A stretch of DNA of 51,684 nucleotides from Gammaproteobacteria bacterium (lineage in GTDB: Bacteria > Pseudomonadota > Gammaproteobacteria > Steroidobacterales > GCA-2729495), in assembly GCA_051008735.1 (NCBI GenBank), contig JBPCXH010000146.1, forward strand, positions 1 through 51,684. The letters run 5' to 3'. This document shows positions 1 through 51,684 of the stretch, in pieces; the first letter of the stretch is position 1, and every line of letters starts with the position of its first letter. The position numbers and the translations under genes were made by a program. Under the pieces are notes generated by a model. The model had not been told where the DNA came from, did no database searches, and was given only the letters and a program-made list of their open reading frames with translations.

Positions 1-618
1 GCCAAATGGAATCATGACGTGATGCTGATAAGCCGGACGCTCAACCAGTCGTTGATACCAGGCATCGACATGGGGCAACGCGGGTCGATCAATTTCCAGC
101 GCCAGATACCGATAGCTCATGGTGCCGATGGGAATATCGCCCAGGGTGAATTCATCGCCGGCCACGTAGGGCTGCCGCGACAAGTGCTGGTCTAACAGCT
201 GATAGCTGCGAGCGCAGCCTTTAAGTCCTGCCGCTATTTGACCCTGATCAGCCTGCTCAGCTGAGCGGCGAATCCGGTTAAAAAAGATACGCATGAAGGC
301 CGGGCCGGCAGTCGTGGCCTGCCAGTCCATCCACTGATCTGCATGGGCCAGCGTGCGAGCGTCCGCGGGCCACAGCCCGCCCTGCCCGTAGGTGCGAGCC
401 AGGTAACGAACACAGGCATTGGAATCCCACATCACCAGTTCACCGTCCTGCAGGGTCGGCACCACGCCATTCGGGTTCCTGGCCGGGTAATCATCCGGAT
501 AACCGAAGGAGCCACCCACGTCATCGCGCCGATAATTAAGCGACAGCTCGCCCAATGCCCACATCACTTTTTGGACATTCATGGAGTTTCGCCTGCCCTG
601 CACATTAACAAGTGTCAT
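1..618 (-). CDS. Glutathione S-transferase (GstB/YliJ-like); 3' end runs off the window
   Basis: Hand translation of the minus strand from the ATG at 616-618 gives MTLVNVQGRRNSMNVQKVMWALGELSL...NGVVPTLQDGELVMWDSNACVRYLA... It stays open and in frame to position 1 (206 codons). GAAGG lies 7 nt upstream of the ATG. It is absent from the ORF track because no stop lies in the window. Confidence 0.8.
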   Translation of the reverse strand, partial: MTLVNVQGRRNSMNVQKVMWALGELSLNYRRDDVGGSFGYPDDYPARNPNGVVPTLQDGELVMWDSNACVRYLARTYGQGGLWPADARTLAHADQWMDWQATTAGPAFMRIFFNRIRRSAEQADQGQIAAGLKGCARSYQLLDQHLSRQPYVAGDEFTLGDIPIGTMSYRYLALEIDRPALPHVDAWYQRLVERPAYQHHVMIPFG

Positions 619-799
619 GGTCATACCTTCTGGAACCCCAATATCCCGAGCAGTATATCGATGCTGGCCCCTCCCAATTCAGCCGTACCAGCCACACCAT
701 TGCTTGGCCGAAGCGCGCACCAGATCAGAATGCTGGTTGCAGGGTCGTTTCGGCGACCATTACCCTGCCTTGCCTGACCCAATTTACCCGGAGCCACCC

Positions 800-1480
800 A
801 TGTTCGTCCGAAAAACCTTTACTCCCTCTGCCTTTGCGCTGCTGGGCAGCTTAACCGCTCTACTGCTGCTCGCCTCATCCGTCAGCTTTGCCGGTGGCCA
901 CAAACGCATCGAGCCCATGGTGCCTATTACCGTCGACCCGGAGGTTGAGGCCGCCGTAAAAGCAGTGGTACTGGATACGGCCGAACGCTGGAACTCACAG
1001 GACTATGCAACAGTGCTGGAACTTTGGGACAAGAACGAGCCCTTCCCCACCTACCTGGCAGAAGAGCAGGCTCAGTGGTTTGTCGGCTGGGAGCGACTGA
1101 ATGAATATCTTGATCCGGCGATGCCCAACCCCATCGTTGATGCCATCCGTGAGGAGATGTTCCAGATTCAGGTAAAAGAAATCGGCCCTGATCTGGCCAT
1201 CGCTATCTGGGAAATGCGCTTCCACATGAAAATGCGCTTCAGCAATGCCATCGGCGAAACCGTGCGCGTGAGCGCAGTGCTGCGCAACACACCGGACGGC
1301 TGGCGCTACATCCACTGGGCCGAATCACCAAAAACGGCCATGGTCTATATCGAAGACCTGTACGAACAGGACGTGGATGATGACTGGCCTGAGTTCTTCG
1401 AGGAAGCCAAGAAAAAGCGCAAGGAAGTGGTGAAGAAGAAAAAAGCGGCCATGCGCAGCCAGACGACTGCCCCGGAATAA
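800..1480 (+). CDS. Secreted NTF2-fold (SnoaL/DUF4440-like) protein with acidic then Lys-rich C-terminal tail
   Basis: The internal ATG at 800 of ORF 581..1480 gives MFVRKTFTPSAFALLGSLTALLLLASSVSFA, a Sec signal peptide. The body has the ...RWNSQDY...LW...GW...VLR..PDGWRYIHWAES pattern typical of DUF4440/SnoaL-like folds. The upstream 73 codons overlap the GST start region. Confidence 0.6.
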   Translation: MFVRKTFTPSAFALLGSLTALLLLASSVSFAGGHKRIEPMVPITVDPEVEAAVKAVVLDTAERWNSQDYATVLELWDKNEPFPTYLAEEQAQWFVGWERLNEYLDPAMPNPIVDAIREEMFQIQVKEIGPDLAIAIWEMRFHMKMRFSNAIGETVRVSAVLRNTPDGWRYIHWAESPKTAMVYIEDLYEQDVDDDWPEFFEEAKKKRKEVVKKKKAAMRSQTTAPE

Positions 1481-1500
1481 GTTGACAGGCAGACTTTTGC

Positions 1501-1605
1501 CTTAATTAGTCATGCCTTGGTGTCAGGCACCGATAGTCTTAATTAGTCATGCCTTGGTGTCAGGCACCGATAGTCTTAATTAGTCATACCTTGGTGTCAG
1601 GCACC
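1501..1605. repeat. 37-bp tandem direct repeat, about 2.8 copies (unit cttaattagtcatgccttggtgtcaggcaccgatagt)
   Basis: Copies at 1501-1537 and 1538-1574 are identical. The third copy (1575-1605) has one substitution (g to a) and is truncated. It lies between convergent genes. Confidence 0.95.
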
Positions 1606-1626
1606 TGTCCGGAACAGGTGTCTGAC
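1594..1626. terminator. Stem-loop between convergent genes, built partly from the last repeat copy
   Basis: gtcaggcacctgt (1596-1608) pairs with acaggtgtctgac (1614-1626), with one G-U position and a 5-nt loop. There is no clear U tract. Confidence 0.45.
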
Positions 1627-1647
1627 GCTGATTCGCCCACCTGAACC

Positions 1648-2316
1648 TTATGCAGCCAGGTGGGTTGCCAGAAAGGCCAGGCTGCGCTGTTCAGACGAGC
1701 GCGAGGCATCGGCATCGAAACCGTCGCGGTCTTCGCAATTGAAGCCATGCCCGGCGCCTTCATAGACGTATATGTCACCGCTTGGATCTGCCGACCGCAA
1801 TTGGTCTATTACCTCCGGCGGAATAAAGCCGTCATCGGCCCCGAAGTGATATTGCACGGGCACCTTGGGCTGCATTCGCTCCAGTAGCCGGCCAATTCCG
1901 CCACCGTAGTAAGACACGGCACACTTAAAAGGCTGCCCGGCGGCTGCCATGTAAGCGACGGTTCCGCCCCAGCAATAACCAATTATCCCGATGCCGCCGC
2001 TCCCCGCGACGACTTGTCGGGCCGCCTCCACATCAGCGAGCATTTGCAGCGGTGCAATGGACATAGCGGCTTCGCCGCCGCGTTTAAAATCCGCATAGTC
2101 GACGATCAGACCGGGTTCGACGCGATCAAAAAGCGCCGGCAGCACCACGTGATAACCGGCATCGGCATAGCGATCTGCACAACGTTGCATCTGTTCGGTC
2201 AGACCAAAAATTTCCTGGATCATGACCAGGCCACCTTTAGCCTCGCCCGAAGGCTTCGACTCATAGGCAGCAAGACGGTGACCATCTGCGGCTTCCAGCT
2301 CAATCCATGTACCCAT
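1648..2316 (-). CDS. Dienelactone hydrolase family protein (carboxymethylenebutenolidase-like)
   Basis: 222-aa ORF. It has the GYCWGG nucleophile motif (G-x-C-x-G) and the overall DLH pattern, including C-terminal GAGHGF. Confidence 0.85.
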   Translation of the reverse strand: MGTWIELEAADGHRLAAYESKPSGEAKGGLVMIQEIFGLTEQMQRCADRYADAGYHVVLPALFDRVEPGLIVDYADFKRGGEAAMSIAPLQMLADVEAARQVVAGSGGIGIIGYCWGGTVAYMAAAGQPFKCAVSYYGGGIGRLLERMQPKVPVQYHFGADDGFIPPEVIDQLRSADPSGDIYVYEGAGHGFNCEDRDGFDADASRSSEQRSLAFLATHLAA

Positions 2317-2366
2317 ATATCAAGCCTAGCGCAGCACGCCTTTGTCCGCGACACTGAATCTGGCAA

Positions 2367-3368
2367 TCATTCGGCCGCGCCCCGACCAGCAGACAGAGAG
2401 TCGCGGCCATGAGAAGTGGTGAAATCCACGTCCGGACCGGCGGGTACAACCCCGGTGGGGTTCACCGCCACCTGGCTGCGATAGTAGTGCGCCTTGATGT
2501 AATCGATGTCGACAGTTTTGGCTATGCCGGGCTGCTGATAAAGGTCACGGAGATAGCCCCAGAGATTTGGGTAGTCACGCAACTCTCGAATGTTGCACTT
2601 GAAGTGGGCAACATACACCGCGTCAAATCGCACCAAGGTAGTGAACAGCCGCCAATCCGCTTCGGTAATCTCGTCTCCCGTCAGATACCTTTTATTACCA
2701 AGGAGGACTTCCATTTTATCCAAGGCTGCAAAGAGATTGACGACGGCTTCATCGTAAGGCCCCTGCTCCGTGGCAAAGCCGGCCTTGTAAACTCCATTGT
2801 TGATCGTGGGATAAATAAATTCATTCAATGAATCAATTTCGGCTTGCAGCGGCACCGGGTAAAGATTCAGTGCCTTCGCGCCCAGTGAATCAAAGGCCGA
2901 ATTGAGCATACGGATAATGTCCGCGCTCTCGTTAGACACAATGGTCTGGCGCTGAATGTCCCATAACACCGGCACAGTAACCCGACCGGAGTAGTGAGCA
3001 TCGGCCCGGGTATAAATCTGGTGGAGTCGGCTGGCCCCGTTCACATCATCCGGCACCACCCCGGCACCCGGCTCAAAGGTCCATCCTTCGGGCCCCATAT
3101 AGGCATTCACGACGGAAAGAGAAATAAAATTCTGTAGTCCCTTAAGTTCTCGATAGATGATGGTTCGGTGCGCCCAGGGACAGGCCCACGACACATACAG
3201 ATGGTATCGACCGGCTTCGGCCTTAAAACCACCCTCGCCCGTTGGGCCCGGAGAACCATCCGCCGTGATCCAGTTGCGAAACTGCGATTCGGACCGCACA
3301 AACCGGCCACCCGTGGTGTCCGTGTCGTACCACTGGTCATGCCACTGACCGTCAACCAAGAGCCCCAT
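2367..3368 (-). CDS. yqjG: Xi-class glutathione transferase / glutathionyl-hydroquinone reductase
   Basis: 333-aa ORF. It is near-colinear with E. coli YqjG as I remember it (MG.L.DG.WHD.WYDT...GG.F.R..S.FRNW.TADG.PGPTG.GGF) and carries the CPWAHRT active-site motif. Confidence 0.9.
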   Translation of the reverse strand: MGLLVDGQWHDQWYDTDTTGGRFVRSESQFRNWITADGSPGPTGEGGFKAEAGRYHLYVSWACPWAHRTIIYRELKGLQNFISLSVVNAYMGPEGWTFEPGAGVVPDDVNGASRLHQIYTRADAHYSGRVTVPVLWDIQRQTIVSNESADIIRMLNSAFDSLGAKALNLYPVPLQAEIDSLNEFIYPTINNGVYKAGFATEQGPYDEAVVNLFAALDKMEVLLGNKRYLTGDEITEADWRLFTTLVRFDAVYVAHFKCNIRELRDYPNLWGYLRDLYQQPGIAKTVDIDYIKAHYYRSQVAVNPTGVVPAGPDVDFTTSHGRDSLSAGRGAAE

Positions 3369-3373
3369 GATCC

Positions 3374-4234
3374 TTATTCCTGAGTGGCTGCAGGTTCGTC
3401 AAGCAAACGCCCTGCTGCGTAATCGTCAAAAGCCTGATGAATTTCAGCCCGGGTATTCATGACAAAAGGTCCGCCCCGGGCGATAGGTTCATGCAATGCC
3501 CGGGCAGCTATCAGCAATACACGAGCCGTGTTGGCGCCAGCCATCAGCTGCACTGTGTCCCCGGCACCCAGAACAGCCAAATGCCTTGCTTTCAACGCAG
3601 TCTCGCCAGCGCGAAGGCTGCCAGACACGACATAGAGAATGACACTATGGCCCGCGGGCAGTGGTTCGGTAAAACTACCGCCCGGTGCCAGGGTGACATC
3701 GGCAAACAGCGGTTCTGTGACCACACCCTGCACGGGGCCAGCCAGACCCACGGAACTGGTGCCGGCAATGATCCGGGCTTCGCTGCCGTCTCGCCTGTCG
3801 ACGGGCATGTGCCGGCTATCAAATTCACGATAATCGGGTGGGCTCATTTTCAGCTCTGCAGGCAGATTGATCCAAAGCTGGACCCCCCGCAGCAGGCCGT
3901 CTTCCTGTTGCGGCATTTCTGAATGGATGATTCCGCGCGCGGCCGTCATCCACTGCACACCGCCCGTTTCTATGACGCCACTGTGCCCTGCACTGTCCTC
4001 GTGGGCCATTTTTCCAGCGAGCATATAAGTCACTGTCTCAAAGCCCCGATGCGGATGCAGAGGAAAGCCGGCAATGTAATCACCCGGTTGATCTGACTCG
4101 AACACATCAAATAGCAGGAAGGGATCCAGCCGGTTAATTTCCTTCGAGCCGATAATGCGGGTGAGCTTTACGCCGGCACCGTCAGTCGCAGGAGCACCCT
4201 CGAAAACCGACGCCACTGACCGAATAATCTCCAT
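3374..4234 (-). CDS. Pirin family protein (bicupin)
   Basis: 286-aa ORF with the PLHPHRGFETVTYML cupin metal-site motif. Its stop lies 5 nt from the yqjG start. Confidence 0.9.
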   Translation of the reverse strand: MEIIRSVASVFEGAPATDGAGVKLTRIIGSKEINRLDPFLLFDVFESDQPGDYIAGFPLHPHRGFETVTYMLAGKMAHEDSAGHSGVIETGGVQWMTAARGIIHSEMPQQEDGLLRGVQLWINLPAELKMSPPDYREFDSRHMPVDRRDGSEARIIAGTSSVGLAGPVQGVVTEPLFADVTLAPGGSFTEPLPAGHSVILYVVSGSLRAGETALKARHLAVLGAGDTVQLMAGANTARVLLIAARALHEPIARGGPFVMNTRAEIHQAFDDYAAGRLLDEPAATQE

Positions 4235-4261
4235 GATCCGGGGGGGGAGAGCGGCAGCTGC

Positions 4262-4777
4262 CTACCAGCCGCCAGTGCCCGGCTCGCCCTTGTGCGGGCC
4301 GATAATCTCATCCGTCACCCAGCCCCCGTAGAAGCCACCCCCCTGGGGACGGACACGCTCGCCCTCCACATAACACTCGGCTCGGGCCGGATAGAAACTG
4401 AAAAACCCAGCGATTACGGAGAAGCTTTCCGTTGGCGAGGGATAGGACCAGCCCACATCGGCAGTCTGTTTGGCACCGTGAACAAAGGACCAATAGCTGG
4501 CGGCTCCTTTCCATTCACAGTAGGACTGGTGCCGGGATTGCTGAAGCCACTCCAGGCGCACATCTTCGGGCGGCAGATAAAAGGTCGGCGGACTTGCCGT
4601 CTCCAGAATTCGAATCGAAGCGGTGGTGTCGGCAATCAGAAAATCGCCGCATCGAACCTGGACCCGCCGCTCATCCGGGACCAGCGCGGGCGGACGGGGA
4701 TAGTCCCAGACCGATTCCTGATCAGGACCGGGCTCCAGAGCAAAAGGCGGTCGCTGCTGACCACGGAACTGCCACAT
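4262..4777 (-). CDS. DUF427 domain-containing protein
   Basis: 171-aa ORF with DUF427 hallmarks: IADTTASIRILET..PPTFYLPPEDV, YCEWKGAASYW and WSYPSP. Its start codon directly abuts the stop of the upstream gene (TGAATG). Confidence 0.8.
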   Translation of the reverse strand: MWQFRGQQRPPFALEPGPDQESVWDYPRPPALVPDERRVQVRCGDFLIADTTASIRILETASPPTFYLPPEDVRLEWLQQSRHQSYCEWKGAASYWSFVHGAKQTADVGWSYPSPTESFSVIAGFFSFYPARAECYVEGERVRPQGGGFYGGWVTDEIIGPHKGEPGTGGW

Positions 4778-5857
4778 TCAGAGGCCGACCAGCTGGTTTG
4801 CCTCGGTCAGTGCCTTATCGATTGTCGGCCCATAGCCGTCAGCACCGACTTTACGCCAGATATCCTGTGCCTCATCGAATGCCGGACCGCCCACCAGGAT
4901 TTTCACATCGTGCTCGCAACGATCCCGCACCGCGGTGATGGTGTAGCTCACACGGGGCAGCTGCGTACTCAGCGCAGCCGTCAGCACAAGCAAATCGGCG
5001 TTAAAGAAAGTCAGCGTAGCAGGCAACTCCTGCATCGGAACATCAGCGCCAAGAAAAATAGTCCGCCAACCGGCAATTTGAAACACATCACTCACGGCCC
5101 GCAGACCGATGTCATGCACATTGCCGGTTGCAGCGGCCGCCACCATGGTTTTGCCGTTGGCAGCCGCCAGCGTTGCTGACTGCACCAGTACAGCCATGGC
5201 GCGCTGGGTTGCGAAAGTCACGAGGTGTTCCTCAGCAACATTCATATCACCCAGATGCCACAAGCGACCCACTTCCCGCTGGGCGGGCAAAAGAATCTGG
5301 GTATAAACGTCCATCGGGCTCATATCGCCCTTGCTGAGCTGCAGAACATCATCAATGGCCTGGGCAGCATTTCCTTCCAGCACCGATTGCAGATAAAGCA
5401 GAGCCAGGCGGTCATGGGGTCGCTCCGGATTGAGTTCCGAATCCTCTTCGTTCGGACGCGCCTGTGACAGGACATCGATCGCCTGATCAACATAGTCGAC
5501 AGCCTGCTGACTGGCAGCGGCCGGCAAGTTATCCGCCAGCACATCTTTCAATGCGCTCAGACTCACCACCAGATCATCTTCCTGCTGATTCCTGGCCAGA
5601 AATGCCTTGCGTGACCAGATGACCCGGGACGAGAACAACAGCGGCTCGCCCGTGCCCACTGCCGCAGCAAGCTCCAGGATTCGCTGAGTCATGTAAGTTT
5701 TCCAGGTCGCGAAAGCATCGGGCTGGAATCGCTGTTTAATGCCCGGTGATTTCTCGAACATCAGATTGGTTGCAAAACCGGCAAATCCGGACGCGCTTCG
5801 CTCCAGCAATTCAGCGGCAAACCGGTTGCCGTCGTTCTCTTTGTCGACGCTTTCCAT
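4778..5857 (-). CDS. Cobalamin (B12)-binding domain protein, CarH/AerR-like C-terminal module, no DNA-binding domain
   Basis: 359-aa ORF. The C-terminal half has VGRLWHLGDMNVAEEHLVT (the W-x9-EEH motif of the B12-binding_2 helical bundle). This is followed by GNVHDIGLRAV (x-H-x-x-G lower-ligand loop) and a Rossmann-like B12-binding domain. The N-terminal ~170 aa is helical and I do not recognise it. Confidence 0.8.
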   Translation of the reverse strand: MESVDKENDGNRFAAELLERSASGFAGFATNLMFEKSPGIKQRFQPDAFATWKTYMTQRILELAAAVGTGEPLLFSSRVIWSRKAFLARNQQEDDLVVSLSALKDVLADNLPAAASQQAVDYVDQAIDVLSQARPNEEDSELNPERPHDRLALLYLQSVLEGNAAQAIDDVLQLSKGDMSPMDVYTQILLPAQREVGRLWHLGDMNVAEEHLVTFATQRAMAVLVQSATLAAANGKTMVAAAATGNVHDIGLRAVSDVFQIAGWRTIFLGADVPMQELPATLTFFNADLLVLTAALSTQLPRVSYTITAVRDRCEHDVKILVGGPAFDEAQDIWRKVGADGYGPTIDKALTEANQLVGL

Positions 5858-6129
5858 GCTTCTCCCCGGGCTTTGCTGGGATTCTACCCGATCATGCCCA
5901 ATTGCCTGTCTATACCCTTAAAGCCTATAAGATTTTTCGCTGCGCCCACGCCCTGCGGATTCAGCCGCCCGGCGGATTAGCCCTGCCCCCCCAAGGACCC
6001 AAAGGCAGGCTGCGCGGGCCCCGCAGCGTAACAATTTGTATCAGATCGCCAAGGGCGGCCTCCCCCGTGGCAGAATGCGGCTCAATTCAACAAGCTACCC
6101 GGCCATAATCCGGGAAAAAGGAGTTATTA

Positions 6130-7023
6130 ATGGGGGACCTGATGAAACGCACGCTGGGACTACTTTTGCTGGCGGCCCTGCTCACTGCCTGCGGAGGACC
6201 TGAAACGCCTCCGGCGGATGACGCGGCGGCCGCATCGGCAGCGCCTGAAACCAGCGCTGCACCCGAAGCAAGCTATGAATTTTCGGGCAGTTCAGCAAGC
6301 TTTGCAGATGATAAGCCCACTGTGTTGATTACCGGCGCCAATCGAGGCATTGGACTGGAGTTTGTCCGGCAGTTCTCCGAGAAAGGCTACAACGTCATCG
6401 CCACGGCGCGGAAACCGGAAAAAGCCGAAGCACTCAACGCATTGGCGGCAGAAAACACCGGGATTGTGGTCGAAGCGCTGGATGTCACAGACTACGGACG
6501 AGTTGAAGCCATGGCCAAGGCCTACGCTGATCAGCCCATCGATATTCTGCTCAGTAACGCTGCCATCACACCGCGGTACAAAACCGCATTCCAGCGCGTG
6601 AAAGGCATCGATTTCGACATGGCCAAACAAAGCTTTGAAGTCAATGCCCTGGCCCCGCTGAAGATCGCGCAGGCGTTCATGCCAAATGTGGAAGCCTCAG
6701 ACGGCAAGAAAATCATTGTGCTGTCCAGCAAGGCCGGTTCATTTGCGGAAGGCCCGCAGATGCCAATGATGTACAGCTACCGGGGCAGTAAGGCGGCCCT
6801 GAACATGTTCATGTATACCCTGGCGTTTGAGACCAAAAAGAAAGGCATCACGACGGTAATGCTTTCCCCGGGCACCGTTAATACAACGGAAGGTATGAAG
6901 ATGCCCAATGCCATCGAGCCCCCCGACTCCGTGGCCATGATGATCAAGGTCATGGACGGACTAACCCCGGAGAACAATGGCCAGTTCCTGAACTACGAGG
7001 AAGGCCGAATCGTCGGCTGGTAA
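6130..7023 (+). CDS. Short-chain dehydrogenase/reductase (SDR) with lipoprotein signal peptide
   Basis: AGGAG lies 7 nt upstream. The N-terminus MGDLMKRTLGLLLLAALLTACGG contains a lipobox, followed by an Ala/Pro/Glu linker. SDR motifs are TGANRGIG, NAA and YRGSK. Confidence 0.85.
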   Translation: MGDLMKRTLGLLLLAALLTACGGPETPPADDAAAASAAPETSAAPEASYEFSGSSASFADDKPTVLITGANRGIGLEFVRQFSEKGYNVIATARKPEKAEALNALAAENTGIVVEALDVTDYGRVEAMAKAYADQPIDILLSNAAITPRYKTAFQRVKGIDFDMAKQSFEVNALAPLKIAQAFMPNVEASDGKKIIVLSSKAGSFAEGPQMPMMYSYRGSKAALNMFMYTLAFETKKKGITTVMLSPGTVNTTEGMKMPNAIEPPDSVAMMIKVMDGLTPENNGQFLNYEEGRIVGW

Positions 7024-7048
7024 ACCACGCAGGGAATTGCCCGATACA

Positions 7049-7098
7049 AACCCCGCGCAGCAAAGCCGACCGGCGCTGCTGCACGGGGTTTTCTTTTG
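7049..7098 (+). terminator. Rho-independent terminator after the SDR gene
   Basis: aaccccgcgcagca (7049-7062) pairs with tgctgcacggggtt (7077-7090) with one mismatch, followed by ttcttttg. Confidence 0.8.
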
Positions 7099-7332
7099 AG
7101 CTGGTGAGAAATAATCTTCCCTTAATTGATCCAGGTCTCTCCCTGCAATTTCGCAGGGAATTCGCGAACTGGTTTTCTCCTGGTCCGCTCCCGCCATCCT
7201 GGCCTTCAAGTTAGCTGTTAGTTCTGCGCTTTATAGGCGTTATTATCAGTGGATTAACGCACAGCTGACTGATATCCCGCCCAAGGCCCAGAGGGCCCCG
7301 GTAAAGAGCAACAAGGCAAAAGAGAATAACGC

Positions 7333-8748
7333 ATGCATCTGGAATTCTTCGGTGCGGCCGGCGAGGTCACCGGCTCCTGCCACATACTGCATATCAACGG
7401 GCAGCGAATCTTGCTGGATTGCGGAATGATTCAAGGGGGCCGCAAGGCCGAGGCACGCAATCGCGATGCATTTCCCTTTGATCCGGCGGACATCCATGCG
7501 GTGGTTCTCAGTCACGCGCATATCGACCATTCGGGCCGTCTCCCTTTACTGGTGAAACGCGGCTTTACCGGCCCTGTTTATGCCCACGAAGCCACGCGGG
7601 ATTTCGGCTGGATCATGCTGAAGGACTCAGCCGGATTGGGGGAGCGCGATGTCGAGAACGAGAACCGCAAGCGCGCCCGCAAGGGCCTGGAACCGTTGGA
7701 ACCTCTCTATACAACAGACGATGCGGAGCAGGCTTGCCGACAATTCAACGCCATGGTCTACGGCGAAGCGAGAGATATCGCATCCGGCTTGAAGGTCCGT
7801 TTTCATGATGCCGGCCACATCATGGGCTCCTGCCTGGTGGAACTGGACCTGGAAGAGAATGGCAGCAACAAGAAGATTGTCTTCAGCGGCGACCTCGGCC
7901 AATACAACACGCCCATTCTGAATGACCCGCAGCGAATTCCTGCCGCCGACCTGGTGCTGATGGAGAGCACCTACGGCGACCGGCTCCACCGCGACCGGTC
8001 ACGAACCGTTGCGGAGCTGGCGGAAATTATCGCCACGGCCGACCACCATCGCGGCAACGTACTGATCCCTGCGTTTGCCGTGGGGCGCAGCCAGGAATTG
8101 CTCTATTTATTCGGCAAACACTTCGATGAGTGGCAACTCGGTCGCTGGAGCATCTTCCTCGATAGCCCTATGGCTATCGAGGCGACCCAGGTCTATCGAA
8201 GTCACCCGGAGCTCTATGATGAGGAGGCCACCGAACTGATCGATCAGCATGAGCGTAAGTCGCTGTTACCGAATCTTGGCATGTCGCGCAGTCCTGAGGA
8301 CTCCAGAAAAATAAACCGGATGCAAAGCGGTGCCATCATCATTGCCGGCAGCGGTATGTGCACCGGGGGCCGTATCCTGCATCACTTCAAACACAACCTG
8401 TGGCGGCCCGAGTGCCAGGTCATCATCGTCGGCTATCAGGCCAACGGCTCGCTGGGACGACGCCTGGTGGACGGCCAGGACTATGTGCGCATTCATCATG
8501 AAACCATTCGCATTCGCGCGAAAATAAACACAGTGGGTGGCCTGTCTGCACACGGCGACCAGAATGACCTCACCCGCTGGTATGAGGGATTTGAGAATCG
8601 TCCACCGGTCTGCCTCGTCCACGGAGAACCGGATGCGGCAAAGGCATTTGCCGGGCGACTGAAAGACTCGGGGGCACAGTGGGTCAAGCGCGCTCATCCG
8701 GGCCTCACACTGGACCTTGATCGACTTGAGTATGCCCCGGGGGGCTGA
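7333..8748 (+). CDS. MBL-fold metallo-hydrolase of the beta-CASP family (RNA-metabolising type)
   Basis: 471-aa ORF with the HAHIDHSG (HxHxDH) motif, beta-CASP-like spacing (...ESTYGDR...) and a C-terminal GLSAHGD motif. Confidence 0.85.
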   Translation: MHLEFFGAAGEVTGSCHILHINGQRILLDCGMIQGGRKAEARNRDAFPFDPADIHAVVLSHAHIDHSGRLPLLVKRGFTGPVYAHEATRDFGWIMLKDSAGLGERDVENENRKRARKGLEPLEPLYTTDDAEQACRQFNAMVYGEARDIASGLKVRFHDAGHIMGSCLVELDLEENGSNKKIVFSGDLGQYNTPILNDPQRIPAADLVLMESTYGDRLHRDRSRTVAELAEIIATADHHRGNVLIPAFAVGRSQELLYLFGKHFDEWQLGRWSIFLDSPMAIEATQVYRSHPELYDEEATELIDQHERKSLLPNLGMSRSPEDSRKINRMQSGAIIIAGSGMCTGGRILHHFKHNLWRPECQVIIVGYQANGSLGRRLVDGQDYVRIHHETIRIRAKINTVGGLSAHGDQNDLTRWYEGFENRPPVCLVHGEPDAAKAFAGRLKDSGAQWVKRAHPGLTLDLDRLEYAPGG

Positions 8749-8803
8749 TCACTCAGAGAGTCAGAAACGGACGATTTCTGGCTGCGCCGTCGCGTAGCTT
8801 CCG

Positions 8804-10075
8804 CTATAAAACCTCTACCAGCATCGCTTCGGCCTGCCCGTAAGCGCCGCAAATCGCGGCTATGCCGCGACCGCCGCCCCGCTCGCGCAGGGCATGGATC
8901 AGGTGCATCACAATACGGGCGCCGCTGGCGCCCAGGGGATGGCCAATGGCGATCGCCCCGCCGTGGATGTTAGTGCGAGCTTCCAGCTTATGCGCTCGCG
9001 CCGAATCACCGTCAGCGAGTTGCAGCAGACTGACCAGTACGGTGGCAGCATAGGCTTCATTAATTTCCAGCAGATCAAGATCATCCAGGGTCAGCTGGTT
9101 GCGTTTAAGCAGACTTTGGATGGCAGTGGCGGACAACCACGAAGAGGCGGTCAGGGGGCCGGCCACGGAGACGTAATCGCGAATCTGTCCCAGGGGTGTC
9201 AGCGCCAGGTCGCGGCTGAGACTCTCGTCAGCCAGGGCCAGAAACGCGGCGCCGTCAGACAGGCCCGGTGCGTTACCCGCCGTCACGGTCGGGCTACCGT
9301 ACAAAGTTTTCAGCTTTGCCAGGGAAGCTAACTGCAGTTCAGGTCGAGGATTCTCGTCCTTGGCCAGCTCCGGGAGGCTGCGTCGTTCCGGCTGAAAAAT
9401 ACCGCGCGCCTCGGCGGCAAAAAATCGCGCGTGACTTTGCAGGGCCCACTCATCCTGTGCCTGGCGAGTCACCCCGCGCGCCAGAGCTTCATCACCGGTG
9501 TAAGCCGCAATCGCTCGTCCCGCCTGGGGACTTTGCATTAACAAGAGGTCATGAATGGACTCGATCCCTGCCCAGGCAGCAGGGTCTCCCGGGCGAGTTC
9601 GGCGAACGCGGGGGGCCAGGCCGGGCGTGCGTGACAGGCTTTCGAAACCGCCCCCCAGGGATAGCTGCGCGCTGCCGGTTCGGAGCTTTTGCCAGGCCAG
9701 TCCCAGGGCAGTCATGCCGGAGGCGCAGGCGCGATCCACAGCAGTCGACGGCGTCGTGTCAGGTAGTGAACTGGTCAGCACCAACTGGCGCGCCGGGGCA
9801 TATATGCCGCCAGCCGCCATGCCCACGCCAACCTGCAGTTCATCAACCGGCGCGGCCGGTAAGTCTGCCAACAGCTGATCAATCACCCAGGCCGCCAGCT
9901 CGTGGCCCGCATATCCTGCCAGGGAGCCAAAAAAGCGGCCAAAGGGCGTACGCGCAGCGGCGACGATATGAATGGGCGACTGGGCGCGCAGGCTCTCGTT
10001 ATTCACGCCGCCAGTATAGCCGTCGCTTGCTGCCGCTCCGATCCAGGCGGAGGATATGAATCCTACGCAGATCAC
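8804..10075 (-). CDS. Acetyl-CoA C-acyltransferase (thiolase) family protein
   Basis: Thiolase motifs are present: [12 protein letters not shown] (nucleophile Cys), [20 protein letters not shown] and a C-terminal CG..GQ. The start is uncertain. The longest ORF starts at 10075, while a GTG at 9996 ([23 protein letters not shown]) fits thiolase N-termini better. Confidence 0.8.
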
Positions 10076-10110
10076 GCTATTGGAAGAGCAGCCCGTCTAC
10101 GCTCCAGTTC

Positions 10111-10893
10111 ATGTCCAAAGGAAACGCATTACGAGTGACTCGCCAGCTCACCTTGGGCCTGATCGCTTTGGCCCTGCTGGGCGGCAGCTGGCTGGGACAA
10201 CGCCGGGCCACCAGCTGGGAGGAAACCCTCTGGGTCACGGTTTACCCGGTCGTTCACGGGGTCGAACCGGCAACCTCGGACTACGTCGCGGCGCTAAGCA
10301 GTGAGGATTTCGAGCCCCTGACGGGATTTGTCGCGGCTGAAGCCGCTCGCTGGGGCGTAGATATTGAGAAGCCGATGCGCATCGATCTGGGTCAGACCGT
10401 CGGCCTGCCGCCGGCCCCGCCGGCCGAGCCCTCGTTGTTTTCTGTCCTGGCCTGGAGTCTTAAGCTGCGCTGGTGGGCCTGGCGTGAGCTGGCAGACGCA
10501 CCGGGCCCAAGCCCTGACATCAGGCTGTTCGCCGTCTTTCACGACCCGGTCGCTGGCATCGCGCTGCCGCACTCCGTGGGTATGAAGGAAGGGCGTATAG
10601 GGATCGCCCATTTATTCGCCCACCGACGTATGCGCGGCAGTAATCAGGTGGTGATTGCCCACGAACTGCTCCATACACTGGGAGCCACCGACAAATACGA
10701 TCCCATGACCAACCGGCCTGTGTTCCCGGAAGGTTATGCGGAACCCGAGCTGCAGCCGCGCTATCCCCAGCGCTATGCCGAAATCATGGGCGGCAGAATT
10801 CCTGTCGCGCCGAAGTCGGCCGAGATACCCGCTGAACTGGCCGATACACGTATCGGCGACCTGACCGCATTGGAATTACGCTGGATTGAATGA
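10111..10893 (+). CDS. Membrane-anchored putative zinc metallopeptidase (HExxH)
   Basis: 260-aa ORF with one N-terminal TM helix (LTLGLIALALLGGSWL) and the motif HELLHTLGATDKYD. I do not recognise the family beyond the HExxH motif. Confidence 0.55.
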   Translation: MSKGNALRVTRQLTLGLIALALLGGSWLGQRRATSWEETLWVTVYPVVHGVEPATSDYVAALSSEDFEPLTGFVAAEAARWGVDIEKPMRIDLGQTVGLPPAPPAEPSLFSVLAWSLKLRWWAWRELADAPGPSPDIRLFAVFHDPVAGIALPHSVGMKEGRIGIAHLFAHRRMRGSNQVVIAHELLHTLGATDKYDPMTNRPVFPEGYAEPELQPRYPQRYAEIMGGRIPVAPKSAEIPAELADTRIGDLTALELRWIE

Positions 10894-10894
10894 C

Positions 10895-10921
10895 AAAAAA
10901 AACGGCCCGCTGAAGCGGGCC
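10895..10921 (-). terminator. Rho-independent terminator (minus-strand orientation) downstream of the FAD oxidoreductase gene
   Basis: The hairpin is ggcccgc-tgaa-gcgggcc (10904-10921). An A8 run precedes it on the plus strand, which gives a U tract after the hairpin on the minus strand. Confidence 0.75.
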
Positions 10922-11050
10922 GAACAGTGCGGGAGTAGCTTTGTTGTCGGAGTTGGTTATTGTCGGAATCGGTGTTGGAGACTGAGCTCAAAGAATAGGC
11001 TTGGGACAGGCTCATGACGTGATCCTGCCTTGAGAATTTATTCGCTCGCT

Positions 11051-12166
11051 CTATCGGAAACCTGCAACAAAACGACGGTCAAGCCAGTCCTTCCAACGCC
11101 AGATCCAGGCACCCTGTGCTGTCCAGCCTCCGCGGGCCGCGACAGCATAGCGATCACCGGTACTGATGAGGGTCAGAAACCGAACCTGCGGGCGATACCC
11201 GAGCAGGGGCTGCCCAAGAGCGGCTCGTGACAGATTTTCAGCCAGAACCGGGCCCTGCCGAACCGCGTAAACGCCGGCTTTCGGCAAGGGACGGCTGTCA
11301 AAACTGGCGACGTCACCGGTCGCGAAAATACGCGGATGAGACATGCTGCGAAGCTGATCATCCACACGAATAAATCCCGCCGCATCTGTTGCCAGTCCGG
11401 CTGCGGCAGGCCATGCGGGCGCTTTGCCCGGTGTGACCCACAAGATCTCATCGGCGCTGATAATCTGCGCCGCGCTTGTTTCCAACCCACCGGCGCGGGC
11501 GGCAGCCACCCGGGTGTGGGTGTGCACCTCGATTTCTCGCTGCGCCAGAATGCGGGCCAGACGCTGACCCAGTCCGTGCGTATGCTCGGGCAACAGACGA
11601 GGGGCTGCATCAATCAGCACCAGCCGCAGCTGTCCACACCCCTCGACGCGACGCAGCCGATAATCAATAGCCAGGGCCAGCTCCACGCCCCCTGCACCGG
11701 CGCCCACTATTGCCAGGCGAAAAGGCCGGTTTGATGAAGCAGCCAGTCGCCTGAGCAGCTGATCCCAGCGCGGCAGAAATTCGCCGATGGGTTTGACGGG
11801 AATGCCCCGACTTCCGGCTCCGTCAATCGATTCCAGTGACGGTGTGGAGCCGCTGTTCACAGACAGCAGATCCCAGGTTTTCGGCGCACCGGATTGACAG
11901 TGTAAGACCCCCGCATCCGGCTCCAGCGCTGTGACCTGATCCTGCAGAAGCTCTGCGCCCGCGGCCGAGCACAGGCGGGCCAGATCGAGATGGGCTGCAG
12001 AGGCCGGATAGTGGCCGGCTATGACCCCCGGCAGCATGCCCGAATAGGGCGTGAACAGCTCCGGACTGATAACGCACAGTTGCAGGCCGGCCCGGGGCCG
12101 ACGAGCGAAAGCTCGCAGGGCTTCCACATGGCTATGACCGCCGCCGATCAGGACGACGCGGGTCAT
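11051..12166 (-). CDS. FAD-dependent pyridine nucleotide-disulfide oxidoreductase
   Basis: 371-aa ORF. It has an N-terminal VVLIGGGHSH dinucleotide fold, a second IVGAGAGGVELA Rossmann motif and a C-terminal ATGDVA motif. Confidence 0.85.
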   Translation of the reverse strand: MTRVVLIGGGHSHVEALRAFARRPRAGLQLCVISPELFTPYSGMLPGVIAGHYPASAAHLDLARLCSAAGAELLQDQVTALEPDAGVLHCQSGAPKTWDLLSVNSGSTPSLESIDGAGSRGIPVKPIGEFLPRWDQLLRRLAASSNRPFRLAIVGAGAGGVELALAIDYRLRRVEGCGQLRLVLIDAAPRLLPEHTHGLGQRLARILAQREIEVHTHTRVAAARAGGLETSAAQIISADEILWVTPGKAPAWPAAAGLATDAAGFIRVDDQLRSMSHPRIFATGDVASFDSRPLPKAGVYAVRQGPVLAENLSRAALGQPLLGYRPQVRFLTLISTGDRYAVAARGGWTAQGAWIWRWKDWLDRRFVAGFR

Positions 12167-12305
12167 CGCGGACTGGCAGCGACGTCCACCCGCCGCCGGG
12201 AAAACGGCTGTAAGCCCGGGAATCGACCTTTTGCAGAAGCCATCATATTGTTATGCTTATATAACCTTTTAACACTCACCGACCCGCGCGTGGAGGATAC
12301 CCGCC

Positions 12306-13181
12306 ATGGCTGAGCCACAGACCGCCGTCGATTCATCCCAGCTAGATATCCGACCCCTGACCGGCGCTCTGGGCTGCGAAATTCTCGGCGTCGACCTGGC
12401 CAATCTTGATGAAGGGACCTGGAAGGCAATCTATCAGGCCTTTCTGGACTACTCCGTCGTCGTGTTCCGGGATCAGGAACTGGACGAGGTCAGCTTTCGC
12501 GACTTTGGCCTGCGTTTCGGCAAGCTGGAGGACGAGCCCTTTCTTCCTAATAAGACGGAAACGCCCGGTATCTATTACTTTGCCGGGGCCGGCGGCACCA
12601 AGAAACTGTCCACCCAGAACCTGGGCTGGCATATGGACCACAGCTATCAGAAAAACCCCAGCCTGGGCGCTGCTTTGTATGCCCTGGACGTACCGGCCAC
12701 CGGGGGCGATACGCTCTTCTCCAGTCACTACGTGTCTTATGAGTACCTGTCAGACATGATGAAAGAGTTTCTGGAGGACAAAATTGCGATCCATGATGTC
12801 CTTCAGTACGGCATGGACTCCGGGCATTACGCCATTTCCTCAGCCGAGGCGCTGGAACGCCTGGCCAAGACCCGCGTTAAATTCCCACAGGTAGAGCATC
12901 CCCTGATCTGCACGCACCCGGAAACAGGGCGCAAGATGCTCTATATCAACAAGGCCTGGGCCACGGCCATCAAGGGCCTGCATGGCGCGGAAAGTAAAGC
13001 CATTCTGGACATGCTTAAGGTCCATTCTCTGCAGGATCGCTTTCAGTGCCGGGTCCGATGGCACAACAAGTCCGTGTTGATCTGGGACAATCGATGCGTG
13101 CAACACAGCCCCAATGTGGATTACGAAGAGCCACGAAAAATGCTCCGCCTGGCCATGCACACGGACTGGATCCCGTCCTGA
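12306..13181 (+). CDS. TauD/TfdA family Fe(II)/2-oxoglutarate dioxygenase
   Basis: 291-aa ORF with GGAGGA upstream. It has WHMDHSY (H-x-D facial triad), GGDTLF and a late WDNRCVQH motif. Confidence 0.85.
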   Translation: MAEPQTAVDSSQLDIRPLTGALGCEILGVDLANLDEGTWKAIYQAFLDYSVVVFRDQELDEVSFRDFGLRFGKLEDEPFLPNKTETPGIYYFAGAGGTKKLSTQNLGWHMDHSYQKNPSLGAALYALDVPATGGDTLFSSHYVSYEYLSDMMKEFLEDKIAIHDVLQYGMDSGHYAISSAEALERLAKTRVKFPQVEHPLICTHPETGRKMLYINKAWATAIKGLHGAESKAILDMLKVHSLQDRFQCRVRWHNKSVLIWDNRCVQHSPNVDYEEPRKMLRLAMHTDWIPS

Positions 13182-13320
13182 AAAAGCGGCCCGCGCGCTG
13201 TTCTCCATTGCCTCGAGGAATTATTTTCCATATAAATCAGATGCTTGAGAAGCAACTCTGGTTCGGGGCTGCCTCGTGGCTCAAAATGATGGGTATGAGC
13301 TTCTGAGTCAGTGAAACCGC

Positions 13321-14454
13321 ATGCCCCTGAGAAACGAAAAGTACTCCAGTAAGGTCACGGGGATGGCCCGTGGTCCAGTCTGGGCAAAACAGAATACAAA
13401 TGGGGTATCTATGAAAGCTCGTAAAGAAGCCGCCGACGGACAGGCTGTTATCAGTCCGGTCGTGGCCAAACTCGCGGCCAAACTGCCGCCAGTGGAAGAC
13501 GCGCGCTTCAGTTTGTATAAAACGCCCGAAGGCTACCGGGCGATCATGAACTGGTACGACGATGCCCTTGAGATGATCCACTGCGATTATGAGTCGCAAT
13601 TCGTCAAGACGCGCTTCGGTCACACACACATGATTGTTGCCGGCGATCCGGAGGCCGAGCCCCTGATTCTGATTCCGGGTGTCGCGGGTTGCGCGCCCCT
13701 GTGGCATCGACAGATACCGGCCCTGGCTGAACATTTCCGCGTCTATGCCCTGGACATTGTCGGCCAGCCGGGCCGCAGTGATCCCTACCCCCCCTCATTT
13801 CTGAACGATGACTACAGCCAATGGCTGTGCGATGTGCTCGATGGGTTGCATATTGATAAAGCCCATTTCGCCGGCACCAGCGTCGGCGGCTGGATCGTCA
13901 TGAAGATGGGCATGCAGGCGCCCGAGCGGGTCAAAAAAATTGTGATGCTCAGCCCCACCGGTGTGTCGCGCGCCCGATTGCCGGTGAAGATCTGGCTGAC
14001 CAAGGTGCTGAACAAGAAAAAAGACGCCAATGAACTTGAAAGCGACCTGACAGCGAAATCGGTTTCATCACGCAGCCCGGGTGACGGCAAAACCTTTGAT
14101 CGACAGCTGGCGCGCCTGATGGCCTTGTGCACCCGCCATTACCGAGTGGATCGTTCCGTCGGGGTCTATAACGAGCAGACTCAGAAGGTGAGCCTGGGGA
14201 CAGGCCTGCGCGTATTGAGGAAGTTTTTCCTGTCGGAACCCAAACGCGAGCTTAGAAAAATGAAAATGCCCAGCCTGCTGGTATTCGGCGAACAGGAAAC
14301 GCTTTATAACCCTATACCTATCGTCAAGCGGGCGAAGAAGATCATTCCACACCTGGAGACAAATATCGTCGCCGGTGCCGGACATGCCGCGATCTATGAT
14401 CGGCCCGAGGATGCCAATCGGATCATTATCGATTTTCTGAGCAAGTCGGCCTGA
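13321..14454 (+). CDS. Alpha/beta hydrolase fold protein
   Basis: It has the GTSVGG nucleophile elbow, LIPGVAG and a late GAGHAA motif. The start is uncertain: alternative ATGs at 13363 and 13411 would remove an atypical N-terminal extension. Confidence 0.75.
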   Translation: MPLRNEKYSSKVTGMARGPVWAKQNTNGVSMKARKEAADGQAVISPVVAKLAAKLPPVEDARFSLYKTPEGYRAIMNWYDDALEMIHCDYESQFVKTRFGHTHMIVAGDPEAEPLILIPGVAGCAPLWHRQIPALAEHFRVYALDIVGQPGRSDPYPPSFLNDDYSQWLCDVLDGLHIDKAHFAGTSVGGWIVMKMGMQAPERVKKIVMLSPTGVSRARLPVKIWLTKVLNKKKDANELESDLTAKSVSSRSPGDGKTFDRQLARLMALCTRHYRVDRSVGVYNEQTQKVSLGTGLRVLRKFFLSEPKRELRKMKMPSLLVFGEQETLYNPIPIVKRAKKIIPHLETNIVAGAGHAAIYDRPEDANRIIIDFLSKSA

Positions 14455-14486
14455 GCCGCTCAAAAGAACGCTGCGGAGGCAGACCC

Positions 14487-15095
14487 ATGAAACTGAATCT
14501 TGATCCGACAAACCGGATTTTCTTTGTCCTGATTGTGAGCCTGATGCCAGCGGCGGTATTCGCTCATGAGGGCGCCAGCCTGCCCTATGGGTCATTTCTG
14601 GCGGGACTGACCCATCCTGTGCTGGGTGCTGATCATTTCCTTGCCATGGTCAGCGTCGGGATTGTCAGCGCGCAAATCGGCGGCCGGGCAATCTGGACCG
14701 TTCCGGCGACTTTCGTCGGTGTCATGGCCTTCGGCGGCCTGCTGGGCTACATGGATATTGGCATGACAGCGATCGAAGCTGGCATAGCCATCTCAGTGCT
14801 TGCCCTGGGTCTCGCCATTGCGGCTGATCGGCGGCTACCGATTTCACTGGTTATGACGACCGTTGGCTTCTTCGCTATTTTCCATGGTTATGCGCACGGC
14901 GCGGAAATGCCCACGGTGGCCAACGCTGTTACCTATTCGCTTGGCTTCATGGCAGGCACCGCCGCGCTGCATGTTGCCGGCGTAATCATCGGCGATATCT
15001 CGCAGCACTATCAGACAGGCAAGCTGATGCTGAGATTTAGCGGAGCAGCCATCGCAGCGACAGGCGCCTACTTCCTGGCCGGCACCGCCGCCTGA
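14487..15095 (+). CDS. HupE/UreJ family metal (Ni/Co) transporter
   Basis: GGAGG lies 8 nt upstream. It has a signal-like N-terminus, the HupE/UreJ signature GLTHPVLGADHFLAMVSVGI and a later FHGYAHG motif. Confidence 0.85.
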   Translation: MKLNLDPTNRIFFVLIVSLMPAAVFAHEGASLPYGSFLAGLTHPVLGADHFLAMVSVGIVSAQIGGRAIWTVPATFVGVMAFGGLLGYMDIGMTAIEAGIAISVLALGLAIAADRRLPISLVMTTVGFFAIFHGYAHGAEMPTVANAVTYSLGFMAGTAALHVAGVIIGDISQHYQTGKLMLRFSGAAIAATGAYFLAGTAA

Positions 15096-15119
15096 TCTGA
15101 GCACCGGGGCACCAAGATA

Positions 15120-15803
15120 ATGAGTACAAAACTGAAACTCGGACTCTGGGAGGCAGGTTGTGTCCTTTTTATCTGCGTAGCAGGATCACTGCTGCATTTC
15201 GCCTTTGAACTCAGCGAATTCTGGACACCGCTGGCACTGATTGCAGCAGTCAACGAAAGTGCGTGGGAACACTCCAAGATGTATTTCTGGCCCGGGCTGC
15301 TTTACGCCGTTGTGCAATACACTTACGTGCGTAATGAGGCTAACAACTACTGGCTGGGGAAAGCCATGGCCCTGGCGATCACGCCCATCGCGATCTTCAG
15401 CACTTACTACGCTTATATGGCCTTTGTCAGTTTCTCTGACGCCAAAGCTTCACTGCCCATCATGCTGGGCATCATGGTTTTCGGCATCAGTTTTGGCCAG
15501 TTCATCAGCTACCGGATTCTGACTGCTGAGCCCATGCGCCCGCAGTTAAGGCGATATGCCCTGCCGGCTTATGCCGTGCTAATCGGCATGTATTCCAGCT
15601 TCACTTTCTTCCCGCCCAAAGTGTTCCTGTTCGAAAACTTCTACTGCTACCAGTACACGGGCGACTACGGAATCCTGCCCGACTACGAGGCCTATCGAGT
15701 GTTTACGCGCCCCGGTGATGAAGCCGAAGGCGGTGGCGTGAACTATTGCGAAGGCGTTGTCGTGAGCAGCCTGGATAAAGAACGCGTCACAGCACTGCGT
15801 TAG
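15120..15803 (+). CDS. Multi-pass membrane protein, DUF6512-like
   Basis: 227-aa hydrophobic ORF. GSLLHFAFELS...AVNESAWEHSKMYFWP resembles the DUF6512 family signature as I remember it. Confidence 0.6.
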   Translation: MSTKLKLGLWEAGCVLFICVAGSLLHFAFELSEFWTPLALIAAVNESAWEHSKMYFWPGLLYAVVQYTYVRNEANNYWLGKAMALAITPIAIFSTYYAYMAFVSFSDAKASLPIMLGIMVFGISFGQFISYRILTAEPMRPQLRRYALPAYAVLIGMYSSFTFFPPKVFLFENFYCYQYTGDYGILPDYEAYRVFTRPGDEAEGGGVNYCEGVVVSSLDKERVTALR

Positions 15804-15829
15804 ACCACGCAGGACGGCACCAAGGCAGT

Positions 15830-16279
15830 TCAGGCAGGCTCCGCCGGAAGCTGCTTGCGCATGATCCCGCCCGCGATCACCGTCCCGATGCCTATACACA
15901 AGGTATCGGCCGTCGCGGCACCCATCAGCGGCACCCAGTTCACCGCACCCCAGCCCGATAAAAAGGTATAGGTGCCAAAGAATCCCGGCAGACAAATCAG
16001 CAAAGTCGCCACGACCGCGCGGCCGAACCACCCGGCAGGCCGTCGCAGCACAATCAGCAGAGCAACGGAAGCCAGCAGGTGGGGCAGAAAGCCCACCGTC
16101 ATTTTCAGAATATTGATGCCGGCTGCGCCGTCCTCACCCATGCGCATAAAGCCATCGAATAGCGGCGTCGCCCAGGGATTGAGAATAAAGGCTGCAATGG
16201 CCCAGTTCAGATTGCTGGCCACCAGGAATCCGGCCACGGTAGCCCCGAGAATTCTCGGCCAGTGCAAACTTGCAGACAT
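15830..16279 (-). CDS. Hypothetical 4-TM membrane protein
   Basis: 149-aa ORF with four hydrophobic segments. I recognise no family. Confidence 0.55.
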   Translation of the reverse strand: MSASLHWPRILGATVAGFLVASNLNWAIAAFILNPWATPLFDGFMRMGEDGAAGINILKMTVGFLPHLLASVALLIVLRRPAGWFGRAVVATLLICLPGFFGTYTFLSGWGAVNWVPLMGAATADTLCIGIGTVIAGGIMRKQLPAEPA

Positions 16280-16307
16280 CCCTATCTCCCTTGATAAATA
16301 ATCGGCT

Positions 16308-17330
16308 TCAGGCTGCGCGCACGCCCGTCATTTCTTCAGAGACTGTCCACAGACGGGCGGCGAGCTCCGGGTCTTCCATGCGGGGATCCGGGACGACGGG
16401 ATTGCAGTCAGCAAAGTAGTAACCCGACATACCCTCCACTAAGGGACTGGCTGCCACATAGGCACTGGTCGCCGCTCCTTCAGGCACATCCTTCATGAAG
16501 GTCCAACCCAACAGATCGGCAAAGAATGTCTGCCACTTCGGGAAATGGCGGCCAAGATTCGTATTGATAATGCCCGGATGAACGGCATTCGCTGTGGCGC
16601 TGGTCTCTTGCAGCCGCCGTGCCAGCTCGAAAGCGAACAAGCCGTTGGCCAGCTTCGACTGCCCGTACATCTGCATCGGGTCGTAGTCACGCTCGCCGCT
16701 GAGATTATCGAACTGGATTCCGCCGTCAGGCGCCCATTGGTGGCCGCTGCTGCTGAGCACCACAATGCGCCCGGCCGGCGCGGCTTTCACACGATCCAGT
16801 AATTCGACCGTCAGGGCAAAATGACCCAGGTGATTCACAAAGAACTGGCGCTCAACGCCATCAACCTGTTCCAGCTCAGGCAAGGCCATGATTCCGGCAT
16901 TCAGAATCAACATGTCGATGGGGGTATCCATTTCGCGCACCTGCTCGGCGCAGCTGGCCACGGAATCCAGATTAGATAACTCAAGTACGGCAGGAGTGGC
17001 CAGGCCGCCGGGGATACTTTCGCAGGCCGTATCCGCCTTCTCGGCTGTCCGCCCGGTGCCGATTACCTTGGCACCGCGCATGGCCAGCACCCGCATGGTT
17101 TCATAGCCCAGGCCGGAATTGGCGCCGGTAATCAGGGCTGTCTTCCCCGTGAGATCGAGCCCCTGAGTGACCTCTTCCGCCGTGGATTCAGGACCAAAAG
17201 GACCCAGCGCTACGCCCGGCGGGCTGACATTGGCGTCGGAACCCGGCTCTGAACAAGCCGTCAATGCGGCGGCGGCTGCCACGGAGGATGCGCCCGCCAG
17301 AAAGCGCCGACGATCAATGGGTGTGGTCAT
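16308..17330 (-). CDS. SDR family oxidoreductase with twin-arginine signal and lipobox
   Basis: The N-terminus MTTPIDRRRFLAGASSVAAAAALTAC combines a Tat motif with a lipobox Cys. SDR motifs are TGANSGLG, NAG and YGQSK. Confidence 0.85.
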   Translation of the reverse strand: MTTPIDRRRFLAGASSVAAAAALTACSEPGSDANVSPPGVALGPFGPESTAEEVTQGLDLTGKTALITGANSGLGYETMRVLAMRGAKVIGTGRTAEKADTACESIPGGLATPAVLELSNLDSVASCAEQVREMDTPIDMLILNAGIMALPELEQVDGVERQFFVNHLGHFALTVELLDRVKAAPAGRIVVLSSSGHQWAPDGGIQFDNLSGERDYDPMQMYGQSKLANGLFAFELARRLQETSATANAVHPGIINTNLGRHFPKWQTFFADLLGWTFMKDVPEGAATSAYVAASPLVEGMSGYYFADCNPVVPDPRMEDPELAARLWTVSEEMTGVRAA

Positions 17331-17448
17331 AGTTCAGGCCTCTGAGCGTAAATCGATGCGTAGTCTAGCCCCAACCCAGCCAGCTTCGCCAACTGAGGTC
17401 GCTCAGGTTTCCCTTGGTCAGAAGGCAAGCCACCGCTAGGATTGCGCC

Positions 17449-19368
17449 ATGAGCTTATTGCGCTTCAGCGACGTGTGCCTGGATTTCGGCGATCAGGTCA
17501 TCCTGCGGGAGGCCAATCTATCGCTGGAGCCGGGCGAACGCGTCTGCCTGGTCGGGCGCAACGGAGCCGGCAAGACGACCTTGCTGAAGCTCATTGCCGG
17601 CACGCTGACACCCGATCAGGGAGAGATCGAGGTGCGCAGCGATTTGCGTGTCAGCCAGCTGGAGCAAACCCTGCCCGGCCAGCTGGATCTGACCACCCGG
17701 GAATTTGTCGCCACGGCCCTGGCCCAGGTACAACAGCTCGTGGATGACTATGAAGCGCGCAGCACCGAGCATCCGGAGGGCCGCGCCCTGCGCGAGCTCG
17801 AGGAACTGCAGCAGCGTATCGATGCCCTGGACGGCTGGCGTCTGGATCAGCGAATTGACACCACCCTGAGCGAACTGGAACTGCCGCCGGACAAACGCCT
17901 GGCCGAGTTATCCGGTGGCTGGCGCCGGCGCGTCAGCCTGGCGCGTGCCCTGGTCACAGACCCTGACCTGTTGCTCCTTGATGAACCCACCAACCACCTG
18001 GACCTGGCCGCTATCAGCTGGCTGGAAGATCGCATCCGTGGCTGGTCTGGCAGCGTTCTGTTCGTCACCCATGACCGGGCTTTCCTGCAGCGACTGGCAA
18101 CTCGCATTGTTGAGCTGGACCGCGGAAAACTGAGCAGTTGGCCTGGCACTTATCACCAATACCTTGAGCGCCGGGCGCTGGCGCTGGCGGCCGAAGAGCG
18201 GGAAGAGCGTGAGTTCGACAAGAAGCTGGCAGGCGAAGAAGTCTGGATCAGGCAAGGCGTCAAGGCTCGCCGAACCCGCAATGAAGGCCGGGTGCGCGCT
18301 TTGCAGGCCATGCGCACCGAGCGTGCCGGAAGACTGGATAAGCCCCAGCAGGCAAGAATCAATATCGGTGAATCCGAGCGTTCCGGCCGCAAGGTAATTA
18401 CCGCCCGGAATGTCAGCTACGGCTACGGCGACACACCGCTGATTAAAGATTTCTCTCTCAAGATCATGCGCGGTGATCGGATTGGTCTGATTGGCAACAA
18501 CGGAGTCGGCAAGAGTACGCTGCTGAAGTTGCTGCTGGGGGAACTGACGCCGCAGACAGGCACCATCAAACTGGGCACCGGCCTGGAAATCGGCTATTTC
18601 GATCAGTTACGCGGCACCCTGGACCTCAATAAGAGTGTGGCGGAAAACGTCGGCGAGGGTCGCGACTATATTCAGATCAATGGCAAAGATCGCCATGTGA
18701 TTGGCTACTTGCGGGGTTTTCTCTTCGGCCCGAAGCGCGCGATGATGCCGGTAAAGGCCCTATCGGGCGGCGAGCGAAACCGGGTTATTCTCGCCAAACT
18801 GTTCACCCGCGCCAGCAATCTGCTCGTTCTTGATGAGCCGACCAATGATCTTGATGTGGAAACGCTGGAGGCCCTTGAGGCCCGTCTGGCTGAGTATCAG
18901 GGCACGCTGATCGTCGTTAGCCATGATCGGGAATTTCTCGACAATGTTGTCACCAGCATCATCGTCTTTGAGGCTGATGGACAGTTGCAGGAGTACGTTG
19001 GCGGCTACAGCGACTGGGCCCGTCGTGGCCGGGAACTGGCAGAAATGGACGACCCCACGGGTCGGGAGCGACGCCGCCAGGCAGCCTTGCGCCGGGCAGA
19101 AAAGCGTCAGACTAAACTCAGCTACAAACAGCAACGCGAACTGACAGAACTGCCTGACCGTATCAGTGACCTGGAAACCCGGATCACCGATTTGCAGACT
19201 GAGATCAGCTCCCCTGACTTTTACGCGCAACCACCGGAAACCACGCAACGCATCCTGGGAGAACTGAGCCAGGCGCAAGTGGCGCTGGAAAGCCACGTCG
19301 AGCAATGGGCAGATCTTGAACAGTTGCAGGAGCAGCTGACCAAAACAGGTCCAAACAGTCAGGGCTGA
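17449..19368 (+). CDS. uup: ABC-F family ATPase Uup
   Basis: 639 aa with two ABC cassettes (GRNGAGKTT, LSGGWRRR / GNNGVGKST, LSGGERNR) and a C-terminal coiled-coil tail. The N-terminus is close to E. coli Uup. Confidence 0.85.
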   Translation: MSLLRFSDVCLDFGDQVILREANLSLEPGERVCLVGRNGAGKTTLLKLIAGTLTPDQGEIEVRSDLRVSQLEQTLPGQLDLTTREFVATALAQVQQLVDDYEARSTEHPEGRALRELEELQQRIDALDGWRLDQRIDTTLSELELPPDKRLAELSGGWRRRVSLARALVTDPDLLLLDEPTNHLDLAAISWLEDRIRGWSGSVLFVTHDRAFLQRLATRIVELDRGKLSSWPGTYHQYLERRALALAAEEREEREFDKKLAGEEVWIRQGVKARRTRNEGRVRALQAMRTERAGRLDKPQQARINIGESERSGRKVITARNVSYGYGDTPLIKDFSLKIMRGDRIGLIGNNGVGKSTLLKLLLGELTPQTGTIKLGTGLEIGYFDQLRGTLDLNKSVAENVGEGRDYIQINGKDRHVIGYLRGFLFGPKRAMMPVKALSGGERNRVILAKLFTRASNLLVLDEPTNDLDVETLEALEARLAEYQGTLIVVSHDREFLDNVVTSIIVFEADGQLQEYVGGYSDWARRGRELAEMDDPTGRERRRQAALRRAEKRQTKLSYKQQRELTELPDRISDLETRITDLQTEISSPDFYAQPPETTQRILGELSQAQVALESHVEQWADLEQLQEQLTKTGPNSQG

Positions 19369-19376
19369 TAGCGGCT

Positions 19377-19406
19377 AAAAAGAAGGGCGGCCAGAGGCCG
19401 CCCTTC
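19377..19406 (-). terminator. Rho-independent terminator (minus orientation) after the Rieske oxygenase gene; may also stop uup
   Basis: An 11-bp perfect stem, gaagggcggcc (19382-19392) / ggccgcccttc (19396-19406), has a 3-nt loop. The A5 run on the plus strand gives a U tract on the minus strand. Confidence 0.8.
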
Positions 19407-19432
19407 GTGACTGCCAACCTGAGGGAAGAAGA

Positions 19433-20614
19433 TCAGGCTGCTTCATCCTGACTCTGCTTGCGTGCCTCACGGCTGCCCAGCAAAGGCACAGGTTCTACCA
19501 CCCAGTTACCCGCTTCGCGACGGGCCGGACACGGAATAGCGAAGGCTGTCGCCTTATCGTTGCGCCGTTGTAACTCTTCCAGATCTATCCGCCAGCCTTT
19601 CTCATCGAATTTTGCCAGCCAATCACGATAGGCCACGATGGCTTTGTCGGAAGGCGTCAGAACTTCCTTGGTATTACTCAGCGGGGTCATCTTTGGATAG
19701 AGATCCTGAAGAATATCGATGTCCTGCTTGGCAATCGCCTTGTTGCGAGCATGAATAGGCCCATCATTTTCGGGCTCTGGCATGAAATTCCGCATATTCA
19801 GAAAGAAGATCCGGGTATGGCTCTCGCTGACAGGTTGCTCGAAAAAGTACTGACGGAAGCCCACTCCAGGCTGAATGTTGATATTCGTGATAACGGTATT
19901 GGGCCCGTAAGTGCCACCGCCGGCATAAAGGTCGCCACTTTCTTCACGGACATTTTTCCAGGTCTTACCTTTCAGAGGCGGAGCATTGAACTTGTGCATG
20001 AACCACATGCCATAGCCCTGCTTATGATCCTCGACGTCATAGTCATTGACCTTGTAGGTATCACGATTAATACCCGAGAAACCGTGAGTGGGATGTACAA
20101 ATTCGTTGTGCGCCGGGTCCAGCGCATTCTCAACCGAGCGCTCGTAGTAGTAATCCACTTCCAGAACCAGAACCGTGTTGGCGCGCCAGCCTTCGCGACC
20201 ATACTCTTCTACTTCCATTAAGGGCGGGCGCTCCGACTCCGGCAGGTCACCCAAAAATGCAAAGACGATGCCGTATTTTTCCTGCACCGGATACGCATCC
20301 ACCTTGGCGCGGGCCGGAGTCTTGGCCCCATAGCCGATGGACGGGATATTCACGCATTCACCTTTACCGTTGTACTCCCAGCCGTGATACGGACAGACAA
20401 CGCAACCATTAACGATTCGGGGCATATTGTCGGGCCCGGACCAGGCACCGCCCAAGGAGCCGCCGCGGTGAACGCAAGTATCGCTGAGCACACTCGCCTT
20501 GCCTTCTTCATCGCGGAAAGCCACAAAATTCATACCCATGATCGTGACCTTTTCAGGCACGTCGGGACCTAGGTCTTCACTACGGACGATGGGGTACCAG
20601 AAGTTGATATACAT
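19433..20614 (-). CDS. Rieske [2Fe-2S] non-heme iron oxygenase, alpha-subunit type
   Basis: 393 aa with the Rieske motifs CVHRGGSL...CPYHGWEY and the mononuclear iron motif DPAHNEFVH (D-x2-H-x4-H). Confidence 0.9.
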   Translation of the reverse strand: MYINFWYPIVRSEDLGPDVPEKVTIMGMNFVAFRDEEGKASVLSDTCVHRGGSLGGAWSGPDNMPRIVNGCVVCPYHGWEYNGKGECVNIPSIGYGAKTPARAKVDAYPVQEKYGIVFAFLGDLPESERPPLMEVEEYGREGWRANTVLVLEVDYYYERSVENALDPAHNEFVHPTHGFSGINRDTYKVNDYDVEDHKQGYGMWFMHKFNAPPLKGKTWKNVREESGDLYAGGGTYGPNTVITNINIQPGVGFRQYFFEQPVSESHTRIFFLNMRNFMPEPENDGPIHARNKAIAKQDIDILQDLYPKMTPLSNTKEVLTPSDKAIVAYRDWLAKFDEKGWRIDLEELQRRNDKATAFAIPCPARREAGNWVVEPVPLLGSREARKQSQDEAA

Positions 20615-20772
20615 GGGATCCTCCTCCCTTTGTTCTGTGGTGCTTTTTAACGAAGCACCGGGTTTAGCAACAATACGGAGAACTACCTACCGGTCTATCG
20701 CCCCGCCGGTGAATCCTTTTTTTACAAAGGGTTGCAGACTTTCCATCGGTTGCAGGTTAGTCTTGGTGCTCT

Positions 20773-22101
20773 ATGAGCGAGCAAACATTAAATACTTCCA
20801 TCCGCCGCTCTCTGGGCCTGCGCCTGGGCGGTGCCGCATTGCTTCTGTGCGCCGTCTTCGCTGCCATCGCGTGGATTAACGGCCAGGCGAGAATGGCCGA
20901 TGCCGTGACGGAGCTGGCCCGCCTGGAGGCGAACCGTCTTAATCGGTCAGCTCTGCCCTTGCTTGACGATCCGCAGAGCGGGCCAGCGGCCTGGCAAGCT
21001 GCCCTGGAACAACTGGCACGGGAGGGAGCAGGCACCGAAGTCGCGGGCGGACGCTTTGTTCTGGCCCGGGTTTTTTCTACCGACGGTAGCGCTCTGGCCG
21101 CACTTGAGAATAAAGATTTTCCGGGAATCGATGAGGTTCGCGAGGTGGTTGACGCCGGTCGCTTTCAACCGCCCACAGACGTTGACTACCGGGTCGTAAG
21201 TCGAGCTTTTGGAGATCAGCCCTACGTCGGGGTAGCTATCGCTTTGCGTGACTCCGAGAACAGCATCCGGGCATGGCTGGGAGGCGCATTTGCAGTGTCT
21301 CCGGCGGCGATGAAAAAGCTTCGCGCGGACGTATTGCGCAGCCTGCTGTACGTAATTGGGGGCGTGCTGCTAACTGCGCTGGCTATCTATCCGGTCGTCA
21401 GCAGCCTGGTCAGTCGGGTTGCCAGGGCCGGTACGGAGTTACTGACGGCAAACCTGGAGACCCTGCAGGTCCTGGGCAGTGCCATTGCCAAGCGGGACGG
21501 CGATACCGATGCCCACAACTACCGTGTGGCCGTCTATTCCGTGCGACTGGCCGAAGCCGCCGGTCTGCCGGAGCAAGACATGCCCGCACTGATTAAAGGC
21601 GCCCTGCTGCACGACGTTGGAAAACTCGGTATTCGTGATGATGTCCTGCTAAAGCCCGACAAGCTAAGCGAAGAAGAGTTTGCTGTCATGAAGACCCATG
21701 TCGAGCATGGACTTGACATCACAGGTCGTGCGCGCTGGCTGCATGACGCCATGACGGTGGTCGGCGGCCATCATGAAAAATTCGACGGCCAGGGTTACCC
21801 GGCTGGCCTGGAAGGATCCAGCATCCCGATCACTGCGCGAATATTTGCCATCGCGGATGTCTTCGATGCCTTGGGCTCGGAGCGACCTTACAAGGAGCCG
21901 CGATCACTTAAGGACACGTTAAGCACCATGAGTCGCGGTCGGGGCAGCCATTTCGACCCTGAACTGTTTGATTGCTTCACCGGCATAGCGGCCCAGCTAA
22001 AAGAACAATTCGGTAGCGGCGATGGTGAGAGCGCGCGCCGGGAGCTACAAAGACTGCTGGGTGTCTACTTCCGGCACGATCTGGATACCCTGACCAGCTG
22101 A
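20773..22101 (+). CDS. HD-GYP domain phosphodiesterase with two-TM periplasmic sensor region
   Basis: 442 aa. Two TM helices flank a ~170-aa loop. The HD motif is LLHDVGK, and HHEKFDGQGYP matches HHExxDGxGYP. Confidence 0.85.
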   Translation: MSEQTLNTSIRRSLGLRLGGAALLLCAVFAAIAWINGQARMADAVTELARLEANRLNRSALPLLDDPQSGPAAWQAALEQLAREGAGTEVAGGRFVLARVFSTDGSALAALENKDFPGIDEVREVVDAGRFQPPTDVDYRVVSRAFGDQPYVGVAIALRDSENSIRAWLGGAFAVSPAAMKKLRADVLRSLLYVIGGVLLTALAIYPVVSSLVSRVARAGTELLTANLETLQVLGSAIAKRDGDTDAHNYRVAVYSVRLAEAAGLPEQDMPALIKGALLHDVGKLGIRDDVLLKPDKLSEEEFAVMKTHVEHGLDITGRARWLHDAMTVVGGHHEKFDGQGYPAGLEGSSIPITARIFAIADVFDALGSERPYKEPRSLKDTLSTMSRGRGSHFDPELFDCFTGIAAQLKEQFGSGDGESARRELQRLLGVYFRHDLDTLTS

Positions 22102-22319
22102 AACTGAATCAGCCTGCCTTAAAAACGTTCGTATGCTTGCGGACGAAGCGTTCACGGCCCGCCAACTTCCTGACTGTATCTGTCGTTTAACCCAAACCCT
22201 GTTTATGCAATTTCTCTGCAGCGAATGTCTGGCCAGAGAAAGCAACTTGCCGCGCAGACTGCAGCAGCAGAAAACAAGGAAGTCCCACCCCGGCCAGCCC
22301 GGGATGGGAGCAGCAAACC

Positions 22320-23171
22320 TTACTCGGGCAAACTCTGCAGCGAATACATGGCTTGCAGAATCGGCGTGGGTTTGAGCCCAAAGCGCCCGAACCACTTGCT
22401 GTAGAGCGGCTTGAATTGTCCTGTGCGGTAAAGCCGGGCCAATGTCCGGTCTACCACCAGTCGAAACTCGCCATCATCCTTGGTCAGCGCCAGGCCATAA
22501 GGCTCGTAAGAGTAGAGATCCTGAGAGAGGGTGTAGTCATCCGGTGTGCCGCTGGCAATCAGCTGACCGATAAGTACGATCTGATCATCGGCGACGGCGT
22601 CTACCTTTCCTTCATCAAGCATTTTCCGGGCAGCTTCAATATTCTCCGCCGCCACCGTCGTTGCTTCGATGAAGTTTTCCTTAAGATAGTCGGCCAGTCC
22701 GGTCTCTGTGGTCGTACCGGAGATTACGGCAACTTTCTTACCGGACAAGTCGCTGGTCATCTGGATTGGCGACGAGCTGCGGGACATCAGGCTGCCACCC
22801 GTGACAAAGGTCATCAAAGAAAAATCGACTTTCGCCATACGACTCAGTGTGATGGTCGTGGCAGAACAAATGATGTCTACTTTCTTCTTTTCGACCGCAT
22901 TAAACCGCTCTTCCAGAGTGACCGGCACATAGGTCAATTTAATATCTTTCAGCTTAAGCTCCGTACGTACGGCCTCGGCAATGCGCTGACACAATTCAAC
23001 GGAATAACCCGTGGCTTGCCCGGAGGAATCCTGAAAGGAAAAGGGTTCCGTGGCTGCACGATAGCCGATCTTGATTTCACCACTATCAGCAATGCGTTTG
23101 AGGGTGCCGGAGGCAGCCTGAACATTGCCAATCAGGGCGGCCAGGGACAGAAGCAAAATAATTTTACGCAT
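22320..23171 (-). CDS. Periplasmic amino-acid-type (family 3) solute-binding protein, orphan
   Basis: 283 aa with the signal peptide MRKIILLLSLAALIGNVQA and a typical SBP_bac_3 pattern (IKIGYRA...PFSF...GYSVELC). No permease or ATPase gene is adjacent. Confidence 0.8.
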   Translation of the reverse strand: MRKIILLLSLAALIGNVQAASGTLKRIADSGEIKIGYRAATEPFSFQDSSGQATGYSVELCQRIAEAVRTELKLKDIKLTYVPVTLEERFNAVEKKKVDIICSATTITLSRMAKVDFSLMTFVTGGSLMSRSSSPIQMTSDLSGKKVAVISGTTTETGLADYLKENFIEATTVAAENIEAARKMLDEGKVDAVADDQIVLIGQLIASGTPDDYTLSQDLYSYEPYGLALTKDDGEFRLVVDRTLARLYRTGQFKPLYSKWFGRFGLKPTPILQAMYSLQSLPE

Positions 23172-23215
23172 ATTTTTCGATCTCTCTTTGTTCCATTGAG
23201 CCCGAAGGCCCGGTT

Positions 23216-23698
23216 TTAGTCTTCGATGCGAATCTCGCGAATCTGGTCACCTTGTTCGACAGCGTCGACAATGTCCTGTCCGACAAGGACCTTGCCAAAA
23301 ACGGTGTGCTTGCCATCCAGGTGCGGCGTGGGTCCGTGTGTAATAAAAAACTGACTTCCGTTTGTGCCGGGACCGGCATTGGCCATTGATATAACGCCCT
23401 GTTCATGCCGCAGAGGATTATTATCGAACTCATCTTCAAAACGATAACCGGGGCCGCCTCGGCCACTGCCGGTGGGATCACCGCCCTGGATCATGAAATT
23501 GTCGATAACCCGGTGAAAGCTTGTGCCGTCGTAGAATTTCTCGCGCGCCAGAAAAACAAAATTATTGACGGTAACAGGCGCATGCTCAGGATAGAGTTCG
23601 AGCTGAATCTCACCGCGATCTGTATCCAGCGTGACCTTGTAAGTACGGCTGCTATCGACACTCATTTCCGGGGGATTATCCCACTGCTGCTCACTCAT
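23216..23698 (-). CDS. Peptidyl-prolyl cis-trans isomerase, cyclophilin type
   Basis: The internal ATG at 23698 is preceded by AAGGAG at 6 nt ([12 protein letters not shown]...). Cyclophilin motifs are [15 protein letters not shown] and [17 protein letters not shown]. The 42-codon upstream extension in the ORF track has no cyclophilin counterpart. Confidence 0.85.
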
Positions 23699-23967
23699 CC
23701 GTCGCTCCTTATTAGTTTTGGCACCCCTGTTTGGGGGCGACACTATGCCATGTTTTTCAGGGGAAGGCGGGGAATCTATGATCCGAGATAGCCTGCGACT
23801 GCTCGCTGATGCAGGCGCCGCCATCTAAGCATATACCGGATATTCCTGATTACTGTTGTTTTTTATCGGCCCCATTGCCCTGGTACCAGGAGGCTTAAAC
23901 TATTCCGCCCGACCCCAGGCCACCCGGGGTCCTGTTCTTGCGTCGAGCACAGGCCTTCAACGCAAGA

Positions 23968-26241
23968 TTACAGACACATACCGCCGTCAACATGCATCGT
24001 GGTGCCACTGATAAAGGTACTGCGTTCTGAGATCAAATAGGCTGCCGCCTCACCCGCATCATGCTCGGGATCACCAAAGCGGCCCACGTGATGTTTGGCA
24101 GCATTTTTCTCCTGCATGGCGGGCATGGCTTCCATAAACTGCATTGCCTTTTCAGTTTCAAAGACTCCGAATAACAGTGTATTGATACGAATCCCCTGGC
24201 GGGAGTACTCCAGAGCTGCCGCCTGGGTCAGACCCTCGACCGCCAGCTTCGACGCAATATAGGGAGCCATGCGCATACCTGTATCGCGAGTCGCTCCCGA
24301 GCTGATATTGATAATCGAATAATTATCGCCCGTCGTCGCGCCCTGCTCCAGGAACTGTTTGATGGCAAACCGCATGCCCAGATAAGTGCCGGTAACATTA
24401 GTTGTCATGACCTGTTCAAAGCTCTCCAGCGATTCGTCCGCCAGCAACTGGAAGTCTCCCGGAAAAACTGCATTATTGATTATCGCGTCGAGCCGCCCGA
24501 ATTTATCCACGGCAAACTTCACGACAGCCTCGTTATCAGCCTCGCTGCAAATATCCATCTTGAAATAGGCAACATTACTCGCATCACAGCCTGCCGCTTT
24601 TACCAATCGGCCAAGTGCCTCCTCACCCGTATCTGCATTGCGACTCGTGATAACCACTTTCGCGCCGTATTTAGCCAGCCTTGTCGCCATGCCAAAACCG
24701 ATACCCATGGTGCCACCGGTGACAATTACTACTTTCTGATCGAGTTCTTTGTTGTTTTCCATGCCCAGTCCTTTTGATTCTTTACGTTTGGCCATTTTTG
24801 GCTTGGGTTGTGAGCCATCGCTCGCGGGCGCACTCCCCCCGTTCTGTTTAGCCTGCAGCTCCTCAAGCAGAGCAACAGTCACAAAATTACTGCCGTTCTC
24901 TTTTGCTGCTTTTTCAGCATTCTTGATAATCATGGGCTGCACAAAGCCAGGCGCCTTCTCAACAATCGCCAGGGCCTTGTCTTCCCACTCCATTGTCGCC
25001 TTGGATTTTGCATCGCGGGGCACAACCGGTTCCGATTTTCCGTAATCTTTCGATCGCGTCGGCTCGATACTATCGATATCCACAAAGTGCAAATCTTTCA
25101 CCGAGACAACATTTGATTCGCCTATCGGAATCCGCGCCATGGCGGGATAAACCCAGCCGTCCGGACTGGCTTTGCGATTCGGAGAGGGAATGATGCGCAC
25201 CTCGTGCTCCGGATCTTTCAGCTTCGATCGATCAAGCTGCCAGCCCTTGTTCCGCATGATTTCCATCAGCCCCCAGTAGGTCAGCATGATCTGGTCCTCA
25301 TCCTGCGTATAGACGCCATTTGGATTAGGGCCTTCGGGAGCGAACACTGGCCGTTGCGATTCGGCTAAGTCTTTATCCTGGTGAACATTCTGTAAATTTC
25401 GACGAGTATGCTCGGCATCGAACTCATCTTCCATTCGATAGTTGCGGAAAAACAAGTGCCGCATCACCGTTCGATGCTCATCAATCGGTGTCGTGAACTC
25501 GTAAAAGAGATTGAACGTCCCGGATCCGACTCCGCCTATCTCAACCTGACCGCTCAGGGTCAAACCGGGCACGAAGAACTTCATAACCGATTCAACTTCA
25601 GTCCCTTTTTCACGCAACTCTGACCAGACACCCTCACTGGGCTTTGGTTTCGGCCGCATCACTGACCGAAAACCATGCTCCGTTGAGGTAATGGTGCGCG
25701 GCGGCGGTTGAATCGGATTCTCTGTCCCCTGGAACATGATGCCGTGAACAACCGGCAAATGAACGGGATCCAGATTCGTGAATTTGCAGGTGTGGTAGTC
25801 GGCTTCCCAGATCTCCTCATTGGTAGTGCTTTTCCATTGCTCGTCACCCCATTCAGGGATATCGAAGATGGGGGAAGCCGCATCCGGATCATCACCGAGG
25901 CAGACCCAGATGCAACCGTATTTTTCTTCCGTGGCATAAGCATCGGTTCGCATACGAGGCGCAACCACCTGCGCCTCATGATCCCGACGTGACGGGACCA
26001 GCGTGCAGTCACCTTTGCCGTTGAAGCGATAACCATGGAAAGGGCAGGCCAGCGTGCCATCCTTATAAAGACAGCCTTCCGCCAGGCTCGAACCCCGGTG
26101 TGGACAAACATTACTGATACAACACGGTGTCCCGTCTGCTTCACGAAACAGCACAAGATCGGCACCCAGCATCCTGACCTTGATTGGTTCGTTGGTCAGG
26201 TCCTTACTGAAACCTGCGACGTACCAGACGTTCGTATACAA
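23968..26241 (-). CDS. Tri-domain fusion: Rieske non-heme oxygenase + PCP_red-like domain + SDR
   Basis: The TTG start at 26241 has AGGAG 7 nt upstream. Residues 1-345 carry CPHRGSSL...CPFHGYRF and DPVHLPVVH. Residues 416-466, MEWEDKALAIVEKAPGFVQPMIIKNAEKAAKENGSNFVTVALLEEL, resemble the PCP_red domain (BchB/ChlB C-terminus). Residues 502-757 carry the SDR motifs TGGTMGIG, NNAV and YIASK. The reading frame is continuous. Confidence 0.85.
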   Translation of the reverse strand: MYTNVWYVAGFSKDLTNEPIKVRMLGADLVLFREADGTPCCISNVCPHRGSSLAEGCLYKDGTLACPFHGYRFNGKGDCTLVPSRRDHEAQVVAPRMRTDAYATEEKYGCIWVCLGDDPDAASPIFDIPEWGDEQWKSTTNEEIWEADYHTCKFTNLDPVHLPVVHGIMFQGTENPIQPPPRTITSTEHGFRSVMRPKPKPSEGVWSELREKGTEVESVMKFFVPGLTLSGQVEIGGVGSGTFNLFYEFTTPIDEHRTVMRHLFFRNYRMEDEFDAEHTRRNLQNVHQDKDLAESQRPVFAPEGPNPNGVYTQDEDQIMLTYWGLMEIMRNKGWQLDRSKLKDPEHEVRIIPSPNRKASPDGWVYPAMARIPIGESNVVSVKDLHFVDIDSIEPTRSKDYGKSEPVVPRDAKSKATMEWEDKALAIVEKAPGFVQPMIIKNAEKAAKENGSNFVTVALLEELQAKQNGGSAPASDGSQPKPKMAKRKESKGLGMENNKELDQKVVIVTGGTMGIGFGMATRLAKYGAKVVITSRNADTGEEALGRLVKAAGCDASNVAYFKMDICSEADNEAVVKFAVDKFGRLDAIINNAVFPGDFQLLADESLESFEQVMTTNVTGTYLGMRFAIKQFLEQGATTGDNYSIINISSGATRDTGMRMAPYIASKLAVEGLTQAAALEYSRQGIRINTLLFGVFETEKAMQFMEAMPAMQEKNAAKHHVGRFGDPEHDAGEAAAYLISERSTFISGTTMHVDGGMCL

Positions 26242-26575
26242 CTTCAGCTCCTGTTTATGAAGAAAGCTCAGCGGACCCCGGGTTGAGTAATCTCAGGTAT
26301 TTCTTTGCGGCCCTGCATACCCAGACGGGTCGCTTTTTTAAACCTGATACTCCAAGGAGGCTGGTTTGGATAATAAAGCACAGCGGGCATTGCGGGTCCA
26401 ATCGCATAGCATCGGTGTTGCTCGAGCAGCCACCGGGGTGCCGATAGTTGCCCTGAAATGCGTGTCCGGAACGGTATGAACGCTGTGCGGTTCGCGACAA
26501 CCGGATCTGTTGTTTCGCGAGCGATCCGACGCTTGTCATTAACAGCGGGAAGAGGCCGGAGAACCCCGGCCTGCG

Positions 26576-26896
26576 TTACTTGGCTTTGGCGGTATTCGCT
26601 TTAGCAGCATTCGCCTTAGCGGCATTGGATTTGCTGCTGCTCAGGTGCACCCGACCGCGCTTGCCGGAACGACGCTCGTTCAGGTCCGCGACGATCACCT
26701 TGGCTGCTTTTGTAACAGCAGTTCGTGAACCCTTCTTGTAGCCCGTTATGGTGTTGTCACCCTGCACTATGGTGTAACGGCACCACTGCCCGGTATCACC
26801 TTCCGACGGTGCTTTTGTCTTTTCGACTTCCTGCAGCTGGTAAGGCTGGCCCAGGTTAGGGGCTTCAGCGGCGGCTGTGGCAGTGCGACGGGGCAT
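26576..26896 (-). CDS. Small basic protein with C-terminal (N/T)AAKA pentapeptide repeats
   Basis: 106-aa ORF with AAGGAGAG upstream of the ATG. The C-terminus is SSSKSNAAKANAAKANTAKAK, encoded by 15-nt tandem units. I recognise no family. Confidence 0.6.
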   Translation of the reverse strand: MPRRTATAAAEAPNLGQPYQLQEVEKTKAPSEGDTGQWCRYTIVQGDNTITGYKKGSRTAVTKAAKVIVADLNERRSGKRGRVHLSSSKSNAAKANAAKANTAKAK

Positions 26897-27137
26897 ACGT
26901 CTCTCCTTCGTTGGCGCGCCTACGGTTCAGGCGTAGCCTGAACCGGGACGATATGGACCATGTGTCCCTTAGGTCCACATTTTAAATCAATGAAATCAGT
27001 ATCTTAGGTCTGCAGACGACGTTTTGCCGTTCTTATTCTGCGATGCGGTCCACGGTCCTTAGAAACCGCTCGACGGAGCACCTCTAAACCGCCCGCCAGC
27101 TTAACATCCAGGGCGTTTATGAGCAATGAAAAAAGGC

Positions 27138-28685
27138 CTAGCCCGCCAGCGGAACAGCGTCAAACGCAATGCTGATGCGGGATTCAGCGCTGGTAAAGGG
27201 CAAGGTCCGATGCCAGAAGTAGGAAGGAAATATGACCAGTCCGTCGGGAACCGGCTGAACGGCCCGGGCAGGCGGCGGTGCCTGGCTGGCCAGGCGCTCG
27301 GGCAGGCAGCCGAACTCCAGCCAGCCCGCCTGGCTACCCGCGGCCTGCATGTCGGCCGGCAAACTCAGGTAATACACGCCGCTGACAAAGCCCAGGGGAT
27401 GCTGATGGGGCGCCTGGTGCCCGCCGGCATCAAGCACCGTGCCCCAGGCGCGCAAGGTCCAGCGCCCGGTGTCATAAGCCATAACCGGATGATTGCCCAG
27501 ACCTGCGGCGCGCCAGGCAACAAGAGTGGCCTGCACCGCCTCGTCAAACAGGCTGCCCAGGGCAATCAGGGCGGGTGAACTGCTCAGGTCCAGCTCCCCC
27601 GTCTGCCGCCCGCCGCGCGTGGCTTTGCTGGCCGGCTCGGCCAGCAGGGATTCATCGTTCAGCAAGATCTCAATCAGCGCGGCGCGAAATTCTTTTGCCT
27701 CCGCGAAACCTGCCGGCGTCGGCGGTTGATGAACCTGTATCAGGCGGTCCAGGTCAACGAGATCGTCAGCCTGCTCAGTCTGACCGGCATCCCGCAAGGC
27801 AATGGCCCGGGAGGCCAGCACCAGACGCTCACCCGGGTGGCGCTCAAGGAAGGCATCGCACAGCTGCAAAGCGGTGGCCGTGTCGCCGCCGACCGACAAC
27901 AGGTTTGCCAGATCCGCCGCTGCCCGGGCATTGTCAGGATTCTGCTCGCAAGCGCGGCGCAGCGCGCCGACAGCCGCCGTGGTCTCGCCCTGCGAGTTAT
28001 ACGCCTGACCCAGGTTTGTCCAGGCCATGTCATCTTCAGGATGTTTCCCGGTGGCCTGCTGTAAACACTCCACGGCTGCAGCGGCCTGCCCCAGACCCAG
28101 CAACACAGCGCCTTTGGCGGCGAGCAAATAAGGATGCCCGGCCGCGAGAGACAGGGCCGCCTCGCATTCGGCAAGAGCCTCTTCGCCCCGCCCGGCGTCC
28201 ATGAGCGTGCTGGCCAGATTACAGCGTACCTCCAGATCATTCGGCTGGCGCTGCAGCACCTCGCGGTGACAGTCAGCGGCCGCATGCAATCGGCCGCGGT
28301 ACTGCAACAGCGCGCCGAGATTCGCCCAGGCTCGCACCGAGTCAGCATCCAGCGCCAGGGCAGCGCGCAAAGCGATCTCGGCAGGCCCCAGCTCACCTTG
28401 GGCAAAACAGGCAAGCGCGAGTTCATTGAGGGGCGCCGCGTCGTCCGGCGCCGCTGCACAGGCGCGATCGAGCAAGTCCCGGGCACTCTGCGCATCACCC
28501 TGATCACGGGCCAAAGCCCCCGCCAGCCGGAGCGCCTGGGCATGTTCAGGCGACTGCTTCAACACCTGCTGGTACAACTGGGCAGCGATCTCAACAGCCC
28601 CGTCGCGGTGGGCAGCCATGGCCTCGTCGAGGAGTGTCTGGGTATCCGGGGCGGCAGGGTCCATGGTGCGATTGCTTTTAGTCAA
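27138..28685 (-). CDS. TPR-repeat protein with C-terminal 2OG-Fe(II) oxygenase-like domain (TIGR02466/PF13759-like)
   Basis: 515 aa with multiple TPR units in residues 15-300. The C-terminus has HQAPHQHPLGFVSGVYYL...LVIFPSYFWHRT..., matching the putative 2OG-Fe(II) oxygenase family. Confidence 0.8.
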   Translation of the reverse strand: MTKSNRTMDPAAPDTQTLLDEAMAAHRDGAVEIAAQLYQQVLKQSPEHAQALRLAGALARDQGDAQSARDLLDRACAAAPDDAAPLNELALACFAQGELGPAEIALRAALALDADSVRAWANLGALLQYRGRLHAAADCHREVLQRQPNDLEVRCNLASTLMDAGRGEEALAECEAALSLAAGHPYLLAAKGAVLLGLGQAAAAVECLQQATGKHPEDDMAWTNLGQAYNSQGETTAAVGALRRACEQNPDNARAAADLANLLSVGGDTATALQLCDAFLERHPGERLVLASRAIALRDAGQTEQADDLVDLDRLIQVHQPPTPAGFAEAKEFRAALIEILLNDESLLAEPASKATRGGRQTGELDLSSSPALIALGSLFDEAVQATLVAWRAAGLGNHPVMAYDTGRWTLRAWGTVLDAGGHQAPHQHPLGFVSGVYYLSLPADMQAAGSQAGWLEFGCLPERLASQAPPPARAVQPVPDGLVIFPSYFWHRTLPFTSAESRISIAFDAVPLAG

Positions 28686-28819
28686 AGGCCGGGGCGGCGG
28701 GTATTGCTATTCTACGAATTCGGCCACCCCAGCCCAGATCAAAGTGGTGTCGGGCGCCATTTTCTCCTATCTTTCCTCCCCCCAAGCGGCCGACCGTCGG
28801 CCTGCAGGAGACAAGCAGC

Positions 28820-29848
28820 GTGGATGTAGACCTGATTCTTGAACCCAACCTGAACCCCGGGCAGATCACCGAAATCGGCCAGGCGGCTGAAAAATATGGC
28901 ATTCGGGCCATCTGGACCTCGAATTATTTTGCCCACTGGGACCCCTTCATCAGCCTGATTTCCCTGGCGCAGTCCACGCAGCGCATCAAAATGGGCGCCC
29001 TGGCGGTGAGCCCCTTCGAAATGCATCCGTTGAAAATCGCCAACGCTGTGCTGACCCTTAACGAGATCAGTAACGGTCGCGCCCTGGTGGCGGTGGGTGC
29101 CGGCGAAGGCAACCTGGACGCGATGGATCTGAAGAAACCGAAAAAAGTGGTGCTGGCTATTCGCGAAGCCATCGAGATTGTTCAAGCAGCTGCCAGCGGC
29201 GGCCTGAAGACCGGTTATGACGGTGAGATCTACAATGTCAATCTGCCCTGCGCCTACGACTGGCTCAAGGCAACGCCACCGGCCGTGTACGGCACAGCCT
29301 ATCGCCCGATGATGATGCGCATGGAAGGCCGTATTGCGGACGGCTGCTTTGTCGGCTGCACGCCCCCTGAAATTGTCGAACCTGCAATGGAAAATGTGCG
29401 CACCGGACTGTCACGCCGTGATGACAAACCCGAAGACTTCCGCGTTAATACGTTCTGGGGCTGGCACATTAAGGCCGATCGTGAAGCCGCTTTTCGCGAA
29501 TCACGTCGCGAGTTACCGTGGCGCGCTCGCAAGCTGGACCCGGAACTGACCAGCCTGTACCTGGATGAAGACGAAGTGAAAATCGTTACGGACAATTTCC
29601 AGAATTATGTGGATGCTTACTTCACCCATTCCGATGATGTGAAAGGCGTTCCCCACGAAATCTCCAACAAGCTGGCAACCGGGCTTACCTCCACAGGCGG
29701 CCTGGAAGACCTGGACCGGGAACTGGAGCGCTTCAAGAAATTCGGCCGGGCCGGGCTGACGGAAATTGCGCTGCGACTGCACGGCGAACCCATGGATGGC
29801 CTGAAGATTATCGGCGAACGAGTCGTGCCCGAGCTGCGGGATATCTAG
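28820..29848 (+). CDS. Luciferase-like (LLM class) flavin/F420-dependent oxidoreductase
   Basis: 342 aa with a GTG start and a TIM-barrel LLM pattern (...NGRALVAVGAGE...). It resembles methylene-H4MPT reductase-like LLM proteins. Confidence 0.75.
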   Translation: MDVDLILEPNLNPGQITEIGQAAEKYGIRAIWTSNYFAHWDPFISLISLAQSTQRIKMGALAVSPFEMHPLKIANAVLTLNEISNGRALVAVGAGEGNLDAMDLKKPKKVVLAIREAIEIVQAAASGGLKTGYDGEIYNVNLPCAYDWLKATPPAVYGTAYRPMMMRMEGRIADGCFVGCTPPEIVEPAMENVRTGLSRRDDKPEDFRVNTFWGWHIKADREAAFRESRRELPWRARKLDPELTSLYLDEDEVKIVTDNFQNYVDAYFTHSDDVKGVPHEISNKLATGLTSTGGLEDLDRELERFKKFGRAGLTEIALRLHGEPMDGLKIIGERVVPELRDI

Positions 29849-29881
29849 CAATTGCCGGCTCGCGGCGGCCCTGCCCGTTCG

Positions 29882-31000
29882 CTAGCCGGTGATTAGCACT
29901 TTGCCAACATGCGCGGCACTGGCCAGGTACTCATAGGCCGCCAGGGTTTCCGCAAAGCTAAAGCGACGATCGATCTTTGGCTGCACATCGTTGGCATCGG
30001 CGGCGCGCAATAATTCCTCGAGCATGCGGCGGTTACCCGAGGTAATCCCCTTGAGTACCACGTTGCCGAGAATCAGCCCACCCAGGTCCGCGCCCTGTTC
30101 AGGTCGGCCACCCAGGGCGCCCAGCAGTCCTACCCGCGCATTCGGCGCACAACAAGACAGAGACTGGGTCAGAGTCGCCAGGCCCACCGTCTCCACGACG
30201 ATATCAACGCCACGACCACCGGTCGCGGCGCGTACCGCGTCAGCCCAATCGGGATTACTCCGGTAGTTCACCGTGATGTCGGCGCCCAGCTCCCGAGCAA
30301 TCGAAAGCTTCTCGTCGCTGGATGAGGTAATGGCAACGCGCGCGCCGGCCATGGTGGCGATCTGCAAAGCCAGCATGGAGACGCCACCGGTGCCCAGGGT
30401 CAGAATGGTATCGCCGGGCTTGATCTGACCCAGGGTCTGCAACACGGTCCAGGCCGTGATGCCCGCCGCACCCCAGGCAGCAGCCGCTTCAAAACTCATG
30501 CTGTCGGGCAAAATCACCAGGGCATTGGCCGGCAACAAAATGTACTCACTGAACCAACCGTCCCGGGAACTGCCCAGGTCGGCCATGAACACGCCGGGAT
30601 CAAATTCACCATCGACCCAGCTGACAAAATGCGGCGCCGTGACTCGGGCCCCCGGCTCAATGCCGTTCACGCCTTCGCCCAGGGCAACAACCTCACCAGC
30701 GCCATCACCACCGGGTATTCGGCTAAGAGGTTTTTTCGGGCCATAACGACCCTTTGCGATGGTGAGATCACGGTGATTTAACGCGGCCGCGCGGACCCGC
30801 ACCAGGACCTCGCCTGGCGGGACGAGAGGTGCCTGACGACGAACTTTGCGCAGGGCTGCCAGGCCCGTTTGCTCGCCGAGCTCGAAACAATCAAAAGGCT
30901 GGGCAACACTCATGGGCTCTCCCTGGGTTAATCCGGGTGCAGCGGCCAGTGACAATCCGGCCGCCAGGGCAGATCGCCGCGTGATGGAAACTTCGGACAT
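29882..31000 (-). CDS. Medium-chain (zinc-type) dehydrogenase/quinone oxidoreductase family protein with Tat signal
   Basis: 372 aa with AAGGGGA upstream of the ATG. The N-terminus MSEVSITRRSALAAGLSLAAAPG matches the Tat consensus. The MDR body has the nucleotide-binding motif GTGGVSMLALQ. Confidence 0.8.
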   Translation of the reverse strand: MSEVSITRRSALAAGLSLAAAPGLTQGEPMSVAQPFDCFELGEQTGLAALRKVRRQAPLVPPGEVLVRVRAAALNHRDLTIAKGRYGPKKPLSRIPGGDGAGEVVALGEGVNGIEPGARVTAPHFVSWVDGEFDPGVFMADLGSSRDGWFSEYILLPANALVILPDSMSFEAAAAWGAAGITAWTVLQTLGQIKPGDTILTLGTGGVSMLALQIATMAGARVAITSSSDEKLSIARELGADITVNYRSNPDWADAVRAATGGRGVDIVVETVGLATLTQSLSCCAPNARVGLLGALGGRPEQGADLGGLILGNVVLKGITSGNRRMLEELLRAADANDVQPKIDRRFSFAETLAAYEYLASAAHVGKVLITG

Positions 31001-31258
31001 ACGGCTTCCCCTTGGCTAAAAGCTGATTCTATACACAAGCTCGTCCGCTCCCGAGAAGCATGCATTAGCGAGTTGCAACTCAGTCAGTCAGCAAGCAGGT
31101 CGGGAACGCTCTTGCCCGGACCAATAGCCGCTTGGCGCATTTCCGTGGCCCGGAGCCTGCAAAGAAAGATTGAGTTGCCCGGGCAAAAAACCGGACTGCT
31201 GACTCTGGAATGAGGGGTCGGGCCAGAAACTGGCCCGACCACCCAAAAATGAAAGGTT

Positions 31259-31543
31259 TTAGCCTTTTTCGTTCAGGATCTTGGCCACTTCAGCAATATC
31301 GGCATCGCTGGCGCCTTCCATGACGGCGGGGTGACTGGTTCCACCAGCGCCAATCGCCTTGATTTTACCGGCGATGGCGTCGGCACCCCCGCCCTTCAGG
31401 CTCATACCCATGCTCTCATGGCACTGAATACAGGTTTCCGCCTTGGCGATATCAGCACCAACATCCGCACCTGAGTGGCCGCCCGCGAAACTGGCGCCGG
31501 CAAAACTCAACAAAGCACCGGCAATCAGGATAATTTTTGTCAT
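31259..31543 (-). CDS. Small periplasmic mono-haem c-type cytochrome
   Basis: 94 aa with the signal peptide MTKIILIAGALLSFAGASFA, a single CIQCH haem-binding motif and a later Met (HPAVM) as candidate sixth ligand. Confidence 0.8.
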   Translation of the reverse strand: MTKIILIAGALLSFAGASFAGGHSGADVGADIAKAETCIQCHESMGMSLKGGGADAIAGKIKAIGAGGTSHPAVMEGASDADIAEVAKILNEKG

Positions 31544-31648
31544 TACATTTCCCCTTGGTGAAGCCGCGCAGGAGCTATGCCGCCCCGTGCACTGATGGCA
31601 CTGAGAGTAGCCAAAGCACCAGGCCGGGTAAAGCGGCGGCCAGGCACC

Positions 31649-32572
31649 CTACTGACCCGCCTGGAAGGCCTTGCAGATATCCGAAGCACTGGCCGACCAG
31701 ACACCGTCCTGGCTCGTTATATGGGCTAAAACCTCTTCCAGCTTGCCGATGCGGTGCGGCTGACCCAGCATCCACGGATGAATCGACAGGGCCAGCATGC
31801 GCCCGCCCTGTTCGCCGGCTTCCGCGTACAGGTAATCAAAGGCATCTTTGATTTGATCCGCGTACTCACTCTCGGAATGAAGATTCGCGTGCATGATGAA
31901 GCGGTCTTCGAGCTCCGTGGACAAGGGCATGGCCGTGATGTCGCCGGCTGAAGTCCTGAAGTTGTAGGGCAGCTCATCATTGATCCAGTCACACATGTAT
32001 TGCACACCGTTCTCGACCAGCAATTCCGGTGTATTTTCGCTTTGTGATTTGGATGGGCTAAGCCAGCCGGTTACCGGCTGACCGGTAGCATCACGAAGCG
32101 TCTGCAATGAGCGACGGACCAGCTCAGCTTCCTCGTCACGATCCATGCCACCGTAATGAGGCGCATCCATATGCCAGCCATGGCCAATGATCTCGTCACC
32201 GCGCGCCACCAGCTTGTTGATCAGGTAGGGATAGCGCTCAGCCAGGCGCGCCGATATCGCGAAAGTTGGCTTCACCTCGTAGCGATCAAAAGCCTTCAGG
32301 CAACGAAAAATACCCACCCGATTGCCGTACTCCCGCAGGGTGTAGTGGCGCAGATCAGGGTACGCGGTGGTCATTCCCGCTACCGGAGCAAAAGGCTTGC
32401 CGCTCTGATTGAGAGGAAAGTACTGCAAGGAAACGTTCACCCACAGAGCCAGGCGCTTGCCGCCTGGCCAGGTCACGGGCTTGCGATCAGCCAGCATGGA
32501 CCAGTCGTAGCGATCATGATCCATGCCATAACTGCGGTGGGGATACTCAAGATAGCTGGGATCCAGGGCCAT
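31649..32572 (-). CDS. Polysaccharide deacetylase (carbohydrate esterase 4 / PuuE-like) family protein
   Basis: 307 aa and a paralog of the upstream gene. Shared pattern: ...W.N....F.......YG.R.G..R......Y......F......L....P.....I...G.E...HG. The start overlaps the upstream stop by 1 nt. Confidence 0.75.
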   Translation of the reverse strand: MALDPSYLEYPHRSYGMDHDRYDWSMLADRKPVTWPGGKRLALWVNVSLQYFPLNQSGKPFAPVAGMTTAYPDLRHYTLREYGNRVGIFRCLKAFDRYEVKPTFAISARLAERYPYLINKLVARGDEIIGHGWHMDAPHYGGMDRDEEAELVRRSLQTLRDATGQPVTGWLSPSKSQSENTPELLVENGVQYMCDWINDELPYNFRTSAGDITAMPLSTELEDRFIMHANLHSESEYADQIKDAFDYLYAEAGEQGGRMLALSIHPWMLGQPHRIGKLEEVLAHITSQDGVWSASASDICKAFQAGQ

Positions 32573-33489
32573 CAGGCTGCTCCTTTCGCGGTGATGTCGG
32601 CCACCGCCTCGTCATAACAATTCTCGATGTAATGCTCGGCAATCTCGCGGCCGGTGGTCACCCACACATCCGAATGGCCCGTGATGTACTCCAGGGCTTC
32701 TTCAAAAGCCTTGATCCGGTGTGGATGACTGACCTGGTAACCGTGCAGCGGAATACACATAACGTTGCCGTTATCTTTTCCTTCCGCATAGAGGCGATCG
32801 AAGTTGGCCTTGATCATTTCACCGTAGCGCCGCGGCTCAATCTTGTTGACTACGTAGCCGATGGTGTCATTCATCTCCAGCGAATACGGCACGGAGATAA
32901 ATTTCTTGCCCGATCGCACATGGACCGGGGTCGGCTGATCATCGTGGAACAGATCGCAGGTATAAATGCCGCCCGCTTCAGCAAACAGATCCATGGTGAC
33001 GTCGGAATGAGTCAGGGCCGGTGCCAGATAACCGGCGCAGTCCTGCCCCGTGTGCTTACGGATGGTCTCCACCGCGTCTTCAATCATGGCGCGTTCCTGA
33101 TCTTCACTCATGCCGTAGGTGTAACGAGTGTTGTAGATGCCATGACTGAAAAACTCCCAGTCGCGCTCCTTACACATCTGGATGATCTCCGGATGGTGAT
33201 CACACAAGGCAGTGGATAGCGAAATCGAGCCGCGCACACCGTACTTGTCGAGGGTGTGCATCAGTCGCATGTGACCGACGCGATTGCCGTAGTCCCGGGT
33301 CCCATAGCCGTTGATATCAGGCACCGGACGTGGCCAGGCTTTGCGATGGGGATTTACCGCCGGATCCAGTTCATAGAACTCGATATTAGGTGCCACCCAG
33401 AAGGCCACGCGAGCACCGTCAGGCCAGGTGATCTTCGGGCGATCTTCATAGGGCCAGTAATCGTACAGACCGGGATCTTCTTTCATCAT
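32572..33489 (-). CDS. Polysaccharide deacetylase (PuuE-like) family protein
   Basis: 305 aa with YGTRDYGNRVGHMRLMHTLDKYGVRGSISLSTAL...WEFFSHG. It is colinear with the downstream paralog. Confidence 0.75.
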   Translation of the reverse strand: MMKEDPGLYDYWPYEDRPKITWPDGARVAFWVAPNIEFYELDPAVNPHRKAWPRPVPDINGYGTRDYGNRVGHMRLMHTLDKYGVRGSISLSTALCDHHPEIIQMCKERDWEFFSHGIYNTRYTYGMSEDQERAMIEDAVETIRKHTGQDCAGYLAPALTHSDVTMDLFAEAGGIYTCDLFHDDQPTPVHVRSGKKFISVPYSLEMNDTIGYVVNKIEPRRYGEMIKANFDRLYAEGKDNGNVMCIPLHGYQVSHPHRIKAFEEALEYITGHSDVWVTTGREIAEHYIENCYDEAVADITAKGAA

Positions 33490-33565
33490 TCTTCTCTCAG
33501 GGTGGCGGGCACCCTTTCAATGGAGGTTTAGGCCTGCAGCGCCAGACCCCGTCTTCCTTCTTTGT

Positions 33566-34279
33566 CTAGAACGAGCAACCCCGGGCCTGGCGAATGGGCT
33601 CGCAACCCGGATGCTGCTCGAACCAGTCTTTCACGCTGGCCACTGACTCAACATCTGCGTATTTGAGCATGATGTCGCAAAGATTCGCGTAATGGGGAAT
33701 CTCGTGTTTGTCGGCCACAGCTTCTTCGGGAACGATCGTACGGTAACCCGTCGACAGGGAAGCCACGGCGCTGGCGCGCACACACCCGGAGGTACTTCCA
33801 CCTGTCAGAATCACCGTATCCACCTTATGCCAGACCAGCAGGGAGGGAATCAGGGTGTCGTGAAAGACGCTGGCCATGCGCTTGTTCAGAATGGCATCAC
33901 GCTCATGATCAATCTGCAGGCGCGGGTCCAGCTCAGAGCGTGGATCCCCGACCTTGATGTTCTGCAGAGAATCCGGCGTATTGGTGCGGGTACCCCACGC
34001 GCCGGCATCGTCAGCATTATTCATATAAGCAACATAGGTCCAGATAACCGGCATGTTTTTGGCACGCGCCAGCGCCGACAGTTCGTTGATGTAATCGATC
34101 TGCTTAGGATCCGTCTGGTACGCGGTCTTGAAGCTGTCCATATCGGTATAGGCGCGCTGGCAATCGATGTTGATGATGGCGGCTTTCTCGCCGAAGCCAA
34201 ACTTCGCGCGGTTCGGGTTGGCCTTCACCTCCGCCCAGTACTGGCGCGGGGTCAGGTCAGAAGTCTGCATCACGGGCAT
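33566..34279 (-). CDS. Isochorismatase-family cysteine hydrolase
   Basis: The internal ATG at 34279 has AGGAAGG upstream (MPVMQTSDL...). It has AIINIDCQRAY (catalytic Asp region) and LTGGSTSGCVRAS (catalytic Cys). The longer ORF-track form would overlap the upstream SBP gene by about 100 nt. Confidence 0.85.
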   Translation of the reverse strand: MPVMQTSDLTPRQYWAEVKANPNRAKFGFGEKAAIINIDCQRAYTDMDSFKTAYQTDPKQIDYINELSALARAKNMPVIWTYVAYMNNADDAGAWGTRTNTPDSLQNIKVGDPRSELDPRLQIDHERDAILNKRMASVFHDTLIPSLLVWHKVDTVILTGGSTSGCVRASAVASLSTGYRTIVPEEAVADKHEIPHYANLCDIMLKYADVESVASVKDWFEQHPGCEPIRQARGCSF

Positions 34280-34374
34280 GGGGCCTTCCTTTGATCTGAA
34301 GTCAATATTTGAGGCGCAGAATAGTAGCAGGCCCTCCCCAGTCTTGCGGAACGACAGCTGGCGGGCCGGGCCCC

Positions 34375-35943
34375 TTAATCCAGGCTCAGGTAGCGCGTGG
34401 GCGGCGTTCCCAGGGGCGCGTCGATCCAGCCCTGTACGCGTTCTGAGACCAGGACCTTGCCAACATACCAATAGACCGGGAGCAAGGGTTGGTCCGCCAT
34501 CAGCATGGCCTCCGCCTCGCCGAGCATCTGCAGGCGCGCCTCCGGATCGCGATTCTCATTGGCGTTGGCCAGCAAGTCGTCATAAGCCGGATTCTGATAC
34601 CCGGAACGATTATCCGTGCTGTCACTTTTCAGCTTCTGCAGAAAAGCGAAAGGATCGTCGAACACCGCAAAAACGGCCGATCGTGCGACCGCGTAATCTT
34701 TTGCTCGTAAGCGACCAAACAAAGCTCTTCCTTCCAGGCTATCCAGTTCAGTCTCCACACCAATATCCCGCCACATTGCAGCGATTGCCACCATGATCTT
34801 GCGATTCTCTTCCTGGGTGTCATAAATCACCGGCACCGTCAGCCGCTTGCCGGCATCAAAACCCGCAGCCGCCAGCAATTGACGGGCTTCGGACTGCCGC
34901 TGCGCCATGCTCAGAGAAATTTCAGGTGGCTGGTAGCCCGCATAGCCACCCACACCGGGCGTTACCAGGGACGGCGCCGGACGCACATTGCCCCCGAGCA
35001 CCTGCATTGCCATCACCTCGCGATCAACGGCCAGACTCAGCGCGCGGCGCACGCGCACATCATCGAACGGTGGCCGATTGACGTTGAAGGACAAGATATA
35101 GGTCGCCTGGATTGGGTTCACGTGCAAGGCCTTCGGCATGTTCTCGCGAATCCAGCCCAGCTGATCGGGCGGTGCCATGAGAACGGTATCCAGATCACCG
35201 GCACGAAACTGGCGAAAGGCGGAGCCCAGATCCTGGACCGGTCGCCAGTACACCTCGTCGATGGCGACTTGATCAGCGGCGAAGTACAAGGGGTTACGCA
35301 CCAAGCGCATGTGACTCTGTGGAACACGCTCCTGCAACGTGTAAGCCCCGTTGGAGACCATCAAGCCAGCCTGGGTCCAGTCACGACCGTGCTTCTCGAT
35401 GGCGTGTCGTGGCACTGGAATACCCTGGCTATTCGCGAGCAGTTGAATGAAATAGGGAGCGGGTCGTTCCAGCTCAATCACGACGGTGCGCTCGTCGGGC
35501 GCCGAAACGCCCAGACTGCCGGGAGGAGCCTGTTTGCGAGCGACCGCCTGAGCACCCTTGATAATGAAAAACAGACCGGCCGCCGGTGCTGCTGTAGCAG
35601 GGTCCACCAGCCGTTGCAGGGAATACACAAAATCATTTGCCGTTAAGGCCTTGCCATCAGACCACTGCAAGCCGTCGCGCAACATGAAGGTGTAAGTCAG
35701 ACCGTCGTCACTGACCGTCCAGGACTCAGCGCAACCGGGCACCGGATAGCCGGTGTTGCCACGCCCGACCAACCCTTCCACCAGGTCGGAAAGAATCGGA
35801 CCGGCGGCCGTGGCTGTGCCGCGATTCGGATCCAAACTGGGCGGATCAAAGGCCGCACCGCGCTGAATTACCGTCGGATCAGCGGTCGCCAGGTGACTCA
35901 GGCCAAGGCAGGCCAGACAAAGTAACTGCAGACAAAACTTCAT
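34375..35943 (-). CDS. ABC transporter substrate-binding protein, family 5 (peptide/nickel/opine type), orphan
   Basis: 522 aa with the signal peptide MKFCLQLLCLACLGLSHLATA and the typical SBP_bac_5 layout. No permease or ATPase genes are nearby. Confidence 0.85.
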   Translation of the reverse strand: MKFCLQLLCLACLGLSHLATADPTVIQRGAAFDPPSLDPNRGTATAAGPILSDLVEGLVGRGNTGYPVPGCAESWTVSDDGLTYTFMLRDGLQWSDGKALTANDFVYSLQRLVDPATAAPAAGLFFIIKGAQAVARKQAPPGSLGVSAPDERTVVIELERPAPYFIQLLANSQGIPVPRHAIEKHGRDWTQAGLMVSNGAYTLQERVPQSHMRLVRNPLYFAADQVAIDEVYWRPVQDLGSAFRQFRAGDLDTVLMAPPDQLGWIRENMPKALHVNPIQATYILSFNVNRPPFDDVRVRRALSLAVDREVMAMQVLGGNVRPAPSLVTPGVGGYAGYQPPEISLSMAQRQSEARQLLAAAGFDAGKRLTVPVIYDTQEENRKIMVAIAAMWRDIGVETELDSLEGRALFGRLRAKDYAVARSAVFAVFDDPFAFLQKLKSDSTDNRSGYQNPAYDDLLANANENRDPEARLQMLGEAEAMLMADQPLLPVYWYVGKVLVSERVQGWIDAPLGTPPTRYLSLD

Positions 35944-36081
35944 GGTTATTCCCTATCAAGCCGCCGGCCTATTGACCCCGACGGTGAAGCAATCCTAGGA
36001 TAGCGACACGGTGTCCGCAAGTTTTCCCGCCCTGACCGGACCCGCCTGCCACCCGGGGCCAACACCATCGGGAGACGGTGC

Positions 36082-36489
36082 ATGAACTCAACGACCCGGC
36101 TGTTCCTGGGACTGGCCTTCCTGTTGCTGGCCACCGGCACCACACTGGGCGCGACCGGCGCGCACTTTCTGCAGGAGCGCCTGACACCGGATCGCTTTGC
36201 GGTTTATCAACAGGCCGTGGACTTTCAGTTCTTCCAGGCCTTGGGCTTGATCGCCATTGCAGGACTTGCCCACCTGTTGCCGCAATCCAGGCTGGTCAAA
36301 AGTTGCGGCTGGCTCGTGGTGGCTGGCATTGGCCTGTTCTCCGGCAGCATCTACGCAACCACCTTTGGCTTGCTCCCACCGCGTATGGCATTTATCGCCA
36401 TGTTCGGTGGCTTTGCATTTCAGATCGCCTGGCTGACCCTGGCACTGACGGTCTGGTTCGGGACAAGCACGCGGGCGGCAGATCAATAG
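36082..36489 (+). CDS. DUF423 (YgdD-like) membrane protein
   Basis: 135 aa with 4 TM helices. GATGAHFL and LFSGSIY match the YgdD/DUF423 pattern. Confidence 0.8.
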   Translation: MNSTTRLFLGLAFLLLATGTTLGATGAHFLQERLTPDRFAVYQQAVDFQFFQALGLIAIAGLAHLLPQSRLVKSCGWLVVAGIGLFSGSIYATTFGLLPPRMAFIAMFGGFAFQIAWLTLALTVWFGTSTRAADQ

Positions 36490-36663
36490 TCATGATCAGA
36501 ACCACAGCCAAGCGGTCATTGCCCGTCCGATTCAAAGCCCCGACTTTTTGGCCGCTTGCGGGCTGAAGCCCGGGTATTTGCCCGAAAGCTTTTGCAGATC
36601 TTTGCTGATCGCGCGGTCGAAATTCATCGCCGGCCGGCAACTCGAATTCTGCTCCTTAGCTCG

Positions 36664-38724
36664 CTAAACCGACTGGCCGATTCCAGCTTTGGCTTTGGAG
36701 TCAGATGCCCCGACCTGTTCGCGCAGCAATTCAACCAGGGACTCCTGTCCCAGGCCTTCACGCTCTATCAGCCCGACAACACCGCCGTTCAAGCGACGAC
36801 GGTCGTCCTCTGTCACATCCTTGGCTGTCACCACTACGATAGGGACCTGGCGCGTCGTATCCTGCTGGCGCATTTCCAGTACAAAATCAAAGCCGTCCAT
36901 CACGGGCATCATCAGGTCCAGCAAAATCAGCGAAGGCAACTCGCTGGCGACTTCATCCAGGGCAACTTGACCGTTTTCGGCTTCGCTAACACGCCAACCT
37001 TCATTTTCCAGCACGCGCCGCAGCACTTCGCGATTCTCCGGCTTGTCATCAACCACCAGGGCGTGCCCGATATCACCACTCGCGTAACGGCCGAGTAAAC
37101 CAACCAGCTGATCGCGTCGCACAGGCTTGGTCAGAAATTCATTTGCACCCAGGGTGTAACCCAGGTTCCGATCGTTAGTCATGGTCACCATGATGACCGG
37201 TATGTCGCGCGTGGCGGCATCGGCTTTCAATTCACTCAGAACTTCCCAGCCATCCATTCCAGGCATCAGCACATCCAGAGTGATCGCAGCCGGCTTTAAC
37301 TCGCGCGCCAGGGCCAGCGCCTCCTGACCGTCAGTGGCAGTCACCACACGCAGCCCCGCACCCGTAACCGTGCGGTCCAACAGTTCCAGCGCTACCGGGT
37401 CGTCGTCAATCACCAGCACAACCGGACCCTCGCCAGGCTCTTTTACCGCTGCATTAGACGCGTCCGTGACTATCTCTTCTTCCGCCGCTTCAACCACCAT
37501 CACCGGTAGCTGAATCGTGAAGGTTGAGCCTTTTCCGGACTTACTGGAAACAATGATTTCACCGCCCATCATGCGGCAAAAACGTCGACTGATCGGCAGA
37601 CCAAGTCCGGTCCCCCCGTAATTTCGGGTCGTGCTGTCATCTGCCTGGGAAAATTCTTCAAACACGCGGTCAATTTTGTCCGGCGGGATACCGATCCCGG
37701 AATCCGACACGGACATTTCCACCCAGCTCTCGCCATCGATCTGTGTTGCCAGCACTTTCAGGCCTATCTCACCTTCGTGGGTGAATTTCGCCGCATTGCT
37801 GAGCAGATTAAACAGAGCCTGACGGACCTTGGTAACGTCGGCGTGCATTTCGCTGAGGGTGGGATCCACCTGTACGGAGAGCCGGTTGCCATTCTTTTTC
37901 ACTAATGTGTCAATCGTCGACACAACACCGTCAACGAGTTCCCCGACCCCGAAGGTCTCCAGGTACATCTCCATCTTGCCCGCTTCGATCTTTGACAAAT
38001 CGAGCACGTCATTGATCAGTGATAACAAGTGCATCCCGGCACTGTGAATTTTCTTCAGGTCGCCAACAGCCGACTCATTGCCGTCGTCTTCCGCCTCCTC
38101 CATCAACATTTCGCTGTAGCCGATAATTGCGTTCATCGGTGTCCTCAGCTCATGGCTCATATTGGCGAGAAAACCACTCTTGGCCCGATTGGCATCTTCC
38201 GCAGACTCCATCGCCTCCTTTAGCTCTTCGGTGCGCAGGGCAACCGTCTGCTCCAGCGCCGCACTGTGCTGCTCGAGTTCCCGGTTTTTCTGCTGAATCT
38301 CCGTCATCAGCTCTTCACGAGCGAGGGCCTGAATACGCTTGCGTTGCTCGGCAACGAAGGCATCATCTATTTGCAGGCGCGCAGTTGGCAGTCGCTTGGC
38401 CACGCGCACGCCCTGATAACCGTTTTCGGTCTTCTCAGCTGTGGAATCAAAGAATCCCCCCAGCCCGATGAGTTCGGGCATCCTGTCGCGAGCCTCAAAC
38501 ACGAGGATCACTTGCGGCGGAGATTGTTCGACCGACAGCCCCACGGCTATGCGCGGATCCTGGCACTGACCCTGTAGAGCTCGAGCCGCTTCACTCACAG
38601 CAATTGCCAGGCGGGTAACCTCAACACCGCTGTAGCCCAGCGAATGGGCCAGGCTGCGCATTTTGCTACGCGCATCATAGATCGCCGTCTGATGCCCCAG
38701 CCCGATGTAACCCAGCTCAATCAT
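36664..38724 (-). CDS. Hybrid sensor histidine kinase with two receiver domains and an unusual N-terminal domain
   Basis: 686 aa with the H-box [17 protein letters not shown] and HATPase motifs ([23 protein letters not shown]). REC1 has [12 protein letters not shown] and REC2 has [12 protein letters not shown]. No TM segment and no HPt domain. The first ~125 aa resemble a degenerate RsbW-type domain. Confidence 0.9.
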
Positions 38725-39320
38725 TCGCCGTACCGTATGGCAATGCAGGCGGAATCGTCATGACTTTTGCCGAATCGATCCAGTACCGCCCTTACCACCG
38801 ATTCCGGAGGGTGGCTGCGAACGCTGGGGTAATCCTCAGAGGAGAATCGATCGCTTACCCCATCGGTATAAAGCAGAATCAAATCGCCTGACTGAAGCTT
38901 CAAAGACTGGTGCAGCGGCGTGCGCATGTTCTGGCCAACGATGCCGTCCTTGGACACCAGGCGGGTTTCTGACTCGCCAAAACAGCGAATACTGGTATTG
39001 CCAATGCCAACGTAGTCAATCATGCCCTGCTCTGTGTTGACGGCACACAAACCCACGGCAGCACCCCGCGTACCCTGCAGATGCTTATGCAGACGCGGCA
39101 TGAGCGCAGCCACATCCAAGGTTGCGTGCCGCTCGAGGAATGTATCGATGACGTGCGTCAGCTCATGCGCTTCGGGGCCATGGCCCAGTACGTCAACTAT
39201 CGCAACGAACAGGCCATCATCCAGGGGCCGCACGACGACGGCGTCTCCGCTCACGGTTTCCCCCATGCAGGGCCTGAGCAGGCTGGCATGAGATAGTTTT
39301 CCGTTAGCCTTCATATCCAT
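38721..39320 (-). CDS. PP2C/SpoIIE-type serine phosphatase, RsbX-like (single domain)
   Basis: 199 aa with [11 protein letters not shown]...AIVDVLGHG...LYTDGVSD. It overlaps the HK start by 4 nt. Confidence 0.85.
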
Positions 39321-39709
39321 TTGCGAGCCGTGACCCGGGTGCCTTCACCGGGCGCGGATTCGAGCGTGAATTCATCCATCATGCGTTTGACGCCCGGTAA
39401 TCCCATTCCCAGAGTGCCGCCCGAGCTGAAATTGTCCTGCATAGCCTGCTCAGTATCGGGAATGCCAGGCCCGTGATCAGACACCTGCATTTCTATACCA
39501 TGGCCGCTGGGCCGCTTCACACGACGCAACAGAAAATCGCCTGAACCAGCGTATTTGAGAATATTGCGCCCGAGCTCGGAAACCGCGGTGGCAATCATTC
39601 GACTCGGCGCCTCATCAAAGCCAGCTTCTTGCGAATAGAGCGTTGACTCAAGAACAACTCGACGCAGATCCATTTCGCTGCGAATTTTTCGGCGTAATTC
39701 GGCGCTCAT
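39311..39709 (-). CDS. RsbT-like serine/threonine kinase (anti-sigma regulatory factor, GHKL fold)
   Basis: 132 aa with AVSELGRNILKYA (N-box), DHGPGI (G1) and GGTLGMGLPGVKR (G2). It overlaps neighbours by 10 and 4 nt. Confidence 0.85.
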   Translation of the reverse strand: MSAELRRKIRSEMDLRRVVLESTLYSQEAGFDEAPSRMIATAVSELGRNILKYAGSGDFLLRRVKRPSGHGIEMQVSDHGPGIPDTEQAMQDNFSSGGTLGMGLPGVKRMMDEFTLESAPGEGTRVTARKWI

Positions 39710-40203
39710 GAATCATCACCGAACAGCCGCTCAGAGCCAGAGACGTTTGCGTCGCCGGCATCGGGCATATCGCCCTGGCTCAGCTCACTCCTGGCTTCAG
39801 TCGGATCCTCATCATCAGCCTCCGCCTCAATATCCGGTGACACTTCTATCAATTCGAAGGCCGCGTCCAGATCGATAGCAGTCTGTAGCCCTGCCACATC
39901 GACATCCATTTCAATCAGTGCCGATACGACACCAGGCTGCAGACCCACCAACACGGACTGGCTACCCATGATCGTGATCATGGAAATAATGCCGCGCAAA
40001 GCCGCGAATTCATCAGAGTCCAGGGTATCGACACCCGACACATCCAGGATAACCGCACGCGAACCCGTCTGATGCACGCGACTGAGCAGGTCCTCCCGAA
40101 ATCGGCTGAGAACCTCATCATCCAGGTCGACCTGAATTGACGCCACGACGACGTCGCGGCTCACCTGCATGGCCACCCGGGGGATGTTGTCGTAAATAGA
40201 CAT
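39706..40203 (-). CDS. RsbS-like STAS domain protein with acidic C-terminal tail
   Basis: 165 aa. The STAS core has ILDVSGVDTLDSDEF, the conserved Ser context of RsbS. The last ~45 residues are strongly acidic. Confidence 0.85.
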   Translation of the reverse strand: MSIYDNIPRVAMQVSRDVVVASIQVDLDDEVLSRFREDLLSRVHQTGSRAVILDVSGVDTLDSDEFAALRGIISMITIMGSQSVLVGLQPGVVSALIEMDVDVAGLQTAIDLDAAFELIEVSPDIEAEADDEDPTEARSELSQGDMPDAGDANVSGSERLFGDDS

Positions 40204-40405
40204 TGCTGGCCAGATTCTACCGGAAACCGCCTCGGCGACTTAGCCGTTCCTGTAGAATTATGGCTAACCGACAAGCCACCCCCTGCTATGGCCCGGAGTC
40301 AGGCGACTGATTGCGCAAGACCCGACCGATCTGGCAGGCTGTCGTAACAAATACAATTACTTGGCTGTGCAGACGGTTGCTGGCCGGAACTTCAGGAAAC
40401 ACACC

Positions 40406-41554
40406 ATGAGCGCAAAAATAGCCCCAAAGAAAAAAATAGTCCCCGGTGACCTGGAGGCAATTTATCAGGCTATCGACCGGGTCCAGGCTGTCATTGAGTT
40501 CTCCCTGGACGGTACCGTCATTACCGCCAATGACAATTTCCTCAATACCTTCGGCTATTCATCTGACGAGATTGTTGGCCAGCATCACCGGATGTTTTGC
40601 GAACCAGACTATGCCGCCTCCTCCGAATACGCTAATTTTTGGAAAAAACTGGGCAGCGGCGAATTTCACACGGCCGAGTTCAAACGACTGGCAAAAAACA
40701 AACGGCCAATCTGGCTGCGGGCGTCCTATAACCCGGTATTTGATAAGACCGGCAAGGTCATCAGGGTCATTAAATTTGCCACCGACGTTTCAGCTGAGAA
40801 ATTAAAAACAGCTGAGTACGAAGGCAAAATGCAGGCCATAGATCGCGTTCAGGCAGTGATTGAATTTGAACTGGATGGCATTGTCATCACAGCCAATGAG
40901 AATTTCCTGCGCATCTTTGGCTATAAGCTTGACGATATCGTTGGCAAACACCATCGCATGTTCTGTGAACCAGGCTATTCCGAATCATCCGAGTACGCGC
41001 AGTTCTGGCAAAAACTGGGGCGGGGTGAATTCGAGTGCGGTGAATTCAAGCGAATCGATAAAGACGGCGGAGAAATCTGGCTGCAAGCGTCTTATAACCC
41101 GATTCTGGATGCAGACGGCAACCCGCTCAAAATCGTCAAATTTGCCTCGGATATCAGCCAGGAGGTAGAGAAACGCAGCCTGGCCCTGCTTGAGATGTCG
41201 ACACCCGTAACCAAAATCTGGGATGGCGTGCTGTTCGCCCCCATTGTGGGGATCGTGGATTCCAAACGTTCCGTCGACATCATGAACAAAGCACTTTCAA
41301 GTATCGCCGATACACGGGCACGTACCTTGTTGCTGGATATCGGCGGCGTTGCCATCGTGGATACCGCTGTCGCGAATCACTTGATCAAAATTGCCAAGGC
41401 TGCCGTGCTCATGGGCTGCAATACCATCATCTCCGGCATTTCGCCGGCCATCGCACAAACTATTGCAGAACTGGGCATCGACCTGGGTGCGATCCAAACG
41501 ACGTCTACCATCGAGTCCGCTCTGCGCGACTCAATCAGCCGACCAGGTGCTTGA
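40406..41554 (+). CDS. RsbR-like sensor: PAS-PAS-STAS protein
   Basis: The ATG at 40406 (MSAKIAPKKK) lies within ORF 40361..41554. Two near-duplicate PAS domains occupy 40466-40798 and 40832-41164. The C-terminal STAS (41192-41530) has LLLDIGGVAIVDTAVANHL. Confidence 0.85.
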   Translation: MSAKIAPKKKIVPGDLEAIYQAIDRVQAVIEFSLDGTVITANDNFLNTFGYSSDEIVGQHHRMFCEPDYAASSEYANFWKKLGSGEFHTAEFKRLAKNKRPIWLRASYNPVFDKTGKVIRVIKFATDVSAEKLKTAEYEGKMQAIDRVQAVIEFELDGIVITANENFLRIFGYKLDDIVGKHHRMFCEPGYSESSEYAQFWQKLGRGEFECGEFKRIDKDGGEIWLQASYNPILDADGNPLKIVKFASDISQEVEKRSLALLEMSTPVTKIWDGVLFAPIVGIVDSKRSVDIMNKALSSIADTRARTLLLDIGGVAIVDTAVANHLIKIAKAAVLMGCNTIISGISPAIAQTIAELGIDLGAIQTTSTIESALRDSISRPGA

Positions 41555-41593
41555 TTGCGAAGTAGCTGAGGGCTACGGGGGAAAGACGCGGCG

Positions 41594-41863
41594 TTAAGTG
41601 CGCACCGGCTTGCGTTCCAGGGTCACTCTAATAGTGCGCCCGCCCAGATTACTGCCGTCCAGCGCCGCCAGGGCAGCACCGTTACTGGCCTCATCCAGAC
41701 TGACGAATCCAACGCCGCGACATGAGCCGGTCATGATGTCTGTAGCAAGGCGCACGGATCGCACCGCGCCATGGGAAGCAAAATGAGCGCGCAAGCCCTG
41801 CACCGTCATCTGGGGTGACAGATTCCGAACCACCAGTTTGGTCGTAGGATGCGACTTGGTCAT
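41594..41863 (-). CDS. RNA-binding protein with a single RRM domain
   Basis: 89 aa with the RNP2-like KLVVRNL and RNP1-like RGVGFVSL motifs. Confidence 0.8.
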   Translation of the reverse strand: MTKSHPTTKLVVRNLSPQMTVQGLRAHFASHGAVRSVRLATDIMTGSCRGVGFVSLDEASNGAALAALDGSNLGGRTIRVTLERKPVRT

Positions 41864-41887
41864 GAACTCAGCAGCACATCAGAAAAC

Positions 41888-42085
41888 TTAGGTGGCCTGG
41901 GGATCAGTTTCATCAGGCGCGGTGGGCTCTGCGGTGGACGGCTCTTCCGTCGGTAAGAGTCCGTTGGCAGCCGCTTCTTTCATCGACTTCCTCAGAGCTT
42001 TCTTTTCCGCCTTGTCTTGGCGCTTTTCCAGTTTGGCGAATTCACGCTGTCGCTTCGCCTGAGTCTGTGGGCTTCGTCTTGCCAT
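41888..42085 (-). CDS. Small Lys/Arg-rich hypothetical protein with acidic Pro/Thr tail
   Basis: 65-aa ORF ending 24 nt upstream of the RRM gene on the same strand. Codon usage looks native. I recognise no family. Confidence 0.45.
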   Translation of the reverse strand: MARRSPQTQAKRQREFAKLEKRQDKAEKKALRKSMKEAAANGLLPTEEPSTAEPTAPDETDPQAT

Positions 42086-42366
42086 GGTGCCGTTATAACC
42101 TCAATCCAATACAGGGTCAGACCCTTAAAACCAAGGCCTGATAAACAAAGTATGCGGGATTTGCGCGTGAATAAGGGGATGGACCGGGCGATCGCCGGGC
42201 ACCCGCAAGTAAATTAGCGGTATCAGCCGGTGAAAAACCACCAGCCTGGCAGGCCAAAGGACCAATTGGGCCCGTCACCTACAGAATTTGCGCGGTTATC
42301 TGACCTCTTCTCCTTCATTCTCAGGGTCGGGCGCAGTCGGCCATCCTCCGTCAACCGGCCAGTCAA

Positions 42367-44364
42367 TCAGTCTTTCAACCGGGCTACAACAATGGTCTGA
42401 TCACCGGCATCACCTTTGGTGTAGATCTCCAGATCACGACGCAAACATTTAATCACGTCAACGGGGTGAGTCTCGCCCAACTGTTCCATAGTCCACGCCA
42501 CGCCCTTGCTACCGTATTGGCTACGCTCCACATTAAGCGCATCCAGCACACCGTCGGAAACCAGAACCACTAAATCGCCGGCCGCCAGCGTCAGTTCAAC
42601 CATTGAATCTGCAGCCACGTTCGCCTCCGTGCCGATGGGGCCAGCCAGGGCCGGGATTACCTGGACCTCAGCACCCCGGCGACACAGCAAGCCTTCCTGC
42701 CCCAGGCCCAGTGCCTGCAGGCGGCAAGCATCGCGATTGATCCTGATCAGCCAGCCTCGCACCGGTGCCGCTTCGGGTAGATCGGTGACAACAAACCGAT
42801 GCAGCTGAGCCGCAACGTCTGGGAGAGATGCCCCGTCGCCAAGGGCGGTCCGGAATGCCGCCCTCAGCTGGCTGCCCTGAACAGCGGCGCCGACGCCAAG
42901 GCCGGGTAAATCAAAATGCGCCAGGGCAATCCCGTCAGCCAGGGGCACAAGGTCATAAATCTCACCGCCGACATCGGCGGAAGGCTCGTACCAGGCCTGC
43001 ACCTCCAGCCCTGGATGCGAAGGCAGTTCAGTGGGCAGCGTCATGGCCCGGACGGATCGAGCAATGCGCAGATCTTCTCGCTCAGATAAAAACGACTGCA
43101 GAGCCTGGCGCATTCGCTCCAGCGTATTACCCAGGTAGCGGATTTCAGAGATGTCTGAATCCACGCGATCCATGGGCTCAAAATTCAGCCGCTGCATGCG
43201 ATTGCCGTGATCGATTAACTCCAGCAATGGGGTCGCATAGCGATTAGCCAGATAAAAAGCTCGCCAGACAGCAAGAATCAGGATGATGGCCGTAACGATC
43301 ATGACAATGAGATTGGTATCGGGCAGACCGGCCAGCAACTCCGACTCCGGCACCAGGGAACCCACCCACAGATCATCGGTGCTACGCAGCTTGGAACGGG
43401 CAATCGCGCCCCACCAGCGCTCGCCCTCATGCTCAAAGGGCTGGGCATCAGTCAGCGCCATGCCTGTTGCATTCAGGGCCTGCTCGGCAAAACTGGCCAT
43501 GGGGCCGCCCAGCGCACCGGGATGCAGCAACATAAACTCGGTCATTATTTCAGACGTTTCGAAACGCTGATCAGCGGGCAAGCCGACTACCATCAGCCCC
43601 TCCGGGTCAGACGGTTTACCGCGCAGCACAAAAACCTTACCTCGCTTGCCGACCTCCAGTTGCGAAGTGAATTTGCTGATATCGGCCAGGAGAATATCGA
43701 AACCCAAAATGGCCACGCCACCTGTCGCCACGCGCGTGGCCAGGCTGGCGGTGAGACCCGGCTGCTGGAGGGTGAAAAATTCATACGGGGCCGTCCAGTA
43801 AATACGCTCGCGAAACCCCGCCTCGTCACTCAGAGTATTCAATCGAGCCAGGGCACCGGCATGCCATGGCCGCGTTCTTGCATCGAAACCCAGGGCCTGT
43901 CTTTGCATGGGTTTTTCCGACGCGCCAGGCGCCCATTGCCGCACTTGTGCCCACTCACCCCAGCTATCAGGCCGGGACAGCCGACTGCGCCAGACCCCGT
44001 CGATCTTGATCAACCAGTAACCGTCCCCGGCCTCGGTGGCGTAACTCAAGGACGATAATTGCGGTATACGATCCACCAGGGGCTGGAAATAACGATCCAG
44101 GCCGTCGAGGGGAAACGACTCAAAGTCACCCTCCGCAATGCGGGCGGCGGCAACTTCAAGCGCCGTCTGGACAGGCTCGAAAAAACCCAGTAGCTGCGCG
44201 TCAGTTGTCGCGATTACTCGCTTGGTGAGGGAGCCGGACAGCACCTGAACCGCCCGGTCGGTGACCAGCAGAGATACGGCCAGCAGGCAAAGCCCCAGCA
44301 GCAGGACAATGCCGGTCAGGTTGAGCAGCAGATTGCTCTTGAATCGAACGGACTTCCGGGCCAT
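42367..44364 (-). CDS. Membrane sensor PP2C phosphatase (periplasmic Cache-like domain, HAMP-like linker, SpoIIE domain)
   Basis: The ATG at 44364 (MARKSVRFKSNLLLNLTGIVLLLGLCLLAV) is followed by TM1, a ~300-aa periplasmic region, TM2 (LIVMIVTAIILILAVW), a linker and a SpoIIE domain (VGGEIYD...LVSDGVLD). The 123-codon upstream extension in the ORF track overlaps the divergent lipase gene. Confidence 0.85.
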   Translation of the reverse strand: MARKSVRFKSNLLLNLTGIVLLLGLCLLAVSLLVTDRAVQVLSGSLTKRVIATTDAQLLGFFEPVQTALEVAAARIAEGDFESFPLDGLDRYFQPLVDRIPQLSSLSYATEAGDGYWLIKIDGVWRSRLSRPDSWGEWAQVRQWAPGASEKPMQRQALGFDARTRPWHAGALARLNTLSDEAGFRERIYWTAPYEFFTLQQPGLTASLATRVATGGVAILGFDILLADISKFTSQLEVGKRGKVFVLRGKPSDPEGLMVVGLPADQRFETSEIMTEFMLLHPGALGGPMASFAEQALNATGMALTDAQPFEHEGERWWGAIARSKLRSTDDLWVGSLVPESELLAGLPDTNLIVMIVTAIILILAVWRAFYLANRYATPLLELIDHGNRMQRLNFEPMDRVDSDISEIRYLGNTLERMRQALQSFLSEREDLRIARSVRAMTLPTELPSHPGLEVQAWYEPSADVGGEIYDLVPLADGIALAHFDLPGLGVGAAVQGSQLRAAFRTALGDGASLPDVAAQLHRFVVTDLPEAAPVRGWLIRINRDACRLQALGLGQEGLLCRRGAEVQVIPALAGPIGTEANVAADSMVELTLAAGDLVVLVSDGVLDALNVERSQYGSKGVAWTMEQLGETHPVDVIKCLRRDLEIYTKGDAGDQTIVVARLKD

Positions 44365-44441
44365 GAATTCTCGCCATCTGAAACACACCCCGACACCAGG
44401 CCGAGAGTCGCTAATATAGTCCAACGCCAAGGAGGTTTTAT

Positions 44442-45800
44442 ATGCGGCAGTGGCGACAACCCACGGCAGCCAGCAAAGGGGCGCAACCGGCATTGCGAAG
44501 CACCTCGCGCCTGCCTGTCCGGGACCCGAGCGCGCGCAACCCCGTGATTGTGATCCCGGGCGTACTGGGCTCAAAGCTGGTCGCTGAGGCAGATTCGCGC
44601 TCCGTGTGGGGCGAATGGCGTACCGGCTTCTCCGACCCGGCTTCCGGTGAGGGCGCCCAGCTGCTCGGCCTGCCAATCGAATACGGCACTCCCCTGGATG
44701 AACTCCGCGGTCAGAGTCGCGTCGACGGCGCACTGGATACAGTGCGTGGCTACATCGCCGGCATGCCAGTCAAAATCACGGCATACGGTGATGTCATGAG
44801 TGCCATGGGCGTAGAGAGCCATGCCGATACCGTCCAGCACGATCGGCAAAAAGCAAACACCTCAGAGGCGGCCGCGTTCGAATTCAGCTACGACTGGCGA
44901 CGCAGCCTGGATGAATGCGCGATGGACTTCGCCGACTTCGTCGCCAGAACTTCGCGCTTTCTGCAGATTCAGCGTCGCAGCAGTGAACCCATTCGATTCG
45001 ATGTAGTTGCACACTCCATGGGCGGTCTGGTCCTGCGTTACTTTCTGCAATACGGCCGGCAGTTGCTGCCGTATGACGACGCGATGCCACGACTCACGTG
45101 GGCCGGGGCGGCGCACATTGAAAAAGCCGTGATCGTCGGGACACCCAATGCCGGTTCGCTGACCATGATCGACAGGCTGGTCCGGGGCATTCCAAAAAAT
45201 GCTCTGCATCCCACCTACGGACCGGTTCTGCTGGGCACCTTTCCATCCGGGTACCAGCTTCTGCCTCGAAATCGACATCAGCCCGGAGCAAGCACATCGC
45301 TTCGACGTGAGGACGATGTCCTGGACCCGGACTTCTGGTTATCGCGAGACTGGGGCATCACGGCGTCATGGCTTAAAGAGGAACGCGCCCGTCAGTTCCC
45401 CGACATCGACAATCAAGCTGACCGCATAGAAGCGGCGGAAGATCATTTGCGCAAATGTCTGTTTAGCGCCCGTCGTTTTCAATCGGCCATGGACCAGCCG
45501 GCGCCCGGAGCCCCGGACCATCTCGAATACCACCTGTTCATGGGCGAGACCCAGAAAACGGCACGCTGCTTTACCGGCGCCCGGGGCGATCGCACAGTCA
45601 GCTGGACAGACTATGGCCCCGGAGACGGCACGGTGCTGACCAGTAGCGCCAGACTGACCGAAAGCGACGGGCGGTCACCCATTCCCTGGCGCAGCGTTAC
45701 CGCGTTGCGCAGTAATCATATGGGTCTGCTCAAAGACCCGGCGTTATTCTCGCGGGTATTACGCCTGCTCGGCGATAAAGCGGCGCCTGAGCCAATCTGA
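44442..45800 (+). CDS. LCAT/PGAP1-like alpha/beta hydrolase (lipase/acyltransferase)
   Basis: AAGGAGG lies upstream. It has IVIPGVLGSKL and the nucleophile elbow VAHSMGG. 452 aa. Confidence 0.75.
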   Translation: MRQWRQPTAASKGAQPALRSTSRLPVRDPSARNPVIVIPGVLGSKLVAEADSRSVWGEWRTGFSDPASGEGAQLLGLPIEYGTPLDELRGQSRVDGALDTVRGYIAGMPVKITAYGDVMSAMGVESHADTVQHDRQKANTSEAAAFEFSYDWRRSLDECAMDFADFVARTSRFLQIQRRSSEPIRFDVVAHSMGGLVLRYFLQYGRQLLPYDDAMPRLTWAGAAHIEKAVIVGTPNAGSLTMIDRLVRGIPKNALHPTYGPVLLGTFPSGYQLLPRNRHQPGASTSLRREDDVLDPDFWLSRDWGITASWLKEERARQFPDIDNQADRIEAAEDHLRKCLFSARRFQSAMDQPAPGAPDHLEYHLFMGETQKTARCFTGARGDRTVSWTDYGPGDGTVLTSSARLTESDGRSPIPWRSVTALRSNHMGLLKDPALFSRVLRLLGDKAAPEPI

Positions 45801-45827
45801 TCCGTCAAACAGCGCAGCAAGCCCGGT

Positions 45828-46199
45828 CTAACGACGCCGGCCGCCGCCGCCACGAGGACGCGGTCTTGAGGGCATGCCCGGTGGCCGACCACCCGGTGGC
45901 CGATAACCGGGCGGACGGCCTCCGCCCGGCGGTCGTGCTATCGGTGGTACCGGTCGACCATTCGGAGGCCGAGAGCCCGGCGGGCGATGACCCGGCGGTC
46001 GATGACCATTACCGGGGCGGTCATTATCGTAATAACAGCAAGGGCGATAGTAGTAAGGATCGTTCCAGCCTCCGCCGTAGTAGCCGGTACTCATGCGATA
46101 GCTGCTGCCACCGCCGCTGTAAGAACCACAACCGGGCAGCCAGCCCAGTAGCGCTGTGAATAAAGTAGCCAGAATCAGTAAGCGCAGGTTTCCCATCAC
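45828..46199 (-). CDS. Lipoprotein with Tyr/Gly-rich and RPPG-repeat low-complexity regions
   Basis: It has the lipobox LGWLPGC, then GYYGGGWNDPYYYRPCCYY, then repeated HRPPG/SRPPN/GRPPG units and an Arg-rich end. The start is GTG 46199 or ATG 46196; both overlap the upstream stop. Confidence 0.65.
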   Translation of the reverse strand: MMGNLRLLILATLFTALLGWLPGCGSYSGGGSSYRMSTGYYGGGWNDPYYYRPCCYYDNDRPGNGHRPPGHRPPGSRPPNGRPVPPIARPPGGGRPPGYRPPGGRPPGMPSRPRPRGGGGRRR

Positions 46200-47113
46200 T
46201 CAACCTCCTGTGCTTCTTCATCGAAGGTCCAGCGCAGCAAACCGATGGGCGCGCCCACCGGGTCGGACACAACAGCCAGATCCCCTTCCACAACCGAATC
46301 ATCCGGCTTGAAAATAGCCTCCCCGCCCAGATCTGTGGCGCGGGCAACCATTGCATTCACATCCGAGACACGAATGTAGCCAATCCAGGTGGGCTGCGAT
46401 TCAGATCCTGTGCTTAGCTGCCGAACGCCGGCGCGCGAGTAATTCTGCCGGGCCAAAAAGATATCCAGAACTTCGCTTTCATTGCCTCCGGCCTCGGGCG
46501 CATGCGTGTCATAGTTGAATAACGAGGCATAGAAGCCCGCGGATTCGCTGGCGTTCCGGGTATACAGATTGAACCAGATCCATTCGCCGGGCTCGGCCCG
46601 GTAATCAGCAGGGTCGCCACTGCTGGAATTCAGCACACCAAAAAGCACACCGTCCGCATCTGCAACAACAGCAAAGGAACCACGCTCGGCATAATCTCGC
46701 CGATCCAGCAGGGTGCTACCGCCCTGCTCATCAAGCATGGCCAGCGTCGCCCCGACATCTTCCACGGAGATGTAGTAAATCCAGCGACCGTAGGCACGAT
46801 TAGCGTCAGTGGCCGCTTTTTCAGCGATACCCGCCATCGGCAGTCCATCAGCGTAGAACATGCCGTATCGTTTACCGGGCTCATTGACGACCCAGCGCCA
46901 CTCCCAGTCAAACAGCTCACCATAAAAGCGTCGGGCGAGATCCAGATCACTGGTGAAGTAATCGGCCCAGATAATTTTTCCCGGAATGTTCTCGCCCGTG
47001 GCCGGATCCGTCAGGGCCGGCAAAAGCGGTAACGAATCCTCAGCCGCATAAGCTGAAGTACCAGCCCCGGCGATACACAGGCACAAAACTGCCAAAAAGC
47101 TTCTCATCAACAT
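46196..47113 (-). CDS. Secreted two-domain VOC (glyoxalase/bleomycin-resistance fold) protein
   Basis: 305 aa with the signal peptide MLMRSFLAVLCLCIAGAGTSAYA. Two repeats carry the FY..LF.W/Y motif typical of VOC modules. Confidence 0.7.
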   Translation of the reverse strand: MLMRSFLAVLCLCIAGAGTSAYAAEDSLPLLPALTDPATGENIPGKIIWADYFTSDLDLARRFYGELFDWEWRWVVNEPGKRYGMFYADGLPMAGIAEKAATDANRAYGRWIYYISVEDVGATLAMLDEQGGSTLLDRRDYAERGSFAVVADADGVLFGVLNSSSGDPADYRAEPGEWIWFNLYTRNASESAGFYASLFNYDTHAPEAGGNESEVLDIFLARQNYSRAGVRQLSTGSESQPTWIGYIRVSDVNAMVARATDLGGEAIFKPDDSVVEGDLAVVSDPVGAPIGLLRWTFDEEAQEVE

Positions 47114-47329
47114 CTGGTCCGCCCAAGATTATTTTCTTGCCTGCATCTTACCGGCTGCAGCGACACCCCACATAGTTTCCCGGATATTCAAGCCCGGCAG
47201 ACGAGCAGAGACCCGGCCGACTGGCTGAAAGCCTTTACCAGCTTGGCATTAAGTACTTCTACCGATTGATGCTGCGGCCCAGTCCCATACCCTGTGAACT
47301 TGATAGTCAGCAATTCGGGAAACCGGCGG

Positions 47330-47710
47330 ATGAACAACAGCACGCCTTACGAAATTATTGGCAGGGATGAGGGCGTTAAAGCCCTTGCTGGCGCTTTCTA
47401 CGAAGCCATGAACGAACTGGAAGAAGCGGAAAGCGTTCGCAATATGCACGCGAAGAACCTGGACCTGATCAAGCAGAAGCTTTTCGAGTACCTGAACGGC
47501 TGGCTGGGTGGACCGCACTTGTACAAGGACAAGTACGGAACCGTTTGCCTCACGGAACCCCATCAGCCCTACCCCATCGGTGCTGAACAGCGCGACCAGT
47601 GGATTGCCTGCTGGAACCGGGCGCTGGAAAAAGTCGATGCACCGGAACAGTTCCGCACCATGACGCAGGAACCCATCGCCCGTATGGCGAACTTCCTGGT
47701 GAACACCTAA
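47330..47710 (+). CDS. Group II truncated haemoglobin
   Basis: MNNSTPYEIIGRDEGVKALAGAFY...NMH...L..YL..WLGGP..Y matches trHbO-type globins. The ORF track starts 12 codons earlier at a GTG. Confidence 0.8.
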   Translation: MNNSTPYEIIGRDEGVKALAGAFYEAMNELEEAESVRNMHAKNLDLIKQKLFEYLNGWLGGPHLYKDKYGTVCLTEPHQPYPIGAEQRDQWIACWNRALEKVDAPEQFRTMTQEPIARMANFLVNT

Positions 47711-48064
47711 GCCAGATGCCACGCCATCGAGCGATTTACGGCCCGCCCCACTTTTTTGCGCAAGCACTTATGTAGCGTTCGAAGTCATCCCCGTATCTTG
47801 GTGCGTCTTACCCCGCAGATACACCTGCTTGACACCCTGCTTGCGAGTGCAGGGCAGGCCGGTACTCAATGCAACCCTCACCTTCCCGGTGGCATTCAAT
47901 TGCGCGCCAGACCGTGTAGCAAGCCGTGCGTACGGACCAGAATCAAAAATCGCCGGACAAGCAACTAAAGGCAAGCTCAAACTCGCGTTCGAATATATAT
48001 CTCTTGCGATAGCCCGGAAATTCATATTCACTTCCGAATCAACAACCAAGAGATTGCACCCACA

Positions 48065-49549
48065 ATGAAACGCCTGCTTATCTGGCTTGTAAAATCGCTA
48101 TCAATCTTATGCCTGCTGGCTTGCGCCCTTTTACTGGCGTGGGCTTTTCAGTCACGGACGATGGCGCCTTTGCAAAGCTGGCATACGGCCACACTGGAAA
48201 GCGAATTCACAGCAGCAGACGCCAGCACCGAAACCACACTGGCTGACTATCTGGCCCGGGAAGACCGATTGTTTGCGGAGCTCCGCGAAGAGGTTTATCA
48301 AACTATCGTTACCACGGGCGCCACTGCTTATAGTCGCTATCGCGCGGATGGCCCGCAGGACCCCGCCCAGGTTAACCAGAACTGGAACCGAAGCTTTGAA
48401 TTAATACCGAAAAATCCCCGCGGCGGCGCTCTGCTTCTGCATGGCCTCACGGACTCGCCCTATAGCGTACGCCGGATAGGCCAGATTCTTTTTGATCAGG
48501 GCTACTATGTACTGGGCTTACGCTTACCCGGTCACGGCACAGCACCCGCCGCACTGACCCGCGTTTACTGGGAGGACTGGGTGGCGGCCAGCCGACTGGG
48601 TGCGCAGCACGTGAAGGCGACTATTGGTCAGGACAAGCCTTTCATCGTGGGCGGCTATTCGAACGGTGGCGGTTTATCGGTTAAATACGCCCTCGATGCA
48701 CTGACAGACCAGGCTCTGCCAACTCCGGACCAGCTACTGCTTTTCTCGCCCGAAATCGGCATAACACCCGCTGCAGTTATTGCCAACGTCCATAAACTAC
48801 TGAGCTTTATTCCCTACTTTGAGCAGTTTAAATGGCTGTCAGTACAACCGGAGTTTGATCCCTTCAAATACAACTCTTTTCCAAAGAATGCGGCCCGGGA
48901 GGCGTGGCAAGTCACCCGCGCTATCAATCAAGAGATACAAGCCAGGTATGAGGATGGCAACCTGGTGAACTTTCCTCCCGTACTGACCTTCCTGTCCTGG
49001 AGCGACTCCACCGTTAGCACGGAGGCGACTATCCGACGCCTTTATGATCGACTCAGTAATGACGGCAATGAACTGGTCGTATTCGACATCAATCGTATTG
49101 ACGAACTGGCCGCTTTCATTCCCGCTACCCAGGAACAGGCGCTGGACGATTGGGCTGCTCGAGATGACTTGCCGTTCCGGCTAACTGTTATCGGCAATAT
49201 CAATCTAAATTCTGACGCCCTGGCACGCCGGACCAAGGCACCCCGTTCAACAGATGTGGATGTGCGGCCACTGAATATGGAGTGGCCGCCCGATATCTAT
49301 TCTTTGGCCCATGTGGCCATTCCCTTTGCGCCGGATGATCCGGTATACGGTATCGAGGTCGCGGCAAATGGTTCCTATCAGGGCCTGCCACTGGGTGCGC
49401 TGCAACCTCGGGGCGAGACCCGGATGCTATCAGCACCAATCGGCCAGCTCATGCGGCTGCGACACAATCCTTTCTTTGACTACATCGAACAACGTCTGGT
49501 AAAGAAAACCGAGAAGCTAGAAAAGCGCAAGTCGACCATATCGCCATGA
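48065..49549 (+). CDS. Membrane-anchored alpha/beta hydrolase (lysophospholipase/S33-like)
   Basis: 494 aa with an N-terminal TM helix, LLLHGLTDSPYS and the nucleophile elbow GGYSNGG. Confidence 0.75.
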   Translation: MKRLLIWLVKSLSILCLLACALLLAWAFQSRTMAPLQSWHTATLESEFTAADASTETTLADYLAREDRLFAELREEVYQTIVTTGATAYSRYRADGPQDPAQVNQNWNRSFELIPKNPRGGALLLHGLTDSPYSVRRIGQILFDQGYYVLGLRLPGHGTAPAALTRVYWEDWVAASRLGAQHVKATIGQDKPFIVGGYSNGGGLSVKYALDALTDQALPTPDQLLLFSPEIGITPAAVIANVHKLLSFIPYFEQFKWLSVQPEFDPFKYNSFPKNAAREAWQVTRAINQEIQARYEDGNLVNFPPVLTFLSWSDSTVSTEATIRRLYDRLSNDGNELVVFDINRIDELAAFIPATQEQALDDWAARDDLPFRLTVIGNINLNSDALARRTKAPRSTDVDVRPLNMEWPPDIYSLAHVAIPFAPDDPVYGIEVAANGSYQGLPLGALQPRGETRMLSAPIGQLMRLRHNPFFDYIEQRLVKKTEKLEKRKSTISP

Positions 49550-50427
49550 GCGAAGAACACCTGCTCCCGGCTGACGATCTGACTGTCGAAGCCACCGGCC
49601 CCGGTCCGTTTATTACCCGGCGAATTTATCGGCTCAAGGACCGGCGCCAACGCATCTGGCAATCCAGAGCACACCGAAAGAAGCTGGCCCGAGCCGGGGC
49701 AATCAAGCTGCTGAGCTTCGGTACGCTGGTTTTTCGCTGCCTTTGGAATCCCCGGCAGCTGAACTGGTGGATTGGCGTGATATTCGTCCTGGGCGCCACA
49801 CTATTCATCCTGGGGAGCCTGCTGTTCCTGATACCGACACTAGCCGCGGACTGGGCTCTGGATACTCATTCGATTAATGCAGTTTTCTTCGCCGGCTCCA
49901 TACCTTTCACGACGGCTGCGTACTTGCAGCTATTTCAGGCGGCCAACGCCGGCGAGTTTTCGGTCGAAGGCACGGACTCGGTCCGTGAAACGATGTTCTT
50001 TGGCTGGCAGCCACTGGACATCGGCTGGTTGAGCTGTGCCCTGCAATTTGCCGGCACACTACTGTTTAATCTGAATACCTTTGACTCGATGCTGCCAGGT
50101 CTGAACTGGCTGCAGGAAGATCTCATTATCTGGGGGCCAAATTTTCTGGGCTCTTTGCTGTTCTTCGCGGCGGGCCATCTGGCCTTCGCCGAGGCCGGCA
50201 ACTCCTTCCTTTCCTGGCACCCAAGCGGAATCTCCTGGTGGGTCACCTTTGCCAATTTACTGGGCTGTCTGGCATTTATGATCTCGGCATTCTTTGCCTT
50301 TGTACCGCCATCACCTTTCGGCTTCGATGCCGCCACGATATCGGTGCTATTTACCGCTGTGGGTGCGGCTGGCTTTCTGTGCGGCTCGCTGCTCATGCTG
50401 CCGGAAACGGCCGCGTCCAATTACTAA
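49546..50427 (+). CDS. Multi-pass membrane protein with repeated G-S/T-L-L-F motifs (possibly YrhK-like)
   Basis: 293 aa with an ATGA overlap with the upstream hydrolase gene. Six hydrophobic segments carry recurring LG..LF..GS.LF patterns. Confidence 0.6.
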   Translation: MSEEHLLPADDLTVEATGPGPFITRRIYRLKDRRQRIWQSRAHRKKLARAGAIKLLSFGTLVFRCLWNPRQLNWWIGVIFVLGATLFILGSLLFLIPTLAADWALDTHSINAVFFAGSIPFTTAAYLQLFQAANAGEFSVEGTDSVRETMFFGWQPLDIGWLSCALQFAGTLLFNLNTFDSMLPGLNWLQEDLIIWGPNFLGSLLFFAAGHLAFAEAGNSFLSWHPSGISWWVTFANLLGCLAFMISAFFAFVPPSPFGFDAATISVLFTAVGAAGFLCGSLLMLPETAASNY

Positions 50428-50516
50428 AGCCGTGGTCGGTCTAAAACAGCAGGGACCAAGCAAAGTACAGCTTCTTTATCGAGTCATTCAATGAGCAAGC
50501 TCACGTTCAGTGCGGC

Positions 50517-50936
50517 TCATGCGTTCTTGAAATAGACCCTCTGAATGACAGCAATGACGATGGCTGTAGTCCAACCAAAAATAATGATGCCGTTGGTAGC
50601 CTCAATAGCGCTCAACAATTGCCATTGATCAGGCAGCACGACGTCGCCATAACCCAGGGTCGTAAATGTCACCATGGAGAAATACAACGCTTTCTCCATA
50701 CCCTGAATTGCACCAAGCGACAGATAAACAAATGCCCAGATCAGCACTTCAATCAACGTAGCAACGAACATCAACAGAATGACTGCCAGGACTTGCAACA
50801 TAGGGAAGGTTTCCAACTCTTCGCGCAGTCTGCTCGTGTGAGACCTGACCATATCTCTGGCGAAAACCATCGCGGAGGCATGAACCGCACTGGTAATACA
50901 CAGCAACAAGACACCTAAAACCAAATTTATGAGCAT
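50517..50936 (-). CDS. Minimal potassium channel (pore-only, Ion_trans_2 type)
   Basis: 139 aa with the selectivity filter TTLGYGD between two hydrophobic helices and an extra N-terminal helix. Confidence 0.8.
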   Translation of the reverse strand: MLINLVLGVLLLCITSAVHASAMVFARDMVRSHTSRLREELETFPMLQVLAVILLMFVATLIEVLIWAFVYLSLGAIQGMEKALYFSMVTFTTLGYGDVVLPDQWQLLSAIEATNGIIIFGWTTAIVIAVIQRVYFKNA

Positions 50937-50967
50937 GGCGACTTACCTCCCAGTAGATTACCCCGCC

Positions 50968-51684
50968 CTATTCGAGTACGCCTCGCCATTGCTTCGTGCG
51001 CTCACGCATTTCGTCTTTCATCGCAGCAGGCAAGAATTCAACCGGATCGCGACCTGCCCGACCGGACCAACCACCGCCCAGGGCCCGGTAAACCTGCACC
51101 AGGTTAGTCGCTACATCACCCTGCGTGCTTGCAAACAAGTCCTGCTGTTGCACATTGGAATTCAGAGTGGTGATCAGGGTATCGAAATCGATAGAGCCTT
51201 CCTGATACTGGATGGTGGCGATATCCACAGCACGCGTGGAAGCTGCCGCTGCCAGTTCGTAATACTCAAGCTGCTCATAAGAACGCAAGTAAGCAACAAT
51301 AGAGTTTTCTACGTCTGCCTGCGCCTGCAGAACGGTGTTCCGATAATCCACGAGCAACTGCTGGAACAACGCGTCCTGCAAACGGATGTTGCTACGTAGG
51401 CGACCGTAGTTGAACAGGTTCCATTGGAAGGAACCGGAAAAATCCCATTCCTTACTGTCACCCTCAAACAGATCACCGGTGTCATCGGACAGGGTGCCAA
51501 TAGAACCACCAATAGACAGGGCCGGGTAAAGATCTGTCGTCGCCACCCCAATAATGGCGCTTTGGGCCGCCAACTGGCGCTCGGCAACCCGCACATCGGG
51601 CCGGCGGCGGATGAGGTCCTGGGGCATACCCAAGGCGACCTCCGGCGGAGTTTTCGGTATACCCGGCTGGGCTCCCAGCAGGTA
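50968..51684 (-). CDS. Efflux transporter outer-membrane factor (NodT/OprM family), C-terminal part; 5' end beyond the window
   Basis: The reading frame stays open from 51633 to the window end (hand translation YLLGAQPGIPKTPPEVALGMPQDLIRRRPDVRVAERQLAA...). The motif is typical of the second repeat of OMF proteins. Confidence 0.85.
   Translation of the reverse strand, partial: YLLGAQPGIPKTPPEVALGMPQDLIRRRPDVRVAERQLAAQSAIIGVATTDLYPALSIGGSIGTLSDDTGDLFEGDSKEWDFSGSFQWNLFNYGRLRSNIRLQDALFQQLLVDYRNTVLQAQADVENSIVAYLRSYEQLEYYELAAAASTRAVDIATIQYQEGSIDFDTLITTLNSNVQQQDLFASTQGDVATNLVQVYRALGGGWSGRAGRDPVEFLPAAMKDEMRERTKQWRGVLE

Follow-up and report, generated by a model that had tools for sequence, protein, structure and literature searches.

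The 51,684-nucleotide stretch of DNA analysed here (the window) carries on its minus strand a single gene in which a Rieske oxygenase, a PCP_red domain and an SDR are joined in one chain. We consider it likely that this gene encodes a bifunctional enzyme performing an oxygenation and then an NADP(H)-dependent oxidoreduction on one substrate, that its N-terminal 470 residues are an alpha-only Rieske non-haem-iron mono-oxygenase (VanA/KshA/DdmC/SxtT-like) carrying a C-terminal PCP_red domain, and that the architecture arose when a conserved pair of adjacent, translationally coupled genes was joined by read-through. As proposed in a preliminary description of this DNA, the frame is uninterrupted over 757 codons, from a TTG start preceded by AGGAG to a stop at 23968-23970; the start position is common to all homologs, which begin M/V-Y-T-N-V-W-Y. 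The three module assignments made in that description (Rieske oxygenase, PCP_red-like segment and SDR) all hold by their Pfam scores, and four modules of the 757-aa product, namely Rieske, VanA_C, PCP_red and SDR, exceed the curated Pfam thresholds. The gene has the following features.

23968..26241, minus strand: oxygenase-PCP_red-SDR fusion ORF (Pfam domains and fused homolog clusters)
26248..26252, minus strand: Shine-Dalgarno AGGAG, 6 nt 5' of the TTG (direct reading of the sequence)
25981..26226, minus strand: Rieske [2Fe-2S] domain, residues 6-87, ligands C46, H48, C66 and H69 (PF00355 and invariant ligands)
25126..25869, minus strand: non-haem-iron catalytic domain of the VanA_C type, approximately residues 125-372 (PF19112, invariant columns and Foldseek)
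25012..25125, minus strand: family-specific spacer, residues 373-410, with G-x2-E-P-V-x-P-x-D before PCP_red (invariant residues)
24844..25011, minus strand: PCP_red domain, residues 411-466, with three helices (421-429, 435-448 and 456-468) (PF08369, models and fold matches)
24751..24843, minus strand: linker, residues 467-497, NGGSAPASDGSQPKPKMAKRKESKGLGMENN (base-for-base alignment with the split locus L058)
24760..24774, minus strand: relic internal start, as judged by alignment, consisting of AAAGGA (24774-24769), a 6-nt spacer and the ATG of M494 (24762-24760)
23971..24750, minus strand: classical SDR module, residues 498-757 (Pfam, PDB match 5jy1 and invariant residues)

The claim that the protein contains a Rieske oxygenase with both [2Fe-2S] and iron motifs is borne out by scores and by conservation. 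The Rieske domain scores 75 bits against a PF00355 cut-off of 20.3, is modelled with a pLDDT of 87-95, and its ligands (C46-x-H48 and C66-x2-H69) show no variation across the family. The catalytic domain matches VanA_C over residues 157-302 (35.9 bits against a cut-off of 23.5) and is modelled with moderate confidence (pLDDT 46-75). Its mononuclear iron motif, of the 2-His-1-carboxylate kind with a bridging Asp beside the first His (N156-x-D158-x2-H161-x4-H166 together with D289), does not vary within the family, and D158, H161 and H166 remain invariant when distant phthalate-family sequences are added to the alignment; D289 is, by its position, a candidate third iron ligand. With the oxygenase part as query, the top 50 Foldseek matches are all two-domain Rieske oxygenases, with a Rieske domain and a helix-grip catalytic domain (E-values of 7e-19 to 1e-14), including SxtT/GxtA, DdmC, NdmA and KshA, and sequence searches return the same relatives. 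The oxygenases of a paralog and of a sister family end at approximately residue 372. The spacer that follows in the fusion protein has the invariant residues G401, E404, P405, V406, P408 and D410 and is modelled with moderate confidence, with block means of about 51-90 and a minimum at residues 404-408.

Likewise, the complete SDR expected from the motifs TGGTMGIG, NNAV and S...YxxxK was recovered. Residues 503-755 score 147 bits with adh_short (PF00106) and 165 bits with adh_short_C2 (PF13561), and none of the 53 sequences compared, fused or split, departs from T508-G-G-x-x-G513-x-G515, N589-N-A-V592, N615, S647, Y661 or K665. The cofactor motif of the window protein reads T508-G-G-T-M-G-I-G515, and the N-S-Y-K catalytic tetrad (N615, S647, Y661 and K665) is complete. 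S533-R534 after beta2 suggest NADP(H) as the cofactor, and the C-terminal 260 residues are, therefore, probably an NADP(H)-dependent classical SDR. Among structures in the PDB, the best match is 5jy1 (133 bits), while TsaC scores 110 bits. The best NCBIfam models of named SDR equivalogs are below their cut-offs (PRK06172 with 193 against 336 bits and glucose 1-dehydrogenase with 192.5 against 215 bits), and judged by its sequence the module is of the generic classical type. It has no flavin or Fe-S site and is of the cofactor-only classical type.

How the two halves came to be joined can be read from their relatives. At least 11 related genomes have a gene of 468-486 aa for the oxygenase with PCP_red and, directly after it, a separate, orthologous SDR gene of 264-275 aa (SDR orthology >460 bits), with gaps that range from a 14-nt overlap (-14) to +53 nt and include overlaps of the ATGA type (split loci L001/L029, L002/L021, L007, L012, L016, L023, L024, L026, L028, L031 and L058/L059). 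What is now the linker of the fusion protein was once the 3' end of the oxygenase gene, the spacer between the genes and the opening codons of the SDR gene: two indels of 1 nt each and a TAG stop set it apart from the gene tail, stop and Shine-Dalgarno-bearing spacer of L058, and the split form at L012 is a single indel away from the fused linker. Thus, the Rosetta-stone pattern is present in full, with orthologous units that are separate and adjacent in relatives and a linker that is homologous to the region between the genes. M494 aligns with the start codons of separate SDR genes (e.g. MENNKELDGK in L021) and on this alignment is the ancestral SDR start codon. The suspicion in the preliminary description that M494 might be an independent start is, accordingly, right as to its origin, and a purine-rich Shine-Dalgarno-like element before M494 has been kept in all fused loci examined; by contrast, no stop or frameshift separates the halves. 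This retained element and its ATG could mean that part of the SDR is still made as a free protein.

Because one or two nucleotides separate the two states, it has to be weighed whether a mistake in sequencing or assembly has erased a stop or frameshift and so merged two genes, and the short distances to the L058-type split and to L012 speak for such an artefact. Against it, the frame is open in approximately 46 clusters from four independent data sources (ENA, JGI, Logan and NCBI) that comprise independent metagenomes, the linker sequences have diverged with indels in multiples of three only, and the cluster identical to the window protein (P0001, 100% identity) has 13 member sequences, with approximately 45 further fused clusters at 74-84% identity. 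With this number of independent clusters, the uninterrupted frame is not a collapsed frameshift, and we regard an artefact as scarcely credible. The 757-codon fusion is a real gene of aquatic bacteria that have not been cultured. The family of fused and unfused oxygenase-PCP_red proteins is restricted to uncultured aquatic Gammaproteobacteria, and the annotations that its members have at present go no further than “SDR family oxidoreductase” or “Rieske 2Fe-2S domain-containing protein”. Rfam returned no match anywhere in the window, and a promoter and terminator scan around the fusion gene gave nothing above shuffled expectation.

Fused and unfused forms are about equally represented, with approximately 46 fused and 43 unfused protein clusters. 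A first reading of a neighbour-joining (NJ) tree, which is poorly resolved at these distances, pointed to several independent fusions; against this reading, approximately 40 fused clusters have one common conserved linker. The sequences rather argue for one main fusion, followed by re-splits (L012 and P0049/L058), besides P0003, which is fused through a different linker. The common linker together with the in-frame indels also suggests that the fused state is maintained. These points matter for a reading in which the fusion brings no catalytic coupling: the two genes would have no more than their regulation in common, and the fusion would be a neutral read-through, tolerated either as the SDR is still largely translated from M494 or as it acts independently on another intermediate of the pathway. 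The ease with which fused and split states interconvert (1-2 nt changes, with both states common), the conservation of the Shine-Dalgarno-like element and ATG at M494, and the complete lack of the adjacent SDR in some lineages are all consistent with this reading, and we consider it unlikely rather than remote. What counts against it is the maintenance of the linker described above and the fact that adjacency, overlap and fusion of one orthologous pair recur across many species, a classic signature of a functional link. Because the halves are adjacent and often overlapping as separate genes in relatives, the suggestion that the fusion represents a self-contained two-step pathway receives strong support at the level of sequence.

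Basal members of the family, as well as some crown lineages, are unfused and have PCP_red with no adjacent SDR, and in 4 species an oxygenase-PCP_red gene was found without a nearby SDR. Coupling is, therefore, not obligatory, and the SDR is probably a later pathway partner and not the electron donor of the oxygenase. PCP_red belongs to the oxygenase and is older than the association with the SDR. As a result, an evolutionary series from a stand-alone oxygenase through the addition of PCP_red and of an adjacent SDR to the fusion is documented, down to the nucleotide changes that made the linker.

The middle segment of approximately 50 aa had been compared with PCP_red, and this identification is confirmed by profile and by fold. 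PF08369 matches residues 419-461 with 40.5 bits against a cut-off of 32.5 (E-value 2.8e-10, 43 of 45 profile positions), its core is invariant, and the domain is present in all family members. A separate model of residues 401-470 has a pLDDT of 81, and its best two PDB matches are 2KRU (TM 0.61/0.67), an NMR structure of the PCP_red domain from BchB (DPOR subunit B), and 2L09 (TM 0.62/0.69), the stand-alone PCP_red protein asr4154 of Nostoc; owing to the small size of the domain, these matches have weak E-values (1e-2 to 6e-2). To our knowledge, PCP_red has until now been described solely as the cap at the C-terminus of DPOR subunit B. In an exhaustive phmmer search, PCP_red-like domains were also found in Usp, rubredoxin-like and radical-SAM (radical SAM/SPASM) proteins, including tandem arrays; a search for homologs that used only the aligned PCP_red segment returned just 8 fragments, and literature searches on PF08369/PCP_red, IPR013580 and the PCP reductase family returned nothing relevant. 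PCP_red is a promiscuous helical module that is widespread in unrelated proteins, and its presence is, therefore, no pointer to a chlorophyll or tetrapyrrole ligand, so that the chlorophyll link implied by the earlier comparison is not supported.

A tetrapyrrole-directed enzyme, in which PCP_red would cover a (proto)chlorophyllide-like macrocycle while the Rieske and SDR modules modify or degrade chlorophyll-derived pigments, can nevertheless be envisaged by analogy. Relatives of each of the three modules take part in chlorophyll metabolism, with plant PaO and CAO being Rieske enzymes and chlorophyll b reductase and LPOR being SDRs; moreover, PCP_red is authentic by profile and fold, and the hosts are aquatic heterotroph-like Gammaproteobacteria. 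Against this stand the absence of the PaO domain and of LPOR-like and chlorophyll-b-reductase-like SDRs among the matches, the absence of chlorophyll and haem genes from the conserved neighbourhood, the tandem repetition of PCP_red-like domains in proteins of many contexts (Usp, rubredoxin-like and radical-SAM), and the scores with the DPOR equivalogs, which are 19.8 bits against 490 for TIGR01278 and 23.9 bits against 509 for NF002789 and cover only the last ~50 model residues. We consider a tetrapyrrole substrate highly improbable.

For the Rieske cluster, we suggest that electrons would come from a reductase whose gene lies at another place in the genome. As the preliminary description had remarked, no reductase is encoded nearby: no FNR/PDR-type reductase or ferredoxin gene is present among the scanned window ORFs (most ORFs of at least 90 aa), and neither is conserved near the gene across 26 loci. 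The only flavoprotein found among the scanned window ORFs, 11051-12166 (Pyr_redox_2), was rejected as a ferredoxin reductase, as it scores 421 bits with TIGR03169 and 40 against 450 bits with HcaD. With a custom PCP_red HMM, no second PCP_red gene was detected in the window, nor within 10 kb of the gene in any locus except L002/L021, where one organism has a Flavin_Reduct-PCP_red gene (in L021, 7.5 kb from the oxygenase gene). As a recurrent partner this protein was rejected, because it is not repeated among ten matching-size PCP_red representatives (~256-309 aa), which consist of three PCP_red domains, in some cases with rubredoxin-like domains added, and are not flavin reductases; we keep it as a low-probability reading.

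The missing reductase and the protein in L021, as well as the frequent redox function of similar PCP_red carriers (rubredoxin-like, radical SAM/SPASM and DPOR), would fit an unconventional electron supply, in which PCP_red, alone or together with the SDR, brings in a reductase or takes its place, by docking a PCP_red-bearing flavin reductase or by relaying NAD(P)H electrons, and no classical PDR/ferredoxin system is needed. We judge this very unlikely. SDR chemistry is a two-electron hydride transfer, this SDR lacks a flavin or Fe-S binding site, the PCP_red domain of the family has no Cys or His cluster motif, the Flavin_Reduct-PCP_red protein is confined to one organism, and for many Rieske oxygenases, such as KshA and SxtT, the reductase is not encoded alongside. 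Electron delivery through the SDR, as raised earlier, is in particular not supported, given that the oxygenase with PCP_red occurs without an adjacent SDR.

In the bifunctional enzyme that we favor, two active sites would work consecutively on one substrate. The oxygenase may hydroxylate or oxidatively demethylate a small, probably hydrophobic or aromatic/alicyclic compound, and the SDR would next oxidise or reduce the resulting alcohol or carbonyl. The conserved neighbours in the 26 loci are just a TetR gene and a loosely associated UbiD-family gene, with no pathway or transporter genes. The TetR gene is directly upstream in 10 species-level loci and is lacking at the window copy; a TetR-type repressor would thus control the unit in many relatives, which suggests a substrate-inducible catabolic or detoxifying function. 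BchB uses its C-terminal helix to cover the substrate cavity of DPOR, and by analogy with this role PCP_red may here close off an active site like a lid or offer a surface for docking. A further, distinctly unlikely, idea is that PCP_red is a general, hitherto unrecognised docking or lid module of redox enzymes that in this family recruits a partner for the Rieske oxygenase (e.g. an L021-like PCP_red flavin reductase) in a new manner or organises trimer-dimer super-assemblies with the SDR; if so, the fusion would be a self-organising oxygenase-dehydrogenase machine with non-canonical electron input. The occurrence of PCP_red in Rieske, flavin-reductase, Usp, rubredoxin-like and radical-SAM settings makes a generic lid or docking function open to experiment. 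It is rare in nature for a Rieske oxygenase to be covalently fused to the enzyme that follows it in a pathway, and an oxygenation/dehydrogenation cascade in a single chain is appealing for biocatalysis. Discovery of the substrate would give a function to a recurrent marine gene.

In agreement with the preliminary description, PDB sequence and fold searches and literature searches, including those for a Rieske + SDR fusion protein, returned no characterised enzyme with this architecture. Its individual parts resemble known systems. The alpha-only (homotrimeric) mono-oxygenases (SxtT/GxtA, the dicamba monooxygenase DdmC, NdmA/NdmB, KshA, VanA and guaiacol O-demethylase) have the same CxH...CxxH and N-x-D-x2-H-x4-H motifs, a C-terminal Asp and the same two-domain fold (Foldseek E-values of 7e-19 to 1e-15, TM 0.6-0.73 on the target); they use separately encoded reductases, a dependence that the fusion protein would share. 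However, identity to them is only about 17-23%, with about 20-25% for the closest characterised oxygenases, and they lack the C-terminal extension of ~100 residues ending in PCP_red and the covalently joined SDR. The PCP_red domains of DPOR BchB/ChlB (2KRU, 30% identity) and of stand-alone asr4154 (2L09) have the same three-helix fold, whereas here the domain, known from profile and fold, follows a Rieske oxygenase and is not on a nitrogenase-like subunit.

The logic proposed for the fusion also has precedents. In bacterial sterol C-4 demethylation, the Rieske oxygenase SdmA and the NADP-dependent SDR-type reductase SdmB catalyse consecutive steps (PMC10202945). As we propose for the fusion, a Rieske enzyme and an NAD(P)-dependent SDR-type enzyme thus act consecutively on one substrate; however, SdmA and SdmB are two separate proteins, and no sterol-synthesis genes are near the fusion gene. 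SdmA is the best NCBIfam match for the oxygenase half, although the score with NF052579 is 70.3 bits against a cut-off of 600 and the alignment covers only the Rieske domain (residues 3-130), which does not place the protein in this full-length equivalog. TsaM/TsaC, a toluenesulfonate methyl-monooxygenase and an SDR alcohol dehydrogenase, and dioxygenase/cis-dihydrodiol dehydrogenase pairs such as BenABC/BenD follow the same order of Rieske oxygenation and SDR dehydrogenation. In contrast to the fusion, the enzymes of these pairs are individual chains, and their operons include a reductase gene devoted to them; the SDR of the fusion, for its part, looks NADP(H)-type, and the likeness is one of logic. 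Finally, a further comparison is with the sister family of 371-394 aa Rieske/VanA_C proteins in marine Gammaproteobacteria (e.g. P0236-P0311 and the Woeseia MAGs L032-L035), which is 45-54% identical across residues 1-372, carries the same motifs, lacks PCP_red and the fusion, and is uncharacterised as well. In one abundant member, an overlapping SDR gene directly follows the oxygenase gene. At 25% identity over 92 aa, this SDR (L053) was rejected as an ortholog of the window SDR, and its independent recruitment beside a sister-family oxygenase shows that such oxygenases repeatedly team up with an SDR.

The fusion gene encodes a genuine, recurrent bifunctional enzyme made by fusing an oxygenase-PCP_red gene to its downstream SDR partner. 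The frame and the three modules named in the preliminary description were recovered, all Pfam domains scoring above their curated thresholds:

23968-26241, minus strand: fusion gene, 757 codons, TTG start
Residues 6-87: Rieske domain, 75 bits
Residues 157-302: VanA_C, 35.9 bits
Residues 419-461: PCP_red, 40.5 bits against a gathering score of 32.5
Residues 503-755: adh_short and adh_short_C2, 147 and 165 bits

By sequence reading, an AGGAG lies 6 nt 5' of the TTG, and the start position (M/V-Y-T-N-V-W-Y) is common to every homolog. In the family alignment, the Rieske ligands C46/H48/C66/H69 do not vary, the iron motif N156-x-D158-x2-H161-x4-H166 is constant, and the invariant D289 is likely the third iron ligand. 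The SDR motifs (TGGxxGxG 508-515, NNAV 589-592, N615/S647/Y661/K665) show no variation across 53 sequences, both fused and split; by the standard SDR cofactor rules, S533-R534 right behind beta-strand 2 suggests specificity for NADP(H). No part of the window is lower in G+C than the fusion-gene region (24001-26000; 0.525, compared with 0.60-0.61 across the flanking 26-32 kb), where the GC skew is also strongly negative (-0.119).

In a search of 5.8 billion proteins, we found ~46 clusters of ~757 aa with identical architecture and 74-84% identity to the window protein, drawn from ENA, JGI, Logan and NCBI assemblies. At the level of the family, the single frame is not the product of a collapsed stop or frameshift, because the linkers of these ~46 clusters vary in sequence and carry in-frame indels only. 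Each of the 46 loci taken from the species-representative genome collection belongs to a MAG, with no isolate among them; these MAGs come from marine and lake samples, and most carry the label Gammaproteobacteria, Chromatiales or Chromatiaceae. No description of the Rieske-PCP_red-SDR architecture was found in the literature searched, in line with the earlier statement that no characterized enzyme of this kind is known. The family is an uncharacterized bifunctional enzyme, for which NCBI has just the generic names "SDR family oxidoreductase" and "Rieske 2Fe-2S domain-containing protein".

The same search returned ~43 clusters of 468-486 aa with Rieske, VanA_C and PCP_red and without the SDR. 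In their loci, an orthologous SDR gene (264-275 aa; >460 bits to the SDR half of the window protein) lies directly 3' on the same strand, and the two genes overlap by up to 14 nt or are separated by up to 53 nt, one overlap being ATGA. The start codons of the separate SDR genes fall exactly on M494 in the alignment with the window protein (GLG-MENNKELDQK in the window and MENNKELDGK in the split locus L021), and a purine-rich Shine-Dalgarno-like element 6-9 nt 5' of this codon is kept in all fused genes examined. In a split locus found on two independent contigs (L058/L059), the oxygenase is 84% identical to that of the window. Apart from two 1-nt indels and the stop, the window linker can be matched base for base to the tail, TAG stop and 20-nt spacer of this oxygenase gene. 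On these three lines of sequence comparison, linker residues 467-497 are the old gene tail plus intergenic DNA. The preliminary description had raised Met 494 as a possible independent start; its correspondence to the SDR start codons and the retained element mark it as the ancestral SDR start, but the frame stays open. The linker pattern KPKM(A/V)KRK...KG..M in nearly all fused forms points to one main fusion event; it overrides an NJ tree that was initially taken to show many independent fusions. L012 and P0049/L058 look like re-split forms, and P0003 is a fused form with an unrelated linker.

Neither PCP_red nor the SDR is present in a large sister family (oxygenases of 371-394 aa, 45-54% identical), and no SDR lies nearby in three basal PCP_red-bearing members (L025, L027 and L057). 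The oxygenase therefore gained PCP_red first; the SDR arrived beside it later, and fusion was the last step. Two crown members (L010, L019) likewise lack a nearby SDR. The SDR beside an abundant sister-family oxygenase is not orthologous to that of the window; this independent recruitment lends support to the idea that products of such oxygenases commonly need an NAD(P)-dependent next step. The window itself holds a paralog 3.4 kb downstream of the fusion gene:

19433-20614, minus strand: stand-alone Rieske/VanA_C oxygenase, 393 aa, without PCP_red or SDR

It is 29% identical over fusion residues 1-364 and stops at the same point as the sister-family proteins. L046 suggests a similar paralog in the closest related MAG, the source of L006.

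The resemblance of the middle segment to PCP_red of subunit B of the protochlorophyllide reductase complex (DPOR) extends to its fold. The two best PDB matches of a model of residues 401-470 (pLDDT 81) are this domain (2KRU; 30% identical) and a stand-alone PCP_red protein (2L09). An exhaustive phmmer search of 1.84 billion representatives with residues 405-470 gave 108 significant matches, many with 2-7 tandem copies, and Pfam scans of these matches found arrays joined to Usp, rubredoxin-like (RUBY_RBDX) and radical-SAM/SPASM domains. In L021 (1694-2524; = L002 9-524), a 276-aa protein combines Flavin_Reduct with a C-terminal PCP_red, 7.5 kb from the same MAG's oxygenase-PCP_red/SDR pair. Given these arrays and this protein, PCP_red is a promiscuous three-helix module and no chlorophyll marker. 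By analogy, we infer that it may form a lid over an active site or a docking surface here. Separately, P0131-P0234, proteins of 120-1150 aa with tandem PCP_red-like arrays (2-7 copies), look like an undescribed repeat-protein class. The Flavin_Reduct-PCP_red protein was found in one organism only, with no counterpart found in the window or any other locus; a C-factor-type SDR gene (L021 2529-3239) follows it.

As noted previously, no reductase is encoded nearby: no FNR/PDR-type reductase or ferredoxin is present among the window ORFs scanned, and no reductase among the recurrent neighbors in 26 loci. At 40 bits vs 450 for the HcaD model, the sole flavoprotein among these ORFs (11051-12166, minus strand) was rejected as a ferredoxin reductase; it belongs to TIGR03169 instead (421 bits). 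This "Nterm_to_SelD" pyridine-nucleotide-disulfide oxidoreductase, a family usually discussed in the context of selenium (SelD), adjoins a TauD-family dioxygenase (12306-13181); no SelD gene was found among the scanned ORFs. The fusion had been proposed to reflect either two steps on one substrate or an unconventional electron route. As the oxygenase-PCP_red protein also occurs alone, the SDR cannot be the obligatory donor. In addition, an SDR that binds only its cofactor works by hydride transfer and lacks a one-electron carrier, so that a route through it is unsupported. The closest structural relatives of the oxygenase (SxtT/GxtA, DdmC, NdmA/B, KshA and guaiacol O-demethylase) all use separate reductases, making a partner reductase encoded elsewhere the default expectation.

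When all ORFs within 10 kb were clustered in 26 loci, the only recurrent neighbors were the SDR, a TetR regulator (found in 10 loci, immediately upstream; absent from the window) and, in six loci, a UbiD-family (prenyl-FMN decarboxylase-like) gene, 2.5-7.6 kb from the oxygenase gene in varying position and orientation:

UbiD-family loci: L003 1376-3073; L013; L014; L026; L029 (11052-12545 in L001); L031 9496-11127, with a Tat-like signal at its start (RRELLAVGGSLAAL)

That many relatives are under TetR control, and that MFS transporters lie close to genes of the sister family, fits a role in inducible small-molecule catabolism or detoxification. DUF1838 genes and MFS transporters lie near the PCP_red-family locus L002 (1329-2417, 13814-14677) and the sister-family locus L053 (1-853), which could reflect shared pathway context or lineage synteny only. 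In L003, a carotenoid gene set (14150-18277; FA_hydroxylase/CrtZ-like, phytoene synthase, phytoene desaturase, lycopene cyclase) lies 4 kb 3' of the fused gene; the other loci do not share it. The window also holds a partner-switching module (36664-44733; STAS, HATPase_c_2 anti-sigma-type kinase, SpoIIE phosphatases, PAS-STAS protein, hybrid histidine kinase) 10-18 kb from the fusion gene, and a similar HATPase_c_2/STAS/response-regulator-SpoIIE trio (L055 11131-13179) lies 3 kb from the sister-family oxygenase in L055/L056. Upstream of the fusion gene are:

27138-28685, minus strand: 515 aa, N-terminal TPR array and C-terminal 2OG-Fe(II)_Oxy_5, ~0.9 kb upstream
26576-26896: 106-aa Ala/Lys-rich ORF without a family match, between the 27138-28685 gene and the fusion gene

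Adjacency, overlap and fusion are the classic signature of a functional link, and the gene organization fits two active sites that would carry out two steps on one substrate. The identity of this substrate, or a real mechanistic role of PCP_red in partner docking, would add to the interest of the family. The oxygenase half is ~20-25% identical to any characterized enzyme; its best NCBIfam match, the sterol C-4 methyl oxidase SdmA, reaches 70 bits vs a cut-off of 600 and aligns over the Rieske domain only. The SDR half is generic (best PDB match 5jy1, 133 bits; TsaC, 110 bits). Functional analogues include TsaM/TsaC and dioxygenase/cis-diol dehydrogenase pairs. SdmA/SdmB are likewise functional analogues (PMC10202945).

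Follow-up and report, generated by a model that had tools for sequence, protein, structure and literature searches.

The 51,684-nucleotide stretch of gammaproteobacterial DNA analysed here (contig JBPCXH010000146.1; hereafter the window) carries a five-gene signalling cassette that is real and widely conserved. The cassette is of an already predicted kind, in which a stressosome-type sensor complex is tied to a two-component kinase rather than to a sigma factor, and a previously unannotated dead-kinase domain at the start of its histidine kinase probably receives the stressosome signal. Our preferred reading, to which we give a probability of roughly 0.55, is that of a cytoplasmic stressosome-type module with a hybrid histidine kinase as its output, free RsbT acting on the N-terminal domain of that kinase.

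Four of the genes lie on the minus strand and encode, in order of transcription, a 165 aa RsbS-like STAS protein (39706-40203), a 132 aa RsbT-like GHKL kinase (39311-39709), a 199 aa single-domain PP2C of RsbX type (38721-39320) and a 686 aa hybrid histidine kinase (36664-38724). They are translationally coupled, with overlaps of 4, 10 and 4 nt (ATGA, ATGGATATGA, ATGA); use of the second ATG as the RsbX start would shrink the 10-nt overlap to 4 nt. The fifth gene is divergent and encodes a PAS-PAS-STAS protein of RsbR type (40361-41554 on the plus strand, 397 aa counted from a TTG), although the ATG at 40406 is the likelier start (40406-41554, 382 aa) because the Shine-Dalgarno sequence AGGAAA lies 8 nt upstream of it. 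The 202-bp intergenic region between rsbS and rsbR (40204-40405) gave no match in a generic sigma-70 scan; a -10-like motif, GGTAGAATC, lies around 10 nt upstream of the rsbS ATG and is conserved in an alignment with six related loci. All five ORFs and their overlaps are as an earlier note on this DNA had described them, and a Pfam scan of the five proteins returned the domains it had called (HisKA, HATPase_c, Response_reg, SpoIIE, HATPase_c_2, STAS and PAS). None of the five proteins contains a hydrophobic segment of the membrane-helix type, in keeping with its description of the kinase as soluble.

All four stressosome proteins can be assigned to families. The RsbR-like protein comprises two PAS domains (PAS_3/PAS_9 twice in Pfam; about nt 40484-40801 and 40871-41155, plus strand), whose closest PAS counterparts of known structure are FAD or haem binders, followed by a linker helix and a STAS domain at the C-terminus (about nt 41132-41536, plus strand). 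Its proposed role as the RsbR-like sensor is supported by the STAS half, whose best PDB match, linker included, is Vibrio vulnificus RsbR (7o0i_B, 2e-40) and which also matches Listeria RsbR (2e-23). Ser301 (GIVDSKRS) and Thr335 (IVDTAVANH), numbered on the 397-aa form, align with Listeria RsbR T175 and T209. The RsbS-like protein matches RsbS from Bacillus subtilis (6jhk, 6e-20), Listeria (6qcm, 2e-19) and V. vulnificus (7o0i, 1e-18) but SpoIIAA at merely 1e-3; the possibility, raised previously, that the STAS proteins are of SpoIIAA type thus gives way to far better matches to solved stressosome subunits. Its predicted phospho-acceptor, Ser63, falls opposite the serine of the ...IDS motif (an Ala mutant in PDB 9o4r), at the conserved DS site already noted from the sequence. 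Residues 119-165 (nt 39709-39849, minus strand) form an acidic tail with 16 D/E against 2 K/R, and similar tails are found in all close relatives.

The RsbT-like kinase matches HATPase_c_2 and HATPase_c in Pfam, and its ATP-binding motifs (N-box Asn49, G1 D78-x-G-x-G82, G2 G101-x-G103) are intact and, on alignment, invariant across relatives. More than 1500 relatives were found, the best 120 of which are 72-81% identical and include many named RsbT by JGI; identity to the kinases of actinomycete loci is 47%. Against the spIIAB equivalog model the protein scores 48 bits, far under the cut-off of 135, and a SpoIIAB-type assignment, the other alternative once entertained, finds no favour in this or in the names of its relatives. 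The PP2C (Pfam SpoIIE, 1e-14) had been called RsbX-like, and its PDB matches are indeed MtX, the phosphatase of the Moorella stressosome (3zt9, 7e-20), and RsbX of B. subtilis (3w40, 4e-11). Judged by these alignments, the acceptor and catalytic residues of the module are conserved.

In the histidine kinase, too, every catalytic residue is present. Pfam identifies HisKA at residues 181-249 (2.5e-20), HATPase_c at 296-408 (6e-31) and two Response_reg stretches (1.7e-47). The core motifs (37501-38184, minus strand), namely His191 in HisKA and Asn310, G1 Asp341 and G2 Gly370 in HATPase_c, are invariant in 10 orthologues. The receiver domains (36664-37419, minus strand) span residues 436-541 (REC1, with Asp484 and Lys533) and about 555-650 (REC2, with Asp603 and, at position 655, an Arg that is Lys in six of the 10 orthologues). 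Pfam and alignment agree with the earlier description of two receivers and no HPt, no HPt domain being found by Pfam in the protein after REC2. Between the N-terminal domain and the DHp lies a helical linker of strongly conserved sequence (aa 119-180, 38185-38370, minus strand). An AF2 model of residues 1-260 predicts a short helix at 121-132 and then an unbroken 79-residue helix, 136-214, which would run continuously from the N-terminal domain through His191.

The most informative part of the kinase, overlooked in the earlier note, is its first 118 residues (38371-38724, minus strand). These have no Pfam match, even at E<=10, but are confidently predicted to fold like the RsbW/SpoIIAB/RsbT-type GHKL kinases: the AF2 model (pLDDT 89.5, pTM 0.83) has RsbW 6m37/6m36 among its top Foldseek matches (E 1e-5, TM 0.5-0.67), together with SpoIIAB, UsfX and the RsbW domain of Rv1364c, with probability 1.0 and E 1e-5 to 1e-3 across RsbW, SpoIIAB and UsfX. 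Structural similarity is moderate. At the sequence level hhalign gives a weak, in-register alignment to RsbT (25-54 against 25-54, probability 21%) that takes in a helix, A40-x-A-V-S-E-x-x-R48, common to both. The domain is degenerate: by alignment the N-box Asn, G1 box and G2 box are absent, and the N-box position is variable in the family, whose near-invariant residues are instead R19, K21, R38, S44, R48, F92 and D93.

At E<1e-10 this domain family comprises 319 clusters; among the 150 listed, almost all have the match at the N-terminus. In genomes it is strictly associated with rsbS-rsbT-rsbX. When four members were chosen purely by similarity of the N-terminal domain, all four lay directly after an rsbX-like gene, and the full S-T-X block was visible in three, with a PAS, protoglobin or bare-STAS RsbR. 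In the same position after rsbX the domain heads HK-REC-REC proteins in the clade of the window, HK-REC-REC-Hpt in loci L014 and L041, a PP2C in L030, a PP2C plus HATPase_c_2 in L027 and a GGDEF-EAL protein in L055. In L045, the sole actinomycete locus tested, Pfam RsbU_N takes the position instead, again on a HisKA kinase. Being fused to several effectors and found directly after rsbX in each of the four look-ups, the domain fits an adaptor rather than a sensor, and residues 1-118 are probably the stressosome-receiving adaptor of the kinase, with RsbT or a STAS protein as putative partner.

The cassette as a whole, with its divergent RsbR, was found at 18 or more genome loci, which span several phyla and whose flanks are unrelated; rsbR is adjacent and divergent in 18. 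The earlier note had made co-occurrence in relatives a check on its proposal, and wherever a related locus extends far enough to reveal all five genes, they are together. Differing flanks surround the cassette in Gammaproteobacteria, Myxococcota, Planctomycetota, Deltaproteobacteria, Burkholderiales and Acidobacteriota MAGs. The gene order repeats in about 25 independent loci, and the arrangement is therefore not due to chance. Identity in the RsbR STAS domain across phyla is 87-99%, which is what a tightly packed assembly would lead one to expect.

Elsewhere in the window, neither a sigma factor nor any other signalling partner turned up when the remaining 34 large ORFs were scanned with Pfam, and phmmer searches of all stop-to-stop ORFs of at least 50 aa found no further REC, HPt, STAS or RsbT-like ORF. 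The earlier statement that the window lacks a sigma factor, HPt protein and output response regulator therefore stands, but its claim that there is no RsbU-like protein does not, an ORF at 42367-44733 (minus strand) having been missed. By Pfam and hydrophobicity its product is a sensor with two TM segments and a SpoIIE/PP2C domain at the C-terminus; it lacks RsbU_N, and the closest relative, L008, is the only one in which it is linked to the cassette.

In the scheme that we infer for assembly of the complex, its signal, what the N-terminal domain binds, which way regulation runs and everything downstream of the kinase, the RsbR-like and RsbS-like proteins would build a STAS core that holds the RsbT-like serine kinase. 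On a signal through the tandem PAS domains, RsbT would phosphorylate RsbS Ser63 and RsbR Ser301/Thr335 and leave the core, which the RsbX-like PP2C would later reset. Free RsbT would dock on the pseudo-kinase domain and alter the packing of the long helix into the His191 helix, so switching autophosphorylation; the phosphoryl group would pass to Asp484 and/or Asp603 and onward to an HPt protein or a response regulator whose gene lies elsewhere, unless the REC domains are themselves the end point. RsbT has been reported to activate RsbU via its N-terminal domain and a coiled-coil linker, a mechanism proposed to extend to kinases bearing RsbU_N (PMC12143880), and we favour RsbT as the receiver's partner because RsbU_N, which binds RsbT and not STAS proteins, occupies the equivalent position in L045. 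Counting against this explanation are the divergent position of rsbR, which is not first in the operon, the lack of an HPt protein or response regulator linked to the cassette, and the modest TM scores and hhalign probability given above.

The fold itself argues at least equally for a different partner, since the known partners of domains of this fold are STAS proteins or sigma factors and not RsbT. The N-terminal domain might thus be a dead RsbT/RsbW paralogue through which the kinase docks on RsbS or RsbR directly, in a partner switch with the effector itself as stressosome client; RsbT would do no more than write, and RsbX erase, the Ser/Thr phosphates on which holding or release of the kinase depends. 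We consider this unlikely, but it is the strongest of the alternatives. RsbW, SpoIIAB and UsfX have all been solved in complex with STAS antagonists, the A40-R48 helix is in register with RsbT, and R19, K21, R38 and R48, all basic and nearly invariant, would go well with a partner that is acidic or phosphorylated. RsbS of this clade ends in a long acidic tail. A two-hybrid analysis in V. vulnificus detected no interaction between RsbT and the downstream kinase VvD1 (PMC9237108), which may or may not carry a domain of this type. However, L041 and L044 have the N-terminal domain with an RsbS that lacks the acidic tail, a dimeric kinase beside RsbT on a crowded icosahedral core raises steric questions, and the RsbU_N of L045 again points to RsbT (PMC12143880).

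That RsbT instead phosphorylates the kinase transiently on Ser/Thr, at a site in, say, the N-terminal domain or the linker, and does not bind it stably, seems improbable. Such a mechanism was proposed by Heinz et al. for downstream kinases without RsbU_N and suggested for VvD1 (PMC9237108), according to Jia et al. (PMC4976288) the diguanylate cyclase downstream of the RsbT homologue in Moorella is a substrate of that kinase, and Ser44 is near-invariant in the domain family. Ser44 is, however, equally invariant in RsbT itself, inside the shared helix, so that ancestry and structure explain its conservation; a whole conserved domain exceeds the needs of a phosphorylation site; and the kinase activity of B. 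subtilis RsbT is not needed for RsbU activation, going by the title of a work cited in PMC4976288 (its reference b34). Very improbable is a small partner-switching system of the ordinary sort that builds no megadalton stressosome, or a kinase merely co-transcribed and sensing alone through its N-terminal domain: rsbR does lie outside the operon and an independent sensory role of that domain is conceivable in principle, but the STAS proteins are much nearer to solved stressosome subunits than to antagonists of SpoIIAA type, the linker helix of RsbR is conserved, its STAS domain keeps 87-99% identity across phyla, and the N-terminal domain of the kinase stood directly after an rsbX-like gene in all four look-ups and is fused to several effectors.

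Set beside the stressosomes of B. subtilis and Listeria, the window has a homologous STAS core, RsbT and RsbX with conserved acceptor residues, and an output protein built in the same way, a partner-binding domain at the N-terminus being joined by a helical linker to a dimeric effector. That effector is a histidine kinase, however, and not a PP2C acting on RsbV-RsbW-sigma B, and its N-terminal domain has an alpha/beta pseudo-GHKL fold where RsbU_N is a four-helix domain; in addition, rsbX directly follows rsbT and RsbS has an acidic tail. The RsbR-like protein shares its PAS-linker-STAS organisation with YtvA, the LOV-STAS RsbR paralogue of B. subtilis (PDB 2mwg, 1e-17), but has two PAS domains, and it matches NCBIfam YtvA_fam at 6e-32 with 111 bits, below the cut-off of 250. 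The flavin-binding cysteine motif of LOV domains is NCRFLQ, and the window protein has HHRMFCEP there. With RsbW, SpoIIAB and UsfX the N-terminal domain of the kinase has its fold and the A-V-S-E-x-x-R helix motif in common; unlike them it lacks the N-box Asn, G1/G2 box and ATP lid, is truncated to about 115 aa and is fused to effectors with no sigma factor gene nearby, whereas they are free-standing.

Kinases headed by RsbU_N and the MtR/S/T/X-MtG diguanylate cyclase system of Moorella thermoacetica likewise couple RSTX to a non-sigma effector via an N-terminal domain and a coiled-coil linker (PMC12143880; Heinz 2022; Quin 2012, as cited there), but they carry Pfam RsbU_N, to which the domain described here is unrelated in fold. 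The nearest precedents are the RsbRSTX modules followed by two-component proteins that comparative genomics has catalogued and that have been investigated in part in V. vulnificus (PMC9237108, PMC10014275). The earlier note held this wiring to be uncharacterised, which is so, but the kind is already known: those catalogues (PMC9237108, section 10; PMC10014275) include RSTX modules with a HisKA/REC phosphorelay protein behind them. In V. vulnificus (VvRsbR-S-T-X, then VvD1 and VvD2; PMC9237108, PMC10014275), as in the window, RsbS, RsbT and RsbX directly precede a cytoplasmic hybrid sensor kinase without RsbU_N, and there is no sigma factor; the RsbR STAS domain of the window is most similar to that of VvRsbR, with Ser at the first acceptor position in both. 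The two differ in that VvRsbR has a haem globin sensor and is encoded co-linearly with its operon, whereas the RsbR of the window has tandem PAS domains and is divergent, and in that VvD1, of about 1060 aa, is followed by the c-di-GMP-related regulator VvD2, whereas the 686 aa kinase ends in REC-REC with no HPt or linked regulator. Niveibacterium terrae, with a Vibrio-like architecture, carries the same type of N-terminal domain as the kinase of the window.

The cassette comprises four genes on the minus strand, encoding an RsbS-like STAS protein (39706-40203, 165 amino acids, Pfam STAS), an RsbT-like kinase (39311-39709, 132 amino acids, HATPase_c_2 and HATPase_c), an RsbX-like PP2C (38721-39320, 199 amino acids, SpoIIE without any extra domain) and a hybrid histidine kinase (36664-38724, 686 amino acids, HisKA at residues 181-249, HATPase_c at 296-408 and two Response_reg stretches), together with a divergent plus-strand gene for an RsbR-like protein whose ORF (40361-41554) holds two PAS domains and a STAS domain. 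The earlier note had read four overlapping genes (by 4, 10 and 4 nt) and a divergent PAS-PAS-STAS gene from the sequence. The ORF list, the junction sequences (ATGA, ATGGATATGA and ATGA) and the Pfam scan all agree with this layout, and the scan likewise confirms the domain content claimed for the five proteins. The 10-nt overlap, on the rsbT-rsbX side, shrinks to 4 nt if the phosphatase starts at the second ATG. The rsbR-like gene most likely starts at the ATG at 40406, downstream of an AGGAAA box, giving a predicted protein of 382 amino acids; the homologue in one of the compared loci (L001) is called at 384 amino acids, close to this length. The gene adjoins rsbS but is divergently transcribed, and the co-linear rsbR-rsbS-rsbT order of the classical module is not seen. 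None of the five cassette proteins has a segment resembling a membrane helix; a membrane-bound kinase is rejected on the hydrophobic-segment check of the histidine kinase, and the description of this protein as soluble, with two receivers, stands.

A conserved GGTTTCCGGTAGAATC motif ends about 10 nt before the rsbS ATG (window 40204-40230, minus strand, rsbS start at 40203). Motifs of this type also lie upstream of rsbS in the closest relative, L008, and in the loci L001, L004, L009 and L010; outside the window they read TATAAT or TACAAT. The rsbS ATG has no visible Shine-Dalgarno sequence. The motif looks like a -10 element and, because it lies so near the start codon, the rsbS mRNA may be leaderless or nearly so. 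A generic scan of 36400-42400 for sigma-70 promoters and terminators gave no excess over chance and no hit between the divergent rsbS and rsbR-like genes.

Several lines of evidence bear on the family to which each protein belongs. Searches of the PDB matched the RsbS-like protein to RsbS of B. subtilis (6jhk, 6e-20), Listeria (6qcm, 2e-19) and V. vulnificus (7o0i, 1e-18), with Ser63 aligned to the acceptor serine (B. subtilis S59, Listeria S56), the position substituted by Ala in 9o4r, a Listeria S56A entry. Over its C-terminal 135 residues the RsbR-like protein matches V. vulnificus RsbR, linker helix included, at 2e-40 and Listeria RsbR at 2e-23. Both acceptor positions are occupied (397-residue numbering): Ser301 lies at the position of Listeria T175, a site marked by PDB variants with A or E there and likewise Ser in Vibrio, and Thr335 at that of T209. 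The PP2C has PDB matches in MtX, the stressosome phosphatase of Moorella (3zt9, 7e-20), and in RsbX of B. subtilis (3w40, 4e-11). For the RsbT-like kinase the evidence is indirect: its motifs (N49, D78xGxG82 and G101xG103) are intact and invariant in the alignment, its 132 residues compare with about 133 for RsbT, its gene overlaps rsbS by 4 nt, its relatives are annotated by JGI as RsbT, and it is 47% identical to the kinases of actinomycete loci, in one of which (L045, the one tested) the product of the gene behind rsbX starts with RsbU_N. We accept the assignment of these proteins as RsbR/S/T/X-type because of the PDB matches of RsbS, RsbR and RsbX and the combined evidence for the RsbT-like kinase, so that the RsbS-like STAS protein with its phospho-site, the RsbT-like GHKL kinase, the RsbX-like single-domain PP2C and the PAS-PAS-STAS protein as putative RsbR are all as first proposed. 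A SpoIIAA/SpoIIAB-type profile, which the earlier note had named as evidence that would count against it, did not emerge: the kinase scores 48 bits against TIGR01925 (the spIIAB equivalog, anti-sigma F), for which the cut-off is 135, and the RsbS-like protein matches SpoIIAA in the PDB only at about 1e-3. On these grounds, and with no sigma factor gene among the Pfam-scanned ORFs of the window, a sigma switch of the SpoIIAA/SpoIIAB or RsbV/RsbW type is rejected.

The RsbS-like protein ends in a 47-residue acidic tail (residues 119-165, window 39709-39849, minus strand) with 16 D/E and two K/R, which is probably disordered. All close relatives have such tails, of 33-53 residues and often with EPEPEP-like repeats, in which composition is kept and sequence is not; the tail is missing from classical RsbS proteins and from some distant loci.

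LOV photoreceptors carry a photo-active cysteine motif. The two PAS domains of the RsbR-like protein read GQHHRMFCEP and GKHHRMFCEP and lack it, and the protein scores 111 bits against NF052652 (YtvA_fam), whose cut-off is 250; a LOV photoreceptor of the YtvA family is rejected on both counts. Of solved PAS domains, the closest bind FAD (MmoS, 3ewk, 2e-14; Aer, 5e-9) or haem (DosP, 6e-10).

A search of public data returns more than 1500 relatives of the RsbT-like protein at E<=1e-5; the best 120 share 72-81% identity with it. Fifty-one loci, gathered from context look-ups and from a scan in which each species was represented by one genome, were compared by tblastn with the proteins of the window. 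The same layout, a divergent PAS-PAS-STAS gene and then RsbS-RsbT-RsbX-kinase, is found in 18 genome loci, in line with the co-occurrence of the five genes that had been expected of related genomes, and all five are present in every locus of this similarity class that reaches far enough. The metagenome-assembled genomes (MAGs) concerned are labelled Gammaproteobacteria (including Halioglobus, Pseudomonadales and Candidatus Azotimanducaceae), Myxococcota, Planctomycetota, Deltaproteobacteria and Candidatus Sulfomarinibacter. Two further loci of the class, from a Chromatiales MAG (L017) and a Burkholderiales MAG (L020), end upstream of rsbR; in more distant relatives rsbR is co-linear. L008, from an uncultured gammaproteobacterium, is the closest relative, with an RsbT 91% identical and neighbouring genes also in common, so that a related organism is the probable source of the window. 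Across phyla, identity to the window protein is 87-99% for the RsbR STAS domain, 61-91% for RsbT and 42-61% for the N-terminal domain of the kinase. Since the flanking genes differ between loci, the cassette appears to behave as an independent unit. Taken together, the family matches, the conserved residues and this recurring cassette support the proposal of a stressosome RsbR/S/T/X module with a hybrid histidine kinase as output.

Two observations concern individual loci. In the Planctomycetota locus L010 a second HK-REC-REC gene, its kinase core 62% identical to the window's, lies upstream of the cassette and is followed by a further REC-like stretch (1985-3517 and 5081-5404 of that locus). 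Apparent frameshifts in the MAG assemblies, in the kinase REC region of L013 and at the rsbS-rsbT junction of L026, are most likely assembly errors.

Orthologues conserve the catalytic residues of the histidine kinase (H191, N310, D341 and G370) and the receiver residues D484/K533 and D603, all of which the window's kinase has; position 655 of REC2 is Arg, and Lys in six of ten orthologues. Pfam detects no Hpt domain in the kinase, no HPt, REC, STAS or RsbT-like ORF was found elsewhere in the window, and the other ORFs of its 51.7 kb that were scanned with Pfam include neither a sigma factor nor any other signalling partner, so that the Pfam and ORF scans agree with the earlier note on the absence from the window of a sigma factor, HPt protein or output response regulator. 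Sister proteins of 915-936 amino acids carry an added Hpt, which suggests that a relay continues somewhere beyond REC-REC. Complete genomes with the REC-REC form include OZ246983.1 and OZ245934.1.

Three other genes of the window deserve mention. A sensor phosphatase is encoded by the ORF at 42367-44733 (minus strand); it ends in a SpoIIE/PP2C domain and also has a HAMP-like stretch and two hydrophobic segments (about residues 131-157 and 476-495). Its true start is probably near residue 115 (MARKSVRF), because the stretch before it overlaps a divergently transcribed LCAT-like gene and in L008 changes frame; the gene is linked to the cassette only in this closest relative and has no cognate STAS or anti-sigma gene nearby. 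The gene immediately beyond the rsbR-like one, but on the minus strand (41594-41863), encodes an 89-residue protein with a single RRM_1 RNA-binding domain, 94% identical in L008 and absent from the other cassette loci. Finally, a 442-residue protein (20773-22101, plus strand) has a C-terminal HD_5 domain of the HD-GYP type preceded by about 230 residues with no Pfam match. The regulator that follows the stressosome-linked kinase in other loci is REC-HD_5; as the 442-residue protein has no REC and is encoded 15 kb from the cassette, a link between the two is only a thought.

What the earlier note overlooked in the histidine kinase is its N-terminal domain (residues 1-118), which lies before HisKA. 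At a threshold as loose as E<=10, residues 1-132 still match no Pfam family. An AlphaFold2 model of the domain built from a nine-sequence alignment (pLDDT 89.5, pTM 0.83) has a strand, two helices and four further strands (beta-alpha-alpha-beta4), and the top Foldseek matches in the PDB are all anti-sigma-type GHKL kinases (probability 1.0, E 1e-5 to 1e-3): RsbW (6m37/6m36, E 1e-5, TM 0.5-0.67), SpoIIAB, UsfX and the RsbW domain of Rv1364c. A string in the second helix, A40-x-A-V-S-E-x-x-R48, is matched in residues and positions by the window's RsbT, and profile-profile comparison places residues 25-54 of both in register, weakly (probability 21%, E 1e-3). That match is suggestive, and on it alone we do not claim sequence homology between the domain and RsbT. 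The ATP-binding N49 of RsbT is replaced by Ala in the N-terminal domain, the position being variable among 79 family members with Asn outside the six commonest residues, and neither a DxGxG (G1) nor a GxG (G2) box is present in the domain. Because the N-box Asn is replaced and both glycine boxes are absent, the domain is predicted to have the RsbT/RsbW fold but no catalytic activity. Its near-invariant residues are R19, K21, R38, S44, R48, F92 and D93. In a model of residues 1-260 a short helix (121-132) is followed by an uninterrupted helix (136-214) that holds His191, after which comes the second DHp helix. RsbU_N (PF08673), the four-helix RsbT-binding domain, is rejected for the kinase N terminus given the beta-alpha-alpha-beta4 model and the lack of a Pfam match at E<=10; as a positive control, Pfam returns RsbU_N at 3.5e-11 in the kinase of L045, an actinomycete locus. 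Neither Pfam (2025 copy) nor the full-text literature searched yielded a description of a pseudo-kinase or anti-sigma-like domain at the N terminus of stressosome outputs, which is not proof that it is undescribed.

The domain belongs to a sizeable family. HMMER, run in full over 1.84 billion representative proteins, gave 319 clusters at E<1e-10 (66 at E<1e-30); of the 150 matches listed, nearly all begin at the N terminus. The 8508 matches at E<1e-3 are an inflated count, because the profile also spanned the coiled coil and the first HisKA residues, and only the stricter counts and matches starting at residue 1 are used here. Word-indexed protein searches returned nine matches with the single sequence and six with a 54-sequence profile, mostly short fragments, and tblastn of the domain against plasmids found nothing. 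Among 79 family members, Pfam identifies HisKA/HATPase_c in 70, Response_reg in 37, Hpt in 14, PAS in about 12, GAF in five, SpoIIE in four, GGDEF in two, and EAL, Guanylate_cyc and HD in one each.

The domain also heads the product of the gene that follows rsbX in more distantly related loci with a co-linear R-S-T-X order. It is joined to a PP2C in a cyanobacterium (L030), to a PP2C and an RsbW-like HATPase_c_2 in a Gemmatimonadota locus (L027) and to HK-REC-REC-Hpt in Phenylobacterium (L041); a Halioglobus locus (L014) has the same HK-REC-REC-Hpt output but keeps the divergent PAS-PAS-STAS gene. All four family members picked by similarity of the N-terminal domain alone are encoded directly after an rsbX-like gene. 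In Niveibacterium terrae (CP172404.1) genes for PAS-STAS, STAS, RsbT, RsbX and an N-PAS-HK-REC-Hpt protein are followed by one for a REC-HD_5 regulator, which we read as a Vibrio-like D1/D2 layout. On a metagenome contig the domain likewise follows an rsbX-like gene and the RsbR is a protoglobin-STAS protein; another contig encodes two STAS proteins, RsbT, RsbX and an N-HK protein and then REC-HD_5; and an N-GGDEF-EAL protein begins 4 nt after an RsbX-like C terminus. In L045, the actinomycete locus tested, the gene after rsbX begins instead with Pfam RsbU_N, the known RsbT-binding domain. This positional equivalence is the main argument that the N-terminal domain would receive the stressosome signal.

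The fusion in L027 recurs in L032 and L035; in all three the gene after rsbX encodes a protein of 569-585 residues made up of the pseudo-kinase domain, a PP2C (SpoIIE) and a C-terminal RsbW-like HATPase_c_2 that keeps its motifs (domains confirmed by Pfam for L027 only, and by sequence similarity for L032 and L035). A phosphatase and an anti-sigma-type kinase thus stand in a single chain behind the stressosome module.

The best-supported reading, to which we give a probability of roughly 55%, is that the stressosome module acts through RsbT on the N-terminal domain and so on the histidine kinase. A core of the RsbR-like and RsbS-like STAS proteins would hold RsbT; a signal sensed by the PAS domains would lead to phosphorylation of the core and release of RsbT, which would act on the N-terminal domain of the kinase; the long helix would pass the change to His191, and RsbX would reset the STAS core. 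The likeness is to RsbT-RsbU, where an effector is also switched through an N-terminal domain and linker helix: RsbT binding to these parts of RsbU is reported to rigidify the coiled coil, and kinases bearing RsbU_N occur in rsbT operons (PMC12143880). Alternatively, the N-terminal domain might bind a STAS protein, the kinase docking on RsbS or RsbR and RsbT and RsbX serving only to write and erase phosphates. RsbT/RsbW-fold domains are known to bind STAS proteins, the N-terminal domain has conserved basic residues and RsbS an acidic tail, and a two-hybrid assay of RsbT with VvD1, a two-component protein encoded after the V. vulnificus module, was negative (PMC9237108). This docking arrangement is the main rival, and we consider it the less likely of the two.

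For signal output from stressosomes outside the Firmicutes, the cassette suggests a specific route that is open to experiment: differing effectors encoded after rsbX begin with a conserved pseudo-kinase domain, from which, in the kinase, one helix leads to the catalytic His. More broadly, and tentatively, the domain could be a widespread, formerly unrecognised stressosome-output adaptor, a dead copy of the RsbT/RsbW fold that plugs histidine kinases, PP2Cs and c-di-GMP enzymes into the STAS core or RsbT, and the missing coupling device of many Gram-negative loci without RsbU_N, possibly including the V. vulnificus type. The value of the finding lies in a hypothesis, concrete enough to test, on how effectors are reached by stressosomes that lack RsbU_N. 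The system would lead a serine-phosphorylation partner switch into a His-Asp phosphorelay, at the junction of two main bacterial signalling systems, and the cassette, being compact, fully cytoplasmic and strongly conserved, is convenient for reconstitution and structural work.

Systems of this kind, in which an RSTX module is joined to a two-component output, are already known. A 2005 study (Pane-Farre et al., as cited in PMC10014275) predicted RsbR-RsbS-RsbT modules with outputs of the two-component or c-di-GMP type; Heinz et al. catalogued eleven downstream architectures after globin-RsbR RSTX modules, HisKA/REC phosphorelays among them (PMC9237108); and in vivo work on the V. vulnificus system has included a knock-out of VvD1 (PMC10014275). 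Most of the downstream proteins described by Heinz et al. lack RsbU_N, and an interaction between RsbT and VvD1 was not detected (PMC9237108). The present cassette differs from these known systems in that its RsbR is a tandem-PAS protein and is divergently transcribed, its RsbS carries an acidic tail, and its output is a compact REC-REC kinase without HPt that bears a pseudo-kinase domain at its N terminus.
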